From Aquificota bacterium (GTDB lineage: Bacteria; Thermosulfidibacterota; Thermosulfidibacteria; Thermosulfidibacterales; B14-G1), in NCBI GenBank assembly GCA_015486015.1, contig WFSL01000022.1:43746-107745 (forward strand): 64,000 nt of DNA. Direction: 5' to 3'. Numbering within the stretch: the stretch's first letter is position 1; each line of letters opens with the position of its first letter. The notes under the pieces are model-generated. The model made no database searches, was not told the DNA's origin, and saw only the letters and a list, made by a program, of their open reading frames with translations. A program made the position numbers and the translations under genes. Below, piece after piece: positions 1 to 64,000 of this stretch.

Positions 1-2572
1 TGACTGTGGAGGAGGGGCCAATCCCCCTCCTCTTTATCCGGGAGGGGATGCCATAACCATAAACCACGTGGCCTTTTCCCACAATAACCACCATCTGCTT
101 CTCAGGATGTTTGGTGAGGTATTCGGCGATAGAGGAAGCCATGCTTTCATCCCATAAGACCTGAGACTCACAGAACGTCTCAAAGTCCCTGATCTCCCTT
201 GTGTTCTTCCTGTGAAGCTTGTATGCCTCTTTGAGGTATTGGCGGTAGCTCTTGTTGGATAGGTCCAGGTGTTGAGGGATCTCCCTCCTCTCTTTCGGGG
301 ACAGGGCCTTGAGGCCCCCTCTTGCCACCTTTTGGACGAGCCCCTTAGGGAGGTTGATAGCTACAATGGGGAGCTGGTGCTTCTTGGCGTAGTCTATTAT
401 TGGCTTGTAGAGCTTGTAGTCGTATCCCCATTGGGAGAAGTATCCGGTCCCCTTTAGGAACTGGGCTGTGGTCAGCTCCCCTTTCAGGTACCGATCTATC
501 ACCTTCTGGGAAGTGCGTGGGAACATCTCCATACCTATGGCTATGTCGTGCCCGTGCTCTACCAGCCAGCGGATGATCCCCAGTTGGGCCATGTGGTGGC
601 CATATTCTCGGTGGTCCTCTCCCAAGAAGATCACACGAGAGGAGGAGACCCCTTGGGCTACTTGTGGGAGCGAGAGAAGCCTGTGCAGATCAACTCCCAT
701 CGCTTCGTTCCCCATAAATGTCTTGATGCCTCGCTGGAAATGAGGCTCCTCCATCTTCACCAGCTTACCTTGAGAGACGGCGAGGATCTGATAGGCCCCT
801 AAGTGGGGGAGTTTTGGGAGGAATTGCTGGGCCTCTTTTTGGGAAGTACTCAACAGCCATGTAATGGTGGCCCCCCTGTGGAAAGGGTTTTCCTGGACCT
901 CCAGGTACAGGCAGCTTTGCTTAGGGGGAGAATGGAAGAGGAGGGATAGATTGGAAGGAAGCTTCCCTAAGTATATCACATTCTCCTTGATCTCCTGAGG
1001 GGTGATCAAGGCGGTTTCCACTTCCCTGTACCCCTTCTCCCTCAAAAAACCCTTAAGGGGGTAGTAGGCAGGGGAGTTGCCCCCCACCATATAGCCCCTT
1101 TCACCCAGCACTCGGGCCACTACTGGTGGATACTCGGGAGGGGTAAGTCTTCTCAGGAGATCGTAGTTGGGATCTATGAGAACCTGTTTGGGCTCCCCTG
1201 CAACTTCCACTTCTGCCTCTGTAGTTTCTCCATCCAAGTTCAGTATGACCTTCTTCCTCCACCTCTCCCCTTCGATTACCACGGGCACTTGAAGGGGAAA
1301 CAGGGGGCCCTTCTCCCTCAGGTTGATGTGAACCAGGTGATCTCCCTTCCCCCTGTTGATGATGTGGATCTTTGCCTTTAGTTGTGGGATGCCTTCCTTG
1401 TTGAGCCATGGGCGGAAGAAGCCCGTGAGGTCTTCCCCTGATGCCTCTTCCATGAGGCGCTCTATGTCCTCCCATCCGGCTTCTCTGAAGAGGAACTCCT
1501 TGTAGAGGTTTGAGAGGGCCCTGAAGAAGGGCTTGTCCCCTATCCTCCTTCTCAGCATGTGAAAGACCATGGTCCCCTTGCCGTAGCCGATGGCCTGGGA
1601 GGCACGACTGTATCTCTCTCGGAATCGGATAAGGGGAAACTCCCTCTCGGGGGTGACGTATGCTTGGTAGTTCAAGAGGATACGGTGACGGTACCGCCAT
1701 CCCTCACCCTCCTCTTCTGCCATGCGTTGGTCTGCCAGATAGCTCACCAGTCCCTCGCACCAGTTGCCGCCCTTTACATAGACCCCATTTCCGAACCAAT
1801 TGTGGAGGATCTCATGGGGCAGGGAGGAGCGCAGGATGAAAGGAAGGCGAATCACATGGCTTCCCAACAAGGTGAAGGTGGGAAAGGCATATCCCGTTTC
1901 GCCAAAGGGGTTTACCACCACGGCCATGCGCCGGTAAGGATAGGTGCCTATGAGGTGGCTGTACTCTTTGAGGTACTGGGCCATGGCCAGGAGGTAGCGA
2001 TGGGCAAGGTGCTCATCCCTTTTCAGCAAGTAGACTGCCAGGGTTGTCCCGTGGGCTCTGGCCCTGAAGACGTGGTAGGGCGCCGCTACCAGGGGCATGC
2101 CTTTGCAGGGGTAAGGGAAGAAGAAGGTGTATGACACCTGCCCCTTTATGGGGCGGGCCTCTAACTTGTCCATGGGGGCAATAGGAATGAGACCCTTGGG
2201 CAAGGAGATGGAGACCCTGTATCGGGATAGCCCAACTGGTTGGGGGAACCAAGCTCCTGTCAGCACAATGCCCTCTGCCCCTATGTATCCCTTTGGTGAG
2301 GGGGCCTGAAAGGTGGTGGTGAAGTCGTAGGATGACCCTTGGGGGGAGGGCCTAAATGTCACACAGGGGGCTGCTGTTATTTGAACCCTCGCATGGGGGG
2401 GAATGAGGATGGTGACCCTTCCTGTCACCCTGTGAGTGCTCAGATCGAATTGGGCGGAGACGGTTACCTGGGGGAGGTCCTCCACGAGGGCTTGGGCCTT
2501 GAGAGGGAGGATCAGGAAGGATGCCAAAGTCAATATCACCAAGTTTTTTGCTTGGGGGATGCGGATGCTCAT
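1..2572 (-). CDS. Exported M1-like (gluzincin) metallopeptidase fused to a C-terminal ChaN/Tiki-type domain; the C-terminus runs off the window
   Basis: Absent from the ORF track because there is no stop in the window. Manual translation from the ATG at 2572-2570 stays open to position 2. It starts with a signal-peptide-like MSIRIPQAKNLVILTLASFLILPLKAQA. It has the zinc motif HEILHNWFGN...NWCEGLVSYLAD. The C-terminal part reads VIFLGEDHREYGHH...AIGMEMF...PIVAINLP...VVIVGKGHVVYGYGIPSR, typical of the ChaN (Cofac_haem_bdg) family. Confidence 0.75.
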   Translation of the reverse strand, partial: MSIRIPQAKNLVILTLASFLILPLKAQALVEDLPQVTVSAQFDLSTHRVTGRVTILIPPHARVQITAAPCVTFRPSPQGSSYDFTTTFQAPSPKGYIGAEGIVLTGAWFPQPVGLSRYRVSISLPKGLIPIAPMDKLEARPIKGQVSYTFFFPYPCKGMPLVAAPYHVFRARAHGTTLAVYLLKRDEHLAHRYLLAMAQYLKEYSHLIGTYPYRRMAVVVNPFGETGYAFPTFTLLGSHVIRLPFILRSSLPHEILHNWFGNGVYVKGGNWCEGLVSYLADQRMAEEEGEGWRYRHRILLNYQAYVTPEREFPLIRFRERYSRASQAIGYGKGTMVFHMLRRRIGDKPFFRALSNLYKEFLFREAGWEDIERLMEEASGEDLTGFFRPWLNKEGIPQLKAKIHIINRGKGDHLVHINLREKGPLFPLQVPVVIEGERWRKKVILNLDGETTEAEVEVAGEPKQVLIDPNYDLLRRLTPPEYPPVVARVLGERGYMVGGNSPAYYPLKGFLREKGYREVETALITPQEIKENVIYLGKLPSNLSLLFHSPPKQSCLYLEVQENPFHRGATITWLLSTSQKEAQQFLPKLPHLGAYQILAVSQGKLVKMEEPHFQRGIKTFMGNEAMGVDLHRLLSLPQVAQGVSSSRVIFLGEDHREYGHHMAQLGIIRWLVEHGHDIAIGMEMFPRTSQKVIDRYLKGELTTAQFLKGTGYFSQWGYDYKLYKPIIDYAKKHQLPIVAINLPKGLVQKVARGGLKALSPKERREIPQHLDLSNKSYRQYLKEAYKLHRKNTREIRDFETFCESQVLWDESMASSIAEYLTKHPEKQMVVIVGKGHVVYGYGIPSRIKRRGIGPSSTV

Positions 2573-2604
2573 CTTTTTCGCCTTGGTCTTTTAAGCTTTT
2601 TAGG

Positions 2605-2633
2605 TTGGCCTGGGGCCTTAGGCCCCAGGCCAA
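2605..2633 (-). terminator. Perfect 13-bp stem / 3-nt loop hairpin between the abfD stop and the peptidase start
   Basis: TTGGCCTGGGGCC-tta-GGCCCCAGGCCAA. GC-rich stem 12 nt downstream of the abfD stop. No clean U-tract follows it on the minus strand, so terminator function is tentative. Confidence 0.35.
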
Positions 2634-2644
2634 AAGTTGGGTGG

Positions 2645-4099
2645 TTAGTCCTGGATATTAAGGATCTTTTTGACTAATGCCACCTCCTTGTCATAAGTGA
2701 CTGCCCTGCCCAGCATGATCTTCTGGGCCATGATGGGGCCTGCCCCATGGTAGGTGCCAACTCCATGCAACCCTGCAGTCCAGTTTTGCAGGAGTTTGGT
2801 CAGCCTCATGATCTTTTCTGCCCCTGCTGACGAGCCAAAGCTCAGGTACTCTTTTACGTATTCCTTAGTCTCGGGGTTCTTCAGCTCCCTGATGGAGGGC
2901 ATAGTGACTACCAATCCTCCTCCGATGTCGCCTGCCAACTCCATCACCCTCCAGAAGTAATGGCACACGTTCAGTTTGGAGATGTTGCCCATCACCTCGT
3001 CGGGCAGAAAGACGCCGGAGCCAGGAGGGTCCTCCTTCCCCAAGTTGGCAGCAGCCAGACCGCAAGCCCTGGCCGTCTCCTTCATGACCACCATCTCCAG
3101 GATCTCGTCGTTTATGTGCCTGGCCTTGGTCAGCCCCTTGTACTCCTGGAGCAGTTTGCATGCGCCCACGATGATGTTCATAAACCCGACCTTGCATGTG
3201 CCGCCGCAGGTCATCCTGTGGGTCCTGGCAAACTTCTCCACGAATTTCCCTGCGTATTCCACCTCTCCGCAGGAAAAGACCCTCTCCCAAGGGACAAAGA
3301 CGTTGTCGAAGACGATCATGCTGGTCTCCCTCTCGCCGAACACGGGGTTGCCCAATTCATAGATGTCCTCTGCCTGCTCCCGTTCTGCGGAATAGGGGGT
3401 GTACTGGCAGATGTAGGTGAGCCCCTCGGTATCGGTGGGGATGGCGAAGGCTACGGCATAGTCCTCCTCCCCGGGGTAATGGGCCATCTGGGGAAGGACT
3501 ACTACCTCATGACTGGCGTATGCCCCGGAAATGTTGATCTTGCAGCCCCTCACCACGATCCCATCAGACTTTTTCTCCACTACCTTCAGGGAGAGGTAGG
3601 GGTCTGGCCAGTCTAAAAGCTTCTTGTCCCTGGGTCCCCTGGGCTCTGTCAGGGCCCCTGCCACGGCGAGGTCGTTCTTCTGTACATACTTCAGGTACTC
3701 TAAAAATCTGGGGAAGTAGGATGTACCAAGCTTGTGGTCCATCTCCCAGGTGGTGGACCAGAGGGAGTGAAAGGTATCCAGTCCCACGCATCTGTAAATA
3801 CATGTGCCCAGGTTCTCTGCCGTGAAGCATCCGGCGTTGGCCTTGGCCACCAGGTCTTCTACGCTTTGGCAGACATGGGTGTAGCGGTTGATAGGTTCGT
3901 TAATGAGGGGTGAGATAGTGGACATAATCTCCTTCGTCTCAGGATCCAAGGCCCAGGCGTAGCTGGCCTTGTTGGCCTCCACTACGGTCCGGGTGATAGG
4001 GTGATCCAGGATGTCTTCTATCCTCTTGCCGTTCATGAAGATCCTGAGCTTTCTACCTCTTATGCTCTCGATAAACTCTTCTGGGGTCTTAAGGGCCAT
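2645..4099 (-). CDS. abfD: 4-hydroxybutyryl-CoA dehydratase / vinylacetyl-CoA isomerase-like protein
   Basis: 484 aa in the HpaB/AbfD fold family. C100-x3-C104 (GTCIYRCVG) and THRMTCGGTC (His294, Cys298, Cys302) fit the [4Fe-4S] ligand pattern of AbfD rather than flavin monooxygenases. Confidence 0.65.
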   Translation of the reverse strand: MALKTPEEFIESIRGRKLRIFMNGKRIEDILDHPITRTVVEANKASYAWALDPETKEIMSTISPLINEPINRYTHVCQSVEDLVAKANAGCFTAENLGTCIYRCVGLDTFHSLWSTTWEMDHKLGTSYFPRFLEYLKYVQKNDLAVAGALTEPRGPRDKKLLDWPDPYLSLKVVEKKSDGIVVRGCKINISGAYASHEVVVLPQMAHYPGEEDYAVAFAIPTDTEGLTYICQYTPYSAEREQAEDIYELGNPVFGERETSMIVFDNVFVPWERVFSCGEVEYAGKFVEKFARTHRMTCGGTCKVGFMNIIVGACKLLQEYKGLTKARHINDEILEMVVMKETARACGLAAANLGKEDPPGSGVFLPDEVMGNISKLNVCHYFWRVMELAGDIGGGLVVTMPSIRELKNPETKEYVKEYLSFGSSAGAEKIMRLTKLLQNWTAGLHGVGTYHGAGPIMAQKIMLGRAVTYDKEVALVKKILNIQD

Positions 4100-4205
4100 G
4101 ATACACCTCCGCGGAATTTAGTTTCAAATGTGAAAATACCTCACAAACAGAAAAAAGTAAAGCTCTCCACAAGAGATCTCAATGGGTGCCCCCGGCGATG
4201 CTCAT

Positions 4206-5246
4206 CTATACCATCTGTGGGGGGGTCAGTAAGCCCATGGTCTCCGGATATCCACACATAAGGTTCATGTTCTGTACAGCCTGGCCAGAGGCTCCCTTCA
4301 TCAAGTTGTCTATGGCGGAGGTGATCACTATCACCCCGGTCCTCTCGTCCCACACCAACCCTATGTCACAGAAGTTGGAGCCCTTTACACTGTGCGTGTT
4401 CGGCATCTCTCCGGGGGGAAGGACCCGAACGAAGGGGGAGGCTGCATAGAAGGAGTCGTAGAGCTCGTGAATCTCTTCTATACTGAGGGCGCGTTGCTCC
4501 ACTTGTGCATAGACGGTGCTGAGGATCCCCCGGTTCATGGGTGCTAAGTGGGGAGAAAAGAGGATATGGGGTCTGACGCCGGAGAAGGCCTCTAAGGCCT
4601 CCTCCATCTCTGGTTGGTGACGGTGCTGACCGATGGAGTAAGGGGAGAAGGACTCATTGCACTCTGGGAAGTGAAACCGCTGGGCAAGCCTCCTCCCTCC
4701 CCCCGTCACCCCGGACTTGCAGTCTGCCAGTACGGGGGAGAGTCGGAGCCATTGTGCCTTGAGAAGGGGCGCCAGGGCGAGGACCACCCCTGTGACATAG
4801 CATCCAGGGTTGGCCAGAAGCCTTGCTTGGGCAATGAGAGAAGAGAAGAGCTCTGGGAGACCAAACACTGCCTCTTTTAGCAGGTCCGGGGCACGGTGTT
4901 TTATATGATACCATCTCTCGTACACTGCAGGATCTTTGAAGCGGAAGTCCCCGGACAAGTCAATTACCCTCACCCCTGCGCTAAGCAAGGCCGGAGCAGC
5001 CTCCATGCTGGAGCCGTGGGGGAGGCAGAGGAAGGCAAGTTCTGCCCTTTTGGCTATCATCTGAGGATCCATTGCTACCAGGGCCTCGTCGTACACCCCC
5101 CGAAACGCTGGGAACACCTCGGAGAAGGCCCTTCCCTTGTAACTCTCGGATGTGGCCATTGCCACTTCTACCTCTGGATGCAGTGTTAGGATCCTCATAA
5201 GCTCCATTCCTGTGTATCCTGTGGCACCTACCACGGCCACCTTCAT
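4206..5246 (-). CDS. argC: N-acetyl-gamma-glutamyl-phosphate reductase
   Basis: 346 aa. N-terminal MKVAVVGATGYTG and active-site NPGCY motif. ATGA overlap with the upstream gene. Confidence 0.9.
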   Translation of the reverse strand: MKVAVVGATGYTGMELMRILTLHPEVEVAMATSESYKGRAFSEVFPAFRGVYDEALVAMDPQMIAKRAELAFLCLPHGSSMEAAPALLSAGVRVIDLSGDFRFKDPAVYERWYHIKHRAPDLLKEAVFGLPELFSSLIAQARLLANPGCYVTGVVLALAPLLKAQWLRLSPVLADCKSGVTGGGRRLAQRFHFPECNESFSPYSIGQHRHQPEMEEALEAFSGVRPHILFSPHLAPMNRGILSTVYAQVEQRALSIEEIHELYDSFYAASPFVRVLPPGEMPNTHSVKGSNFCDIGLVWDERTGVIVITSAIDNLMKGASGQAVQNMNLMCGYPETMGLLTPPQMV

Positions 5247-6055
5247 CCCTTCTCCACCTCCCGGAGGTTACTTGTAGTCCATACTGTACCATCGGGCTTG
5301 AAGAAAAACCTGCCCCCGTATGGGTCTTCAGGGACATGGGTTAGGAACCCTGCCCGCACTAAGTCCTGGAGCGTATGGGGGAAGGCCCTGTACTTCCTCT
5401 GGTACTCATTGGCGAGCCTCTCTATCCTTTCCATGATGGTAAGGGCATCGAGGCGCTTCTTCACAGGGCCCCTAAGCATTGGATCCCTGAGGGTACGGTG
5501 GAGGCCCCGGAGGTATACAATAGCGGCGGAGAATCGCCCCTTCTCTGAGTAAAGCCTGGCAACCAAGAGTGGGAGGTAAGGTGGGGCCTCTGGAGATTGG
5601 GTGGCCATGGAAAGGTACCTGGCCCCTTCTACCGGCTCCCTTTTGAAGTAGAAGTAAAGGAACCCTAAGTAAAAAGGGATCCTCCAGTCCCAGTATCTGT
5701 GCTCCAGCCCCTTCTTCAGTATAGATATGGCCTGGTCGAGCTCCCCCTTCCAAGGCAGCACATTGCCTGCAAAGTAGTACGGTTCTAAGTAGTGTGGGTC
5801 CAGCTTTGCAGAGAGGGCGAGGGCTCCGGTCATCCACTTTACCTGGGCGGGGGTGGATGGGCCGGGTCCCCCGTATATCTGGGCCACCTTCGCAATGTAG
5901 TAGTCAGAGAGGAGGGCCTTGAACTCTACAGTAGAGAGGAGGGCCACCTCCTTCTTAGGGAGAGGGGGGAGGTAGCCCCCTGTCACTGGCGAGAGGACCA
6001 AGTGGAGCCAGTGGGTGAGGAGGAGTAACGGGAGGGTCAGTATCCCCTTCTTCAT
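5243..6055 (-). CDS. Exported helical-repeat (TPR-like) protein coupled to the ABC-2 transporter
   Basis: The ORF track starts at 6115. The ATG at 6055 gives the signal-like MKKGILTLPLLLLTHWLHLVL and an ATGA overlap with the permease stop. The C-terminus has LVRAGFL..VPEDPYGG..F, a motif common in periplasmic proteins. Confidence 0.55.
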   Translation of the reverse strand: MKKGILTLPLLLLTHWLHLVLSPVTGGYLPPLPKKEVALLSTVEFKALLSDYYIAKVAQIYGGPGPSTPAQVKWMTGALALSAKLDPHYLEPYYFAGNVLPWKGELDQAISILKKGLEHRYWDWRIPFYLGFLYFYFKREPVEGARYLSMATQSPEAPPYLPLLVARLYSEKGRFSAAIVYLRGLHRTLRDPMLRGPVKKRLDALTIMERIERLANEYQRKYRAFPHTLQDLVRAGFLTHVPEDPYGGRFFFKPDGTVWTTSNLREVEKG

Positions 6056-6867
6056 TTCATTTCCCTCTTTTTGAAGATAAAGGTGGCCAGGATGAGGAGG
6101 GCGAGGATGTAGCATATGGCATACAAGGCAGTCTTCATGAGCCTCAAGGGTGGGAGGGGGAGATTGTGCACGGCGGCGGCCTTCAGATCCAGGAGCGATA
6201 GATCGGGGAAGATATAGAAGGCCCCCATTGCCAGTGCCTTGAGCACGGGGGAGGTGCGCTGGCCTAAGGGGCTGTGGAGTATCTCCGATACCTGATGGGT
6301 GCTCTCCCCCACCAGATACACAGCGAGGGTTAGGAATAGGGCGAGGAGTGGGGAACTGGCGAAGCTGGAAAAGAAGACAGAGAGCGCCAGGATGAGGCTG
6401 GCCTCCAGGAAGATGAATATGGAGGCCAGTACCAGCTTCCCCCAGGCAATTTGGGGTGGGAAGTAGAGGCGTGAGGTCTTGTAAAAGTAGAAGGTGGCCA
6501 CCAGCATGAACAGGGTAATAAATGCAAGAGAGAGCCCCACTAATGCCACCAATCCACCGTATTTCCCAGCTATATAGCTTCCCCTTCCCATAGGCTTGGA
6601 CAGCACCATGTAGATGGACCGCTTGTCCAGGTCTTTGGCTATGAGGTGGGTGCCCATGAAGAAAGCCAGCAGTAGGCCTGTGAATGAGACGGCAGAAAGC
6701 CCCAGGTCCTGGGTGACCTTCAGGATGTTTCCTATGGAGAGATCGGCAATGACTCCCGAGGCAATGAGCAGGAGCAGTGCGAATGTCATGATGCCCATGA
6801 AGGCCCTCTCCCGCATCCCCTCCTTTAGGGTGACCCAGGCTAAGGCAATTTCAGCCCGCGGTTTCAC
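6052..6867 (-). CDS. ABC-2 type transporter permease
   Basis: 271 aa and polytopic (about 6 hydrophobic segments). The GTG start is preceded by AAGGAGGT. It overlaps the ATPase gene by 17 nt. Confidence 0.7.
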   Translation of the reverse strand: MKPRAEIALAWVTLKEGMRERAFMGIMTFALLLLIASGVIADLSIGNILKVTQDLGLSAVSFTGLLLAFFMGTHLIAKDLDKRSIYMVLSKPMGRGSYIAGKYGGLVALVGLSLAFITLFMLVATFYFYKTSRLYFPPQIAWGKLVLASIFIFLEASLILALSVFFSSFASSPLLALFLTLAVYLVGESTHQVSEILHSPLGQRTSPVLKALAMGAFYIFPDLSLLDLKAAAVHNLPLPPLRLMKTALYAICYILALLILATFIFKKREMK

Positions 6868-7768
6868 TTCCTACCTCCTTCGCGAAGATCTCTTCTAAAG
6901 AGCATCTCCTTTTTTCTAAGGAGTAGATGGGGAGGTTGCAGCCCCTCACTGCGTCCATCACCTCCCACAGCTCATCCTCCTGGATCTCCACCTGGGTGAT
7001 GCGCCCCACCATTGTGGCATGGGTTAAGCCCTTCTCCCTTAGGATCCCTCGATAATCTCCCTCTATCTTCAAGAGCCAGGTGGGGGTGCTGACGATGCGG
7101 GATGGAGTTCCTAAGTACGTGAGGCGCCCCTCCACCAAGATGCCTACCCTATCGCAGATGGCCTCCACGTCATGGAGGATGTGGGAGCTGAAGAAGATGG
7201 TCTTTTCTTGCTTCTTTAGACTCAGTATGAGCTGGGAGACCTCTGCCCTACCTATGGGATCCAGGCCTGACATGGGCTCGTCCATCACAACGATCCTGGG
7301 GTCCCCCATCAGTGCTTGGGCTATCCCCAAGCGTTGAGCCATTCCTTTGGAATATTTCCTTATAGCCATTCTACCTGCATCCTCGAGGCGCACCATCCTT
7401 AGAAGTTCCCACGCCTTCTCTCTACCCTCATTTCCCTCCATCCCTAACAATCTCCCGGTGAACAGGAGAAACTCCTCTCCTGTGAGATGGTCATAGAAAG
7501 AGGGGTTCTCTGGGAGATAGCCTAAGTGCTCCCGGGCCTTGGGGGACCTGGCATTTATACCCATGATCTCCACCCTCCCCTTTGTGGGGAACAGGAGATT
7601 CATTATGATTTTGATGGTGGTGCTCTTTCCGGCACCGTTTGGCCCTACAAGACCGAGGATTTCCCCCTGGTGTACCTCCAAGGAGAGCCCCCTTAGGGCT
7701 ACTATTTTCTCCCTCAGCCCTTTCTTGTAATGCTTGGTGAGATCTTCTATTCTCAAGGCAGCTTGCAC
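6851..7768 (-). CDS. ABC transporter ATP-binding protein
   Basis: Walker A GPNGAGKSTT, signature-like YSKGMAQRL, Walker B VVMDEP. The GTG at 7768 (SD GGGGAG 4 nt upstream, just after the accA stop) is preferred over the ORF-track start at 7795. Confidence 0.85.
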   Translation of the reverse strand: MQAALRIEDLTKHYKKGLREKIVALRGLSLEVHQGEILGLVGPNGAGKSTTIKIIMNLLFPTKGRVEIMGINARSPKAREHLGYLPENPSFYDHLTGEEFLLFTGRLLGMEGNEGREKAWELLRMVRLEDAGRMAIRKYSKGMAQRLGIAQALMGDPRIVVMDEPMSGLDPIGRAEVSQLILSLKKQEKTIFFSSHILHDVEAICDRVGILVEGRLTYLGTPSRIVSTPTWLLKIEGDYRGILREKGLTHATMVGRITQVEIQEDELWEVMDAVRGCNLPIYSLEKRRCSLEEIFAKEVGSETAG

Positions 7769-7769
7769 G

Positions 7770-8723
7770 TTACTCCCCGAACACGCCCATGGCACGCCAC
7801 TTCTTATGGCGTTCTTCGATTAGCTGGTCTGGATCCTTCTTCATGAGTTCTGAGAGGTGACGCCTGATTGCCCTCCTCAAGATAGAGGCTGCCCTTTTGG
7901 GGTCCCTGTGTGCACCACCTAAGGGCTCTTTGACAATCTCATCTATTACCCCCAGCTCAAAGAGATGCTGGGCAGTGAGCCTCATGGCCTCTGCTGCCAC
8001 AGGGGCCTTTTCTGTATCTCTCCAAAGGATGGAGGCACAACCCTCTGGGGAGATCACGGCATACACGGCATTTTCCTGCATCAGTAGTCTGTCTCCTATG
8101 GAGATGCCGAGGGCACCACCACTTCCCCCTTCTCCGGTTATGGAGACCACGATGGGCACTTTCAAGATGGACATCTCATAGAGGTTGTGCCCTATGGCCT
8201 CTGCTTGGCCTCTCTCCTCTGCCCCGATGCCGGGGAAGGCCCCTGGGGTATCCACAAACGTGAGCACAGGGAAGCCGAACTTCTCTGCGAGCTTCATTAT
8301 TCTGAGTGCCTTCCGGTAGCCCTCTGGGTGGGGCATGCCGAAGTTCCTCTCGATGTTTTCCTTTGTGGTTCTTCCCTTCTGGTGGCCTATGATGGCTACA
8401 GTCATTCCCTCGAACCTGGCCATTCCTGCTATTATTGCTTTGTCGTCGGCAAATCTCCTGTCCCCCCTGAGCTCTACAAAGTCTGTGGTCATCTCCCGGA
8501 TATAGTCTAAGGTGTAAGGCCTCATGGGGTGGCGAGCCACCTGGACGCGCTGCCAGGGAGAAAGGTTCGCATAGGTGTCCCGCAGGAGCCTCTTCAGCTT
8601 CTTCTGTAACTTCCTGACGTCTTCCTCCAGATCTACCTGGCTCCCCTGGCCGATGGTCTTGAGCTCAGAGATCTTGTTCTCTAACTCCCGGATGTGTTTT
8701 TCAAAGCTCAGGTATGCACTCAC
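7770..8723 (-). CDS. accA: Acetyl-CoA carboxylase carboxyltransferase subunit alpha
   Basis: 317 aa. Typical AccA N-terminal coiled region and [10 protein letters not shown] motif. Confidence 0.9.
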
Positions 8724-8783
8724 TCTGCCTCCTTCTGCCTTGCTGCATAGGTCGGTTGGCGTGTTCCTTTTCTTTAAGGGTGT

Positions 8784-10517
8784 TCATTCCACGAACAGGT
8801 CTACTATTTGAAACTTCTCCACGTCCACCACCCCTAAGTCGGTGATCTTGAGCTGAGGGATCACGGGGAGGGCCAGAAAGGAGAGGGCCATGAAGGGGTT
8901 CTCTAAGGTGGTGCCTAATGCCTTGGCACTCTGGTGGAGAATCCTTACTTTCCGTGCCACTACCTCTAATGGCTCCAAGGACATGAGACCGGCCAGCGGC
9001 AATGCAAGGGAGGCAACCACTTTCCCCCCCTTCACTACTACCAACCCCCCTTTCATCTCCTCAATGGCCTTCACCGCTGCCAGCATCTCCTCGTCAGATG
9101 TGCCAACCACCACTACATTGTGGGAGTCGTGGGCTACACTGGAGGCCAAGGCACCCTCTTTTAGCTCAAATCCAGAGACTAAACCCACCCCCACATTCCC
9201 TGTACCGTGGTGCCGCTCCACAACCGCTATTTTCAGGATGTCTCTGGAGGGGTCTGCACGGACCTCTCCGTCCTCAATAGTGACAGGTGATGTCTCGGCC
9301 TCAGTGACGATCTGGTTTGGTATCACCCTGATCACCCTTGCACTCCTTCCCTTGGCCGGTATGGAGAAGGGCCTGGGGGGTAACCTCGTGTGGAAAGATG
9401 AGGGGCAGGCCTCTGGTAGGGTGCTATCCACCTCCTCCAGCAAGGCGCCATTCTTTGCTACCACTCTCCCTCCCTTGATTACATAGATGGGGGAAAAATC
9501 CTTAAGGTCTTTCAATACAACCAGATCTGCTATGTACCCAGGAGCAGCAGCCCCCCTCCTCTTCAGATTGAAGTAGAAGGCGGGGTTAAAGGTGGCCATA
9601 CGTACGGCCAGATTCGGTGCTATCCCCATGTATACAGCCTTCTTCAGGAGGAAGTCCATATGGCCTTCCTCCAGCAGGTCTTGGGGGTGTCTGTCGTCAG
9701 TGACCAGCATGAAGCGGGAAACCCCAAAGGCCCTCACCAGGGGGAGGAGGGCGGACATATTCTTTGCAGTGGAACCCTCCCGGATCTGGATGTACATCCC
9801 CCTTTTGAGCTTCTCCTCTGCCTCCTTCAAGTGTACACATTCATGGTCTGATGAGATCCCTGGGGCTACATAGGCAGAAAGCTCATCTCCCCTAAGCCCA
9901 GGGGCATGGCCATCTACTCTTTTCCCCTTTTCCAGTGCCAGGGCTATCTTGCTTAGCACTTCTGGGTCCCCACGGATCACCCCTGGGAAGTTCATCACCT
10001 CCCCTAAACCTACCACCCTTGGGTGATCTAACAGCGTCCTTATCTCCTCTGGTCCTAAGATGGCCCCTGAGGTCTCTAAAGGGGAGGATGGGACGCAGGA
10101 TGGGGCGGTGAAAAAGACATCCACGGGGAGATCCTGGGTGATCCTCAAGAAATAGAGGACCCCCTCCAGACCCAGCACATTGGCGATCTCATGGGGATCG
10201 CATACCAGGGCTGTGGTACCATGAGGGAGGACCGCCTTGCAGAACTCCCTTGGAGACACCAGGCTGGACTCCAGGTGTAGATGGCCATCTATGAAGCCAG
10301 GGGTAACATAGGCCCCTTTCAAGGGGATGGTCTCTCTGGCGGGGAAGTCCAATCCTATGCCGGCTATGTATCCCTCTTTGATAGCAATGTCTCCCCGCTC
10401 GATCTTTCCTGAGAAGACGTCCAGGATCTGTGCATCCTTCAGGACCAGGTCAGCAGGCGCCCTCTTTGTGGCAGTATCCACAAGCCTCTTCATCAAGGGT
10501 ACATCCATCGGTGGCAC
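8784..10517 (-). CDS. ade: Adenine deaminase
   Basis: 577 aa amidohydrolase with PGFIDGHLHLESS and CDPHEIANV motifs. The length is typical of Ade. Confidence 0.85.
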   Translation of the reverse strand: MPPMDVPLMKRLVDTATKRAPADLVLKDAQILDVFSGKIERGDIAIKEGYIAGIGLDFPARETIPLKGAYVTPGFIDGHLHLESSLVSPREFCKAVLPHGTTALVCDPHEIANVLGLEGVLYFLRITQDLPVDVFFTAPSCVPSSPLETSGAILGPEEIRTLLDHPRVVGLGEVMNFPGVIRGDPEVLSKIALALEKGKRVDGHAPGLRGDELSAYVAPGISSDHECVHLKEAEEKLKRGMYIQIREGSTAKNMSALLPLVRAFGVSRFMLVTDDRHPQDLLEEGHMDFLLKKAVYMGIAPNLAVRMATFNPAFYFNLKRRGAAAPGYIADLVVLKDLKDFSPIYVIKGGRVVAKNGALLEEVDSTLPEACPSSFHTRLPPRPFSIPAKGRSARVIRVIPNQIVTEAETSPVTIEDGEVRADPSRDILKIAVVERHHGTGNVGVGLVSGFELKEGALASSVAHDSHNVVVVGTSDEEMLAAVKAIEEMKGGLVVVKGGKVVASLALPLAGLMSLEPLEVVARKVRILHQSAKALGTTLENPFMALSFLALPVIPQLKITDLGVVDVEKFQIVDLFVE

Positions 10518-10663
10518 CTCTTTTCGCCCTTTTTCATAAGGAAACTCCCTGAGAGAGGTATGCTATTGTAAAAGGCCTTGTCAATGGTGCATTCTTGATC
10601 GATAGGCACGAAAATGGTTATAAATACAAGAAGTTCAGCCAGAGAAATTGACGAGCTTGTTTG

Positions 10664-11128
10664 ATGGATCAAGTTCGGTGGCGTGGGAGTATGGGGTTGA
10701 AGGGTGAGCACCTGGAAGCTGTATTCTCAGGCATGAGAAGGGTGAGGCCTGCCTTTAGGAAGTTGTTTAGCCTCTCCTCGGATTTGAGCGATATGGAAGT
10801 GGCGATCTTGGGCAAGATGGTGGATCGAGGGGTGAGGGAGGTCTCTATTAGGGACCTCTATGATGATCTGAGCCCTATACGCCCCAGTAAACTCACCCAG
10901 GTGACCAATCGCTTGGAGGCAAAAGGTCTGATCAAGAAGGAGAGGGACTCCCGGGATAGGAGACGCATCAATGTAGTGATCACCCGGCAGGGTCGGCGAG
11001 AGTATGAAAGGCTCCAGGAAAAGATGCGCTCCATCCTCTATGGGGCTATTCAGGATCTCAGCAGTGAGGAGTTGGATCTGCTGGCCAGATCCCTTCAGAT
11101 ATGGGAAAGGGCCCTGGAGAGGTTGTAG
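10664..11128 (+). CDS. MarR family transcriptional regulator
   Basis: About 154 aa with a winged-HTH core (IRDLYDDLS...VTNRLEAKGLIKKERDSRDRRRINVVITRQG). Divergent from ade. Confidence 0.8.
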   Translation: MDQVRWRGSMGLKGEHLEAVFSGMRRVRPAFRKLFSLSSDLSDMEVAILGKMVDRGVREVSIRDLYDDLSPIRPSKLTQVTNRLEAKGLIKKERDSRDRRRINVVITRQGRREYERLQEKMRSILYGAIQDLSSEELDLLARSLQIWERALERL

Positions 11129-11201
11129 GGCCCAACCTCGGGACAAGTCTTCTGAATAATTCCCCTGAACAAAGGCTGAAGGTTGCTTGGGCAGATAAGG
11201 T

Positions 11202-12173
11202 TTATCGGTATCTTATACGCGGGTCAATCAGGGCGTAGGAGATATCTGCCATAAGGTTGCCCAGGAGGGTGAGAATGGCTCCTATAGTGAGTATGCCCAT
11301 AATAGTGGGATAGTCCCTGGCTAAGGCCGCTTCATAGAAGAGCTGGCCCATTCCTGGAATGGCGAAGATGGTCTCGAATATCACGGATCCTCCGATCAGG
11401 GTGGGCACAGAGAGACCAAGGAGGGTGACGATGGGTAAGAGGGAGTTTTTGAGCGCATGCCGTCTGATCACCTGATCCTCTCTCAACCCTTTGGCCCTGG
11501 CGGTGGTGATATAATCCTGACTTAGCACCTCCAGCATGCTCTGTCTCATGTAACGGGAGAAGCCAGCCAATCCCCCGAAGGCCGCCACGAAGACGGGAAG
11601 GATGATATGCTTCATCCTATCCCACCACAGAGATAGACCATGGAGCTGCTCGGCGTTGAGTGACTCCAGTCCAGATATGGGAAGGAGGTGGAGCTTTATC
11701 CCAAACAGGATCATGAGCAATAGGGCCAGCCAGAAGGAAGGAGTAGAGAAGCCTATAAAAACAAAGACGGTAAGAGATCGGTCTAAGAGGGAGTTTCTTT
11801 TCATGGCTGAGACAATGCCTATGGGTATGGCTACCATGAGGATCAGGATCATGGAGAGGAGGTTCAGGCCTAAGGTGATGGGGATGCGCTCAGCGATCTT
11901 CTTCGATACGGGTTTCCCGTCTACAAACGATGTACCGAAGTCCAACCTTATCATCCTTTTCACCCAGAGGAGGTACTGGATAGGGAGGGGCTTATCCAGG
12001 CCATATATCCTCTCTAACCGCTTCACTGCCTCCGGCTTCACCTTGGGATTGAAGGCCCCCTGGTAGAAAGTTGGATTGCCTGGCGCTAAGCGGATCACAA
12101 AGAAGGTGATGAGGGTAATCCCGAACAATAGGGGTATCATGGAAATGAGCCTTTTCAGCACGTAGCCCAGCAT
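11202..12173 (-). CDS. Opp/Dpp-type ABC transporter permease (OppB/DppB-like), orphan
   Basis: [35 protein letters not shown]-terminus and a polytopic body. The ATG at 12173 is preferred because the ORF-track extension is encoded by the transposase inverted repeat. No partner permease, ATPase or binding protein is adjacent. Confidence 0.75.
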
Positions 12174-12179
12174 TGTTTT

Positions 12180-12206
12180 GGGGTCAGGTCTTGAATTTGG
12201 CAAATT
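12180..12206. repeat. Left inverted repeat (REP-like) of the RAYT element
   Basis: GGGGTCAGGTCTTGAATTTGGCAAATT. It contains the transposase stop codon (12184-12186) and ends 6 nt from the permease ATG. Confidence 0.8.
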
Positions 12207-13050
12207 CTTTGGCCTTTCTGAAGGCCTTGCTGACGGTAGAATAGTGCAGGCCTAAGAATTCTCCCACTTCTTTTAAGGTGTATCCATAGTCGTTAACGGC
12301 CTTATAAATGAGGGCGTTTCTGGCCTTCTTTTCTTTCCCACCTATGGAGAAGAGCTGTTCCAAAGTGGGCCTGGTTGCCAGGCGCTGAATTTTGGGTATT
12401 TCTCTCTCATCCATCTTTTCTTCTAGATAGGGCTTAAGATCCTCCACGAATCCTTCGCTACCCAGGAAAACTCCACTTTCCAGTTGCTCCCATACTTTTA
12501 CACCTTTCCCCTCTGCTACAAAATGCTCGTAAGCCTTTTGGGCATCTGTTCTCTTTTTCGAGAATTGTCCCAATATCCAATCAAGCGCAAGAAAAGCCGG
12601 CGCTTCTTCTCTGCCAGCTGTGGCCTTATAGCTGCTCCACTTCCAATCTCCGGGATGAGAGACAAGTCCGGCCCTTACCGGGTTCAGGACTACATACCTG
12701 ATAAGCTCCAGAAGATAACCTTCCCTTTGCACAATAATCGCTTTGTATCTTCCCTGAAAGAGATGCCCCACCCGTTTATGCCTCCGGTTGAAGATCTGGG
12801 TGTATACTCCATTTAGTTGACGCATCCCTTTGGATAGATTGGCATCGGGTGTCTCAACAACCAGGTGGTAGTGATTGTCCATTAGACAATAGGCGTAACA
12901 AAGCCATCGATACCTCTCTATTACGTCAGCGAGGGTGTCGAGAAAGTCTTCTCGGTCTCCATCATTTAAGAATACGGGTTGCCTTGCATTACCCCTTGAA
13001 GTGACATGATAAAGGGCACCTTCAAATTCTATTCTTAATGGCCGGGCCAT
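12184..13050 (-). CDS. IS200/IS605-superfamily HUH Y1 transposase (REP-associated tyrosine transposase-like) with a C-terminal DnaA domain-IV-like HTH
   Basis: 288 aa. HUH motif in [11 protein letters not shown] and catalytic Tyr context [14 protein letters not shown]. The C-terminus ([26 protein letters not shown]) resembles the DnaA C-terminal DNA-binding helix. Confidence 0.8.
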
Positions 13051-13070
13051 GATTTAAAATTACCATGAAA

Positions 13071-13096
13071 AATTGTCAAATTCAAGACCTGACCCC
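13071..13096. repeat. Right inverted repeat (REP-like) of the RAYT element
   Basis: AATTGTCAAATTCAAGACCTGACCCC, 21 nt upstream of the transposase ATG. Confidence 0.8.
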
Positions 13097-13136
13097 GAGG
13101 CCAATGCATGGGCCTTTTGATATAGGGGTTTTCTAT

Positions 13137-13165
13137 TTGACACCTATCTTGGGGGGTCCTTAATA
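13137..13165 (+). promoter_or_regulatory. Candidate sigma70-type promoter of the selenium operon
   Basis: TTGACA (13137-13142), 17-nt spacer, TTAATA (13160-13165), about 45 nt upstream of the first gene. Confidence 0.3.
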
Positions 13166-13208
13166 CTCAGCTTGAGAATCAGGATAAGCGCTTTGCTGAG
13201 AGAGGTCC

Positions 13209-13436
13209 ATGATGGGTAAGCGTCTTTTGACTTTTGTCAACACCCACACTGTGATCAAGGCTGAAAGGGCTTTGAGGATGCTGGGTTTTGATGTGGAGGT
13301 GGTTTCTACCCCTAAGGAGATAAGCTCTGAGTGTGGGATGTCCCTTTTGCTGAAGGGTGATCAGCTTCAGGAGGTTTTGGACGCTTTGAGAAGGGAGGGC
13401 GTCGGGGTGGTGGGTGTCTATGAATGGAGCCAATGA
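13209..13436 (+). CDS. DUF3343-like small protein (putative Se/S carrier-like)
   Basis: 75 aa with a conserved-looking core (FVNTHTVIKAERALR...GMSLLL). It sits directly upstream of the desulfurase/YedF/SelD genes and overlaps the next gene. Confidence 0.6.
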   Translation: MMGKRLLTFVNTHTVIKAERALRMLGFDVEVVSTPKEISSECGMSLLLKGDQLQEVLDALRREGVGVVGVYEWSQ

Positions 13437-14589
13437 GAGAGATAGGGTGATTTACCTGGACAATGCGGCTACCACTTTCCCCAAGCCCCCATGTGTTTGG
13501 GAGGCGATGGAGAAGTGTTTCTTCCAGATAGGGGGCAATCCGGGGCGTTCTGGTCACCGCCTATCTTACAAGGCTGCAGCCGTCCTCTTCGACACGAGAG
13601 AATCCTTGGCCAAGCTGTTTCATATAGGTTCGTCTGAGAGGATTGCCTTCACAAAGAATGCAACAGAGGCCATCAATGTGGCCTTGTTTGGTTTGTTGAG
13701 GCCTGGGGACCGGGTAGTGACCACGGCCATGGAGCACAACGCGGTGATGAGGCCCCTGCGCCATCTGGAAAGGTCTAAGGGAGTGCGGATAGATGTAGTG
13801 CCTGCCAATGCCCAGGGGATGGTGGACTTGGAGGCAATGGCTCGGGCCTTAAAGGAGAAGGCAGACCTCTTGGTGGTGAATCACGCCTCTAATGTGGCTG
13901 GGAGCCTGGTAGACTTGGTGGAGGTGGGTTCTTTGGCCAGGGATGCAGGGGTCCCCCTGATGGTAGACGCTGCCCAGACGGCGGGCTGCTGCCCCATAGA
14001 TGTGGAGGCCATGAACATTTCTATCCTGGCGTTTACTGGCCATAAAGGCCTTCTTGGCCCTCAGGGGACTGGGGGGCTTTACGTGGCCCCGGGATTGGAA
14101 CCTTTGCCTTTGATTATGGGGGGCACGGGGTCCAACTCTGAGCGGGAGGAGCAGCCCAGATTCTGGCCTGATGCCCATGAGAGCGGCACCCCTAATGTGG
14201 TGGGGCTTGCGGGTCTTGGGGCGGGGGTAGAGTACGTGATGGATAAGGGCATAGAGGCTGTTAGGGGCCATGAGGAGAGGTTATTTAAACGCTTCTGGGA
14301 AGGGGCCCGGGGTATCCCCGGTCTTTTGCTTTATGGCCCCTCCAGGTGGGAGGAGAGGGTGGCTGTGGTTTCTGTGAATTTGGAGGGGAGGGACCCTGCC
14401 CGGGTTGGCCATAGGCTGGATAGGGATTTTGGTGTTATGGTGAGGGCAGGACTCCACTGCGCCCCTTCTGCCCACAAGTTCCTGGGTACCTTTCCTACTG
14501 GGACAGTACGGGTGGCCTTTGGCCTTTTCAACACCTTGGATGACGTGGACATTGCTTTAGAAGCCCTTGAGGCCATTGCCAGGGGGTGA
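13414..14589 (+). CDS. Class V aminotransferase, cysteine desulfurase / selenocysteine lyase-like
   Basis: YLDNAATT N-terminus, PLP-lysine context FTGHKGLLGP, active-site Cys in RAGLHCAPSAH. The start is ambiguous (GTG 13414 or ATG 13420). Confidence 0.8.
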   Translation: MSMNGANERDRVIYLDNAATTFPKPPCVWEAMEKCFFQIGGNPGRSGHRLSYKAAAVLFDTRESLAKLFHIGSSERIAFTKNATEAINVALFGLLRPGDRVVTTAMEHNAVMRPLRHLERSKGVRIDVVPANAQGMVDLEAMARALKEKADLLVVNHASNVAGSLVDLVEVGSLARDAGVPLMVDAAQTAGCCPIDVEAMNISILAFTGHKGLLGPQGTGGLYVAPGLEPLPLIMGGTGSNSEREEQPRFWPDAHESGTPNVVGLAGLGAGVEYVMDKGIEAVRGHEERLFKRFWEGARGIPGLLLYGPSRWEERVAVVSVNLEGRDPARVGHRLDRDFGVMVRAGLHCAPSAHKFLGTFPTGTVRVAFGLFNTLDDVDIALEALEAIARG

Positions 14590-14592
14590 ATC

Positions 14593-15186
14593 ATGGAGAA
14601 GGTGGTAGATGCCAGGGGGCTGGCTTGTCCCCAACCTGTGCTCATGACCAAGGAGGCCCTGGAGGAAGTGGAGGAGGGCATCATCACTGTGCTGGTGGAC
14701 AATGTGGCTTCCAGGGAGAACGTGAAGCGCTTTGCCCAGCGCATGGGTTGCACGGTAGAGGTTTTGGAGAAAGATGGGGTCTTTGAATTGAGGGTAGTCA
14801 AGGGTTATACTTGTGTGTTGCCCCATGTGCAAGAGGCGAGTGAGAAGGCAAAAGATGGTCCAGTCATCCTCATCACCTCTGACAAGATAGGGGATGAGGA
14901 AGAGCTGGGTCGTCTGCTTATGAAAGGGTTTATTTCTACCTTAAGGGAGGCCACCCTCAGGCCTTCCAAGCTCCTTTTTATGAATACAGGGGTGTTTCTC
15001 ACTGTGGAGGGTTCACCGGTAATAGGGGCCCTGCAGGGGTTGGAGGGTATGGGGGTGGAGATCTACTCGTGTGGTACCTGTCTGGATTACTTCGGCTTGA
15101 AGGACAAGCTGGCCGTGGGCCAGATCACTAACATGTACGATACTGTGGAGAACCTCACGGGGGCCAGTCTGGTAGTGAGGGTGTGA
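14593..15186 (+). CDS. yedF: Selenium metabolism protein YedF (TusA/SirA-like N-domain + DsrE-like C-domain)
   Basis: 197 aa. [19 protein letters not shown] (CPxP motif), then a DsrE-like domain with [10 protein letters not shown]. Confidence 0.75.
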
Positions 15187-15205
15187 GTGTCTAAAGGGGA
15201 AGGCA

Positions 15206-16213
15206 GTGGCTGATAAGCTGAGATTGACCACAACCGTTAGGGCCTCTGGGTGAGGGGCCAAAATAGGACCAGGGGACCTGGTCCGGGTTTTGAGGTCCCT
15301 GGATATCCCCCAGGACCCCCACCTGCTGGTGGGGTTGGCCACAGGGGACGATGCTGGAGTCTATAAGATTAGTGAAGATCTGGCCCTCATCCAAACTATA
15401 GACTTTATCACCCCTGTGGTGGATGATCCTTTTCTCTTCGGCCAGATCGCTGCCGCCAATGCCCTATCCGATGTCTATGCGATGGGGGGAGAACCCTTAA
15501 TGGCCATGAATGTGGTGTGTTTCCCTACCTGTAAGCTGGAGATGGAGGTGCTGGAGAAGATCCTTGCAGGGGGGCTTGGCAAGGTGAAAGAGACAGGGGC
15601 CTTGTTGGTGGGTGGCCATTCGGTGGATGATCTGGAGCTTAAGTACGGGCTGGCTGTCACAGGGGCGATCCATCCCCAAGAGGTGGTAACTAACGCTGGT
15701 GCCAGGCCCGGGGATTTGCTTTTCCTCACCAAGCCCCTGGGTCTGGGTATTGTGGCTACGGCTATCAAAGGCGGTTTGGCAAGTCCTGCTGTGGCGGAGG
15801 AGGCGGGAAGTGCAATGGCTTCCTTAAACAGGGAGGCCTCCCGCCAGATGAGGAAGCGTGGTGTCCATGCCTGCACGGACGTGACGGGCTTTGGTTTAGT
15901 AGGCCATGGGCTTGAGATGGCTAAGGCCAGCGGGGTTACATTGGAAATAGAACTTGAGAGGTTGCCCATCATAGAAGGGGTCCTGGAGTATTCCTCTATG
16001 GGACTCATTCCCGCCATGGCTTATGAAAACCAGGAGTCTTTTAGGTCCTATGTGGATTACGTTCGGGATCCAGGTGAGTTAGAAATTCTCCTTTACGACC
16101 CCCAGACCTCTGGGGGACTCCTCATAGCCCTACCCTCTGATAAGGCTCAAGGCTTCCCTTGGCCCTGTATAGGAAGGGTGGTAAAGGGGGATGGTAGGTT
16201 CCGGGTGGTGTAA
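15206..16213 (+). CDS. selD: Selenide, water dikinase (selenophosphate synthetase), a selenoprotein with in-frame UGA
   Basis: The ORF track begins at 15290. The same frame is open upstream to 15179 except for TGA at 15251-15253. A GTG at 15206 (SD GGGGAAGG 3 nt upstream) gives VADKLRLTTTVRASG-U-GAKIGPGDLVRVL, matching the SelD N-terminal G(U/C)GxK active-site loop. The rest is a typical SelD (LLVGLATGDDAGVYKI...). Confidence 0.85.
15251..15253 (+). other. In-frame UGA selenocysteine codon of selD
   Basis: It falls at the position of the catalytic Cys/Sec in the SelD motif GxG(C/U)GxK. Confidence 0.8.
15260..15291 (+). promoter_or_regulatory. SECIS-like hairpin downstream of the selD UGA
   Basis: The upper stem GGACCAGG (15266-15273) pairs with CCTGGTCC (15277-15284) around a GGA loop. 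The lower AAAA/TTTT stem is 15260-15263 with 15288-15291. The stem starts 13 nt after the UGA and the apical loop is G-rich. Confidence 0.6.
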
Positions 16214-16250
16214 GGGAGAAATTTTGATCAATCAAGGGCTTGTGCAAGGC

Positions 16251-17120
16251 CTAATCCAGCCCCCTTCGGAGCCAGCGGGCCTCCTCCATAATGGCCTCTA
16301 AGGTATCCCAGGCCTCTTTCTCCAGGAGTCGTTCTATCTCCTTTGAGGTGGCGTGAAACCTGCGCATGAATATGAGGATCTGATCCCTATTGAGTCGAAA
16401 TATCTCCCTCCACATGTGTGGGTTGCTTGCAGCAATCCGGGTGAAGTCCCTGAAACCCCCGCCTGAATATCTCAGGAGATCTCCTAAGTCCTTCTCGGCA
16501 TCACCCATGGCCTTCACTAAGGCGTAAGTGACAGCGTGAGGGAGGTGGCTGATGGCGGCAAAGACGGTATCGTGGTAATGGGGGTCCATCTCCTCCACCC
16601 GTGTGCCCAGGGCCTCCCAAAAGGAGTGCACCAGCTCCAGGGCCCTTCTGGGGGTTTCTTGGATGGGTGTGAGGATGACCCGAGCACCTACAAAGAGGTC
16701 CTTCAGGCTGTGCTCCACTCCAGATTTCTCTGTGCCTGCTATAGGGTGGCCCCCTACAAAGGGAATGCCCCTATCCCCCAAGAGGGAGGTCAGTTCCTCT
16801 ACCACGGGCCCTTTCACGCTGCCTACATCGGTGACCACCGTGTCTCGGGTTAATAGTGGGAGGAGTTCTTCCACTATCTCCCGGAAAGAGTCTAAGTGGG
16901 TGGCCAGGATGATTAAGGTCTTGCCTGGAGGTAGGGGTTCGGCTGGCGTAAAACCCTCTTGGATGAGGCCCATGGCCAGGGATTTCCTCATGGTCTCGGG
17001 GTCCTTGTCCAGACCTAAGCGCATCTTGGCTACCCCAGCCTCCCGAGCGGCCTTGAGAATGGAGCCTCCCATAAGGCCCATGCCCACTACCAAAAGGTTG
17101 TCTACCAAGTGAGGTCTCAA
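16251..17120 (-). CDS. tyrA: Prephenate (arogenate) dehydrogenase
   Basis: 289 aa. VVGMGLMGGS Rossmann motif plus GGHPIAG, SHLPH and GGGFRDFTRIA motifs. Confidence 0.85.
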   Translation of the reverse strand: MRPHLVDNLLVVGMGLMGGSILKAAREAGVAKMRLGLDKDPETMRKSLAMGLIQEGFTPAEPLPPGKTLIILATHLDSFREIVEELLPLLTRDTVVTDVGSVKGPVVEELTSLLGDRGIPFVGGHPIAGTEKSGVEHSLKDLFVGARVILTPIQETPRRALELVHSFWEALGTRVEEMDPHYHDTVFAAISHLPHAVTYALVKAMGDAEKDLGDLLRYSGGGFRDFTRIAASNPHMWREIFRLNRDQILIFMRRFHATSKEIERLLEKEAWDTLEAIMEEARWLRRGLD

Positions 17121-18208
17121 GTTGCCAGTACCTCTTTTAGGGCCTTCAGAAAGAGGGCATTCTCTTCGTGGGTGCCCAGTGTGACCCGGATATACTCAGG
17201 TAGACCGTAGCCTCGCATATTTCTCACAATGATGCCCTTTTTTAGGAGCTCTTTGAAGACCTTGTCTCCATCCCCTACCTTTATGAGGAAGAAGTTGGTC
17301 TCGCTGGGAACGTATTCCAGCCCCATCTTCTTCAGTTCGGGATAGAGGAAGGCCTTCCCTTCTCTTACGAGGGCTTTGGAATGCTCTACGTGCTCCTCAT
17401 CATCCAGGGCGGCTATAGCTCCCTCCTGGGCTAAGAGATTAACATTGAAGGGCTGACGCACCCGGTTCATGTAGTCCACCATCTGGGGAGGGGCAATGCC
17501 GTAACCTATGCGTAGACCTGCCAGGCCGTATATCTTGGAGAAGGTGCGCATGAGAACTATGGGACGTTTCTCCTCCAGGACTAAGGGCAGAAGCTGGGGG
17601 AAATCTGGCCTATCCACGAACTCGATGTAGGCCTCGTCGAAGACCACTATGACCTCGAGGGGGAGTTTTTCCAGAAAGCTTATCACCTCTTTGTGGGTCA
17701 CCATGGTCCCTGTGGGATTGTTAGGATTGGCCACAAAGACCATCTTGGTCTGTCCATCCACGGCCTGGGCCATGGCTTCCAGGTTGTGAGTGAGGCCTTT
17801 TAAGGGAATGCCCACCCCCTCTATGGCCATGGCCATGGAGATGAGCCTGTACACTATGAAGGATGGCTCCCCATAGATCACCTTGTCTCCAGGTTGGAGG
17901 TAGGTGCGCATGAGCAGCTCTATCACCTCGTTAGAGCCGTTGCCAAAGATGAGGTGCTGAGGGGTTACCCCCAGTTTCTCAGCGACCTTATGCTTCAAGT
18001 AATAGCAGCTACCGTCTGGGTAGCGGTGGGTCTTGTACACGGCCTTTTTCAGGGTCTCTATGGCCTTTGGGGAGGGGCCTAAATTGTTCTCGTTGGAGGC
18101 CAGTTTGATAACCCTGGTGAGCCCCATCTCCCTCTGGAGTTCCTCTATGGGTTTGCCCGGATCGTAGGGCACCAGCTTTTTTATGCCATCGTGGACTTTC
18201 AGTTTCAT
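17117..18208 (-). CDS. hisC: Histidinol-phosphate / aromatic aminotransferase
   Basis: 363 aa class II aminotransferase. LASNENNLGPSP N-terminus and PLP-lysine context RTFSKIYGLAGLRIGY. 4-nt overlap with tyrA. Confidence 0.85.
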   Translation of the reverse strand: MKLKVHDGIKKLVPYDPGKPIEELQREMGLTRVIKLASNENNLGPSPKAIETLKKAVYKTHRYPDGSCYYLKHKVAEKLGVTPQHLIFGNGSNEVIELLMRTYLQPGDKVIYGEPSFIVYRLISMAMAIEGVGIPLKGLTHNLEAMAQAVDGQTKMVFVANPNNPTGTMVTHKEVISFLEKLPLEVIVVFDEAYIEFVDRPDFPQLLPLVLEEKRPIVLMRTFSKIYGLAGLRIGYGIAPPQMVDYMNRVRQPFNVNLLAQEGAIAALDDEEHVEHSKALVREGKAFLYPELKKMGLEYVPSETNFFLIKVGDGDKVFKELLKKGIIVRNMRGYGLPEYIRVTLGTHEENALFLKALKEVLAT

Positions 18209-18211
18209 TGT

Positions 18212-19750
18212 TTACCCTCTCTCTTGGAGTTTCCTGATGAGAAGTTTGTTCACCACCTGGGGATTGGCCTTGCCCTTAGTGGCCTTCATGATCTGGCCCA
18301 CGAAGAAGCCGACAATTTTAGTCTTACCTGCCAAATATTTTTTCACCTCATCTGGATGTTCGTCCAGGACCCTCTCCACAATGACCTCCAACTCGGACTC
18401 ATCACTGAGCTGTACCAGCCCCTCCTCTTCCACTATGCGCTGAGGGTCTTTACCCGTCTGGTAAGTCTTGGCGAAGACTTCCTTTGCCATTTTCCCGCTG
18501 ATGGTGCCTCTGTCTATCAGGGCCACAAGCTGGGCCACCTGCTGAGGGGAGACTGGGGAGTTTTGGATGTTTTTGTTCTCTGCATGTAGTCTTCCCATGA
18601 GCTCTACCATCACCCAGTTAGCTATGGCCTTGGGATTGCTGGGATGCGCCTTTACGGCCTCTTCATAAAAGTCGGCCATCTCCCGTGAGGAGATGAGCAC
18701 TTCAGCATCATAGGCCGAGAGACTATAGGATTTCATGAATCGCACCTTCTTCTCGTCTGGGAGCTCGGGGAGAGTGGACCGCACCTCGTTTAGCCAGGCC
18801 TCGCTCACTTTCAATGGGACCAGGTCTGGATCGGGAAAGTATCGATAGTCATGTGCCTCCTCCTTGGAGCGCATGGTCTCAGTCACTCCCAGTTGAGGAT
18901 TCCACAGGAGGGTCTCTTGGATGATCTCTCCCCCTTCCTCCAAGATACGGTGTTGACGCTTTATCTCGTACTCCAATGCCCGCTGCACATGGCGGAAAGA
19001 GTTCATATTCTTTAACTCCGTCTTGACCCCCAGGCGCTTCTCCCCCTTGGGGCGGATAGAGATGTTGGCGTCGCAGCGCATCTCCCCTTTTTCCATATCG
19101 GCATCGGAGATACCAAGGTAGCGCATGATTGTGCGCAGCTTTTGGAGGTAGAGGCGGGCCTCCTCGGGGGTGCGGATGTCGGGCTCGCTCACAATCTCAA
19201 TGAGTGGCACCCCTGTACGGTTTAGGTCGACATAAGAGTGGGGGTCTCCAAGTTCCCCATGGACGTTCTTGCCGGCATCTTCCTCCATGTGGATGCGGGT
19301 GATGCCTATGCGCCTCTTGCCCTGGCTGGTCTCAATCTCTAAGTAGCCGTGCTCTGCCAGGGGGAGCTCATACTGAGAAATCTGATACCCCTTGGGGAGG
19401 TCAGGATAAAAGTAGTTCTTCCTGGCGAAGACAGATATGGGATTGATCCTGCAGTTCAAGGCTAAGGCCGCTTTTATGGCATACTCTACCACCTTTCTAT
19501 TGAGCACTGGCAGGACGCCGGGCATGCCTTGGCATACGGGGCAGGTGTGGGTATTGGGGGGTGCCCCAAACTCCGTGGAACAGGGGCAAAAGATCTTGGA
19601 GTTGGTCTTGAGTTGGACATGCACCTCCAAACCTATGACGGCTTCGTAATCCACTTTCAATCCTCCCTTAAGTGGGTCTCTCCCTTGTGGGGTTTGTGTA
19701 ACAACCGGAGAAGCCTTCCCTTCCATATTCAGCTTCTCTTCCTCGCCCAT
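18212..19750 (-). CDS. gatB: Asp-tRNA(Asn)/Glu-tRNA(Gln) amidotransferase subunit B
   Basis: [13 protein letters not shown] motif and a C-terminal YqeY-like tail. The ATG at 19750 is preceded by AGGAGGTG, unlike the ORF-track start at 19801. Confidence 0.9.
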
Positions 19751-19907
19751 TGAAACACCTCCTAACTGGTAGGTATTAACAAATTGAGAGGGGAGAGCCA
19801 AGGATTATGGGGATTGAAGGATTAAGGGAATGAGAGATCAGCATTAAGCCGATAGAAACCCATAAGAAGCCGGAGACCCAAATACATCTAAAGAGCTCTT
19901 AAGAATT

Positions 19908-19985
19908 TGGCGTCCCCTGGGGGATTTGAACCCCCGTCGCCGCCGTGAAAGGGCGGTGTCCTTGGCCGGGCTAGACGAAGGGGAC
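19908..19985 (-). tRNA. tRNA-Glu (UUC), CCA encoded
   Basis: The minus strand reads GTCCCCTTCGTCTAGCCCGGCCAAGGACACCGCCCTTTCACGGCGGCGACGGGGGTTCAAATCCCCCAGGGGACGCCA. It has a 7-bp acceptor stem, anticodon loop CTTTCAC and a T-arm GGGGG/CCCCC. Confidence 0.9.
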
Positions 19986-19994
19986 AAAAGCAAT

Positions 19995-20070
19995 TGGTGA
20001 GCCGCCCAGGACTCGAACCTGGAACCAACGGCTTAAAAGGCCGTTGCTCTGCCACTTGAGCTAGCGGCTC
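19995..20070 (-). tRNA. tRNA-Lys (UUU), CCA encoded
   Basis: The minus strand reads GAGCCGCTAGCTCAAGTGGCAGAGCAACGGCCTTTTAAGCCGTTGGTTCCAGGTTCGAGTCCTGGGCGGCTCACCA. It folds as a cloverleaf with anticodon loop CTTTTAA. Confidence 0.9.
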
Positions 20071-20086
20071 CCTTAAAGGCGAAGGG

Positions 20087-20115
20087 TTTGTAACAAGCAC
20101 GTTCATTAGGGTCAA
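20087..20115 (-). promoter_or_regulatory. Candidate promoter of the tRNA-Lys/tRNA-Glu unit
   Basis: Minus strand: TTGACC (20115-20110), 17-nt spacer, TACAAA (20092-20087), about 17 nt upstream of the mature tRNA-Lys 5' end. Confidence 0.4.
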
Positions 20116-20147
20116 GCCCTATAGATTTTTACCATTTATTTTATTAA

Positions 20148-20173
20148 TTTACAAAACTTAGGGGGTTTGTAAA
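20148..20173. promoter_or_regulatory. Palindrome TTTACAAA-N10-TTTGTAAA abutting the recN start codon
   Basis: Perfect 8-bp arms at 20148-20155 and 20166-20173. The spacer carries the SD-like AGGGGG. A further TTTGTAA lies at 20087-20093. Confidence 0.3.
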
Positions 20174-21829
20174 GTGCTTCAAGAGCTGAGGGCACAGAAT
20201 TTTGCGCTCTTTCATGATGTTTATGTTGCTTTCCGCCCGGGCTTCACTGCCATCACGGGCGAGACAGGATCGGGGAAGTCCCTGCTGGTGAACTCCCTTG
20301 CACTCCTGCTGGGGAGAAAGGCTGAGGCCTTCTGGATCAGGGAAGGGGAGAGGGAGGCCGTAGTCGAATGCGTCTTCTCCCTGGAAGATCACCAGAGCAT
20401 CAGGAAGAGGTTAAAGGAGAGGGGTCTGCCCTATGATGAGGGGCTGTTTATACGGAGGATCATTTGTCGGGATGGGAGGAACAGGATCTATATAAATGAT
20501 TCTCCAGTCACTCTCCGATGCCTCCAAGAGGTGACCCAGGGCATCGTGGAGGTGCTGAGTCAGAGAGAGGGACTCCGCCTCCTCAAGAGGTCTCATCACC
20601 TCCCCATCCTCGATGCCTTTGCAAGGGTTACACCCCTGAGAGAGGAGTACCAGAGGGCCTATCGTCGATATATGGACCTGGTGAGGCAAAGAGAGACCTT
20701 GGAGAAGGACCAGGAAGAGCGGCTTAGGCGCATGGACTATTTGGCATTCCAAATCAGAGACATCCAGGAGGCCTCCCCCCAAATCGGGGAGGAGGAGCAG
20801 CTCAGGGAGAAGCGAAACTGGCTGAGGGAGGGGGAGAGGCTTCGTGAGGCCTTATCCCAGGCCGCACTTCAGTTGGATGGCGAGGAGACCTCAGCAACCC
20901 ATGTCTTGAGGCAGGTTCTCTCTCTTATCTCGCCACTGGGCCATCTGAATGATTCATTGGGTGCAGAGGTGACACGCCTAAAGGAGATACTCCTTCAGCT
21001 CCAAGAGAGCGCGACGGTGCTCCAAAGGTTATTGAGCCAGGTAGAGGTGGACCCCCATGAATTGGCCTTGGTAGAGGAGAGGCTCGATCTTCTGCATAGA
21101 CTGAAGAGCCGTTATGGGGCTACCATAGAGGATGTGCTTAACTATTTGAAGGAGGCTGAGGAGGAATATGCACGCTTAGAGGCCCTCCAAGCTTCTGGAG
21201 AAGAGATAGAAGGGGCCATACGGGATGCCAGAGGTGAGGTGGAGGAGTTGGGGAGAAGACTGAGTGGGAAGAGGCGAGAGGGGGCAAGGGAGATGGAGAA
21301 AAAGGTGGAGGCCACCTTGGAGAGGCTACTCATGAAGGACTGTCGCTTTGAGGTGGTGTTCGATGAAAGGGAGGAGCCAGGGCTCCAAGGGATGGAGTCT
21401 GTGTCCTTCTTTATAAGGCCCAATGTGGGAGAGGAGGCTAAACCCCTCAATAGGGTGGCCTCAGGTGGTGAACTCTCCAGAATAACCCTTGCAATCCATA
21501 GGGTACTATCGGATATAGAGGGGACGCCTGTGCTGGTGTTGGATGAGATTGATGCGGGGATAGGGGGGGTCACCGCACATAGGGTGGGTGAGCTCCTTGC
21601 AGAACTGGGTAATAGGTATCAGGTGATTTGTGTCACCCACTTACCCCAGGTGGCCCGCCACAGCCACCAGCAGTTGGTGGTGGAAAAGACAACAATGGCT
21701 GGCAAGACTGTTACCCATATACGGGAGCTTGCCCCCTCCGAGAGGGAGGAGGAGCTTAGACGGATGATAGGGGAGGTGCCCCCAATGGAGGAGTCCGGAG
21801 ATGGTGGTGATAGACGAAGAGCGGTGTAA
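20174..21829 (+). CDS. recN: DNA repair protein RecN
   Basis: 551 aa SMC-like protein. N-terminal Walker A ITGETGSGKS, long coiled coil, C-terminal ASGGELSR and LVLDEIDAG. Confidence 0.9.
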   Translation: MLQELRAQNFALFHDVYVAFRPGFTAITGETGSGKSLLVNSLALLLGRKAEAFWIREGEREAVVECVFSLEDHQSIRKRLKERGLPYDEGLFIRRIICRDGRNRIYINDSPVTLRCLQEVTQGIVEVLSQREGLRLLKRSHHLPILDAFARVTPLREEYQRAYRRYMDLVRQRETLEKDQEERLRRMDYLAFQIRDIQEASPQIGEEEQLREKRNWLREGERLREALSQAALQLDGEETSATHVLRQVLSLISPLGHLNDSLGAEVTRLKEILLQLQESATVLQRLLSQVEVDPHELALVEERLDLLHRLKSRYGATIEDVLNYLKEAEEEYARLEALQASGEEIEGAIRDARGEVEELGRRLSGKRREGAREMEKKVEATLERLLMKDCRFEVVFDEREEPGLQGMESVSFFIRPNVGEEAKPLNRVASGGELSRITLAIHRVLSDIEGTPVLVLDEIDAGIGGVTAHRVGELLAELGNRYQVICVTHLPQVARHSHQQLVVEKTTMAGKTVTHIRELAPSEREEELRRMIGEVPPMEESGDGGDRRRAV

Positions 21830-22001
21830 GGGGTGTGGTCTCTGCATTGAAGCCTGCCCCCATGGGATTCTCATGCTGAGCGAGAAGGATGTGAACAAGG
21901 CAGGGTACCATCCGGTGGTGATCATCTCTCAGTCAGACTGCGTGAGCTGCGCCCTTTGTGCCGAGGTGTGCCCCGATATCTGCATAGAGGTATACAGGTG
22001 A
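21801..22001 (+). CDS. 2x[4Fe-4S] ferredoxin-like delta subunit of a 2-oxoacid:ferredoxin oxidoreductase
   Basis: 66 aa with two CxxCxxCxxxCP motifs (CKGCGLCIEACP, CVSCALCAEVCP). It lies directly upstream of the alpha subunit and overlaps the recN 3' end by 29 nt. Confidence 0.7.
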   Translation: MVVIDEERCKGCGLCIEACPHGILMLSEKDVNKAGYHPVVIISQSDCVSCALCAEVCPDICIEVYR

Positions 22002-22005
22002 TGCT

Positions 22006-23046
22006 ATGAAAAAACTGTGGAAGTGTTGTGACGCTATAGGAGAAGCGGCTGTGCGTGCGGGATGCCGTTTCTTTGCGGGTTATCCCATCACACCCCAGAG
22101 CCCCATCTTGGAATACCTCTCCTGGAGGATGCCAGAGGTAGGTGGGGTCTTCATCCAGGCGGAGAGCGAGTTGGCCGCCATCAACATCGTGTTAGGGGCT
22201 GCTGCCTCAGGGATGAGGGCCATGACTGCCAGTTCCAGTCCGGGCATCAGTCTCATGCAGGAGGGTATATCCTACATGGCAGGGTGTGAGCTGCCCGCTG
22301 TCATCGTGAACATGAACAGGGGAGGACCTGGTTTAGGTGGGATTCAACCTAACCAGGGGGACTACTTTCAGGCTACGAAGGGCGGTGGGCATGGGGACTA
22401 TAGGACCCCAGTACTGGCCCCCTCTACAACCCAAGAGGCAGTGGATTTTTTGTTCCTGGCCTTTGATATAGCAGACAGGTACAGGAACCCTGTAGTGATG
22501 CTTGGAGACTCCTTCCTTGCAGGGATAATGGAGTCTGTGGCCATGCCAGAAGAGTGGGCGCCCCCATTCCAGGATAAGCCGTGGGCGTTAACAGGGTGCG
22601 AGGGGAGAGAGCCTCGGCTCATAAAGTCCCTATACCTTGGTCCGGGGGAGCTTACTCAGCACAACTGGAAGCTCAGGGAGAAGTACCGTGAGATGGAGGA
22701 GAGGGAGGTCCGCTGGGAGGAGTTTATGATAGATGGTGCCAAGCTGGTGGTTGTGGCCTTTGGAACCGCCGCTCGTATAGCTAAGACGGCCATTAAGTGG
22801 GCCAGAGATAAGGGGTTGAAGGTGGGGCTACTGCGGCCCATCACCCTATATCCATTCCCGTTGGGTGTGCTGGCTGAGCTGGAATCTGCCGGGGCACACT
22901 TCCTGGTAGCAGAGCTGAACACAGGGCAGATGTTGGAGGATGTGGAAAGGGCAGTGAGGCAGAAGGTGGATTTCATTGGACGCCCCGGTGCTGTGTTTTA
23001 CCCAGAAGAGATACTGGAAAAGATAGAAGAGGTCTATCGGGCCTGA
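22006..23046 (+). CDS. 2-oxoacid:ferredoxin oxidoreductase alpha subunit (KorA/VorB-like)
   Basis: 346 aa. GEAAVRAGCRFFAGYPITPQS N-terminus is typical of OFOR alpha subunits. No beta or gamma subunit follows. Confidence 0.8.
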   Translation: MKKLWKCCDAIGEAAVRAGCRFFAGYPITPQSPILEYLSWRMPEVGGVFIQAESELAAINIVLGAAASGMRAMTASSSPGISLMQEGISYMAGCELPAVIVNMNRGGPGLGGIQPNQGDYFQATKGGGHGDYRTPVLAPSTTQEAVDFLFLAFDIADRYRNPVVMLGDSFLAGIMESVAMPEEWAPPFQDKPWALTGCEGREPRLIKSLYLGPGELTQHNWKLREKYREMEEREVRWEEFMIDGAKLVVVAFGTAARIAKTAIKWARDKGLKVGLLRPITLYPFPLGVLAELESAGAHFLVAELNTGQMLEDVERAVRQKVDFIGRPGAVFYPEEILEKIEEVYRA

Positions 23047-23152
23047 GCGGAGAAGAGATTGCGTCCCCCCTGGCATGTTGGTATAACTCCATCTACTTGG
23101 ACTTGGTAGAGTTATCCTAAAGGTTTGGTTCGAATACAATGAGGAGGAAGGT

Positions 23153-25228
23153 ATGGGCAGGAGATTCTTGTTTGAGATAGGGACTGAAGAGATCCCTGCG
23201 GGTTTTATGATTCCGGCCCTATCCTTTATGGAGGGCTTCATAAAGAGGGCCTTCAACGAAAACCGCATTGAACACGGGACGATAGAGACTTACGGGACCC
23301 CTCGCCGGCTCTCTGTCTTGGTGGATGGGGTATCGGAGACCCAGAGGGACAAGGTGGAGGAGGTGATGGGTCCACCGGCAAGCGTGGCCTTCGATGGGGA
23401 GGGGAAACCCACCAAGGCTGCCCTTGGATTTGCCAAGGGTCAAGGTGTGGATGTTGAAGCCCTCCAAGTGAAGGAAACACCAAAAGGTGCCTATGTATAT
23501 GTGATTAGGGAGGAGAAGGGGGGAAGTACCAAGGAGCTCCTGCCTGGGATCTTGGAGAAGCTTGTGAGGAGCATCCCATTTAGGAAGTCTATGAGATGGG
23601 CTGAGAGGGAGATCCGCTTTGCACGGCCCATCCATTGGTTTTTGGCCTTATTCGGCGAAGAGGTGGTGGAGTTTGAGATAGAGGGTATCAGAAGTGGCCG
23701 CATTACTTGGGGGCACCGCTTTCTTGCCCCAGGGCCTATAGAGCTCCACCGTCCAGAGGAGTATGTGGAAACCCTGAGAAATGCAAAGGTGATCGTGGAT
23801 CATCGAGAGCGCAGGGATCTTGTTTGGGAGCAAGTAAAAGAGGAGGCTGCCCGTGTAGGTGGGGTACCTCTGGAGGATAAGGGGTTAATAGAGGAGGTGA
23901 ACTTCCTAGTAGAATATCCTGTGGCTACTTGCGGTACCTTCGATCCCGAATTCCTGGAGCTACCACCAGAGGTCCTGATCACCCCTATGAAGGAGCACCA
24001 GAAGTATTTCCCCGTCTTTGACCACAGTGGCAGGCTTATGAACCACTTTGTAGTAGTGAACAACACGCTTGCCCCGGACATGGACCTCATCACCCAGGGG
24101 AACGAAAGGGTTTTGAGGGCCCGTTTGGCCGATGCCCGCTTCTTCTTCCAGGAGGATAAGGAGATCCCCCTCATGGAGATGCTCGAGAGGCTCAAGGATG
24201 TGGTATTCCAGGAAAAACTGGGTACATCCTATGAAAAGGTGATGCGCTTCCGCCAACTGGCAGCCCTCATAGCAAGGCAGGTAACCCCTGATAAAATGGA
24301 CTTGGTGGATCGCACGGCCCTGCTCTGTAAGGCGGATTTAGAGAGCCAAATGGTTTACGAATTCCCCGAGCTTCAGGGGGTCATGGGGCGAGAATACGCC
24401 AGGATTCAAGGTGAGCCGGAAGAGGTGTACTTGGGCATCTTCGAGCACTATCTCCCACGATTCTCAGGGGACAACCTCCCCACCACTGTGACAGGGGCCA
24501 TCGTGGGGATTGCCGATAGGATAGACACCATTGTGGGTTGTTTTGGTATCGGGCTTATCCCCACGGGATCCGAGGATCCCTATGGTATACGGAGGGATGC
24601 CCTGGGCATAGTCCATGTGATCTTCCACAAGGGATTCCGCATATCCCTGAATGCACTCATAGAGAAGAGCCTTGAGATCCTTGGGGATAAGGTGGAAAGG
24701 GATCCCGTTCAGGTGAGGTCCGATGTGCTCAGCTTCCTGCGCCAGAGGCTTTATCATATGTGGGTCTCCGATGGGTCTCGCCACGACCTGGTGGACGCCG
24801 TGCTCTCAGCAGGGTTTGACGATATGGTTGCTGCCTACAAGCGTCTAAAGTGCCTCGAGGCGTTCAGCCAGGATCCATCCTTTGAGGCCCTCATGATCAC
24901 CTTTAAGAGGGTGGTGAACATCCTGCCCAAGGGATTCATCAGCGAGACAGTGGAACCCCATCTGTTTGAAACCCAAGAGGAGAGGGCCCTTTATCAAGCC
25001 CTTTTGGACTTAGAAGGGCGGGTGAAGGCGTTGGTGGAGAGGGAAGAATACACGGAGGCGCTCAGGACCATAGCTACACTCAAAGAGAAGGTGGACGCCT
25101 TCTTCGATGGGGTGTTGGTGATGACCGAGGACGAGAGGATTCGAGACAATCGGCTCGCCCTCCTTAAAAGGATCGCCAATCTGTTTATGGGTCTGGCAGA
25201 TCTCTCTAAGGTGGTGGTTGGCAAGTAA
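23153..25228 (+). CDS. glyS: Glycine--tRNA ligase beta subunit
   Basis: 691 aa. LFEIGTEEIPA N-terminus, YGTPRRL motif and a C-terminal anticodon-binding region. Confidence 0.9.
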   Translation: MGRRFLFEIGTEEIPAGFMIPALSFMEGFIKRAFNENRIEHGTIETYGTPRRLSVLVDGVSETQRDKVEEVMGPPASVAFDGEGKPTKAALGFAKGQGVDVEALQVKETPKGAYVYVIREEKGGSTKELLPGILEKLVRSIPFRKSMRWAEREIRFARPIHWFLALFGEEVVEFEIEGIRSGRITWGHRFLAPGPIELHRPEEYVETLRNAKVIVDHRERRDLVWEQVKEEAARVGGVPLEDKGLIEEVNFLVEYPVATCGTFDPEFLELPPEVLITPMKEHQKYFPVFDHSGRLMNHFVVVNNTLAPDMDLITQGNERVLRARLADARFFFQEDKEIPLMEMLERLKDVVFQEKLGTSYEKVMRFRQLAALIARQVTPDKMDLVDRTALLCKADLESQMVYEFPELQGVMGREYARIQGEPEEVYLGIFEHYLPRFSGDNLPTTVTGAIVGIADRIDTIVGCFGIGLIPTGSEDPYGIRRDALGIVHVIFHKGFRISLNALIEKSLEILGDKVERDPVQVRSDVLSFLRQRLYHMWVSDGSRHDLVDAVLSAGFDDMVAAYKRLKCLEAFSQDPSFEALMITFKRVVNILPKGFISETVEPHLFETQEERALYQALLDLEGRVKALVEREEYTEALRTIATLKEKVDAFFDGVLVMTEDERIRDNRLALLKRIANLFMGLADLSKVVVGK

Positions 25229-25264
25229 ATTCTTAAATCTTTGCCAACGGTTAGGGGGTGGACC

Positions 25265-27916
25265 ATGAGGGGAAAGAGGTGGGTCTACTTCTTCGGTGCA
25301 GGGAGGGCCGATGGTGATGCCTCTATGAGAGAGATCCTGGGGGGGAAAGGCGCCAATCTTCATGAGATGAGTAGATTGGGGATACCCGTACCCCCAGGTT
25401 TCACCGTATGCGCACAGGCCTGCGTCTTTTATCTCTCAAAAGGGGCTTGGCCGGAGCACCTGGAAGAGGAGGTGCGGGAGCACATGGTCCTCTTGGAAGA
25501 TGCCATGGGCCGTGCCTTTGGCGATAAGCAGTATCCACTCCTGGTGTCTGTGCGCTCAGGGGCCCGGGTCTCCATGCCGGGCATGATGGATACCGTCCTC
25601 AACCTGGGGCTCAACGATGAGACCGTGGGTGGTTTGGCTCGTGCAACCGGCAATCCCAGGTTTGCCTTCGACTCCTACCGCAGACTCCTCCAGATGTTTG
25701 GCGAGGTGGTGAGAGGGATACCCCATCAGCTCTTTGAGCACCAACTGGAGGAGGTGAAGAGGCTTCATGGGATCACTCAGGATACAGAGCTTTCTCCGGT
25801 GCACTTACAGGAGGTGATCCAGAGATACAAAGAGGTGTTTGCACGGGAGGGGACCTCATTTCCCCAGGGCCCATGGAGGCAACTGAAGGAGGCCATTGAG
25901 GCCGTGTTTCAATCCTGGGACAATCAACGGGCACGCACCTATCGCAGGATCCACGGGATCCCTGACGATTGGGGTACCGCCGTAAATGTGCAGGCCATGG
26001 TCTTTGGAAACATGGGGGACGATTCCGGCACGGGGGTCACATTCACCAGGAACCCTGCCACGGGGGAGAGGGGGCTATTTGGAGAGTTCCTCCCCAATGC
26101 CCAAGGGGAAGATGTGGTAGCAGGCATCAGGACCCCCATGCCCATATCGGGTCTAAGGGAATGGATGCCCAAGGTCTACCAGGAGCTATGTGATTTGGGT
26201 GACCTGTTGGAGCGCCACTACCGAGACATGCAGGACATAGAGTTCACCATAGAGAAGGGGTCACTCTATGTTCTTCAGACCCGCTCGGGGAAGAGGACCG
26301 TGAGGGCTGCTATGCGCATCGCAGTGGAGATGGTGGATGAGGGGATAATTGACAGGGCCACGGCCCTGCTGAGGGTAGACCCAGAGCAGCTTCGGCAGAT
26401 CCTTCATCCGGATATTGATCCAAATGCCGTGTACTGCTTGATCGCAAGGGGACTGCCTGCATCCCCAGGGGCCGCCTCTGGTAAGGTGGTCTTCTCAGCT
26501 AAGGAGGCGGAGGAGATGGCATCAAAGGGCGAAAAGGTGATCCTGGTGAGGCCTGAAACGTCGCCGGACGATATTGGGGGCATGGATGCTGCTCAAGGGA
26601 TCCTTACCGCCCGGGGTGGCATCACATCCCATGCAGCGGTGGTGGCCAGGGGGATGGGGAAGTGCTGTGTGGTGGGATGCGATGCCCTCCTCATCAATGA
26701 AGTGGAGGGATACATTTTGGCGGATGGGATAAGGATCAACAGGGGGGACGTGATCACACTCAATGGTTCCACAGGGGAGGTGATCCAGGGTGAGGTGCCA
26801 TTGGTGGAGGCAGAGCCGGGTCCCTACTTCTCGAGGCTCATGGGGTGGGCCGATTCGGTGCGTGCCCTCCAGGTGAGGGCCAACGTTGACACCCCTGAGA
26901 ATGCGGCCTTGGCAAGGAGATTGGGGGCAGAGGGCATTGGGCTCTGCCGCACGGAGCATATGTTTTTTGAGAAGGACAGGATCAATGTGGTGAGGGAGAT
27001 GATCCTGGCTGAAACCACCCAAGAGAGAAAGAAGGCCATCACCCAGCTCCTCCCTATGCAGAGGGAGGATTTCAAGGGCATCCTTAGGGTCATGGACGGT
27101 TTTCCTGTCACCATCAGGCTCCTCGATCCACCCCTCCATGAGTTCCTACCGAAGAGCCCAGAGGAGATGGAGGCCTTCTCAAGGGAACGGGGCATCCCAT
27201 TAGAAAAGGTGAGGCAAAAGGTGGAGAGGCTCCAGGAGTTCAACCCCATGCTTGGCCTCAGGGGTTGCCGCTTAGGTATACTGTTTCCGGAGATATACCG
27301 GATCCAGGTGAGGGCCATATTTGAGGCGGCATGTGCCCTGGCCAAGGAGGGGGTTGACGTACGTCCAGAGGTGATGGTTCCGCTTGTGGCTCATGTAAGG
27401 GAGATGAGGATACTGAGAGACCTCATCGAGAGGGAGGCCTCCGATGTGATGAAGGAGCAGGGCATTAAGGTGGAGTATCTCATTGGTACCATGATAGAGC
27501 TGCCCAGGGCAGCCCTCACCGCTGACGAGATTGCCCAGGAGGCGGATTTCTTCTCCTTTGGGACAAACGATCTCACCCAGACCACCCTCGGGATCTCCAG
27601 GGACGACGCCGCCAAGTTTCTTCCACAGTATGTGGAGATGGGGATCTATTCTAAGGATCCCTTTGCCACTCTGGAAGAGGAGGGGGTAGGGCAGCTCATG
27701 GAAATGGGTGTGATCAAGGGCAGGAGCGTACGTCACAACCTCAAGATCGGTATCTGTGGAGAACACGGTGGGGACCCCGCCTCCATAAGACTCTGCCACA
27801 GGATAGGGCTGAACTATATCAGTTGCTCCCCTTACCGTATCCCAACGGCCAGGTTGGCGGCTGCCCAGGCCAGGGCCCGAGAGGAACTGAGTAAGGTGTC
27901 AGGTCTCAACATTTGA
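25265..27916 (+). CDS. ppdK: Pyruvate, phosphate dikinase
   Basis: KRWVYFFG...LGGKGANLHEM N-terminus, phospho-His context GGITSHAAVVARG, C-terminal PEP-utilizing domain. The ATG at 25265 is preferred to the ORF-track 25241. Confidence 0.92.
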   Translation: MRGKRWVYFFGAGRADGDASMREILGGKGANLHEMSRLGIPVPPGFTVCAQACVFYLSKGAWPEHLEEEVREHMVLLEDAMGRAFGDKQYPLLVSVRSGARVSMPGMMDTVLNLGLNDETVGGLARATGNPRFAFDSYRRLLQMFGEVVRGIPHQLFEHQLEEVKRLHGITQDTELSPVHLQEVIQRYKEVFAREGTSFPQGPWRQLKEAIEAVFQSWDNQRARTYRRIHGIPDDWGTAVNVQAMVFGNMGDDSGTGVTFTRNPATGERGLFGEFLPNAQGEDVVAGIRTPMPISGLREWMPKVYQELCDLGDLLERHYRDMQDIEFTIEKGSLYVLQTRSGKRTVRAAMRIAVEMVDEGIIDRATALLRVDPEQLRQILHPDIDPNAVYCLIARGLPASPGAASGKVVFSAKEAEEMASKGEKVILVRPETSPDDIGGMDAAQGILTARGGITSHAAVVARGMGKCCVVGCDALLINEVEGYILADGIRINRGDVITLNGSTGEVIQGEVPLVEAEPGPYFSRLMGWADSVRALQVRANVDTPENAALARRLGAEGIGLCRTEHMFFEKDRINVVREMILAETTQERKKAITQLLPMQREDFKGILRVMDGFPVTIRLLDPPLHEFLPKSPEEMEAFSRERGIPLEKVRQKVERLQEFNPMLGLRGCRLGILFPEIYRIQVRAIFEAACALAKEGVDVRPEVMVPLVAHVREMRILRDLIEREASDVMKEQGIKVEYLIGTMIELPRAALTADEIAQEADFFSFGTNDLTQTTLGISRDDAAKFLPQYVEMGIYSKDPFATLEEEGVGQLMEMGVIKGRSVRHNLKIGICGEHGGDPASIRLCHRIGLNYISCSPYRIPTARLAAAQARAREELSKVSGLNI

Positions 27917-27955
27917 CATCTCAAACCACCTTGTCAAATGTTGAGACCTGACACC
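27895..27955. repeat. REPIN-like palindrome: 24-bp perfect stem, 13-nt loop, related to the RAYT inverted repeats
   Basis: GGTGTCAGGTCTCAACATTTGACA (27895-27918) and its exact reverse complement (27932-27955). Each arm resembles GGGGTCAGGTCTTGAATTTGACA of the RAYT flanks. It spans the ppdK stop and ends 9 nt from the convergent pilin stop, so it may also act as a bidirectional terminator. Confidence 0.75.
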
Positions 27956-27964
27956 AAAATTTAC

Positions 27965-28615
27965 TTAGGGCTGCTTGTCGAAGAAGTAGACCAGGGAGAC
28001 AAGGGTGTCTTCGCTTTTGGTGCAACTCCAGGCATAATTTCCGTTCCTCACTGTGGTTCCAATTAGCTCCCTAATCCGACCTACCCCGGCATTTAGGCCA
28101 TTGTCTATGGACTGGTCGATCATCTTTGCTACCCAGCAGGGAATATTGTTGACGGCGATCACATTGTAGTTCACGCCGTTCACCGTTTCATAACCCAGGT
28201 AGAAGGGCCCATTAAAGGCGTTCTTGAATGCCTGCCTGTTGGGGGCAGTCTTGTCAGCGATGCCCGCCCATTTGAGGTCGTTGAAGGGCCTGTCATCGGT
28301 TCCACCGGTGGCGGAACAAGGGGTTGTGGGGGCGGTGGTGCTTGTATCTAAGTAGGCCAAGGTCCAGTGACCATTGACATGATTGTCAATGGTGCCGTCG
28401 GGACTGTAGGCTGGGCAGTCGCCGGGGAACCTGCCATACCTGTCATAGAAGGTCCAGGCCATAGCCTCTAAACCCCTCATGTCGTTGAGGGTCCTCTTTG
28501 CCCTGGCATTGTTGATAAGGGACTGACCCTTGAGTATGGCCCCCAGGATGATTCCGATGATCACCAGGACAATGGCCAACTCGATCAGTGTAAAACCTCT
28601 CCTGTCCTTCAGCAT
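27965..28615 (-). CDS. Type IV pilin-like protein (prepilin-type N-terminal cleavage/methylation domain), 216 aa
   Basis: Leader MLKDRRG, then FTLIELAIVLVIIGIILGAIL (G-1, F+1, E+5). Four Cys in the globular part. It has its own promoter and a strong SD (AAGGAGGTG). Confidence 0.8.
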   Translation of the reverse strand: MLKDRRGFTLIELAIVLVIIGIILGAILKGQSLINNARAKRTLNDMRGLEAMAWTFYDRYGRFPGDCPAYSPDGTIDNHVNGHWTLAYLDTSTTAPTTPCSATGGTDDRPFNDLKWAGIADKTAPNRQAFKNAFNGPFYLGYETVNGVNYNVIAVNNIPCWVAKMIDQSIDNGLNAGVGRIRELIGTTVRNGNYAWSCTKSEDTLVSLVYFFDKQP

Positions 28616-28707
28616 CCTCTCACCTCCTTAAGTTTGATCTTTTGGCTGCAAACGCTTCATCCTCCCCCTTCCAAGGCATCACCTCCCTTTTTGAAATTTT
28701 GATTTTT

Positions 28708-28735
28708 AGAATAGCCTCTTAGGAATGCTTGTCAA
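28708..28735 (-). promoter_or_regulatory. Candidate sigma70-type promoter of the 216-aa pilin gene
   Basis: Minus strand: TTGACA (28735-28730), 16-nt spacer, TATTCT (28713-28708). It predicts a purine-rich leader of about 85 nt. Confidence 0.45.
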
Positions 28736-28776
28736 GTGTAAAATATTTTTACACATAAATGACAAAATTTTTACAC
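28736..28776. promoter_or_regulatory. Candidate operator: GTGTAAAA-TAT-TTTTACAC palindrome plus a third TTTTACAC half-site
   Basis: Perfect 8-3-8 palindrome at 28736-28754, directly abutting the -35 element. It contains TGT-N11-ACA. A third half-site at 28769-28776 is 22 bp centre to centre from the second one and overlaps the kinase stop codon. This is an AT-rich island in a GC-rich locus. Confidence 0.4.
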
Positions 28777-30525
28777 ACGCAGGTCCTTGGGTAAGGTCAC
28801 CTTAAAGACCGTTTCTTTGTCTTTATGGTAAAGGCTTACTTCCCCTTTTAGCACCTTTATGGTCTCCTTTACGGTATAAAGACCCAGCCCCGTACCCTGG
28901 GGCCTTGTGGAGAAGAAAGGCTCGAAGATGCGATCATAATCTTCTGGAGGCACGGGTGCCCCATTGTCTGCCACCTCTATGATGACTTTGTCCTCCTTTT
29001 GCCAAAATCTGAGGGTGATTCGGATGGAAGACGGATCCTTCTGGTAGGCATTCATCAGCAGGTTCTCCACCACTGTGGTCACCATGGTATCGTCTGAGAA
29101 TAGTTGCACGTCCCCTCCTTGAATCTTGATCCTATCCTTGAACGGAAGGGACTCTACCAACCTTTCCATGGACCCCTTCAGAGAGAAGGAATGGGGCTTA
29201 GGGGGAGGAGGGGCCAGGGCGGTGAGGTTGTCAATAGCCTTGTGGGTTCGCTGATCCAGGAGGGCAAAGAGGGCCTCCAAATCCCCTTGGGCCTCTTCGG
29301 GGGATTGATGAGTGTAGAGGGGGAGGTTCTGGCGGTATAGTTTTATCGTCTGGGCCAGATTTTTCAGGTCATGGGCAATAAACCGGTTGAGCTTTTCGAC
29401 CAGATCCAGTCTCTCCTCAAGGACCCTTCTCTCTTGGGCCATAATGGTGGTCAACTGGTGGGCCAAGAGGGTGGTGAGGATGGAGGCGGTCCTATTGTCC
29501 AATTTGTCAGGGCTGTGAAAGAAGAAGAGGGTGAGGCTCGTCCTCCATTGGTGATCTAAGGGTTGCTCATGGGTGATCTGGTGGGGGGTTTCCTGGCCTG
29601 CCTGGTGGCGAAAGGCCTCTTTACCCTCAATGAAGAGTGCACCCTGGGCGCCAGCAAGGGTGCCGTTCTTCAAGAGCTGCTCCACGAATTCTTTTATGGT
29701 CTCTCGGTATCCCCTGGCATCTGTGGATGATGTGAGGATCTTAGCAAGGAGGCGATGCAGGTCCACCCTCTCTCTGTACAGGTGCATCAGCAGATAGGAG
29801 CGTATCCTGGGCCAAGAGACCCCAACGAGCCCAAGGACCATCCCTGAGACCACCAAAAACCGGGTAGTCCTGATGAGGGAGCCCCCCTGGGTCGCTACGT
29901 TCAGCAACATCACCACCAGCACATAAACGGCCACGAGGAAGAATGCCAGGCCTTTTACCGTCATCTCCATGGATGGCCTCACCTGGATGCGCAGGACCTC
30001 GCCCTTCACGGAAGTGGCTAAGGCCGAGAGATTGACGGCCTCCATGATGCAGAGCCAAAAGGCCGCTGCCGTCTTTGACTCCTTAGGGTTTAAGGCATTG
30101 TGGAGGACCGTAGGCGCATAGATGTATATTGTGGCGAATATGGGGGGGATGAGGAGCAGGAGGAAGAGGATCCTGTCCGATGGGCCCTGAAAGCTACGCG
30201 AGACGTTCTCCATCACAAGGATGAGTAGAAGGGCCAGGATAATAGCGCTCAAGGGGAGCAGAGGGTTAAGGAACAGGGGAGGGATGAGTACCAGCAGGGG
30301 GAGAAAGAGGATCAGCCTCCAGGCCCTTCCAGCAGGCAGTGCCATGAGCGCCATAGTAAGGTAGAGGAGTGCAAGGGTGAGGGTGACGCCCTTCACAAAG
30401 AGGGGTGGTGGCAGGGAGGATGTGATCAGCCCCATTGCCAGGGATAAAAGGAGCAGTAGGTTTGCGGGCCTTTTGAGGGGAATAATGATCGCGGCTAAGG
30501 GTATCAGGGTGACGAGTGGCCACAA
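28771..30525 (-). CDS. Polytopic sensor histidine kinase (PilS/PrsK-like architecture)
   Basis: The N-terminal 250 aa or so are almost entirely hydrophobic (about 8 TM segments). H-box FIAHDLKNLAQ; ATP-binding boxes NLLMNAYQ, VADNG and GTGLGLYTV. The TTG start at 30525 is uncertain. Confidence 0.8.
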   Translation of the reverse strand: MWPLVTLIPLAAIIIPLKRPANLLLLLSLAMGLITSSLPPPLFVKGVTLTLALLYLTMALMALPAGRAWRLILFLPLLVLIPPLFLNPLLPLSAIILALLLILVMENVSRSFQGPSDRILFLLLLIPPIFATIYIYAPTVLHNALNPKESKTAAAFWLCIMEAVNLSALATSVKGEVLRIQVRPSMEMTVKGLAFFLVAVYVLVVMLLNVATQGGSLIRTTRFLVVSGMVLGLVGVSWPRIRSYLLMHLYRERVDLHRLLAKILTSSTDARGYRETIKEFVEQLLKNGTLAGAQGALFIEGKEAFRHQAGQETPHQITHEQPLDHQWRTSLTLFFFHSPDKLDNRTASILTTLLAHQLTTIMAQERRVLEERLDLVEKLNRFIAHDLKNLAQTIKLYRQNLPLYTHQSPEEAQGDLEALFALLDQRTHKAIDNLTALAPPPPKPHSFSLKGSMERLVESLPFKDRIKIQGGDVQLFSDDTMVTTVVENLLMNAYQKDPSSIRITLRFWQKEDKVIIEVADNGAPVPPEDYDRIFEPFFSTRPQGTGLGLYTVKETIKVLKGEVSLYHKDKETVFKVTLPKDLRV

Positions 30526-30530
30526 GCGAG

Positions 30531-31190
30531 TCAGTTTTGCGCCCCCCTTCTTATCCCGTGTTTCCTCAAGAGGTAGTAAAGGGCCTCCCTGCTTATCTTC
30601 AGGAGCCTTGCAGTGCGCATCACATTGAATCCCGTGATGCTCAGGGCCTTCTCTACAATCTCCCTCTCGAACTTGTCCCTGAGCTCATTTAGCCCCTCGG
30701 AGAAGGCATACTCAGTGAGTGGGGAGGTGCCTTCTTCCCCCTGGACGATCCCCATGTCCCTCTGGATGGCCACCTCCCTCCCCTCCCTCCTCCGGATCTC
30801 CTCCTCGATCTCTCTGATAAATAGGGCCCTCTTTACCGATAGTTCCAGGGTCTCGGGCTCCGCTGGCTTCATGATGTAGTCGAATGCCCCCGAGGCTATG
30901 GCCTGAACGGCGGCCTCCTTAGATGTCTGCCCCGTGAGCACTATCACCTTTGTGCCCCTTTCGACCAGTGGAGGGATGAGGGAGAGCCCACCCTCTGGGG
31001 AGTCCTCGAAGGGGGGTAAACCAAGGTCCAGAACGGCCACCTGGGGGGTGAAACCCTCAAGGATGTCCAGGGCCTCCTCTTTGCTAAAGGCAGTAATCAC
31101 GTTGTAATCCATCTGGGCACTGAATAGGAGCTTCAATTGTTTGGCCAGAACCCTGTCATCTTCTACAATAAATAAATTGGCCTTTGGCAT
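30531..31190 (-). CDS. Response regulator: receiver + Fis-type HTH, no AAA+/sigma54-interaction domain
   Basis: 219 aa. Acidic pair VEDD, phospho-acceptor context VAVLDLGLPP, conserved Lys in DYIMKP. C-terminal TARLLKISREALYYLLRKHGI. Only about 45 aa of linker separate the two domains. Confidence 0.8.
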   Translation of the reverse strand: MPKANLFIVEDDRVLAKQLKLLFSAQMDYNVITAFSKEEALDILEGFTPQVAVLDLGLPPFEDSPEGGLSLIPPLVERGTKVIVLTGQTSKEAAVQAIASGAFDYIMKPAEPETLELSVKRALFIREIEEEIRRREGREVAIQRDMGIVQGEEGTSPLTEYAFSEGLNELRDKFEREIVEKALSITGFNVMRTARLLKISREALYYLLRKHGIRRGAQN

Positions 31191-31193
31191 TTC

Positions 31194-32114
31194 TTACTTG
31201 TCGCTGAGGTTGTATTTGCTCCCGTATCTTTTCCCGTAGATCTGGCAGTTGCCATTGGCGTCCACGGCCTGGGCATCGCTGAAGTCTATGCCATTGTCCG
31301 TCCCGGGACCATCAGCATCCAAGCGGAGGCATATCCACCCAACCTTCCTGTAAACGCAGATCCTTCCTGTGTTGTCCACCTGGAAGGTGTCTCCGTTCTT
31401 TTTAGAGGTGAGGCCTGAGCAATAGAATACGAAGGTGGGGCAGGAGGAAGAGGTGGGGTGGCTCACATACACTATTGAGCCGGTGTTGGTGACAGCATAG
31501 CTGCTGCAGCCCATACTTCCCATATTGGCGCACAACAATCCTGCCAGATACGAGAGGGAGAGCTCGCCCACAATATCATCGTTGCTTGACGATATGATCT
31601 TGGACTCGTCCTCATATATTCGATCGTTGGAACCTTTGGAAATGTCGGCGTCCTGGCCATCGGGGGTATGGTTCTCCCCAGGGCTGAAAAAGACAGCGGC
31701 CATCTCTCCCGATGAGGTCTGGGGATAATCGGCAGTGCCGTTGGTGGCCAGTTGGGTAAGCCTTTGGCAGAATTGAGTGAGGGAAGTGCTGCTGGCCAGC
31801 TTATCGTTCACATCGTAGTAGAGCTGGGAGTGCCAACTGTCCTCTCCCCTCACCCCTAAGGTAAGATAAGGTAATCTGCCCGTGGTCTGGTGAGAGTTCT
31901 CCTTGCCATCCCCATTGATGTCTGCCCAGGGGAGCCTCCCTTGCATCTGAGCGAACCCCTGCAAAGCCACCTTCACCTCCTTCACCACAGTCCTGGTCTC
32001 GGTGACCTTGTTCTGTTTCACCAAGAGGCCAAAAAGGGGTATGCCCAATCCTATAACGAGTCCCAAGATCACCAGAGCAATGGCCAACTCTACCAGGGTA
32101 AAACCCCTTTTCAT
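31194..32114 (-). CDS. Large pilin-like protein (prepilin-type N-terminus), 306 aa, Cys-rich C-terminal module
   Basis: Leader MKRG, then FTLVELAIALVILGLVIGL (G-1, F+1, E+5). Eight Cys, seven of them in the last 110 aa or so. DxNxDG-like loops (DINGDGKE, DADGPGTDNGID). ATGA overlap with the upstream gene. Confidence 0.7.
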   Translation of the reverse strand: MKRGFTLVELAIALVILGLVIGLGIPLFGLLVKQNKVTETRTVVKEVKVALQGFAQMQGRLPWADINGDGKENSHQTTGRLPYLTLGVRGEDSWHSQLYYDVNDKLASSTSLTQFCQRLTQLATNGTADYPQTSSGEMAAVFFSPGENHTPDGQDADISKGSNDRIYEDESKIISSSNDDIVGELSLSYLAGLLCANMGSMGCSSYAVTNTGSIVYVSHPTSSSCPTFVFYCSGLTSKKNGDTFQVDNTGRICVYRKVGWICLRLDADGPGTDNGIDFSDAQAVDANGNCQIYGKRYGSKYNLSDK

Positions 32115-33532
32115 TTCCCCACCTCCCCTTTTCTGATCAAGTCCTCCAACTCCTTGAGCCTTTCCTGGGCCTGTTTCCCCGCTGGGGTCTGTGGGTACTT
32201 CTCTGCCACCTCCGAGAGCTCTGACTCAGCCTTCTTCCAGTCCTCTTCGTTCCAATGGATGAGGGCCATCTTTAAGAGGGCATCTGGTACCTTGTTCCCC
32301 GAGGGATAGTCTTTAAGGATGCGCGAAAAACAAGCCCCTGCCTTTTCCCACTCCTTCTGTGCATAAAAACTCTCACCCAGCCAGTAAAGCGCATTATCTG
32401 CCCATGTGCTGTTTGGGAACTTCTTCACCAGCCTTCGAAATACCTCTCGGGCCTCGTCCACCTTCCCATCAACAAAGAGCTGGTATCCCTTTTCATAGAG
32501 CTCTTGGTCCGATAATGGTTGCTCGGTAGGAGGGGGGCTTTTTTTCTGGATGGCAGGGGGCTCCTCTTTTTTGGGAGGTGGTTCCTGGCTACATACAGGG
32601 GTAGCCTTGGGTTTAGCCCTTTTGGCTATTGTCATGAAGAGAGAGGCCCCCAGTAGCAGGGCTACAAGCAGCATTACTGGCAGGAGTATAAATGGGAGCC
32701 TCCTTGTTGAACTCTTATCCCCCTGGATCACCATGGTGTTGTAAGCCCTCTTTATGTATCCTTTATCAATAACGGTCTTCTCATCGGAGTAGGCCAAGAG
32801 CAGTGCCCTTGAGAAGAGGGCATTTATCTTCCTGGGTATCCCCCCGCTGAACCTGTGGACCACTCTTATGGCCCCTTTCCTCACGGTGAGGTTCCCCCTA
32901 CCCGCTTTTGAGAGCCTGAAGAAGATATAGTCTCTCGTTTCTTTGAGGCAAAATGGTTCAAGGGTCTCCTTGATAGTGATCCTCTGGTTCAGTTGGCGTA
33001 GCCTCTTGTCGTTTATTTTATCGAGTAGCTCCGGCTGCCCAACCAATACGATCTGGAGGAGCTTCTTCTTCTCCGTCTCGAGATTTGACAAGAGGCGCAA
33101 CTGCTCTAAGCTCTCTATGGGTAGGTTCTGGGCCTCATCGATCACGATGATGACCCCCTTCTCCTCCTTGGCCTCTCCCAGGAGATATTCAGAAAACACT
33201 CTTATCAACTGATCCTTGGAGGGTACCTCTTCTTTTATCGGGACCTTTAAGTCCCTTAGGATGGCCACCAGAAGCTCTGTGGGGTTCAGGTTTGGGGTAA
33301 GGATGACGGCTACCTCTTTGTTTGGAGGCAGTTCCTTTAAGGCGAGCCTCAACACTAAGGTCTTGCCTACCCCCGCCTCCCCCAGGATCACGGCGAAGCC
33401 TTCGGCGGACCTAAACACATACTTCAGCGCCTCCAGGGCGCCTTGGTGGGATCTCGAGGGAAAGAAGTACTCCGTATCTGGAGTGAGGCGAAAGGGCTCA
33501 TCCTGAAAGCCAAAAAAACCAGTATAGTCCAT
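32111..33532 (-). CDS. ExeA/GspA/MshM-type AAA+ ATPase fused via a TM segment to a CpoB(YbgF)-like TPR domain
   Basis: N-terminal FGFQDEPFRLTPD, Walker A GEAGVGKT, DEAQ box VIDEAQNL. TM segment LPFILLPVMLLVALLLGASLFMTI, then a Pro/Lys-rich linker. The C-terminal region LYEKGYQLF..G....A...F......FPNS..ADNALYWLGESFYA aligns by eye with the CpoB encoded at 63356. Confidence 0.75.
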   Translation of the reverse strand: MDYTGFFGFQDEPFRLTPDTEYFFPSRSHQGALEALKYVFRSAEGFAVILGEAGVGKTLVLRLALKELPPNKEVAVILTPNLNPTELLVAILRDLKVPIKEEVPSKDQLIRVFSEYLLGEAKEEKGVIIVIDEAQNLPIESLEQLRLLSNLETEKKKLLQIVLVGQPELLDKINDKRLRQLNQRITIKETLEPFCLKETRDYIFFRLSKAGRGNLTVRKGAIRVVHRFSGGIPRKINALFSRALLLAYSDEKTVIDKGYIKRAYNTMVIQGDKSSTRRLPFILLPVMLLVALLLGASLFMTIAKRAKPKATPVCSQEPPPKKEEPPAIQKKSPPPTEQPLSDQELYEKGYQLFVDGKVDEAREVFRRLVKKFPNSTWADNALYWLGESFYAQKEWEKAGACFSRILKDYPSGNKVPDALLKMALIHWNEEDWKKAESELSEVAEKYPQTPAGKQAQERLKELEDLIRKGEVGK

Positions 33533-33535
33533 CCC

Positions 33536-34750
33536 CTACCTCTTAATCTTGCCCAGCATATCGTAGATGGGTCCTAAGAGACCTAAGATGATGAGCACGA
33601 GGAGAATTGCAGCCCCTATCAGGACCACGGGTTCCAGGACCTTTGATATGGTCTCCACCATCCTGTTGACCCTATCCATATAGAAGTCGGCGATATAACG
33701 CAATTGGGTATCGAGGTCTCCTGTGCTGGCCCCCACGGTGACCATCCTTATGACCAAGGGCTCGAAGTAGCCAGGCGCCGCAAAGGCCTCCTGGATGGAA
33801 CCCCCCGCCGCCAGCTTCTCTCTAATCTCCCGGATTACCCCACGGATCACCAGGTTTGGTGTGGATCCTTCCATGGTGCGCAGGGCCTCAAATATGGAGA
33901 TGCCCGCTGTGACCAGAAGAGAGAAGTATTCAAAGAAGAAGGCGATGGCAGAGTTCTTTATTATGGGTCCAAAGATGGGGAGTCTCAGGATAATCCGATG
34001 GTAAACCTTTCTTATCCTCTCATCGTACCTTGAGGCCATATGGAACCCTAACAAGAGAACGGGTGGTATGAAGAAGAGGTACCAAGAGTGGTTCACAAAG
34101 CTCACAATGCCAATGAGTATCTTGGTGGTAAGGGGGATGACTATGTTCATAGAGTGGAACATGGTAAGGACCTTGGGCAGCACATAGAGCATCCAGAATA
34201 AGAAGGCCCCCGTCATAGAGATGAGTACGAAGATGGGGTAGATGAGAGCCCTTTTGGTGTTGGATATGATGGTATCTACCCGCTCCAAGTGGTCTGCTGC
34301 GTCTCTCAGCATCTTTCCCAATTCCCCGGTCCCTTCGCCTATCCTCACCAGGCCCACCACGATGTCGGGGATGACCTTAGGGTGTCTGGCCATGGACTCA
34401 GAGAGGAGAAACCCATCCTCAAGGTCTCGGCAGACTGCCTTTAGCACATTCTTCAAGGTCTTATTCTTGGTGGTTTCTGCAAGATCCCTCAGGCTCTGGG
34501 CCAAAGGTAGCCCGCCGGAAACCAGCAGGGAAAGGTTATTACAGAGCTCTATGATGTCACGTCGCTTCACCTTCTGGATGAGAAAGGTTTCCAGTATGGT
34601 GTAGGCGAGCTTAGGGACCTCTTTGACATCCACAAGGGTCATGTCAGAACTGCTGACAAAGCGATCCAAGGAGACGAGGTCGGAGAACTCTCTGAAACCC
34701 GTGACCGTCTCACCCCTTGGTGTGATGGCTTTGTACCAGTAGATTGGCAC
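33536..34750 (-). CDS. Type II secretion / type IV pilus platform protein (GspF/PilC/MshG family)
   Basis: 404 aa with duplicated T2SSF-type cytoplasmic domains separated by TM helices. The GTG start overlaps the ATPase stop by 1 nt. Confidence 0.85.
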   Translation of the reverse strand: MPIYWYKAITPRGETVTGFREFSDLVSLDRFVSSSDMTLVDVKEVPKLAYTILETFLIQKVKRRDIIELCNNLSLLVSGGLPLAQSLRDLAETTKNKTLKNVLKAVCRDLEDGFLLSESMARHPKVIPDIVVGLVRIGEGTGELGKMLRDAADHLERVDTIISNTKRALIYPIFVLISMTGAFLFWMLYVLPKVLTMFHSMNIVIPLTTKILIGIVSFVNHSWYLFFIPPVLLLGFHMASRYDERIRKVYHRIILRLPIFGPIIKNSAIAFFFEYFSLLVTAGISIFEALRTMEGSTPNLVIRGVIREIREKLAAGGSIQEAFAAPGYFEPLVIRMVTVGASTGDLDTQLRYIADFYMDRVNRMVETISKVLEPVVLIGAAILLVLIILGLLGPIYDMLGKIKR

Positions 34751-36387
34751 TATCCCACTACCCTCCTCACCTCTTCCAGGGTGGTGATGCCCTGGCAGGC
34801 CTTGCCCACGGCATCCTCCCTTAACGTGGTCATACCCTCCCTCCTGGCTTCCTCTTCAATCTGGTAAGGCGGGGCGTCTTCAGCAATGAGCTGTGCCACT
34901 CTGGGAGAGACCATCAGCACCTCTGAAATTGCCGTTCTGCCCAAATACCCTGTGTTGCTGCAGTGGGTACACCCTCTCCCCCTGTATAAAAGGGCGTCCT
35001 CTGGTATGGAATAGACAGAGCGTTCTTCTTCTGTGGGGGTGTAGGGCTCCTTGCAGTATGGACAAACCTTTCTCACAAGCCTCTGGGCAATGACACCTAT
35101 GAGAGAAGTGGAAAGGAGGAAACTGTTTACATGCAGGTCCTTTAGCCTGGGTATGGCCCCCACTGCATCGTTGGTGTGCAACGTGGAGAGGACCAGGTGT
35201 CCAGTAAGGGATGCCCTCACAGCCATCTGTGCCGTCTCCTCGTCCCTTATCTCCCCTACCAGGATCACATCGGGGTCCTGGCGTAGGAAGGTCCTGAAGG
35301 CCGATGCAAATGTGTAGCCCACCTTTTCATTCACCTGGGTCTGGCGCACCATGGGGATGGTGTATTCTACAGGTTCCTCCACAGTGAGTACGTTCTTCTC
35401 TAAGGTGTTGATGTGCCGGAGGGCGGCGTAGAGGGTAGTGGTCTTCCCTGAGCCGGTTGGTCCCACCACAAGGACAATACCATAGGGGCTGTCAAAAAGG
35501 CGCTTGATTTTGGTGAGGTCATTGGGGGAAAAACCCAGAAAGGGAAAACTGAAGACACTGGTGTTCTTGTAGAGTATTCTGGCAACCAGGTTTTCCCCAT
35601 TGATAGAGGGGACAGTAGAGACCCTCAGATCAAAGTGTTCACCTACAAAGGAGAACTCGCTCCTGCCATCCTGGGGTTTCCTCTGCTCAGAGATGTCCAT
35701 CCCAGAGCGTATCTTCCAGTTGGCCACTATGCGGGGGTGCAGGGCGGCGGGTAGAGAGTAAAAGAGGTGCAGGACGCCATCAATTCGAAAGGATACGTGG
35801 GTAGATCTATCTGTGGGGGTGATGTGGACATCAGAGGCCCTCTTGCTCACTGCAGAGATGAGGATGAACTCCGTGAGGCGATCTATGTCCACGAAGGCAT
35901 CAGGGTCCCTCTTTATGGGCTGGAGGAGGGTTTCTATCTCCTGGTCCACTGGATGTTCTAAAAGCCAGTAAGACTGATTCACTTTCCTGCGTATCTGGGG
36001 GGCAGGACCCACCAGGATCCTTGGGGGCTTATCCAGGATCCGGCAGAGGGCATCCTGGAGTGAGAGATCGTAGGGGTCTGCCACCACAACATTTAGGTTC
36101 CCACCATCCAGAGAGATGGGGAGCACAACCTTCTGCTCCGCCAAGTGGAGGGGGATCCTTCTCAAGGCCTGGGGATGAGGGTTGAGGTCCTTCACCTCTA
36201 TAAAAGGTCTGCCTGCCTGCTCGGCCAACACCATAGCCATCTCTTCCTCAGTAACAAAGCCCAGGCGGATGAGCACCTCGCCCAGCCGCTCTCCTGTGGT
36301 TTTTTGCTCCTTCAAGGCAAACTGGACATGGGCCTCTCGAATGACCCCCCTTTCCTTTAGGAGTTCACCAACACGCTTTTTGGACAA
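34750..36387 (-). CDS. Type IV filament assembly ATPase (GspE/PilB/MshE family) with an N-terminal MshEN domain
   Basis: Walker A GPTGSGKTTT, Asp box LTVEEPVEY, Walker B VILVGEIRDEETA, His box TGHLVLSTLHTNDA, tetra-Cys CPYC...CTHC. The TTG start at 36387 is preceded by AAGGAGGT. The N-terminus carries two 24-aa RLGxxLLxxGxx...Q motifs. Confidence 0.9.
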   Translation of the reverse strand: MSKKRVGELLKERGVIREAHVQFALKEQKTTGERLGEVLIRLGFVTEEEMAMVLAEQAGRPFIEVKDLNPHPQALRRIPLHLAEQKVVLPISLDGGNLNVVVADPYDLSLQDALCRILDKPPRILVGPAPQIRRKVNQSYWLLEHPVDQEIETLLQPIKRDPDAFVDIDRLTEFILISAVSKRASDVHITPTDRSTHVSFRIDGVLHLFYSLPAALHPRIVANWKIRSGMDISEQRKPQDGRSEFSFVGEHFDLRVSTVPSINGENLVARILYKNTSVFSFPFLGFSPNDLTKIKRLFDSPYGIVLVVGPTGSGKTTTLYAALRHINTLEKNVLTVEEPVEYTIPMVRQTQVNEKVGYTFASAFRTFLRQDPDVILVGEIRDEETAQMAVRASLTGHLVLSTLHTNDAVGAIPRLKDLHVNSFLLSTSLIGVIAQRLVRKVCPYCKEPYTPTEEERSVYSIPEDALLYRGRGCTHCSNTGYLGRTAISEVLMVSPRVAQLIAEDAPPYQIEEEARREGMTTLREDAVGKACQGITTLEEVRRVVG

Positions 36388-36406
36388 TGAATTACCTCCT
36401 TAAAAA

Positions 36407-36435
36407 ATTATAAAGGGTTTGAAACACCCCTTCAA
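36407..36435 (-). promoter_or_regulatory. Candidate sigma70-type promoter of the filament operon
   Basis: Minus strand: TTGAAG (36435-36430), 17-nt spacer, consensus TATAAT (36412-36407), about 20 nt upstream of the TTG start. Confidence 0.5.
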
Positions 36436-36479
36436 CCCTGGGAGCTGCTTGGCTTTACACAAAAGGGTTGCTCTGTTAA

Positions 36480-37302
<823 letters not shown>

Positions 37303-37306
<4 letters not shown>

Positions 37307-38568
37307 TAGAGGAGGTCTGGAAGGTGGATCCCCAATTGGCAGAGGCTATCTGCCGTGAGATAGGCCGCCAGGCCGACAAATTGGAGCTTATAGCCTCGGA
37401 GAACTTTGCCAGTATGGCTGTGTTACAGGCCCAGGGATGCGTTATGACAAACAAGTATGCGGAGGGGTATCCTGCAAAGCGTTATTATGGGGGTTGTCAG
37501 TGGGTGGACGTGGCTGAGGATCTGGCCAGGGAGCGGGCGTCTGCCCTCTTCGGGTGTGAGCATGTGAACGTGCAACCCCACTCCGGTACCCAGGCCAATA
37601 TGGCAGTTTACATGGCTATACTGAAGCCGGGGGATACTATATTGGCCATGAATTTGGCCCATGGTGGGCACCTCTCCCATGGCTCCCCGGTGAGCTTTTC
37701 TGGTCAGCTTTACAGGGTGGTTTTTTACGGTGTGGACAGGGAGAAGGAGGTCATAGACCTTGACCAGGTGAGGGACCTGTCTAAGCGATATCGCCCAAAG
37801 CTCATTGTGGTGGGTGCAAGCGCCTATCCCAGAACCATAGACTTTGCCCCCTTCAGAGAGATCGCCGACGAGGTGGGGGCCTATGTGATGGCTGACATTG
37901 CCCATATCGCAGGCCTGGTGGCAGTGGGTATTCATCCCTCCCCCATCCCATACTGCGAGTTTGTCACCACCACCACCCACAAGACCCTCAGGGGCCCCAG
38001 AGGGGGGATGATCATGTGTCGGCGTGAGTTTGCCCAGGTCATAGACAAGACCCTCTTTCCAGGGGTCCAGGGGGGTCCCCTCATGCATGTAATTGCTGCA
38101 AAGGCTGTGGCCTTTAAGGAGGCACTTACCCCTGAGTTCAAAACGTATCAGGAGCAGATTGTGAAGAATGCAAAGGCACTGGCCAATGCCCTTGCAGAGA
38201 GGGGTTTCAGGCTGGTCTCAGGCGGCACAGACAACCACCTCATGCTGGTAGACTTAAGGGGCAAGGGGATCACAGGGAAGGAGGCTGAGAAGGCCCTGGA
38301 GGATGCGTCTATCACTGTTAACAAGAACATGATACCCTTCGATCCACAAAAGCCCTTTATCGCGAGTGGGATAAGGATAGGTACCCCTGCCGTCACCACC
38401 AGGGGTATGAAGGAGGGGGAGATGGAAGCCATCGGTGGCTGGATCTCCCGCGTGTTGGAGCATCCCGAGGAGACCGTTAAGAGGGAGGTAGCCTCTGAAG
38501 TGAAGGCCCTTTGTGATCGTTTCCCCCTCTATCCAGAGTTGAGGAAGGAGTGCAGAGGCGTCACATAA
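37303..38568 (+). CDS. glyA: Serine hydroxymethyltransferase
   Basis: 421 aa. [20 protein letters not shown], and PLP-lysine context [14 protein letters not shown]. Confidence 0.93.
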
Positions 38569-38584
38569 AGGGGCGAAAAGGGGG

Positions 38585-39037
38585 ATGGAGAGACCCACCT
38601 GGGATCGTTACTTCATGGATATTGCGATCCTGGTCTCCAGTAGATCCACTTGTCTTAGGCGAAAGGTGGGGGCAGTGATAGTAAAGGATAAACGCATCTT
38701 GTCTACTGGATATAACGGTCCTCCATCTGGTTTGGCCCACTGTGCAGATGTGGGATGCTTAAGACAGCGGTTGGGGATACCATCAGGGGAACGGCATGAG
38801 ATCTGCAGGGGCCTCCACGCTGAACAAAATGCTATCATACAAGCGGCCCTTCATGGTGTAAGCATTGAGGGGGCCAGGATATACACCACCACCTTCCCAT
38901 GCGTGATCTGCTCTAAGATGCTGATCAATGCAGGCATTACGGAGATCATTTACAGAGAGGGATACCCGGACGAACTCTCTGCCTCCCTCCTTAGGGAGGC
39001 GGGGGTGCGTATAAGACAACTGAAGGATGCCCAGTGA
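38585..39037 (+). CDS. dCMP deaminase (ComEB-type cytidine/deoxycytidylate deaminase)
   Basis: 150 aa. Zinc motifs HAEQNAI and [14 protein letters not shown]. Confidence 0.85.
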
Positions 39038-39585
39038 GGTGCCCTAAGTGTCATAGTATAGAGGACAGGGTGTTGGACTCCAGGTTGGTGAAGGGGGGGA
39101 TGGCTATCCGAAGAAGGAGGGAGTGCCTCCGGTGCGGCCAGCGGTTCACCACCTATGAGAGGGTGGAAGAGACTATGCCCTTGGTGGTGAAGAAGGACGG
39201 GCGTAGGGAACCTTACAAGCGGGACAAGCTCATTGCGGGGATGAGGAAGGCCTTTGAAAAGAGGCCAGTACCCGCTCAAAAGCAGGAGGAGCTGGCGGAT
39301 GAGGTGGAGCGCTTCCTCCTATCCTTGGGGGAGAAAGAGGTCTCCTCCCAAGTGATAGGGGAGAAGGTGATGTCCCTTATTAAGGATGTTGACGAAGTGG
39401 CCTATGTGCGCTTTGCTTCTGTATATCGGCAGTTTAAGGACTTATCCGATTTCATTGAGGAGCTGAAGACCCTTATGGAGGCCTCCCAAAAAAAGGGGAG
39501 AAGGGCCCCGGTCAAGAAGAAGGCCTCAACCACGGCCAAGTATGCATATCCAAGGCTACCCTTGGACGAGGAGGAACCCCCCTGA
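39034..39585 (+). CDS. nrdR: Transcriptional repressor NrdR
   Basis: MRCPKCHS...[12 protein letters not shown] zinc ribbon plus an ATP-cone. It has about 30 aa of extra Lys-rich C-terminal tail. Confidence 0.9.
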
Positions 39586-39591
39586 GGGGAG

Positions 39592-40920
39592 GTGATGGGG
39601 AAAGCTGATCCTTCCAAAATCGTTGTAGGCTCTTTTGTCTTGGTCATCCTTGCAGGCACTATGCTTCTTGCGCTCCCTTGGGCTACAGTGGATGGGCGGG
39701 GTCTCTCATTGGTGAATGCCCTTTTCACTGCCACCTCCGCCACCTGTGTTACAGGGCTTACAGTAGTGGATACGGGCAGGACTTTCACCCCGTTTGGTCA
39801 GATTACCATACTGCTCCTTATTCAGATAGGGGGATTGGGGGTGATGACCTTGTCTACCTTCTTTCTCAGCATGGTGGGCAGGAGGATCTCCCTTAGGGGG
39901 AAGATCGTAGTTCAGGATGCCCTAAACTATTACGATATGGAAAGCCTCTTGGAGCTCATCCGGTATATCCTCATCTTCACCTTCCTCTTAGAGATGGCAG
40001 GGGCGCTGCTCTTGGCCTATCCCTTTTGTGAGAGGATGGGCGCGATGGGGATCTATGCTGCGGTGTTTCACGCAGTCTCTGCTTTCTGCAATGCAGGTTT
40101 CTCCCTTTTCTCCGACTCCTTGGTCTCCTTCAAGGGGAACCTACTGGTGAATGGCACAATGATGGGCCTTATTGTTATGGGGGGATTAGGTTTCCCCGTG
40201 CTCCTCGATTTGTACAAGCGCTTCTTCGTATTTAGAGGAGAACCGTACAGACTGAGATTTCAGACAAAGCTCGTCCTTACAGTCACTGCATTCCTCATTG
40301 TTACAGGCGCAGCGGCCTTTCTCCTGTTTGAGATGAAAAACACCTTGGCTCCCCTTCCTTGGGGCACCAAGGTGTTGGCCAGCCTGTTTCAGGCGGTAAC
40401 CCCGAGGACAGCGGGCTTCAATACGTTGAATACCGGGGCATTTAGAGAGGCGACCCTCTTCTTTATTATCTTCCTCATGTTCGTTGGCGCCTCCCCTGGA
40501 GGCACAGGAGGGGGGATTAAGACCACCACGGCTGCCATTGTCCTCTTTAGTATCAGGTCCATACTCAGGGAGGAGAGGGAGGTGAATATCCTGGGAAGGA
40601 CCATTCCCCCAAGGATAGTAAGTAAGGCCTTCGCTATCTTCTTTCTCTCGGCGGCGTTGATTTTTATGACTGTCCTTACCTTGCTTTTGTTCGAGCCTAA
40701 TATGCCCCTCATAAAGCTGTCTTTTGAGGTGGTCTCAGCCTTTGGAACTGTGGGACTCTCCACCGGCATCACCCCTACCCTCTCCGGGATCTCCAAGGTG
40801 ATTCTCTCGGTGGTGATGCTTGCAGGGAGGGTGGGGCCCCTTACCTTGGTGCTGGCCATGGCCCGGAGGGAGGTCCCCCCCGAGATCAGGTACCCTGAGG
40901 CCCAGGTGATGGTGGGATGA
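39592..40920 (+). CDS. trkH: TrkH/KtrB family potassium uptake membrane protein
   Basis: 442 aa, polytopic. Repeated selectivity-filter-like motifs (ATCVTGLT, FCNAGFS, TPRTAGFN, TVGLSTG). Confidence 0.85.
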   Translation: MMGKADPSKIVVGSFVLVILAGTMLLALPWATVDGRGLSLVNALFTATSATCVTGLTVVDTGRTFTPFGQITILLLIQIGGLGVMTLSTFFLSMVGRRISLRGKIVVQDALNYYDMESLLELIRYILIFTFLLEMAGALLLAYPFCERMGAMGIYAAVFHAVSAFCNAGFSLFSDSLVSFKGNLLVNGTMMGLIVMGGLGFPVLLDLYKRFFVFRGEPYRLRFQTKLVLTVTAFLIVTGAAAFLLFEMKNTLAPLPWGTKVLASLFQAVTPRTAGFNTLNTGAFREATLFFIIFLMFVGASPGGTGGGIKTTTAAIVLFSIRSILREEREVNILGRTIPPRIVSKAFAIFFLSAALIFMTVLTLLLFEPNMPLIKLSFEVVSAFGTVGLSTGITPTLSGISKVILSVVMLAGRVGPLTLVLAMARREVPPEIRYPEAQVMVG

Positions 40921-42179
40921 TGGAGGGACCACTTCTTCAATGTCTCCTCTTGCTCTTCCTCCTGGCCCTCTCCGCCTTCTTCTCAGGTTCTGAGGCTGCT
41001 TTTTTCTCCCTTCAGCCAATAGAGATAGAGAAGTTGCGCCAACACAAGAAGACGGTGGCTGTTAAGGCCCTCCTGAAGCTTCTGTCCCAGCGTGAGGCCC
41101 TGCTCACTACGGTCCTTATTGGTAACGAGGGGGTGAATGTGGCCCTGTCTTCTGTTGCTGCATCACTGGCGCTCACCCTGTGGGGAGATAAGGGATTGGG
41201 GATCTCTGTAGCAGTGATGACTTTCTTATTGGTGGTCTATGGGGAGGTTACTCCCAAGGCAGTGGCAGTTGCCCATGCTACCACATGGGCCCTGAGTGCC
41301 GCTCCCCTGCTCCTTGCCTTCTCCTATATGGTCTATCCCTTTCGATGGTGCCTCACCATCCTCACGAAGGGTGCAACCCGTGGGGTTCCTGAGGAGGAGA
41401 AAACAGTAGGGGAGGAGGGTTTTAAAGCCTTAGTGCGGGAGGGCAAGAGGAAAGGCGTCTTGAAAGAGGTAGAGCGGGAGATGATTATGAAGGTATTTCG
41501 TTTTACCCATACCAGGGTAGGAGAAATTATGACACCCAGGACAGAGATGTTTGCCTTGGAAGTGAACACTCCCCTAATGGAGGCGTATGAGGCCCTGAGG
41601 GGGGTGACATACAGGGAAGTGCCCCTCTATGAGGGGCGCTTGGATAATTTAGTGGGGGTCATGAGGACCAAGGCCCTTCTGGGATTGCCCTGGGGGCTGA
41701 TGAAGGCGAAAGACTTGAGAGAGCTGATGGAGGAGCCCTACTATGTTCCGGAAAGCAAAGAGGCTATAGAACTGCTCAGGGAGTTTCAAAGGAAGCGCCT
41801 CCACATGGCCATAGTGATCGACGAATACGGGGGGGTGGCAGGTCTGGTAACATTGGAGGATATCATAGAGGAGCTTGTGGGTGAGCTCTCAGATGAGTTT
41901 GGCGGTGAGGAGCAGGAAATCATGGAGTTGTCCCCCGGGGTGTATAGGGTCCCTCCCAGGGTCTCCTTAGAAGAGCTGGATGAGAGATTGGGGATCAAAC
42001 CACCCCCCGATGTGGATATAGACACGGTAGGAGGGCTGGTCTTTCACCTCTTTGGTAGGGTACCCCAGGAGGGGGAAAGCGTAGAGTATGGGGGCTGGAG
42101 ATGGCGTGTAGAAGGCATGAAGAGGACCAGGATCCTTGACATTCTCTTGGAGAAGCGTTGCGAGGATGAGGCCTCCTGA
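40917..42179 (+). CDS. CNNM/HlyC/CorC family transporter (DUF21 + CBS pair + CorC_HlyC)
   Basis: 420 aa. N-terminal DUF21 membrane domain (FFSGSEAAFFSL), a CBS pair, and a C-terminal transporter-associated domain. Confidence 0.85.
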   Translation: MMEGPLLQCLLLLFLLALSAFFSGSEAAFFSLQPIEIEKLRQHKKTVAVKALLKLLSQREALLTTVLIGNEGVNVALSSVAASLALTLWGDKGLGISVAVMTFLLVVYGEVTPKAVAVAHATTWALSAAPLLLAFSYMVYPFRWCLTILTKGATRGVPEEEKTVGEEGFKALVREGKRKGVLKEVEREMIMKVFRFTHTRVGEIMTPRTEMFALEVNTPLMEAYEALRGVTYREVPLYEGRLDNLVGVMRTKALLGLPWGLMKAKDLRELMEEPYYVPESKEAIELLREFQRKRLHMAIVIDEYGGVAGLVTLEDIIEELVGELSDEFGGEEQEIMELSPGVYRVPPRVSLEELDERLGIKPPPDVDIDTVGGLVFHLFGRVPQEGESVEYGGWRWRVEGMKRTRILDILLEKRCEDEAS

Positions 42180-43014
42180 AGTTCCCTTCATAGGTGCTAA
42201 GGATCATGGGACGGTCTGTCTGATGGGCATTCCTTTGGACCGTACCCCCTCTTACCGCCCTGGTACCAGCTTAGCGCCAAGGGCCATAAGAGAGGTGTCT
42301 GAGCTCTTAGAGACGTATAGTCCCTATCTGGAGCTGGACTTAAATGATGTGCCATTTGAGGACTTGGGGGATTTGTCTCCTCTTATTGGTTCCCTTGAGG
42401 GTTCCCTCCTCTGGATCCAGGAGACGGCAGAGGAATTGATTGAGAAAGGGAAGAAGCTCCTTGCCATGGGTGGAGAGCACTTGATCACTCTTCCTTTGGT
42501 GAGGGCCTATTTGAAGAGGTGGCCTGACATGGTGGTGGTCCACCTGGATGCCCATATGGATCTGAGAAATGAATATGAGGGGCACCATCTCTCCCATGCA
42601 ACGGTGATGAGGCGGGTGTGGGAGGTGGTGGAGGGGCGGGTTTATCAATTGGGCATACGCTCAGGCACCAAGGAAGAGTGGCGGTTCTCCCAGAGGCAAT
42701 GCTGGCTCTGTCCTTATGATCTTTCCAGGATGGGGGAATGCCTTTATAAGATCGGTAACGCCCCTGTGTATCTCACCATAGACTTGGATGTGTTGGATCC
42801 TGCGTATCTCCCGGGCACTGGCACACCAGAGGGTGGTGGGATCACGCCAGGAGACCTCTTTTCCTCCCTTCCCCTATTCTTGGAAAGGAACCTTGTTGGC
42901 GTTGATGTGGTGGAGCTGTCGCCTGCCTATGACCCCTCAGGGGCCTCTGCCATCTTGGCGGCCAAGGTGGTGAGAGAAACATTGCTCCTTTTGGGCTCGG
43001 GCCTCTATCTTTAG
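42166..43014 (+). CDS. speB: Agmatinase (arginase family)
   Basis: GGEHLITLP, HLDAHMDL, TIDLDVLDPAYLPGTGTPEGGG Mn-binding motifs. The ATG at 42166 is preferred to the ORF-track 42136. Confidence 0.85.
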   Translation: MRPPEVPFIGAKDHGTVCLMGIPLDRTPSYRPGTSLAPRAIREVSELLETYSPYLELDLNDVPFEDLGDLSPLIGSLEGSLLWIQETAEELIEKGKKLLAMGGEHLITLPLVRAYLKRWPDMVVVHLDAHMDLRNEYEGHHLSHATVMRRVWEVVEGRVYQLGIRSGTKEEWRFSQRQCWLCPYDLSRMGECLYKIGNAPVYLTIDLDVLDPAYLPGTGTPEGGGITPGDLFSSLPLFLERNLVGVDVVELSPAYDPSGASAILAAKVVRETLLLLGSGLYL

Positions 43015-43107
43015 CGCCTTGGAATGGAGCTTCTTGCAAATGCCTTGGGCTATATGATAGAACCCCCTTCACGTCAGGGGATGTATGGTAGGCAGGGAGG
43101 ATAGGTG

Positions 43108-43308
43108 ATGCCCAAGATGAAGACCAACAGGAGCGCTGCCAAGAGGTTCAAGGTGACAGGGTCAGGTAGGTTGAGAAGGAGGAAGGCAGGTAAGAGCCAT
43201 CTTCAAGAGGAGAAGAGGGCCAAAAGGAAGAGGCACCTTCGTCGTCCCTCATTGGTGGGCAGGGAAGAGATGGAAAGGATGAAGAGGCTTCTGCCTTATG
43301 CCCTTTGA
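43108..43308 (+). CDS. rpmI: 50S ribosomal protein L35
   Basis: MPKMKTNRSAAKRFKVTGSG... Confidence 0.92.
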   Translation: MPKMKTNRSAAKRFKVTGSGRLRRRKAGKSHLQEEKRAKRKRHLRRPSLVGREEMERMKRLLPYAL

Positions 43309-43321
43309 GGAGGAGTGAGTA

Positions 43322-43684
43322 ATGGCGAGGGTAAAGGGTGGGCCCACAACCCGGCGCCGGCGGAAGAAGTGGTTGAAGCTGGCCAAGGGGTATTATGGAA
43401 ACAAGAGTAAGACATACTCAGTGGCCAGACAGACCGTTATAAAGGCCCTGGCATACGCCTATAGGGATAGGAGGAACAGAAAGCGGGAGTTCAGGAGGCT
43501 TTGGATCACCAGGATAAATGCAGCAGCCCGGCTTTACGGGCTCACCTATGGCCAGCTTATCCATGGGCTGAAACTGGCCCAAGTAGAGGTGAATCGTAAG
43601 ATGCTGGCTGATATGGCGGTGAGGGAGCCGCAGGTCTTTGCCCGCTTAATAGACGTGGCCAGGGAGCACCTCGAAGCTGCTTGA
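43322..43684 (+). CDS. rplT: 50S ribosomal protein L20
   Basis: [26 protein letters not shown]..., 120 aa. Confidence 0.93.
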
Positions 43685-43702
43685 ACCTTGGCGAAGGGGA
43701 AG

Positions 43703-44377
43703 ATGCGTTATGTAGCCGTCCTTGGGGCGGGTCGTTTTGGTTATAGCGTAGCCAAGACCCTTATGGAATTGGGGTGTCAGGTGTTGGCCGTTGATAAGGA
43801 CGAAGCTAAGGTGAAGCAGCTTGACGGGATAGTCACCCAAGCGGTTCAGATGGATGTCACAGATGAGCGTGCCCTGAGGGCTATTGGCATCAAGGATGTG
43901 GATGCAGCTGTGGTAGCCATCGGTCAGAGGATGGAGGCCAGCATTCTGGTTTCCCTCATATTGAAGGAGATGGGGGTGCCCTATGTGGTGTCCAAGGCGG
44001 TCACCCCCCAGCATGGGCGGGTCTTAGAGAAGATAGGTTGTGACAGGGTAGTTTACCCCGAGGGGGACATGGGTGTAAGGTTGGCCCGATCTTTGGTATC
44101 CCCAACCATCTTAGACGAACTGGAGATATCAAGGGATTATGGCATATATGAGATTCAGATCCCTGAGTCTTTAGAAGGTCAGAGCTTGGCTGAGCTGGCC
44201 ATCCGATCACGATTCAATCTCAATGTGATTGCCATCAAAGAGCCCTCAGGAGAGATCAATCCGTCGCCTGGGGGGAGTGACGTGCTTCAGCAAGGTCAGG
44301 TGGTGGTGCTGTTGGGTAGGAAGGAGGATCTGAGTAAATTTGAGAAGGTCTTAAAGAGGCGGAACAAGGAGCGATGA
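43703..44377 (+). CDS. trkA: TrkA/KtrA family potassium uptake regulatory protein
   Basis: [13 protein letters not shown] Rossmann N-terminus (TrkA-N) plus a TrkA-C domain. The ATG at 43703 has an upstream GAAGGGGA. Confidence 0.85.
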
Positions 44378-45393
44378 GGGACTCATTGAGTGGGCTTAAG
44401 GAGAGGGCCCTAAGGGAGCTGGCTTCGGTGGGCAGTACCCAGGAACTCAGGGAATTTCAGCTAAGATTCCTGGGGAAGAAGGGTGAGCTGAAGGCTGTCC
44501 TGAGAGGGATGGGGAAGCTTCCCCCAGAAGAGAGGCCCACGGTAGGCCGGATGGCCAATCAGATCAAGGAGTTGCTGGAGCGGGCTATAGAGGAGAAGGA
44601 GGCCCTCCTGCGGCAAAGAGAAGAGAAAGAGAGATTGGCCTCTGAGGGGATAGATGTGACCCTGCCTGGCAGGGGGCCAGAGATGGGTGGTGTTCATCCC
44701 ATTACAAGGGTGCTGAGAGAGATCGAGGATGTGTTTGTATCCATGGGTTTTCAGGTGGCTGAGGGCCCGGAGATAGAGACAGACTATTACAACTTTGAGG
44801 CCCTAAATATCCCTTCTCACCACCCAGCTCGAGACATGCAGGACACCTTCTACTTATTAGAGGGGCTTCTCCTTAGAACCCACACCTCCCCTGTGCAAAT
44901 CAGGGTGATGGAGCGCTTTTCTCCTCCTATCCGGATTATTGCCCCGGGGAAGGTATATAGGAGGGATGCCGACATCTCACATACCCCTATGTTCCATCAG
45001 GTAGAGGGCCTTTTGGTGGATGAGGTGAGTACCTTCTCTGACCTGAAAGGGGTCTTGGAAAGGTTTGCATCGAGGACATTTGGTCCCCGAACCCTTGTCC
45101 GGTTTAGGCCCAGCTACTTTCCATTTACCGAGCCCAGTGCAGAGATGGACATTGGGTGTGTCATATGTGGTGGGAAAGGATGTCGAGTGTGTAAGGGCTC
45201 CGGCTGGGTGGAGATCTTAGGGTGTGGCATGGTGGACCCTGCGGTCTTCTCATTTGTGAACTACGATTCCAGCAGGTACAGGGGATTCGCCTTTGGCTTA
45301 GGGGTGGAGAGGATCGCTATGCTAAAGTACGATATCGACGACATCAGGCTGTTCTTTGAGAATGATCTAAGGTTCTTGAAGCAGTTTCTCTAA
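44374..45393 (+). CDS. pheS: Phenylalanine--tRNA ligase alpha subunit
   Basis: 339 aa with class II motifs ([36 protein letters not shown]). Confidence 0.93.
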
Positions 45394-45402
45394 GGGGGGT
45401 GC

Positions 45403-47799
45403 ATGCTCTTCACACTGAACTGGCTGAGTGAGTTTGTGGACTGTAAGGACCTCTCTCCTGAGGAGGTTGCTACCCGCCTCACTATGGCAGGGTTAGAGGT
45501 AGAGGGGCTACGCTACTTAGGGGAGGGGCTTGAACAGGTGAAGGTGGGGCGCATCCTTGCTGTAAAGGATCATCCCCGTCAGCGGAACTGGAGGGTGTGC
45601 AGGGTTTCTATTGGCGATGGAGAGGTCCAAGTGGTGAGTGGTGCCCCTCAACTGAGGGAAGGGAGGACAGTGTTGGTGGCCCTGCCAGGGGCCTCACTCC
45701 CCTCAGGGATGGTGGTGAAGACAATGGAGTTGAAGGGGATAGCATCTCAAGGGAACCTCGTTTCAGAAATTGAGCTGGGGCTGGCAGAAGAGGGGGAGGT
45801 GGAAACGGTGATCTTTTTGGAGGAGGGGGAGCCTGGTGCACCTGCAGCCCCCTTACTCTACATGGATGATTACGTCTTAGAGACCAGTCCAACACCTAAC
45901 AGGCCTGACTGTCTTGGGGTCCTTGGGGTGGCGCGCGAGCTTGCAGTGCTTTTAAATAGGCCCCTCAAAATGCCCTCGATCTCCTTTCCTGAGGAGGGCC
46001 CACCCATAGGGGGAGTGGCTCAGGTAGAGATTCTGGAGCCAGATCTCTGTTCGAGGTATTGTGCCCGATATGTGGAGGATGTTGAAGTAGGTTCCTCACC
46101 CCTTTCTATGAAGGTTAGGCTTAACGCAGTGGGTATCCGGTCTATATCCAATGTGGTGGATGTGACCAATTACGTGTTGATAGAGACGGGTCATCCCCTC
46201 CATGCCTTCGACTATGACGATTTGAGGGAGCATAGGATAGTGGTGAGGAGGGCCAAAAAAGGGGAGGTATTAGTCACCCTGGATGGAGAGGCAAGGGAGC
46301 TTACCCCTGAGATGCTCCTCATAGCAGATGCTGAGAGGGGTGTAGCCTTGGCTGGGATCATGGGAGGCGCCAACTCTGAGGTGAGGAAGCGCTCCCATAG
46401 GATACTTATCGAGAGCGCCTTCTTTGAACCCACGTCCATTAGACGGACCTCTAAGGCCCTGGGCCTTTCAACAGAGGCCTCCAAGAGGTTTGAGAGAGGC
46501 GCCGATGTTGAAGGTCTTGTAATGGCCTTAAATAGGGCTACTCAGCTTGTCCTCCAGGTGGCTGGTGGTAAGGTGGCTCGAGGGATACTGGACGTTTATC
46601 CCAAACCTTACAGGCCTAAGAGGGTGTATCTCTCTCACAAGAATCTGGAGGGCATTCTTGGGACCTCGGTGCCCATAGACGAGGTGGAGCGCATCTTGAA
46701 AGGGCTGGGGTTCTCTCCAAAAAGGGAAGGGGAGGGATGGGAGACCACAGTGCCCTCTTACAGGGCCTTCGATGTGGGTAGGGAGATAGATTTGGTTGAG
46801 GAAGTGGCCAGGATCCATGGATACCACAGCATCCCCTCTACCATGCCTTCTGGCCCCCTGCCCAAAGAGAGGGTGAGGAGTCAGCGTCCGCTAATTGTGG
46901 AGGTAGAGTCCCTCCTATCTGGCATGGGCCTGATAGAGGTGATCAATTACAGCTTCATAGATCCACGCTCCTTGAGCCTTTTGGGCCTTCCTCGGGGAGA
47001 TCCCCGCTACAACTTCATGGTATTGCAGAACCCGTTGAGTGAGGAGATGTCCGTGATGAGGACTACCCTTCTACCAGGTCTCATCAACACGGCAGTCAGC
47101 AATGAGAAGGTACAGGTGAGGGACATGGCTATCTTCGAGATAGGGAAGGTCTTTTTACCATCCAAACAGGGGCCACCAGAATATCTGCATGGAGGTATTC
47201 TGGCCACAGGGAAGCGCGGGGTGAGCTGGGACAGTAAGGGTCAGGAGTATGACTTCTTCTTTGTAAAGGGCGTGGTAGAAGAGTTAGTTAGGCGCCTCAG
47301 GGGTCGGGATTTGGCGTTAGGCCCTTGCAAGGAGCCATTCCTCCATCCCGGGCGTTCAGCCACTATAATGATCAATGGGAGGCCTATAGGTTACATAGGA
47401 GAGATTCATCCTAAGGTAGCCCGTACCTTTCGGCTCTCCCAAAGGTGCTATGTGGCGGAGCTGCTGTTAGAGGCCTTGGTGGGTGGGAGGGAGATCACCT
47501 ATACCCCACTTCCCAGGTTTCCAGGGTCCAGCAGGGATCTCTCCCTTGTGGCCCCCTTGGGACTCTCCCATGGAGAGATCCTTAATACCATCCAGGAGTT
47601 GGCACCCCCACAACTCAAGGAGGTACGTCTCATAGACCTTTACACCGGTCCACCCATCGAAGAGAGCAAAAGGGGCCTCACCTACTCTCTGTTCTATCGG
47701 GCTGATGACAGGACCCTCACTGATGATGAGGTGGAGGAGGCCCACGGTAGGCTGGTAGAAGAGATAGAGAAGAGGCTGCCCATCTCTGTAAGGCGCTGA
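45403..47799 (+). CDS. pheT: Phenylalanine--tRNA ligase beta subunit
   Basis: 798 aa with a MLFTLNWLSEFV N-terminus, B3/4 and B5 regions, and a C-terminal FDX-ACB-like domain. Confidence 0.92.
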   Translation: MLFTLNWLSEFVDCKDLSPEEVATRLTMAGLEVEGLRYLGEGLEQVKVGRILAVKDHPRQRNWRVCRVSIGDGEVQVVSGAPQLREGRTVLVALPGASLPSGMVVKTMELKGIASQGNLVSEIELGLAEEGEVETVIFLEEGEPGAPAAPLLYMDDYVLETSPTPNRPDCLGVLGVARELAVLLNRPLKMPSISFPEEGPPIGGVAQVEILEPDLCSRYCARYVEDVEVGSSPLSMKVRLNAVGIRSISNVVDVTNYVLIETGHPLHAFDYDDLREHRIVVRRAKKGEVLVTLDGEARELTPEMLLIADAERGVALAGIMGGANSEVRKRSHRILIESAFFEPTSIRRTSKALGLSTEASKRFERGADVEGLVMALNRATQLVLQVAGGKVARGILDVYPKPYRPKRVYLSHKNLEGILGTSVPIDEVERILKGLGFSPKREGEGWETTVPSYRAFDVGREIDLVEEVARIHGYHSIPSTMPSGPLPKERVRSQRPLIVEVESLLSGMGLIEVINYSFIDPRSLSLLGLPRGDPRYNFMVLQNPLSEEMSVMRTTLLPGLINTAVSNEKVQVRDMAIFEIGKVFLPSKQGPPEYLHGGILATGKRGVSWDSKGQEYDFFFVKGVVEELVRRLRGRDLALGPCKEPFLHPGRSATIMINGRPIGYIGEIHPKVARTFRLSQRCYVAELLLEALVGGREITYTPLPRFPGSSRDLSLVAPLGLSHGEILNTIQELAPPQLKEVRLIDLYTGPPIEESKRGLTYSLFYRADDRTLTDDEVEEAHGRLVEEIEKRLPISVRR

Positions 47800-47835
47800 T
47801 AGTGCTCTAACAGATCGAAATCTCTCAATTTGTCC

Positions 47836-48336
47836 TTATCTTTGCGCCCTTAATGCGATCTCTAATGCCATGAGATAGGCCTCCATGGCCTCTCTTTGAG
47901 TGGGCTCGACTTGAAGGAGCCTGTGAAGGATCTGGACCACTTCCGGGTGACGGAGGAGCCTTTCTACCACCTCTCTAAGGATTGGGTCCACCATCTCAGG
48001 GGCCCCATAAGGGGAAATCGCCTCGCCTACCTCTTCGAGGTACCTTGGACCTGAGCCAGTGATGAACCAGTTTGGATTCACCTTGAACTTCTCCCTCAGT
48101 AGGTGCACCAATGACACTCTTGGTTCGTTTTTGCCACTAATATAGCGGTTGAGTGCCGATTTCGACACCCCAAGGGATCGGGCAAATACCTCGAGACTAA
48201 GCCCCGAGTCTTTTTGGGCCTCTCTCAACCTCAATCCTATCTCCTTCCTAAGGATAGGCAGATAGTTATGGATCGAATGGACCTCTTCATTCCTATCTCG
48301 GTCCGTATCGTACCCATTTCCCTCAGGGTTCCTCAT
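47836..48336 (-). CDS. XRE-family (phage cI-like HTH) transcriptional regulator
   Basis: 166 aa. HTH LSLEVFARSLGVSKSALNRYISG followed by NPNWFITGSG, typical of the cI/Cro-type family. Confidence 0.75.
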   Translation of the reverse strand: MRNPEGNGYDTDRDRNEEVHSIHNYLPILRKEIGLRLREAQKDSGLSLEVFARSLGVSKSALNRYISGKNEPRVSLVHLLREKFKVNPNWFITGSGPRYLEEVGEAISPYGAPEMVDPILREVVERLLRHPEVVQILHRLLQVEPTQREAMEAYLMALEIALRAQR

Positions 48337-48361
48337 TGCAGAAATTCCCCCCTAAAATGCC

Positions 48362-48389
48362 CATTTCTGGGTTGATGTAACCAGAAATG
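48362..48389. promoter_or_regulatory. Palindrome CATTTCTGG-N10-CCAGAAATG upstream of the XRE regulator
   Basis: Perfect 9-bp arms, 26-53 nt upstream of the XRE start codon. Plausible autoregulatory operator. Confidence 0.35.
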
Positions 48390-48586
48390 ATGCTAACTAC
48401 TTGTTACTGCTAAACTTTTATACACGCGAGGTATACAAGGGGCAATGGTATTTTTCCGAAGGGCGGTTTGGGGGAATCTCTTTTGGGGAATAGAGGGATA
48501 GCCGATGATGAGGACCCTTAAATCGGCATTTGATTATGGGTACATAATGGGACTCCGTGGAGTTGGCAGCCTCCCTTCTTCCACAC

Positions 48587-49441
48587 CTAAGGGGCAGGTG
48601 GAGAGAAATCGCGATATGGGGCTGTCCTATCCCTGATTTCTCTTCTCTTTTCCATAAACCTGGGGCCGGAGGGTAGCACCTGCTGCTCAAAATGCCATAT
48701 TACCTGTTTCTCTATCCATCTATCAGGGGCCTCCCCCCATTCTATTGTACACCTTCCCCCCTTTATCCCCAGTTTCCCCACGATTCCGCAATTGGGGCAT
48801 TTAACCTTTGTGGAATTGGTGAATTGTAAGAGGGTATTGTGGCAATACGGACAGGAGAATGGGGCAGCTTCTCCAAGATACCTCTTTTCCCCCCTAAGGG
48901 CTTCTACCAAGGCTCTTCCCCCATTTTTGGCCCTCCTCATGCCCTCCTCTTGGTATATTACTTCCCCTGGCCCCTGCCCGTAAATCACGAACTGGTCCAC
49001 TATGAAATACCCCAAGGCACGGAGGAAGAGGGCGTTCACGGGAAGGGCATAAGACTCCCATCCGGGGATCCCTGCCGTAGCTATGGAGAGAGCAGGGCGC
49101 CCTTCCAGCTCCCGACCGTAACCGTACATGAAGCCCATGCCACGATCCATGAAGGTCTTGAGTATACCTGTAGGACCAAGGAGATAGGTGGGAGCACCCA
49201 ACACTAAAGCATCGTACCTTGTAAGGATTCTATACACCTTATGGGCATCATCTTGGACAGGACACTCTACCTTTTTGAATACGCAACTCATGCAGCCCCT
49301 GCAAGGCTCTATCCGGTAATCTGTGAGGCGTATCATGGCCACCTGGGCTCCCGCCTCTTGAGCCCCCATGAGGGCCTCCTTTACAGCGATCTCTGTATTG
49401 CCCATCTTCCTGTAGCTGCAAACCATACCCAATACCTTCAT
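48587..49441 (-). CDS. Iron-sulfur flavoprotein (Isf / NADPH-dependent FMN reductase family) with a C-terminal zinc-ribbon extension
   Basis: Flavodoxin-like N-terminus MKVLGMVCSYRKMGNT. Compact Cys cluster CRGCMSCVFKKVEC (C-x2-C-x2-C-x7-C). Extra C-terminal region with CPYC-x15-CPNC. Confidence 0.7.
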   Translation of the reverse strand: MKVLGMVCSYRKMGNTEIAVKEALMGAQEAGAQVAMIRLTDYRIEPCRGCMSCVFKKVECPVQDDAHKVYRILTRYDALVLGAPTYLLGPTGILKTFMDRGMGFMYGYGRELEGRPALSIATAGIPGWESYALPVNALFLRALGYFIVDQFVIYGQGPGEVIYQEEGMRRAKNGGRALVEALRGEKRYLGEAAPFSCPYCHNTLLQFTNSTKVKCPNCGIVGKLGIKGGRCTIEWGEAPDRWIEKQVIWHFEQQVLPSGPRFMEKRREIRDRTAPYRDFSPPAP

Positions 49442-49462
49442 TTCTCACCTCCGTCCTTAGAC

Positions 49463-49828
49463 TTATGGCCAGTATCCTTCCAACACATCCTCGAAGAACT
49501 CTAAAACCGGCCATTCCTCGTCCCATTCAATGGCAATGAAATCTACCTTGTAAGGCCCTTTCCACTTCTCTCGCTGGATGTATATCTGCACGGCCCTCCA
49601 TAGGTGGTCCCGTTTTCTCCTTGTCAGGGCCTCCTTAGGGTCTAAGAGGCCGCCCCTACTCACAGTGCGTACCTCGACTAAATGGAGGGTATCCCCCCTC
49701 TTGGCCACAATATCAATTTCCCCCCATCGGGTGTTAAAGTTTCGGTTGATCACCTTGAATCCGCGCTCCTTCAGGAATGAGGTGGCCAGGTCCTCCCCTC
49801 TCTTGCCTAACTCTCTGGTTTTACCCAC
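49463..49828 (-). CDS. yraN: YraN family (UPF0102) endonuclease-like protein
   Basis: GKRGEDLATSFLKERGFKVINRNF..GEIDIVA....LHLVEVRT core. The start is uncertain (GTG 49828 preferred; ATG 49855 or the ORF-track 49951 are alternatives). Confidence 0.7.
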   Translation of the reverse strand: MGKTRELGKRGEDLATSFLKERGFKVINRNFNTRWGEIDIVAKRGDTLHLVEVRTVSRGGLLDPKEALTRRKRDHLWRAVQIYIQREKWKGPYKVDFIAIEWDEEWPVLEFFEDVLEGYWP

Positions 49829-50448
49829 TTGAATGTCCTCCGGTGGATGGGACATGGACCATAGCGCTGCAGCGCCTGACGGTGTTGGAGGGTGGCGTAT
49901 CCCTTGTGAGAGGCGAAGCCATATTGGGGAAATACCTTGTCGTATCGACACATAAGCCGATCCCTGATCACCTTCGCTATAATGGAGGCAGCTGCTATGG
50001 ATAAGCTTTTGTTGTCCCCTTTCACCACAGAGACTGTGGGGATGGGAAGACCCTTGAGTTTCATCCCGTCTACTATCACTAAACGAGGTCCGATGCGGAG
50101 GCTACCCACGGCCCTCCTCATGGCCTCAGCTGCGGCCTGATAGATGTTAACCCGATCTATCTGCTTCCAGCCTACTACCCCAATGGACCAGTCCATGGCC
50201 TTCTCCTTGATCACTTCAAAGAGGGCCTCCCTCTTCTTGGGGGAGAGGGTTTTAGAGTCCTTGACGTCTGGGATAGGGGCATCCAGAGGGAGTATAACAG
50301 CCGCTGCTACCACAGGGCCGGCAATACACCCTCTCCCAGCCTCGTCCACCCCTGATAGCGGGAAGAACCCCTCCTTACTGAAGTGGCGATCAAAAGCAAG
50401 TCTGGCCTTGTCGGGATCTTCTCCCTGGTGTGGAGCGTGCCTCCTCAT
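49807..50448 (-). CDS. rnhB: Ribonuclease HII
   Basis: 213 aa. GVDEAGRGCIAGPVV active-site motif and DSKTLSPKKRE. Confidence 0.9.
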   Translation of the reverse strand: MRRHAPHQGEDPDKARLAFDRHFSKEGFFPLSGVDEAGRGCIAGPVVAAAVILPLDAPIPDVKDSKTLSPKKREALFEVIKEKAMDWSIGVVGWKQIDRVNIYQAAAEAMRRAVGSLRIGPRLVIVDGMKLKGLPIPTVSVVKGDNKSLSIAAASIIAKVIRDRLMCRYDKVFPQYGFASHKGYATLQHRQALQRYGPCPIHRRTFKWVKPES

Positions 50449-51230
50449 AGCCTCTCCTCATAAATGCGCCTCCTGAGGTGCCTGATATGGGCCTTTACCA
50501 GGCCTGTCCTGTACCCTTGTCTCTTTAACCTCCTTAGGATGGCCAGTGCATCCTTCAGCCTTCCCTGATCCTCCCTCAGATTGGCAAGCCCCAAAAGCGC
50601 CTCCTGGACCTCGTAGCCCTTGCCCGTCTTTATAACGCTCTGATAGAGTCTTTCTGCCTGATCCCAGGCCCCAACGCTCCTACAAAGCTCTGCCAGCATC
50701 AGGATAAACCCTTTATCTTTATTCAGCGGGGCATTTTGGAGGAAGGGTTTGGCCAATTTATACGCCCTCTGTGTGTCCCCCATTTCAATTGCATACTCTA
50801 CCATCCGCTCCTCCCTGAGGTCAGGGAAGTGGGAACCCGGAGGCATGGCTTCTAAGGTTTTCAGGCCCTTCTTGGGATCACCCAAGTCTTGGGCCTGGAT
50901 CTCTGCCATAAGAAGCCAGGCGTCCCTCTTCTGGGCATACGGATAGTCCCCCCGGATCAGGGAATTACAGTAAGCTATAGCCTTATTGGGGTCCTGTCTC
51001 AACGATCTCGCCATGTGGGCCAACTTCAGGAGCGCCATAGCTGCGTATTGGGAGTTACCCCCCTCCTGAACCACCCTTTCAAATATCCCATGGGCCTCGG
51101 CAAAGTTCCCTTTGGAGAGGGCTTTCACCCCCTCTTTGTATAGGCCTTTCTCCTTGCTGCAGCCCCAGACCAGGATCATTGTTAGGAGAAGCCAGAGGGT
51201 AATCCAGCGGCCCTTCAGGGGGATCTTCAT
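50445..51230 (-). CDS. TPR-repeat lipoprotein
   Basis: Lipobox LVWGC after a hydrophobic signal peptide, then TPR-like repeats. 4-nt overlaps with gyrA and rnhB. Confidence 0.6.
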
Positions 51231-53647
51231 CTTTCATTCTCCCTCTCCCGTACCAGACTCACACCCACTACGGTATCCTTAGGGGGGAGGTCTATTAGCC
51301 GGACCCCTTGGGCAGGACGCCCCATTATGGAGATCTCGCTCGCCTTCAGCCTGATGGCCATACCCTCCTGGGTGGCTATAAAGATTTCATCCTCGGGGTT
51401 TACCACCAGTATACCCACCATCTCCCTCGTCTTTTCTGTGAGGCGATGTGCAGTCACTCCCCTTCCACCTCTGGCCTGGACCCTGTAAGCGGATATGGGC
51501 GTCCTTTTTCCATAGCCCTTCTGGGTTACTGTGAGCACGTACTCTCCAGTAAGGGCTTCCATCCCCACCACCTCGTCTCCTGGGGCCAACCTGATGCCTC
51601 TCACCCCTCGGGCATTTCTTCCCATGGCCCTCACCTGCGCGGAGGAAAAGGCCATGGCCTTACCCCCTTTGGTGCCCAGGATCACTGGGGTCTCTCTCTC
51701 TACTGGCTTCACGGATATGAGCTCATCGCTGTCATCCAGCTTTAAGGCAACGATTCCTCCCCTGCGTACATTTTGAAATTGGTTAAGGGGTACCCTTTTT
51801 ACCACCCCCAGCTTGGTGGCCATCATGAGGTGCCTCCCAGCCTCTGTCTCCTTGAGGTGGGTGAAGGCGGTCACTCTTTCCCCTTCCTCCAACCTGAGGA
51901 TCTGGCTTATGTGCTTGCCTTTGGCATGGCGGGAGCCTTGAGGGATCTCATACACCTTCAAACGATGCACCTTCCCCCTGTTGGTGAAGAAGAGGAGGTG
52001 GTCCAGGGTCGAGGCGATGTACAACTGCTCCACGAGGTCCTCCTCCTTCACCTCTAAGGCCCTCTTTCCCCTTCCCCCTTTCCTCTGGCTCCGATAGATG
52101 GCAAGGGGAGTCCTCTTTAGCAGGCCCCTGTGCGTGAGAGTAACCACCATCTTCTCCTCTTTGATGAAGGCCTCCGGATCAAAGGTCTCCACCTCTTCTA
52201 TGATGGTGGTTCTCCTCTGGTCTCCAAAGCGCTCCTTCACTTCTAAAAGCTCCTCCCTCACCACTCCCCACAGCACGGTCTCCTCCCGTAGGATGGTTTC
52301 TAACCTTTGGATGAGGGCTGTCACTTCCTGGTACTCCTTCTCAATCTTTTCCCGTTCCAAGGCAGTGAGGCGTTGGAGCCTCATCTCCAGGATCGCCTGG
52401 GCCTGCCTCTCTGAGAGGGCAAACCCTTCCATAAGCCCATTTCGGGCCTCCTGGGGTGTAGAGGAAGCCCGGATGAGCCTGATCACGGCATCCAGATGCT
52501 CTATGGCTATCCTCAGGCCTTCGAGGAGATGAAGCTTATCCCGGGCCTTCTTCAGATCAAAGGTGGTCCTTCTGGTCACTACCTCCCTGCGGAATTCCAG
52601 GAAAGCCTTCAGTATTTCAGGGAGAGAAAGGAGCTTTGGGGCCCCATCTACCAAGGCGATAAGGATTACCCCGAAGCCAGTCTCCATAGGTGTGTAGCGG
52701 TAAAGCTTCTTTAGTACAAAATCCGGGTCCTCACCACGTTTGAGCTCAATCACTATCCTCACCCCGTGGCGGTCTGACTCGTCACGCACCGCTTGCACCT
52801 CTTCCAGCTTGCCCTCAACGGCCAATCGGGAAATGCGCTCCACTAATGAGGCCTTGTTGAGTTGATAGGGTATCTCCCGCACTACCAAGGCCACCCTTTT
52901 GCCCTTCATGGATTCCACTTCTACCTTGGCCCTCATGCGGAGGGCCCCTTTCCCTGTCTGATAGGCCCGAAGGATCTCGCTGCGCCCACAGATGAACGCC
53001 CCAGTGGGGAAGTCTGGGCCCTGGATGAAGTTCATGATCTCCTCCACCGTGGCATCTGGGTGATCAATGATATAGAGCAAGGCATCTACCACCTCTGAGA
53101 GGTTGTGAGGAGGGATATTGGTGGCCATGCCCACGGCAATTCCTGCCGAGCCGTTGACCAGCAAGTTGGGTACCCGTGTGGGCAAGACGGTGGGCTCATC
53201 GAAGGAGCCGTCAAAGTTGGGTATAAAGTCTACAGTCTCTTTCTCTATGTCACGCAGAAACTCTTCGGCCAGGGAAGTGAGTCTCACCTCTGTATACCGC
53301 ATAGCGGCTGGGGGATCCCCATCTAAGGAACCGAAGTTTCCCTGTCCATCTACCAAGGGATAGCGCATGGCGAAGTCCTGGGCCATGCGCACCAATGCAT
53401 CATAAACGGCGGCATCGCCGTGGGGGTGAAACTTTCCCAGTACCTCTCCCACCACCCTGGCAGACTTTTTGAAGGGTCTGTTGGACGTCAGCCCCAGCCC
53501 TTGCATCGCATAGAGGATGCGCCTATGTACGGGTTTGAGGCCATCCCTGATGTCGGGCAGAGCGCGCCCTACAATTACGCTCATGGCGTAATCTATGTAG
53601 GCGCTTTTCATTTCCTCTTCTATGCTTATGGGTATCACCTTGGCCAT
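51227..53647 (-). CDS. gyrA: DNA gyrase subunit A
   Basis: 806 aa. [24 protein letters not shown], catalytic Tyr context AAMRYTE, and a C-terminal beta-pinwheel. Confidence 0.95.
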
Positions 53648-53667
53648 AGGGAGGGCCTCCTATTCCC

Positions 53668-53964
53668 TTAGCCCTGAATAATCCTTGGTACCCGGAAGAA
53701 CCCCCTTTCGTCTCTGTCAGGGGCATTGGCCAGGGCCTCCTCCTGGGAGAGGGAGGGTTTGGCCTGGTCATCCCGCATCACATTGGTCTGGGCCAGGGCA
53801 TGGAAGGTAGGTTCTACCCCCTCTGTATCCAGCTCCTTCAGTTGATCCATGTACTCTATTATCCTGTTGAGCTGGTGGGTAAACTCCTCTACCTCTTGAG
53901 GGGTGAACTCCAATCTGGCCAGACGGGCAACGTGCAGCACTTCGGATCTACTGATTTTCTCCAT
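53668..53964 (-). CDS. gatC: Asp-tRNA(Asn)/Glu-tRNA(Gln) amidotransferase subunit C
   Basis: 98 aa. [34 protein letters not shown]. Confidence 0.88.
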
Positions 53965-53981
53965 GGGCTCACCTCCCTCCT

Positions 53982-56084
53982 TTAGCCCTTCTTGAGCCGG
54001 GCAAGTCTTGCCAAAAGAAGCTTTTCCCCTACCCTATCGAACCTTACCCTAAGCTTCAAGGTTGTCCCTGAGCCCTCAAGTGCCTTCACCCTTCCAGGGC
54101 CGAATGCTGGATGAAACACAGGTTCCCCTACACGCCATTCCTCTTGAGTGAAGGGTGTGGTATCTGGGGTTTTCCCTTCTCGCTTCACCAACCTTTGGGG
54201 GATGGACCGGAGGAACCTCGAAGGGGGGAAGGTCCGATGACTCCCGTAGTAGAGCCGTTTTTTGGCATAGGTGAGAAACAGAAGATCCTTAGCCCTTGTG
54301 AAACCCACATAGCAGAGACGCCTTTCCTCCTCTAAGGAGGCGAGGCTCTCCATGGAAAGGGCATGAGGCAAGAATCCCTCCTCCATCCCTACCATGAAAA
54401 CCACTGGGAATTCTAAGCCCTTTGCAGAGTGGAGGGTCATGAGGGTCACCCTTAATCCCTCTTTCCTCTCATCTTGAGACGTAGTGAGAGATGCCCTGTC
54501 TATGAACTCCCTCAATCCATTCTCAACGTGGTCATACTCCACAGCCACATTTACTAACTCCCTGAGGTTCTCCATCCTTGCCTCTGCCTCGATAGTCCCT
54601 TCTGCCTCCAGGGCCTGGATGTAGCCTGTGGCACCCATCAGGTGATCTACAAAGCGAGAGAGAGGCATTTCTTTAGAGGCGGCCTGGAGCTCCTCCAGCA
54701 GGCTGACGAACGAAAGGAGGCGTGCCCTTTGGGCAGAGGGGACCTCCGCCCTTTTTAAGCCTTCCCACAATGGGAGGCCTTCCTGCTCGCAGAAGTGTAA
54801 GACCCGCTCCACGGTTCTCTCGCCAAGGCCCCTCTTTGGGGTGTTTATCACCCGACGAAAGGCCAAGGTATCGTTGGGGTTCTCCACCAATCGGAGATAG
54901 GCAATGATGTCTTTGATCTCTTTCCTATCATAAAATCGGAGGCCACCTACCACCTGATACGGGATCCCCTCTTTGCTAAGGGCCTCCTCTAAGGGGCGTG
55001 ACTGGGCGTTCGTCCGGTAGAAGACGGCAAAATGCGAAAGGGGACGGACCTTAGACATCTCTTTGATCTTGGAGACCACATAGCGCGCCTCGTTCTTTTC
55101 GTCTGTGGCCACATAAAGGGTGATCCTCTCTCCTTGGGGATTGGCAGTGAAGAGGCGTTTCTCCTTTCGGAGGGTGTTCTCCCTGATCACATGCCAGGCA
55201 GCGTCCAGAATGATTTGGGTGGATCGGTAGTTCTCTTCTAACTTTACCACCTTTGCCTCGGGGAAGTCTCGCTCAAACAAAAAGACATTCCGCACATCTG
55301 CTCCACGCCAGCTATAGATGGACTGGTCATCGTCCCCCACCACGCATAGGTTCCTGTGCTTCCTGGCCATAATGCTCACGATCTGGTATTGGGGAGGATT
55401 GGTGTCCTGGTACTCATCCACCATGATGTGATGGAATCGGCCCTGCAGGAATTTTCTCACTGGCTCCTCCTCCAGGAGCCTCAAGGGATAGAGGATGAGA
55501 TCGTCAAAGTCCATAGCGTTGTTCTGTCTCAGAAATTCCCTGTAACGTGCGTAGATGAGGTTTACCACATCCATCCACTTCCCCTCCCCTTTCAATTCCC
55601 CAGGGTCCCCTTGGGCCATCCGCAGCTTACTCATGGTGGCAAGGATGGGTCGGGGGGAGAAGCGCCTATCCTCTATTCCCATCTCTTTAAGGATCTGCTT
55701 TACCAGTGCTACCTGATCTGAGTCGTCATAGACACTGAAGTCTGGAGTGTACCCTAACATGTTTGCAAAGCGGCGCATCACCCAAAGCCCAAAGGAGTGG
55801 AAGGTGGATAGGAACGGAGGATTATGCCATTTATAGCCTATAAGGTGTGCTACTCGATTTTTCATTTCCTGGGCCGCTTTGTTGGTGAAGGTGAGGCCAA
55901 GGATCCCCTCGGGGGCCTCCCCAGAAGCGATGAGATAAGCCACCCTGTGGGTGATCACCCTGGTCTTGCCCGATCCTGCCCCTGCCAGGATAAGCAAGGG
56001 GCCAGAGATAAAAGTCACCGCCTCTTTCTGGGGCTCGTTGAGCCCTGCCAGCAGATCCTCTATGCTCGTGAGCGTCTTCTTCAT
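53982..56084 (-). CDS. pcrA: ATP-dependent DNA helicase PcrA/UvrD
   Basis: [27 protein letters not shown], and [10 protein letters not shown] motifs. The ATG at 56084 ([12 protein letters not shown]) is preferred to the ORF-track 56321. Confidence 0.9.
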
Positions 56085-56212
56085 TATAAAAATTTTAAAC
56101 CTAAGTTGGATGATTTTACTACCCCCTCTGGCCGAATTGCTAAAAATCCTCGGGCCTCCTGTTGCACCCTGAGGGTAGGTGGAGTAGAAAGAGACAGAAG
56201 CGGAGAGCATCC

Positions 56213-59200
56213 ATGAAAGAGTTCGCCCATTTGCATCTGCACACCCAGTACAGCCTGTTGGATGGAGGCATCCTGCTGCCGAGGCTCTTTGAGGAGGCGC
56301 CAAAGCTGGGGCTCCAGGCATTGGCCATTACAGATCATGGCAACATGTTTGGGGTGGTCCCGTTCTATAAGATGGCTAAAAAAGCGGGGATACATCCTAT
56401 CATTGGCTGTGAAGCCTACATGGCTCCAGGTTCCCGGAAAGAGAGGGCCAGTTATAAGGGCTTGTCTGATGCCGCATTTCACTTGATCCTACTGGTGAAG
56501 GATGAAACAGGTTACAAGAACCTGGTGAAGCTTGCCTCTTCTGCTTATCTGGAGGGGTTCTACTACAAACCAAGGATAGACAAGGAAATTCTCAGAGAGC
56601 ATGCTGAAGGGCTTATTGCCCTGTCTGCCTGTCTGAAGGGGGAGATACCCCATCTGCTTGCCCTGGGGGATTATGAGGGGGCTAAGAGGGCAGCCCAGGA
56701 GTACTTGGAAATTATGGGGGAGGGCAATTTCTACATAGAGATCCAGCAGAACGGGATGGCGCAGCAGGAGGAGGTGAATGGGGGGCTTGTCTCCTTGGCA
56801 AACGAGATGGGCATCCCATTGGTGGCCACGAACGATTGCCATTACCTCTTTCCTTCAGATGCCCATGCCCACGATATCCTCCTGTGCATCCAGACGGGGA
56901 AGCATGTCCAAGACCAAGACAGGATGAGGATGTCTACGGACCAGCTTTATTTGCGCACTCCGGATGAGATGTACAGGCTATTTCAAGAGATACCTGAGGC
57001 AGTGAAGAATACATGGGAGATCGCCAATAGGTGTCAGTTTCAATTTTCTTTTCACCAGCTACATCTCCCCATTTATCAGGTACCTCAAGGATACGATTTG
57101 GATGGTTATCTTGCTCATCTGGCTAAGAAGGGGCTGGAGGAGAGGAGAAAGAGAGGGGAGATAGATGCTCATAGAGACTTCCAGGAGTATCGGCAGCGAT
57201 TAGAGGATGAGATTACTGTTATAAGGGAGATGGGATTCTCGGGATACTTTCTCATAGTCTGGGACTTTGTGAGGTTTGCCAAAAAGAGGGGCATCCCTGT
57301 GGGCCCTGGGAGGGGCTCAGCGGCTGGTTCCTTGGTCTCTTACGCCCTGGGCATCACCAACCTGGATCCTCTTAGGCATAATCTGCTCTTTGAGCGGTTC
57401 CTTAATCCTGAGCGGGTCTCCATGCCCGATATAGATATAGACTTCTGCATGGAGAGAAGAGATGAGGTGATTGAGTATGTTAGGGGGAAATATGGCAAAG
57501 AGAATGTGGCCAAAATCATAACCTTTGGTACCATGGCAGCCCGGGCTGTAGTGAGGGATGTAGGGAGGGCTATGGGTATGCCCTATAAGGATGTGGATGC
57601 TATTGCTAAGCTTATCCCCAGCGGGCCGGGGGTAAACATGACCATTTCCAAGGCTATTGAGGAGGTTCCTCAGCTCCAGGAGATGGTAAAGGGGCAGCCC
57701 GAGGTAAGGGAACTCTTAGAGGTTTCACAAAAGCTGGAGGGCCTTTCTCGTCATGCCTCCACCCATGCCGCTGGGGTAGTGATTACCCCTGAACCCCTCA
57801 CTGAGTATGTTCCCCTATATCGGGGTGTGGACAACGAGATAGTAACCCAATATGCCAAGGACGAGCTGGAAGACCTGGGCCTATTAAAGATAGATCTGTT
57901 GGGTCTCAAGACCCTTACGGTGATTCGCATGGCCTTAGAGCTTATCCAGAGGTATAAGGGCGAAAGGCCCGATCTGGAGCATCTGCCCCTCGATGACCCT
58001 GAAACCTATCGGCTGTTGGAGGAGGGGAGGACCCAAGGGGTCTTCCAGTTAGAGTCACCGGGTATGAGGGAGCTCATTAAACGCCTGAGGCCCAGCCGGT
58101 TCGAGGATCTAATCGCCTTAGTGGCCATTTATCGCCCTGGCCCCTTAGGTTCGGGGATGGTGGAGGACTTCATCAATAGGAAACACAAAAAAGTGGAGTG
58201 GAAGGTGCCCATCCCCCAGATAGAGGATATCTTGGAGGAGACATATGGGGTTATCCTCTACCAGGAGCAGGTGATGCAGATCGCCAGCCGCCTTGGTGGG
58301 TTCACTATGGGGCAGGCGGATCTGCTGCGCAGGGCCATGGGGAAGAAGAAGAAGGAGATTATGGCCAGGCAGAAGGAGGCCTTCCTCAAGGGGGCCATGG
58401 AGAGAGGGGTGAACAAGAAAGATGCTGAGCACATCTTTGATCTCATGGAGAATTTTGCTAAGTATGGATTCAACAAATCTCACTCTGCTGCTTACGCTGT
58501 TATCTCATACCAAACCGCTTATCTGAAGGCTCACTATCCTGTGGAGTTCATGGCAGCCCTCATCTCAGCGGACATGAGCAACACAGACAAGGTCTATCAG
58601 TACATCCAAGAGTGTAAGGAGATGGGCATAAAGGTGCTGCCCCCTGATGTGAACGAGAGTGCCGTCACCTTCTCTGTTAAGGGAGACTCCCTCCGCTTTG
58701 GTCTGGCCGCCATAAAGAATGTAGGGGAATCAGCGGTAGAGGCAATCTTGAAGGCAAGGAGAGAGGCGCCCTTTCGTTCCCTTTACGATTTTTGTCGGAG
58801 GGTGGATCTGAGGAAGGTAAATAGGAAAGCAATCGAAAGCCTTATCAAGGCAGGGGCCTTTGACACTATGGGGAGAGACAGGAACACCCTCCTTGCTGCC
58901 CTGGACACTGCCATGGACATAGGTCAGAAGGCGCATCGAGAGAACGAATTGCAAGGTTCTCTGTTTGATCTCGTGGGCGATTCCTCCCCCTTCAGTGATG
59001 AGGAGATCTATCCAGAGGTGGAGCCACCTTCCCACAAGGAGCTCCTTTCCATGGAGAAGGAAGCCCTGGGTTTCTATGTTACAGGGCATCCTCTGGACCT
59101 ATACGATAGGGAGTTGAAGAGGGTCGTTTCCATGGAAATCAAGGAGGTGAGAGAGCAAGGGCGAGAAGGGCAAGAAGTAGAGGTGGGTGGCATGGTAGCC

Positions 59201-59668
59201 TCATTCAAGGAGGTGACTACCAGGAACGGCAAACGGATGGCCTTTGTCCAACTGGAAGATAGGGATGGCTCTATGGAAGTAGTGGTGTTTCCGGACCTCT
59301 ATGCAAATGTGAGCATGCTGCTTCTCTTGGATGAGCCTATCGTAGTGCAGGGGAAGGTAACTACCGACGTGGAGAACGAGGGAAAGAAGCTAATCGCCCA
59401 GGAGGTTCTGTTGCTCAGGGATGCCTTGAAAGGGAAAGAGTCCAAGGAGGAGCGTTTCCTGGTAGAGTTACCCCTCAAATCTCTCCAAGAGGAGGCTATA
59501 GATAGGCTTTGGGACGTGATCTCCTCACATAGGGGGGATGCTGTGCTCGTGCTCCGTTTCATCCATCCAAAGGGAATGGTGGAGGTGGAGGCAGACAGGG
59601 AGTTTAAGGTCTCCGGGGGAAAGGAGCTGGAGGCTGCTGTAAGGAGCATTTTAGAGGCCCCAGCCTGA
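56213..59668 (+). CDS. dnaE: DNA polymerase III subunit alpha
   Basis: PHP domain start MKEFAHLHLHTQYSLLDG, palm motif PDIDIDF, and a C-terminal OB fold. The ATG at 56213 is preferred to the ORF-track 56162. Confidence 0.93.
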   Translation: MKEFAHLHLHTQYSLLDGGILLPRLFEEAPKLGLQALAITDHGNMFGVVPFYKMAKKAGIHPIIGCEAYMAPGSRKERASYKGLSDAAFHLILLVKDETGYKNLVKLASSAYLEGFYYKPRIDKEILREHAEGLIALSACLKGEIPHLLALGDYEGAKRAAQEYLEIMGEGNFYIEIQQNGMAQQEEVNGGLVSLANEMGIPLVATNDCHYLFPSDAHAHDILLCIQTGKHVQDQDRMRMSTDQLYLRTPDEMYRLFQEIPEAVKNTWEIANRCQFQFSFHQLHLPIYQVPQGYDLDGYLAHLAKKGLEERRKRGEIDAHRDFQEYRQRLEDEITVIREMGFSGYFLIVWDFVRFAKKRGIPVGPGRGSAAGSLVSYALGITNLDPLRHNLLFERFLNPERVSMPDIDIDFCMERRDEVIEYVRGKYGKENVAKIITFGTMAARAVVRDVGRAMGMPYKDVDAIAKLIPSGPGVNMTISKAIEEVPQLQEMVKGQPEVRELLEVSQKLEGLSRHASTHAAGVVITPEPLTEYVPLYRGVDNEIVTQYAKDELEDLGLLKIDLLGLKTLTVIRMALELIQRYKGERPDLEHLPLDDPETYRLLEEGRTQGVFQLESPGMRELIKRLRPSRFEDLIALVAIYRPGPLGSGMVEDFINRKHKKVEWKVPIPQIEDILEETYGVILYQEQVMQIASRLGGFTMGQADLLRRAMGKKKKEIMARQKEAFLKGAMERGVNKKDAEHIFDLMENFAKYGFNKSHSAAYAVISYQTAYLKAHYPVEFMAALISADMSNTDKVYQYIQECKEMGIKVLPPDVNESAVTFSVKGDSLRFGLAAIKNVGESAVEAILKARREAPFRSLYDFCRRVDLRKVNRKAIESLIKAGAFDTMGRDRNTLLAALDTAMDIGQKAHRENELQGSLFDLVGDSSPFSDEEIYPEVEPPSHKELLSMEKEALGFYVTGHPLDLYDRELKRVVSMEIKEVREQGREGQEVEVGGMVASFKEVTTRNGKRMAFVQLEDRDGSMEVVVFPDLYANVSMLLLLDEPIVVQGKVTTDVENEGKKLIAQEVLLLRDALKGKESKEERFLVELPLKSLQEEAIDRLWDVISSHRGDAVLVLRFIHPKGMVEVEADREFKVSGGKELEAAVRSILEAPA

Positions 59669-59772
59669 GGTTAGCCTCTGGATGGTGTTATGGTGGCCTG
59701 GCCTCTTTGGTCCCATTGCACTCTTTAGGCTAAACCTTTATCCCTGTCTTAGTGATTTAGTGATGGAGGAGG

Positions 59773-60453
59773 ATGAAGATTATGAAGGGGGTCTCTCTGG
59801 TAATCTCATCACCCGTTTGGGGGATGGTGCTGAAGTCTGGGCCTGTGGTGAAGCTGGACATCTTGGTGTTGCTAATCCTTTCGGTAATGTCGTGGACCAT
59901 TATATTTTTCAAGTATTTCCAGCTTAGGAGGATAGAGAGGGAAGACAGAAATTTCCTGGCCGACTGTCGGGAAGGCTTGGGGGTGAAAGAGATCCTGGCG
60001 CTGGCGAAGAGGTACCGTAGGGGGGTGGTGCCTGTGGTATTCTCAGAGCTTCAGCGGTGGTTCCTCCTCTTCAGGGAGGGGGGAGAGATGGAGGAGCAAT
60101 GGACCGATGTGGCAAGGCAGAGGGTGCTGTTGGAGAGAGAGCGGTTGAATAGCTATGTGGGATTCTTGGCCACTGTGGGGAATACTGCCCCTTTTATAGG
60201 CCTGTTCGGTACCGTATGGGGGATCATAAATGCCTTCCAGCGAATAGGACTTCAGGGTTCTGCCAGTCTGGCCGTTGTGGCCCCAGGGATCTCTGAGGCC
60301 CTGGTAACCACGGCGTTAGGTCTGTTCGTGGCCATACCTGCAGTTATGGGATATAATTTTTTTGTAGGGAAACTTTCCAAGATAGAAGAGCGGGCCGAGG
60401 GGGCAGCGTATCTGTTGGTGAGAATACTGGAGGGGAAGAATGAGGAGGAATGA
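59773..60453 (+). CDS. tolQ: Tol-Pal system protein TolQ (MotA/TolQ/ExbB channel)
   Basis: 226 aa, 3 TM segments, GNTAPFIGLFGTVWGI motif. First gene of a tolQRAB-pal-cpoB block. Confidence 0.85.
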   Translation: MKIMKGVSLVISSPVWGMVLKSGPVVKLDILVLLILSVMSWTIIFFKYFQLRRIEREDRNFLADCREGLGVKEILALAKRYRRGVVPVVFSELQRWFLLFREGGEMEEQWTDVARQRVLLERERLNSYVGFLATVGNTAPFIGLFGTVWGIINAFQRIGLQGSASLAVVAPGISEALVTTALGLFVAIPAVMGYNFFVGKLSKIEERAEGAAYLLVRILEGKNEEE

Positions 60454-60841
60454 GGGAGGGTTTCTCTCTCAGATAAACGTCACCCCCTTTGTGGACGTGA
60501 TGTTGGTGCTTCTTATTATCTTCATGATAACGGCCCCCATGCTTCAGAAGGGTGTGGAGGTAAAGCTCCCCAAGGTGAAGAAGGCGCCAGTGATTGAGTT
60601 AAAAGAGGAGCCCTTGGTAATCACTGTGAGGCAGGATGGTACTATATTCCTAAATGCTCATCCCTTCCCTTTGGACAAGCTGAAGGTGAAGCTGAAGGCC
60701 CTCCATAGAGAGGTCCCACGCAAGAAGGTCCTGGTTAAGGCCGACGAGAGGGTGATGTACAGGAGGGTATTGAAGGTCTTGGCAGCGGCCAGAGAAGCTG
60801 GCTTTTACCAGGTGGGACTGGTGGCGTCCCTTTCCAAGTGA
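60440..60841 (+). CDS. tolR: Tol-Pal system protein TolR (ExbD/TolR)
   Basis: 133 aa. INVTPFVDVMLVLLIIFM TM segment with the conserved Asp. Confidence 0.85.
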   Translation: MRRNEGGFLSQINVTPFVDVMLVLLIIFMITAPMLQKGVEVKLPKVKKAPVIELKEEPLVITVRQDGTIFLNAHPFPLDKLKVKLKALHREVPRKKVLVKADERVMYRRVLKVLAAAREAGFYQVGLVASLSK

Positions 60842-61542
60842 AGGGTCAAGAGGTGAACAAGGGGATTTGGTTCTTGTCCTTTATGCTCGCCCTCCTCTTG
60901 CACGGGGTAGTGGGGGCAGGAATGTTCTTTTGGCACCCCAGCATGAAAAGGCCGGTGATATACTCTCCTTCCTTCACTGTGGCCCTTTACTCTGAGGCCC
61001 CTACCCCGACCAGGCCCCCCCAGAAAGGCACTGTGGCAGTAAAGAGGTCCAGTGCAAAGGTCCAGAAGGGCAAATCCGCAGTATCCAAGGCTTGGAAAGT
61101 GAAAGGGAAGAAGGCCTCCCGTGTCAAGAAACCGGCTCCTCGGAAGAAGATTTCTTCCAAGGCTAAAAGGAAGGCCCTGTTGGAGAAGGCATTGGCCAAG
61201 GTGGAGAAGGAAGTGGTGATGGGTGGACTGTCGACAGGGAGAGAGGCCATAGAGATTCGCTACAAAAAGTATTATGACGAAATTTGGCGGAGGGTGAAGG
61301 CAAGCTGGATCTTGCCCGAGGAGATTTTAACGGGGGGGTCAAACCTCTTTGCCGTGGTGGTGGTGCGCATCGCAAGGGATGGCGCCCTTATGGAGACAAA
61401 GCTGGACAAGTCATCAGGCAATGAGGTGTATGATCAGTCTTGTATCAGGGCAGTAAAGAAGGCTGCTCCATTCCCTCCCCTTCCCAAGGGCTATCCCCAG
61501 AGATATATGGAACTGGGTCTGAGATTTAGGCCGTGGCAATGA
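60838..61542 (+). CDS. tolA: TolA-like protein (TM anchor, Lys-rich linker, TonB/TolA C-terminal domain)
   Basis: 234 aa. N-terminal TM segment, a K/A/S-rich spacer and a C-terminal TonB_C-like fold. Its position between tolR and tolB supports the call. Confidence 0.7.
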   Translation: MKGQEVNKGIWFLSFMLALLLHGVVGAGMFFWHPSMKRPVIYSPSFTVALYSEAPTPTRPPQKGTVAVKRSSAKVQKGKSAVSKAWKVKGKKASRVKKPAPRKKISSKAKRKALLEKALAKVEKEVVMGGLSTGREAIEIRYKKYYDEIWRRVKASWILPEEILTGGSNLFAVVVVRIARDGALMETKLDKSSGNEVYDQSCIRAVKKAAPFPPLPKGYPQRYMELGLRFRPWQ

Positions 61543-61553
61543 GAGGAGGCACT

Positions 61554-62798
61554 ATGCGGAGGATAGTGAAGTGGGTGTGCATGGTAGCCATAATGTTGGT
61601 AGTGTGTCCTCCCCTTAGGGCCATGGTGTATATCGACATTAATGCCCCCAGTGGCACCAGGGTGCCTCTGGCCCTTTTATATCACGGACCACCTAAGGTG
61701 GAAGAGGTGGCAAAAAGGGACCTTACGTTATACGGTCTTTTTCGCCTCATTAATCCCCAGGCCTTCCTGGTCAAGCGTTTCGAAGAGGGAAAGTTCGCAG
61801 ATTGGAGGACAATAGGGGCAGAGATCCTGGTAGTGGCCGATGGCGCTATAGAGGGGGGGGAGGTTCAGGTAGTAGCCAGGGTATTCGATGTGGTAGAGGG
61901 GAAGGAGGTGCTGGCCAAGAAGTACACGGTGAAGGCTGGATGGGAGAGGCTGATAGGCCATGCCTTGGCCGATGATGTGTTTGAGGCCTTTACCGGAGAA
62001 CAGGGCATCTTTTCCCATCCTCTGACCTTGGTGGTGAGGAAGGGGAAGGCGAAGGAGGTAATGCTGATGGATCCTGATGGCTTGTGGCAAAAGCAGATCA
62101 CCCATGATGGGAGTATCGCCATGTCCCCTTCATGGTCACCCGATGGGAAAAAGCTGGTTTATGTTTCCTTCAAGAGGGGAGATGCCGACATTTATCTTTA
62201 CGATATAGAGTCGGGCAAGGAACGCCTTCTGGTAGGGGGCAAGGGGGCCCAGTCTGCCCCTGCCTGGTCACCTGATGGACGATACATAGCCTATTCTTCT
62301 ACCATCCATGGGGGGAATAGTGAGATATTCCTTTTAGACATGCTCACAGGCAAGAAGAAGAGGCTCACTTATTACTATGGGATAGATACATCACCTACCT
62401 GGTCGCCTGATGGAGATTGGATTGCCTTTGTCTCTGACAGGAGCGGTGCGCCCCATATCTTTGTAATGAGAAAAGATGGCTCTCAGGTGAGGAGGCTCAC
62501 CTATGGGGATTACGATGTGTATCCTGCATGGTCCCCCAGAGGGGATGTCATCGCCTACGCCAGTTTGGAAAAGGGACGCTATTATATTAGAACCGTTACA
62601 CCTGAGGGGAAAAACGATCATATCTTGGTAGAGGGAGAGGCTCCATGTTGGGCCCCGAATGGCAGGTATCTTATCTTCTACCGAGGGTTGGGGAGTGGCA
62701 GAGGCCTCTTCTTGACTTCGGCACAGGGAGGTGGTAGCGTTCTTATAAAACAACTTGATGGAGAAAGGGTAGACTGGGAAGGAAAATTTCAACATTAG
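61554..62798 (+). CDS. tolB: Tol-Pal system beta-propeller protein TolB
   Basis: Signal peptide, then repeated PxWSPDG blades (SPSWSPDGKKL, APAWSPDGRYI, SPTWSPDGDWI, PAWSPRGD). The ATG at 61554 has an upstream GAGAGGAGG. Confidence 0.9.
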   Translation: MRRIVKWVCMVAIMLVVCPPLRAMVYIDINAPSGTRVPLALLYHGPPKVEEVAKRDLTLYGLFRLINPQAFLVKRFEEGKFADWRTIGAEILVVADGAIEGGEVQVVARVFDVVEGKEVLAKKYTVKAGWERLIGHALADDVFEAFTGEQGIFSHPLTLVVRKGKAKEVMLMDPDGLWQKQITHDGSIAMSPSWSPDGKKLVYVSFKRGDADIYLYDIESGKERLLVGGKGAQSAPAWSPDGRYIAYSSTIHGGNSEIFLLDMLTGKKKRLTYYYGIDTSPTWSPDGDWIAFVSDRSGAPHIFVMRKDGSQVRRLTYGDYDVYPAWSPRGDVIAYASLEKGRYYIRTVTPEGKNDHILVEGEAPCWAPNGRYLIFYRGLGSGRGLFLTSAQGGGSVLIKQLDGERVDWEGKFQH

Positions 62799-62808
62799 GA
62801 GGTGCCAT

Positions 62809-63354
62809 GTGAAGCGTTGGGGATGTGTTTTGGTAGTGATGGGCCTTTTATTTTGGGGATGCGCTGCTCAAAAACCTACACCACCTCCAGCAAAGCCCCC
62901 GGCAGGAGCGGCTAAGAAGGCCCCAACCCCAGAGGAGTTGAAGGCCCGCGAGTTGGCCCGCCTTAAGCAGCAGGAGCTGGAGAGGCAGAAGAGGATTCAG
63001 GCCATGGCCGAGGCCCTTGAGAAGAAGGATATCCATTTTGATTTTGACAAGTACAATCTGAAGCCAGAGGCACAGCAAATACTCAAGGAGCTGGGCAACT
63101 TCCTCTTGGAGCACCCTGAGTATCGCGTGCGGATAGAGGGGAACTGCGACGAGAGGGGCTCTGAAGAGTACAACTTGGCATTGGGTGCAAGGAGGGCCAA
63201 TGCTGCCAAGGAGTATCTCGTATCTTTGGGGGTTTCTCCGGATAGGCTGGATACTATAAGCTATGGGGAGGATCGGCCCCTATGCAGGGAGCACAACGAG
63301 AGCTGTTGGTGGAGGAACCGCAGGGATCATTTTGTCTTAACCAAGGTAAAGTGA
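62809..63354 (+). CDS. pal: Peptidoglycan-associated lipoprotein Pal (OmpA family)
   Basis: Lipobox LFWGC. OmpA-like domain (IHFDFDKYNL, IEGNCDERGSEEYNLALGARRA). Confidence 0.9.
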   Translation: MKRWGCVLVVMGLLFWGCAAQKPTPPPAKPPAGAAKKAPTPEELKARELARLKQQELERQKRIQAMAEALEKKDIHFDFDKYNLKPEAQQILKELGNFLLEHPEYRVRIEGNCDERGSEEYNLALGARRANAAKEYLVSLGVSPDRLDTISYGEDRPLCREHNESCWWRNRRDHFVLTKVK

Positions 63355-63355
63355 G

Positions 63356-64000
63356 ATGATGGGGGAAAAGGTGAGACCAGGAAGAGCCCTTTTCCCCCTT
63401 CTTCTATCTGTGTTACTCCTCGTGGGCTGTGTGGCCACTACAAAGCAGGTGGAGTCCTTGGATGCAAGGATTACGGTACTCAACAGTAGGATGGATCGGG
63501 TGGAAAATCGACTTGGCAAGTTGGAGAAGCGGGTGGAGCAGCTTTCCGAGGCAGAGAAGAGTGATACAGCTGCCCTCAGGAGTGATCTGGCTGATACAAA
63601 CGTTGCCTTGAAGCAGTTGGAGGACGATTCTCGCTATCTAAAGGGTGGGATAGAGCAGGCCGAGAAAGGGGTCTCCGATTTGGGTGACCGGATGGATCAG
63701 ATAGAGACCCGACTAACAGCCCTTGAGCAAAGCATAAAGGGCATACAAGCCAAGAAGCCCAAAAAGGCCATCAATCCTCAAAGTCTTTACGATACTGCCC
63801 TTCAGCTCTTTCGGAGTGGACAGTACTTGGATTCTTTAGATGCGTTTAGAAAATTCCTCAAAGAGTTTCCAGATCATACCCTTGCAGGGAATGCTCAGTA
63901 CTGGATTGGGGAGTGCCTCTATGCCATGGGAAAGAAGAAGGAGGCTATCCTTGCCTTTGACAAGGTGGTTAAGGGATACCCCGAGAGTCCCAAGATCCCC
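63356..64000 (+). CDS. cpoB: Tol-Pal system protein CpoB/YbgF (partial; 3' end beyond the window)
   Basis: Manual translation is open from the ATG at 63356 to the window end. Lipobox-like LLLVGC, a coiled-coil region, then TPR (LYDTALQLF..G....FRKFLKEFPDHTLAGNAQYWIGECLYA). Confidence 0.85.
   Translation, partial: MMGEKVRPGRALFPLLLSVLLLVGCVATTKQVESLDARITVLNSRMDRVENRLGKLEKRVEQLSEAEKSDTAALRSDLADTNVALKQLEDDSRYLKGGIEQAEKGVSDLGDRMDQIETRLTALEQSIKGIQAKKPKKAINPQSLYDTALQLFRSGQYLDSLDAFRKFLKEFPDHTLAGNAQYWIGECLYAMGKKKEAILAFDKVVKGYPESPKIP

Follow-up and report, generated by a model that had tools for sequence, protein, structure and literature searches.

The window, the 64-kb stretch of DNA analyzed here, contains seven co-directional minus-strand genes, coding for an MshE-type ATPase (34750..36387, TTG start, 545 aa), an MshG-type platform protein (33536..34750, GTG start, 404 aa), an MshM-like protein combining an ExeA-type AAA+ module with TPRs (32111..33532, 473 aa), the prepilin P306 (31194..32114, 306 aa), a response regulator (30531..31190, 219 aa), a histidine kinase (28771..30525, 584 aa) and a second prepilin, P216 (27965..28615, 216 aa). 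All seven open reading frames listed in the first-pass annotation were recovered at its coordinates with the same junctions, and each of its domain assignments was confirmed by Pfam and NCBIfam profile searches. The genes from mshE to the kinase are closely packed (mshE and mshG overlap by 1 nt and mshM and the P306 gene by 4 nt, with gaps of 3 nt between mshG and mshM, 3 nt between the P306 and regulator genes, and 5 nt between the regulator and kinase genes) and look like one operon; the P216 gene follows after a 155-nt gap and appears to be separately promoted.

Promoter-like sites were found at both promoters proposed earlier. The six-gene operon is preceded by a near-consensus sigma-70-type promoter (TTGAAG-17-TATAAT, 36407..36435, minus strand, 10/12 matches), which ranks first among the promoter-like sites of the minus strand and, on direct reading, is followed by AAGGAGG upstream of the mshE TTG start; both hexamers and the position of the start are kept in the related loci L002 and L006, whose mshE genes begin with GTG or ATG. 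The second-best minus-strand site, TTGACA-16-TATTCT (28708..28735, minus strand), is likewise of the sigma-70 type and precedes the P216 gene, its -35 hexamer being conserved in L002, and no sigma-54-type site was found on the minus strand of the kinase-P216 intergenic region. Abutting this -35 hexamer is a perfect inverted repeat, GTGTAAAA-N3-TTTTACAC (28736..28754), with one match in the window against 0.04 expected by chance. It is kept before the orthologous pilin gene in L002, L088 and L091, making four lineages with the window, and we consider it a candidate operator of the response regulator. Its spacer measures 3 nt in the window versus 1 nt in L002, a variability unexpected of a rigid dimer site and one that counts against the operator reading; the repeat was not found upstream of the L094 secretin operon described below. 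The P216 mRNA has a purine-rich 5' leader (28616..28705, minus strand) that contains two short upstream ORFs and three SD-like boxes (GGAGG); its last ~75 nt are almost invariant between the window and L002, it matched none of the Rfam families and is predicted to be unstructured (z = +0.84). Between the P216 stop codon and the convergent ppdK gene, a 24-bp perfect hairpin could be read directly (27895..27955); it covers the last ~22 nt of ppdK and is likely to be a bidirectional terminator or mRNA stabilizer. In L088, too, a strong GC hairpin, there with a T tract, lies behind the orthologous pilin gene.

The MshE product matches the Pfam T2SSE domain (412.6 bits) and an N-terminal MshEN domain (56.5 bits), and passes the NF053729 c-di-GMP motif model (65.8 bits, cut-off 38). 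Read directly and compared with the published motif (PMC5013675), its MshEN region comprises 24-residue motifs in tandem, set 5 residues apart; as one hydrophobic position of motif I is occupied by Lys (RVGELLK) and Leu gives way to Val twice, c-di-GMP binding is predicted but not certain. The ATPase lies under the cut-offs of both the GspE and PilB equivalogs. The platform protein matches T2SSF in two stretches (174 bits). Both prepilins are genuine, the first-pass annotation having left room for defective leaders: their class III signal peptides are canonical (MKRG|FTLVE in P306 and MLKDRRG|FTLIE in P216), and a search of all six frames recovered these two motifs only, with no third prepilin in the 64 kb. 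P306 scores over the cut-off with both N_methyl and TIGR02532 and belongs to a family for which we found 13 members, whose sequences are conserved over the N-terminal ~200 aa but vary at the C-terminus; its AF2 model (pLDDT 74.8) has an alpha1 helix at residues 7-58. P306 probably serves as a minor pilin or tip pilin whose C-terminal domain is variable and contains Cys. P216, also over both cut-offs (N_methyl 34 bits, TIGR02532 29.9 bits), gave a poor single-sequence structure model and has orthologs of 30-54 % identity in MSH-type loci of other phyla; it is probably the major pilin in the role of MshA, to which its orthology is putative.

The MshM-like protein consists of an ExeA-family AAA+ module (aa 1-260; AAA_22, 89.7 bits), one TM helix at ~aa 281-303, a Pro-rich linker and a periplasmic TPR domain (aa 340-470). 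The TPRs, matched by Pfam too, had been read as MshN-like, an identification that we reject: the domain passes TIGR02795 (tol_pal_ybgF; 106 bits, cut-off 90.1), marking it as CpoB/YbgF-type, it is 38 % identical to the cpoB product of the window itself (63740-64000), and a separate MshN-like protein is encoded in a second operon. The full-length AAA+-TPR architecture is rare (11/120 among the matches listed), but the fusion is shared with a Thermodesulfovibrionia locus (L004). The layout recalls ExeA of the Aeromonas ExeA-ExeB (GspA-GspB) pair, with a cytoplasmic AAA_22 domain at the N-terminus, one TM helix and, on the periplasmic side, a C-terminal domain, which in Aeromonas ExeA is PG_binding_1 rather than TPR; other relatives bear SH3_3, SPOR or PG_binding_1 in place of the TPRs. 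A further likeness is that, in loci related to the window, the gene beside the secretin codes for a small protein that matches GspB weakly. ExeA-type proteins are known for a role in secretin assembly.

That the locus has its own two-component system was borne out by the domains. The regulator combines a receiver (Response_reg, 64.9 bits) with a Fis-type HTH (HTH_8, 34.2 bits), the Pfam search finding no sigma-54 AAA+ domain, and the kinase joins ~7-8 TM helices with short loops in aa 1-240, as judged from hydropathy and sequence, to an H-box (FIAHDLKN) and HATPase_c (71.4 bits). The top or near-top NCBIfam matches at this locus include the TIGR03015 PEP-CTERM ATPase for the AAA+ (234.5 bits), TIGR02915 PrsR (137 bits), the best match of the regulator, and TIGR02916 PrsK for the kinase (96.7 bits), which would suit a PEP-CTERM/exosortase-linked regulatory and export module. 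We regard such a module as scarcely credible: the scores are well under their cut-offs (324.5, 502.6 and 300, respectively), PrsR has a sigma-54 AAA+ domain that is missing from the regulator, the PrsK match covers the generic kinase core only, and neither an exosortase nor a PEP-CTERM protein is encoded in the window or the related loci. A parallel in architecture is PilS-PilR of Pseudomonas aeruginosa, Geobacter and Myxococcus, where the kinase is also polytopic and devoid of a periplasmic sensor domain, the regulator also joins REC to a Fis-HTH, and both genes lie directly upstream of a major pilin gene that is transcribed separately. The parallel has its limits: unlike PilR, the window regulator has no sigma-54 activator domain; the promoter of the P216 gene, unlike that of the pilA controlled by PilS-PilR, resembles the sigma-70 type and has an inverted repeat directly next to its -35 hexamer; and the kinase has ~7-8 predicted TM helices versus 6 in PilS.

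The first-pass annotation had described a stripped-down machine without secretin, alignment genes, PilT or prepilin peptidase. For the window these absences stand: tblastn of the 64 kb with secretin, MshI/J/K-like and ATPase queries gave no further match, PilT/PilB paralogs included, and no Peptidase_A24 domain was found in the ten less obvious ORFs scanned, the others being housekeeping by eye. Such a secretin-less stretch could accommodate a reduced filament confined to the inner membrane and periplasm, for example as a sensor. In the sister lineage L088-L090, however, the locus occupies the same genomic position, with the same P-II/rpiB/glyA flank, and the gene order, whose recurrence had been at issue, is repeated but then continues past the pilin gene into a five-gene module coding for an MshI-like protein, two small proteins, an MshL secretin and an MshN-like TPR protein (E-G-M-P294-RR-HK-P212-474-144-149-secretin-TPR). 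All five genes have orthologs in an operon (L094; 461, 149 and 146 aa proteins, secretin and 323-aa TPR protein) on contig JALTGC010000173 of the MAG GCA_027077485.1, whose secretin, P0136, is 71 % identical to that of L088; another contig of this MAG, JALTGC010000194, is 99.93 % identical to window positions 27777-33847, and the tetranucleotide correlation between L094 and the window is r = 0.977. A second MAG, GCA_015486105.1, shows the split again: its compact locus is L003/L008, and the secretin and TPR genes lie on a contig of their own (L097), with a secretin 87 % identical to that of L094 and E, G and M proteins 78-82 % identical to their counterparts. Binning, composition and this congruent divergence, from MAGs rather than a closed genome, argue that the second operon belongs to the genome of the window, and since L088-L090 have both halves contiguous, these halves belong together. 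With its secretin and alignment genes in a second operon of the same genome, the machine is therefore not stripped down. A secretin-less filament, with the L094 operon serving another system or organism, draws further on the lack of a module after the pilin gene in L091 and on the dependence of the two-locus link on MAG binning; we judge it very improbable, given the contiguity in L088-L090, the orthologous operons of matching composition and divergence in both compact-locus MAGs, and retention under purifying selection of an ExeA-type protein (dN/dS 0.10). Across the two split-locus lineages, dN/dS is 0.08-0.26 for six genes, and the locus is under purifying selection.

The L094 secretin just passes the MshL equivalog TIGR02519 (251.5 versus 250.2 bits) and fails the PilQ (144 versus 284) and GspD (141 versus 351) cut-offs. 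In a neighbor-joining tree without support values and without the Vibrio reference, the window ATPase groups inside a clade of ExeA- and secretin-associated ATPases. The 38 loci with its closest relatives (L009-L046, 44-52 % identity), from Thermodesulfobacteria, Nitrospirota, Geobacter/Trichlorobacter and Syntrophorhabdus, have a secretin gene adjoining the ATPase gene in 33 cases and an ExeA-type M gene in at least 29, several contigs being truncated; most also have I/J/K-like genes and many P216-like and P306-like pilins. Aeromonas ExeA-type proteins are T2SS accessories, and a T2SS-like machine, in which the two prepilins would build a pseudopilus in the periplasm to drive substrates through the secretin, with no surface pilus, has this in its favor. 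Also in its favor are GspE as the top NCBIfam match of the ATPase (510.7 bits), the weak matches, the only ones obtained for the MshI/J/K-like proteins, of the I-like and K-like proteins to GspL (E = 8e-4) and GspB (E = 0.012), the limitation to two pilins and the lack of a LamG-domain MshQ-like protein. Moreover, MSH and T2SS are neighboring clades derived from T4aP (PMC6668835). Against it, GspE (510.7 versus 630), GspF (246 versus 424), GspG (24-29 versus 88.9) and GspD all stay under their cut-offs while MshL exceeds its own, GspC and the GspH-K set are absent, mature P216 (~209 aa) is far larger than a GspG, and the ATPase keeps the c-di-GMP motif, which is reported to be lost from XpsE, the T2SS ATPase of Xanthomonas (PMC5013675); we hold this alternative to be unlikely.

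Hence, we propose, at a probability of roughly 0.8, that a complete type IV pilus system of the MSHA class (MSH) is split here over two loci, the window carrying the half with the inner-membrane motor, the pilins and the regulators. The MSHA-type module recognized at first pass is retained, with an MshE that has the c-di-GMP motif, MshG, an ExeA/MshM-type AAA+ and two true prepilins. The first-pass alternative, membership of a standard class whose absent parts are adjacent, proved right as to the class, MSH, and the presence of the parts in the genome, but they do not lie just outside the window. In the MSH model, mshA, E, G, L and M are mandatory, and MSH loci never encode a prepilin peptidase (PMC6668835), which removes the missing pilD as a peculiarity. 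With Vibrio cholerae MSHA (mshHIJKLMNEGF + mshBACDOPQ) the system shares MshE with the tandem c-di-GMP-binding motif, MshG, ExeA-like MshM, an MshL-type secretin over the TIGR02519 cut-off, a TPR MshN-like protein, MshI/J/K-sized proteins encoded upstream of the secretin, and a locus without prepilin peptidase or retraction ATPase. Unlike it, the system is split, with E-G-M followed by pilins and I-J-K-L-N apart (I-J-K-L-M-N-E-G in Vibrio), has two prepilins versus about six and no MshQ-like protein, includes a two-component system and a periplasmic CpoB-type TPR on MshM, and occurs in an uncultured thermophile lineage, the MAG of the closest relative being labeled 'Aquificota bacterium' (NCBI). 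Closer kin are the clusters of Geobacteraceae, Thermodesulfobacteria and Thermodesulfovibrionia annotated as 'Msh pili' (PMC3543383), among which the name MshL is also in use and which have ATPases of the same clade, components I, J, K, L, E, G and M with a TPR protein, P216-like/P306-like pilin pairs and, in several (L011, L015, L045), an adjoining two-component system. They differ in being mostly contiguous with the secretin gene, in the NtrC-type regulator with a sigma-54 domain (461 aa) of Thermodesulfatator, and in the LamG-domain MshQ-like protein of Geobacter-type loci (e.g. L030). Several other related loci encode a protein of MshQ-like size (~520-620 aa) after the pilins.

As a mechanism, we posit that c-di-GMP binding to the tandem MshEN motif would activate MshE, which with MshG would polymerize processed P216 through the secretin MshL, encoded with the MshI-, MshJ/K- and MshN-like proteins at the second locus, with P306 as primer or cap. 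The ExeA-type MshM may aid assembly or placement of this secretin, and processing of the prepilins would fall to a peptidase whose gene lies elsewhere, which holds for all MSH systems. The kinase, embedded in the membrane and devoid of a periplasmic domain, and the REC-Fis regulator, both from the first locus, may control the sigma-70-type pilin promoter via the inverted repeat, in functional analogy to PilS-PilR pilin autoregulation (PMC6058289) but without sigma-54; this target, the sensing of pilin and surface adhesion as the output are inferred. The system is a variant of the MSH class with a sigma-54-independent two-component system in the locus, a conserved candidate operator beside the promoter of the pilin gene, an MshM extended by a CpoB-type TPR, and two pilins only.

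Seven genes on the minus strand constitute the locus, and their domains, as recovered with Pfam and NCBIfam, agree with those described in the first-pass annotation, as do their coordinates and their junctions, and two promoter-like sites are present. In gene order they code for an MshE-type ATPase with T2SSE and MshEN domains (mshE, 34750-36387), a platform protein with two T2SSF repeats (mshG, 33536-34750), an MshM-like protein combining AAA_22 and TPR domains (32111-33532), a 306-aa prepilin with an N_methyl motif (P306, 31194-32114), a response regulator with Response_reg and HTH_8 domains (30531-31190), a histidine kinase with a HATPase_c domain following a polytopic N-terminus (28771-30525), and a second N_methyl-containing prepilin of 216 aa (P216, 27965-28615). 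Among the first six, the first and third junctions are overlaps of 1 and 4 nt, and the second, fourth and fifth are gaps of 3, 3 and 5 nt; a 155-nt spacer separates this group from the P216 gene. The two top-scoring promoter-like sites on the minus strand of the window are TTGAAG-17-TATAAT and TTGACA-16-TATTCT. The -35 and -10 hexamers of the ATPase gene, its Shine-Dalgarno box and its start position are retained in two other lineages, in one of which the TTG start codon is replaced by GTG and in the other by ATG. The outer boundary previously set at 36435 falls in the promoter region, where there is no gene. Opposite the P-II gene glnB (36510-36848, plus strand) lies an adjoining 143-aa ORF on the minus strand (36432-36863), almost certainly a spurious one.

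Elsewhere in the window, a 288-aa ORF (12184-13050, minus strand) with an IS200-like Y1 transposase domain (Y1_Tnp, 54.9 bits) exceeds the typical length of IS200 TnpA and is placed between genes for an ABC permease and a cysteine-desulfurase-like protein. Reading of N-terminal sequences points to a candidate selenium-utilization cluster at 13414-16213, with genes for cysteine desulfurase/selenocysteine-lyase-like, SirA/YedF-DsrE-like and SelD-like proteins. Two adjacent tRNA genes (19911-20070, minus strand) are the sole Rfam matches in the window at the gathering threshold.

The ATPase matches T2SSE (412.6 bits) and MshEN (56.5 bits), and passes the MshE-related c-di-GMP-motif model NF053729 (65.8 against a cut-off of 38 bits), while falling below the equivalog cut-offs for GspE (510.7 vs 630.25 bits) and PilB (477.1 vs 675.65 bits). 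Its residues 5-57 read RVGELLKERGVIREAHVQFALKEQ, KTTGE and RLGEVLIRLGFVTEEEMAMVLAEQ, that is, a 24-residue motif repeated twice across a 5-residue spacer, which is the arrangement defined for MshE of V. cholerae (PMC5013675). One hydrophobic position of motif I is occupied by Lys, and the Leu-to-Val changes are conservative. The top match in a PDB sequence search is the Thermus PilF (463 bits), which says nothing on the class of the ATPase as there is no full-length MshE structure in the PDB. The platform protein matches T2SSF in two stretches (174 bits) and stays under the GspF cut-off (246.2 vs 424 bits).

The AAA_22 domain of the MshM-like protein (89.7 bits) has homologues named as members of the ExeA family or as general secretion pathway protein A. 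The protein consists of a cytoplasmic ExeA-type domain, a single TM helix, a proline-rich linker and the TPR domain. This full architecture was recovered in 11 of the 120 ExeA-family matches listed, other matches having a PG_binding_1, SH3_3 or SPOR domain in place of the TPR. The first-pass annotation had likened this protein to both MshM and MshN, of which only the former comparison holds: the TPR domain (32111-32520) passes the CpoB/YbgF model TIGR02795 (106 against a cut-off of 90.1 bits) and is 38 % identical over 90 aa to the product of the genome's own cpoB/ybgF, and we therefore regard the protein as an MshM-CpoB-type rather than an MshM-MshN fusion. The genuine cpoB (63740-64000) follows pal and closes the tol-pal operon, the Tol-Pal genes being found in the window at 59.8-63.4 kb. 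By sequence comparison, the fused TPR domain is a paralogue of this gene; although it matches CpoB, it is fused to an AAA+ domain and encoded among pilus genes, outside the tol-pal operon.

Both pilin-like proteins proved to be true prepilins, with the class III-type motifs MKRG|FTLVE and MLKDRRG|FTLIE, the only two such motifs when the window is translated in all six frames. The prepilin signal of P216 is canonical, and the protein passes TIGR02532 and has orthologues located in MSHA-type loci; its single-sequence AF2 model was poor (pLDDT 43.8) and was left unused. The GspG scores of the two prepilins reach 24-29 bits against a cut-off of 88.85. P306 belongs to a family of 13 proteins in all, in which the pilin half is conserved and the C-terminal domain is variable and cysteine-containing. 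A GRLPWAD-x-NGDG-x-E stretch at residues 59-72 is invariant in all 13 and resembles, as far as its residues go, a calcium-binding DxDxDG-type loop. A Foldseek search of PDB with the AF2 model of P306, which is of moderate quality (pLDDT 74.8), gave no match at E <= 0.001 and only weak, generic pilin matches. The simplest reading of P306 is as a pilin that primes the filament or sits at its tip.

When species-representative genomes were scanned with the ATPase as query, 80 loci were retrieved; they were annotated by BLAST, with the proteins of the window and of a Thermodesulfovibrionia locus as references. Among the 38 loci whose ATPases are closest (44-52 % identity), 33 have a secretin gene adjoining the ATPase gene. 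These loci come from Thermodesulfobacterium, Thermodesulfatator, Nitrospirota, Geobacter/Trichlorobacter, Syntrophorhabdus and Dissulfurispiraceae. Their common order is I-J-K-secretin-E-G-M along with a TPR protein, and many include P216-like and P306-like pilins; such clusters in Geobacteraceae were termed Msh pili in earlier work (PMC3543383). A neighbour-joining tree computed without support values and without a Vibrio reference places the window ATPase within this clade, among those associated with M, L and N, as sister to the Thermodesulfobacteria and next to proteobacterial M-L-N-E-G loci. Orphan MshE-like ATPases (44-46 % identity) from Persephonella and Hydrogenothermaceae MAGs fall in the same clade, with no platform, ExeA or secretin gene adjoining them in these three loci. 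The Thermodesulfovibrionia locus has two tandem MshE paralogues of 550 and 548 aa (its positions 5385-8784), both with MshEN, between the secretin and platform genes.

A tblastn search across the 64-kb window found no secretin, MshI/J/K-like protein or second GspE/PilT-family ATPase. The route to the decisive contigs was through members of the P306 family. In three contiguous loci of a sister lineage (L088, L089 and L090), the genes lie in the same genomic place, beside glnB-rpiB-glyA, in the order E-G-M-P294-RR-HK-P212, and are followed on the same strand by 474-, 144- and 149-aa genes, a secretin gene (491 aa) and one for a TPR protein. In L090 mshE is called as two ORFs of 156 and 399 aa (its positions 4319-5973), reflecting a frameshift or an assembly error. 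A search with the secretin of this lineage led to the protein P0136 (71 % identity) on the contig JALTGC010000173 (L094) of the MAG GCA_027077485.1, in an operon of 461-, 149- and 146-aa genes, the secretin gene (486 aa) and a gene for a TPR protein (323 aa). Another contig of that MAG, JALTGC010000194, is 99.93 % identical in DNA to window positions 27777-33847. L094 is like the window in GC content and tetranucleotide usage (r = 0.977 vs 0.02-0.30 for loci of other phyla), all five of its genes are orthologous to the L088 module, and a 39.4-kb contig of a different assembly also carries P0136, in parallel to the window protein P0001 on a 127.5-kb contig. In the second MAG with the compact locus, GCA_015486105.1 ('Aquificota bacterium'), the secretin and TPR genes are likewise on a separate contig, L097. 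The L097 and L094 secretins share 87 % identity, which accords with E, G and M at 78-82 %. From the shared MAG, the composition, the orthology with L088, the P0136/P0001 parallel and the congruent divergence, we assign the L094 operon to the organism of the window; the linkage of the two loci rests on MAG bins, composition and congruent divergence rather than on a closed genome. A stand-alone I-J-K-L-TPR operon was also found beside dnaE in a further locus (L098). In another (L091), accA lies immediately 3' of the pilin gene, an arrangement that we liken to that of the window.

The L094 secretin narrowly passes the MshL equivalog TIGR02519 (251.5 vs 250.2 bits) and falls under the cut-offs for PilQ (144 vs 284.35 bits) and GspD (140.6 vs 351.35 bits); its relatives are already called MshL by several sources. 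Pfam gave no match above cut-off for the I/J/K-like proteins. The PilB and PilQ scores, together with the absence of a second ATPase paralogue in the window, speak against a type IVa pilus. The GspE, GspF and GspG equivalogs, and GspD for the partner secretin, all remain below cut-off, which speaks against a type II secretion system proper; a secretion role resembling that of the T2SS is unlikely, for every Gsp equivalog fails and MshL passes. That the machine has no secretin at all, the L094 operon being part of some other system or organism, appears very improbable given the contiguous locus of L088-L090 and the occurrence of secretin contigs, L094 and L097, in both MAGs with the compact locus. 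A PEP-CTERM-linked module is suggested by the top NCBIfam matches of three proteins to PEP-CTERM/XrtA models, yet these are sub-threshold (PEP-CTERM ATPase, 234.5 vs 324.5; PrsR, 137 vs 502.6; PrsK, 96.7 vs 300 bits) and no exosortase was found in the window or related loci, making this reading practically negligible.

In the MSH model of Denise et al. 2019, mshA, E, G, L and M are mandatory and systems spread over several loci are allowed; the reference survey described this class as largely proteobacterial and almost always single-locus (PMC6668835). Of the mandatory genes, mshE, mshG and mshM are in the window and mshL is on the second contig of GCA_027077485.1. P216 is the candidate for mshA, the major pilin with a class III signal peptide, which in the model can be a loner. 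The genes occupy two loci in the window lineage, the WFSI01 MAG and L098, and are contiguous in L088-L090; as the model allows for multi-locus systems, the split does not exclude membership. Hence, we posit, with a probability of about 0.8, a complete MSH-class machine whose genes part after the pilin gene, with the I-J-K-L-N operon standing apart. Between the convergently oriented pilin and ppdK genes there is a perfect inverted repeat of 24 bp around a loop of 13 nt (27895-27955), and its distal arm covers the final ~22 nt of the ppdK coding sequence; since a strong hairpin follows the pilin gene in both L088 and the window, the split point is a natural break. The dN/dS values of 0.08-0.26 between two split-locus lineages indicate that the genes are maintained. 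Thus, the first-pass reading of an MSHA-type machine with its own two-component system stands, but its description as stripped-down does not, as the secretin and alignment operon is elsewhere in the MAG. Peptidase_A24 was absent from ten window ORFs scanned, the rest being read by eye, and from the called genes of L088 and L094 in precomputed Pfam matches; what had been singled out as an oddity is general to MSH loci, which lack a prepilin peptidase (PMC6668835). The locus is a new, uncharacterized member of the MSH class, and its variant features are the two loci, a two-component system that is embedded in the locus and independent of sigma-54, the fusion of MshM with a CpoB-type domain, and the presence of two pilins.

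In the kinase, the H-box is intact and the TM helices number about 7-8, with short loops between them. The regulator, of 219 aa, comprises only REC and HTH_8, without a sigma-54 AAA+ domain. Directly adjoining the -35 hexamer of the pilin promoter is the perfect inverted repeat GTGTAAAA-N3-TTTTACAC; it occurs once in the window against 0.04 copies expected by chance, and is present ahead of the orthologous pilin gene in L088, L091 and another compared locus, L002, where the spacer is 1 nt instead of the 3 nt of the window. No copy was found ahead of the mshE operon or of the L094 operon. We propose this repeat as a candidate operator of the regulator. A second, imperfect half-site copy (TGTGTAAAAATTTTGTCA) overlies the kinase stop codon at 28755-28775, 10-20 nt upstream of the perfect repeat, and L091 likewise has two tandem sites. 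A sigma-54 promoter at the pilin gene was rejected: there is no such site on the pilin strand of the intergenic region, matches across the window are at chance level, and the promoter is sigma-70-like. As the regulator also lacks the AAA+ domain, the proposed control of the pilin would be sigma-54-independent. By the same features the pair is not PilS-PilR proper, whose NtrC-type regulator carries a sigma-54 AAA+ domain and works at a sigma-54 pilin promoter; it resembles that system in having a membrane-embedded kinase and a regulator at a pilin gene, and differs in dispensing with sigma-54.

The 5' leader of the pilin gene (28616-28705, minus strand) is rich in purines and contains three GGAGG boxes along with two short uORFs of 19 and 10 codons, and its last ~75 nt are near-invariant between the window and L002, being better conserved than the adjoining promoter spacer. 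A riboswitch or otherwise structured leader was rejected, as no Rfam family matches and the sequence folds no better than when shuffled (z = +0.84). The leader may act in translation, as a standby or an enhancer element, or else code for a leader peptide.

In Aeromonas, ExeA has a role in secretin assembly. By analogy, MshM probably helps assemble the secretin here, with a CpoB-type domain in place of the peptidoglycan-binding domain. Binding of c-di-GMP to MshEN would activate MshE, which with MshG would assemble P216 through MshL, P306 priming the filament or sitting at its tip. The regulator is proposed to act on the pilin promoter through the inverted repeat as its operator, and the membrane-embedded kinase to monitor the pool of pilin in the membrane in the manner of PilS (PMC6058289), in this case without sigma-54. 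We offer only tentatively the composite picture of a minimal two-pilin MSH pilus, with one major and one bimodular 300-aa pilin bearing a variable C-terminal domain, in which a sigma-54-independent PilS-PilR analogue sets major-pilin transcription via the conserved GTGTAAAA-N3-TTTTACAC and MshM has exchanged the usual peptidoglycan-binding domain for a CpoB-type TPR. The latter could link the assembly of the pilus or the secretin to the machineries of Tol-Pal and peptidoglycan synthesis.

These leftover variant features, namely the two-component system with its conserved candidate operator, the fusion of MshM to a CpoB-type domain and the set of two pilins, are testable but incremental. More generally, our observations call for caution over components reported as missing in calls based on a window or a single locus. 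What appeared to be an oddity, a type IV filament of a diderm bacterium devoid of secretin, alignment proteins and peptidase, is an MSH system with its outer-membrane and alignment operon relocated in the genome, and it adds to the multi-locus examples of this class outside the Proteobacteria.
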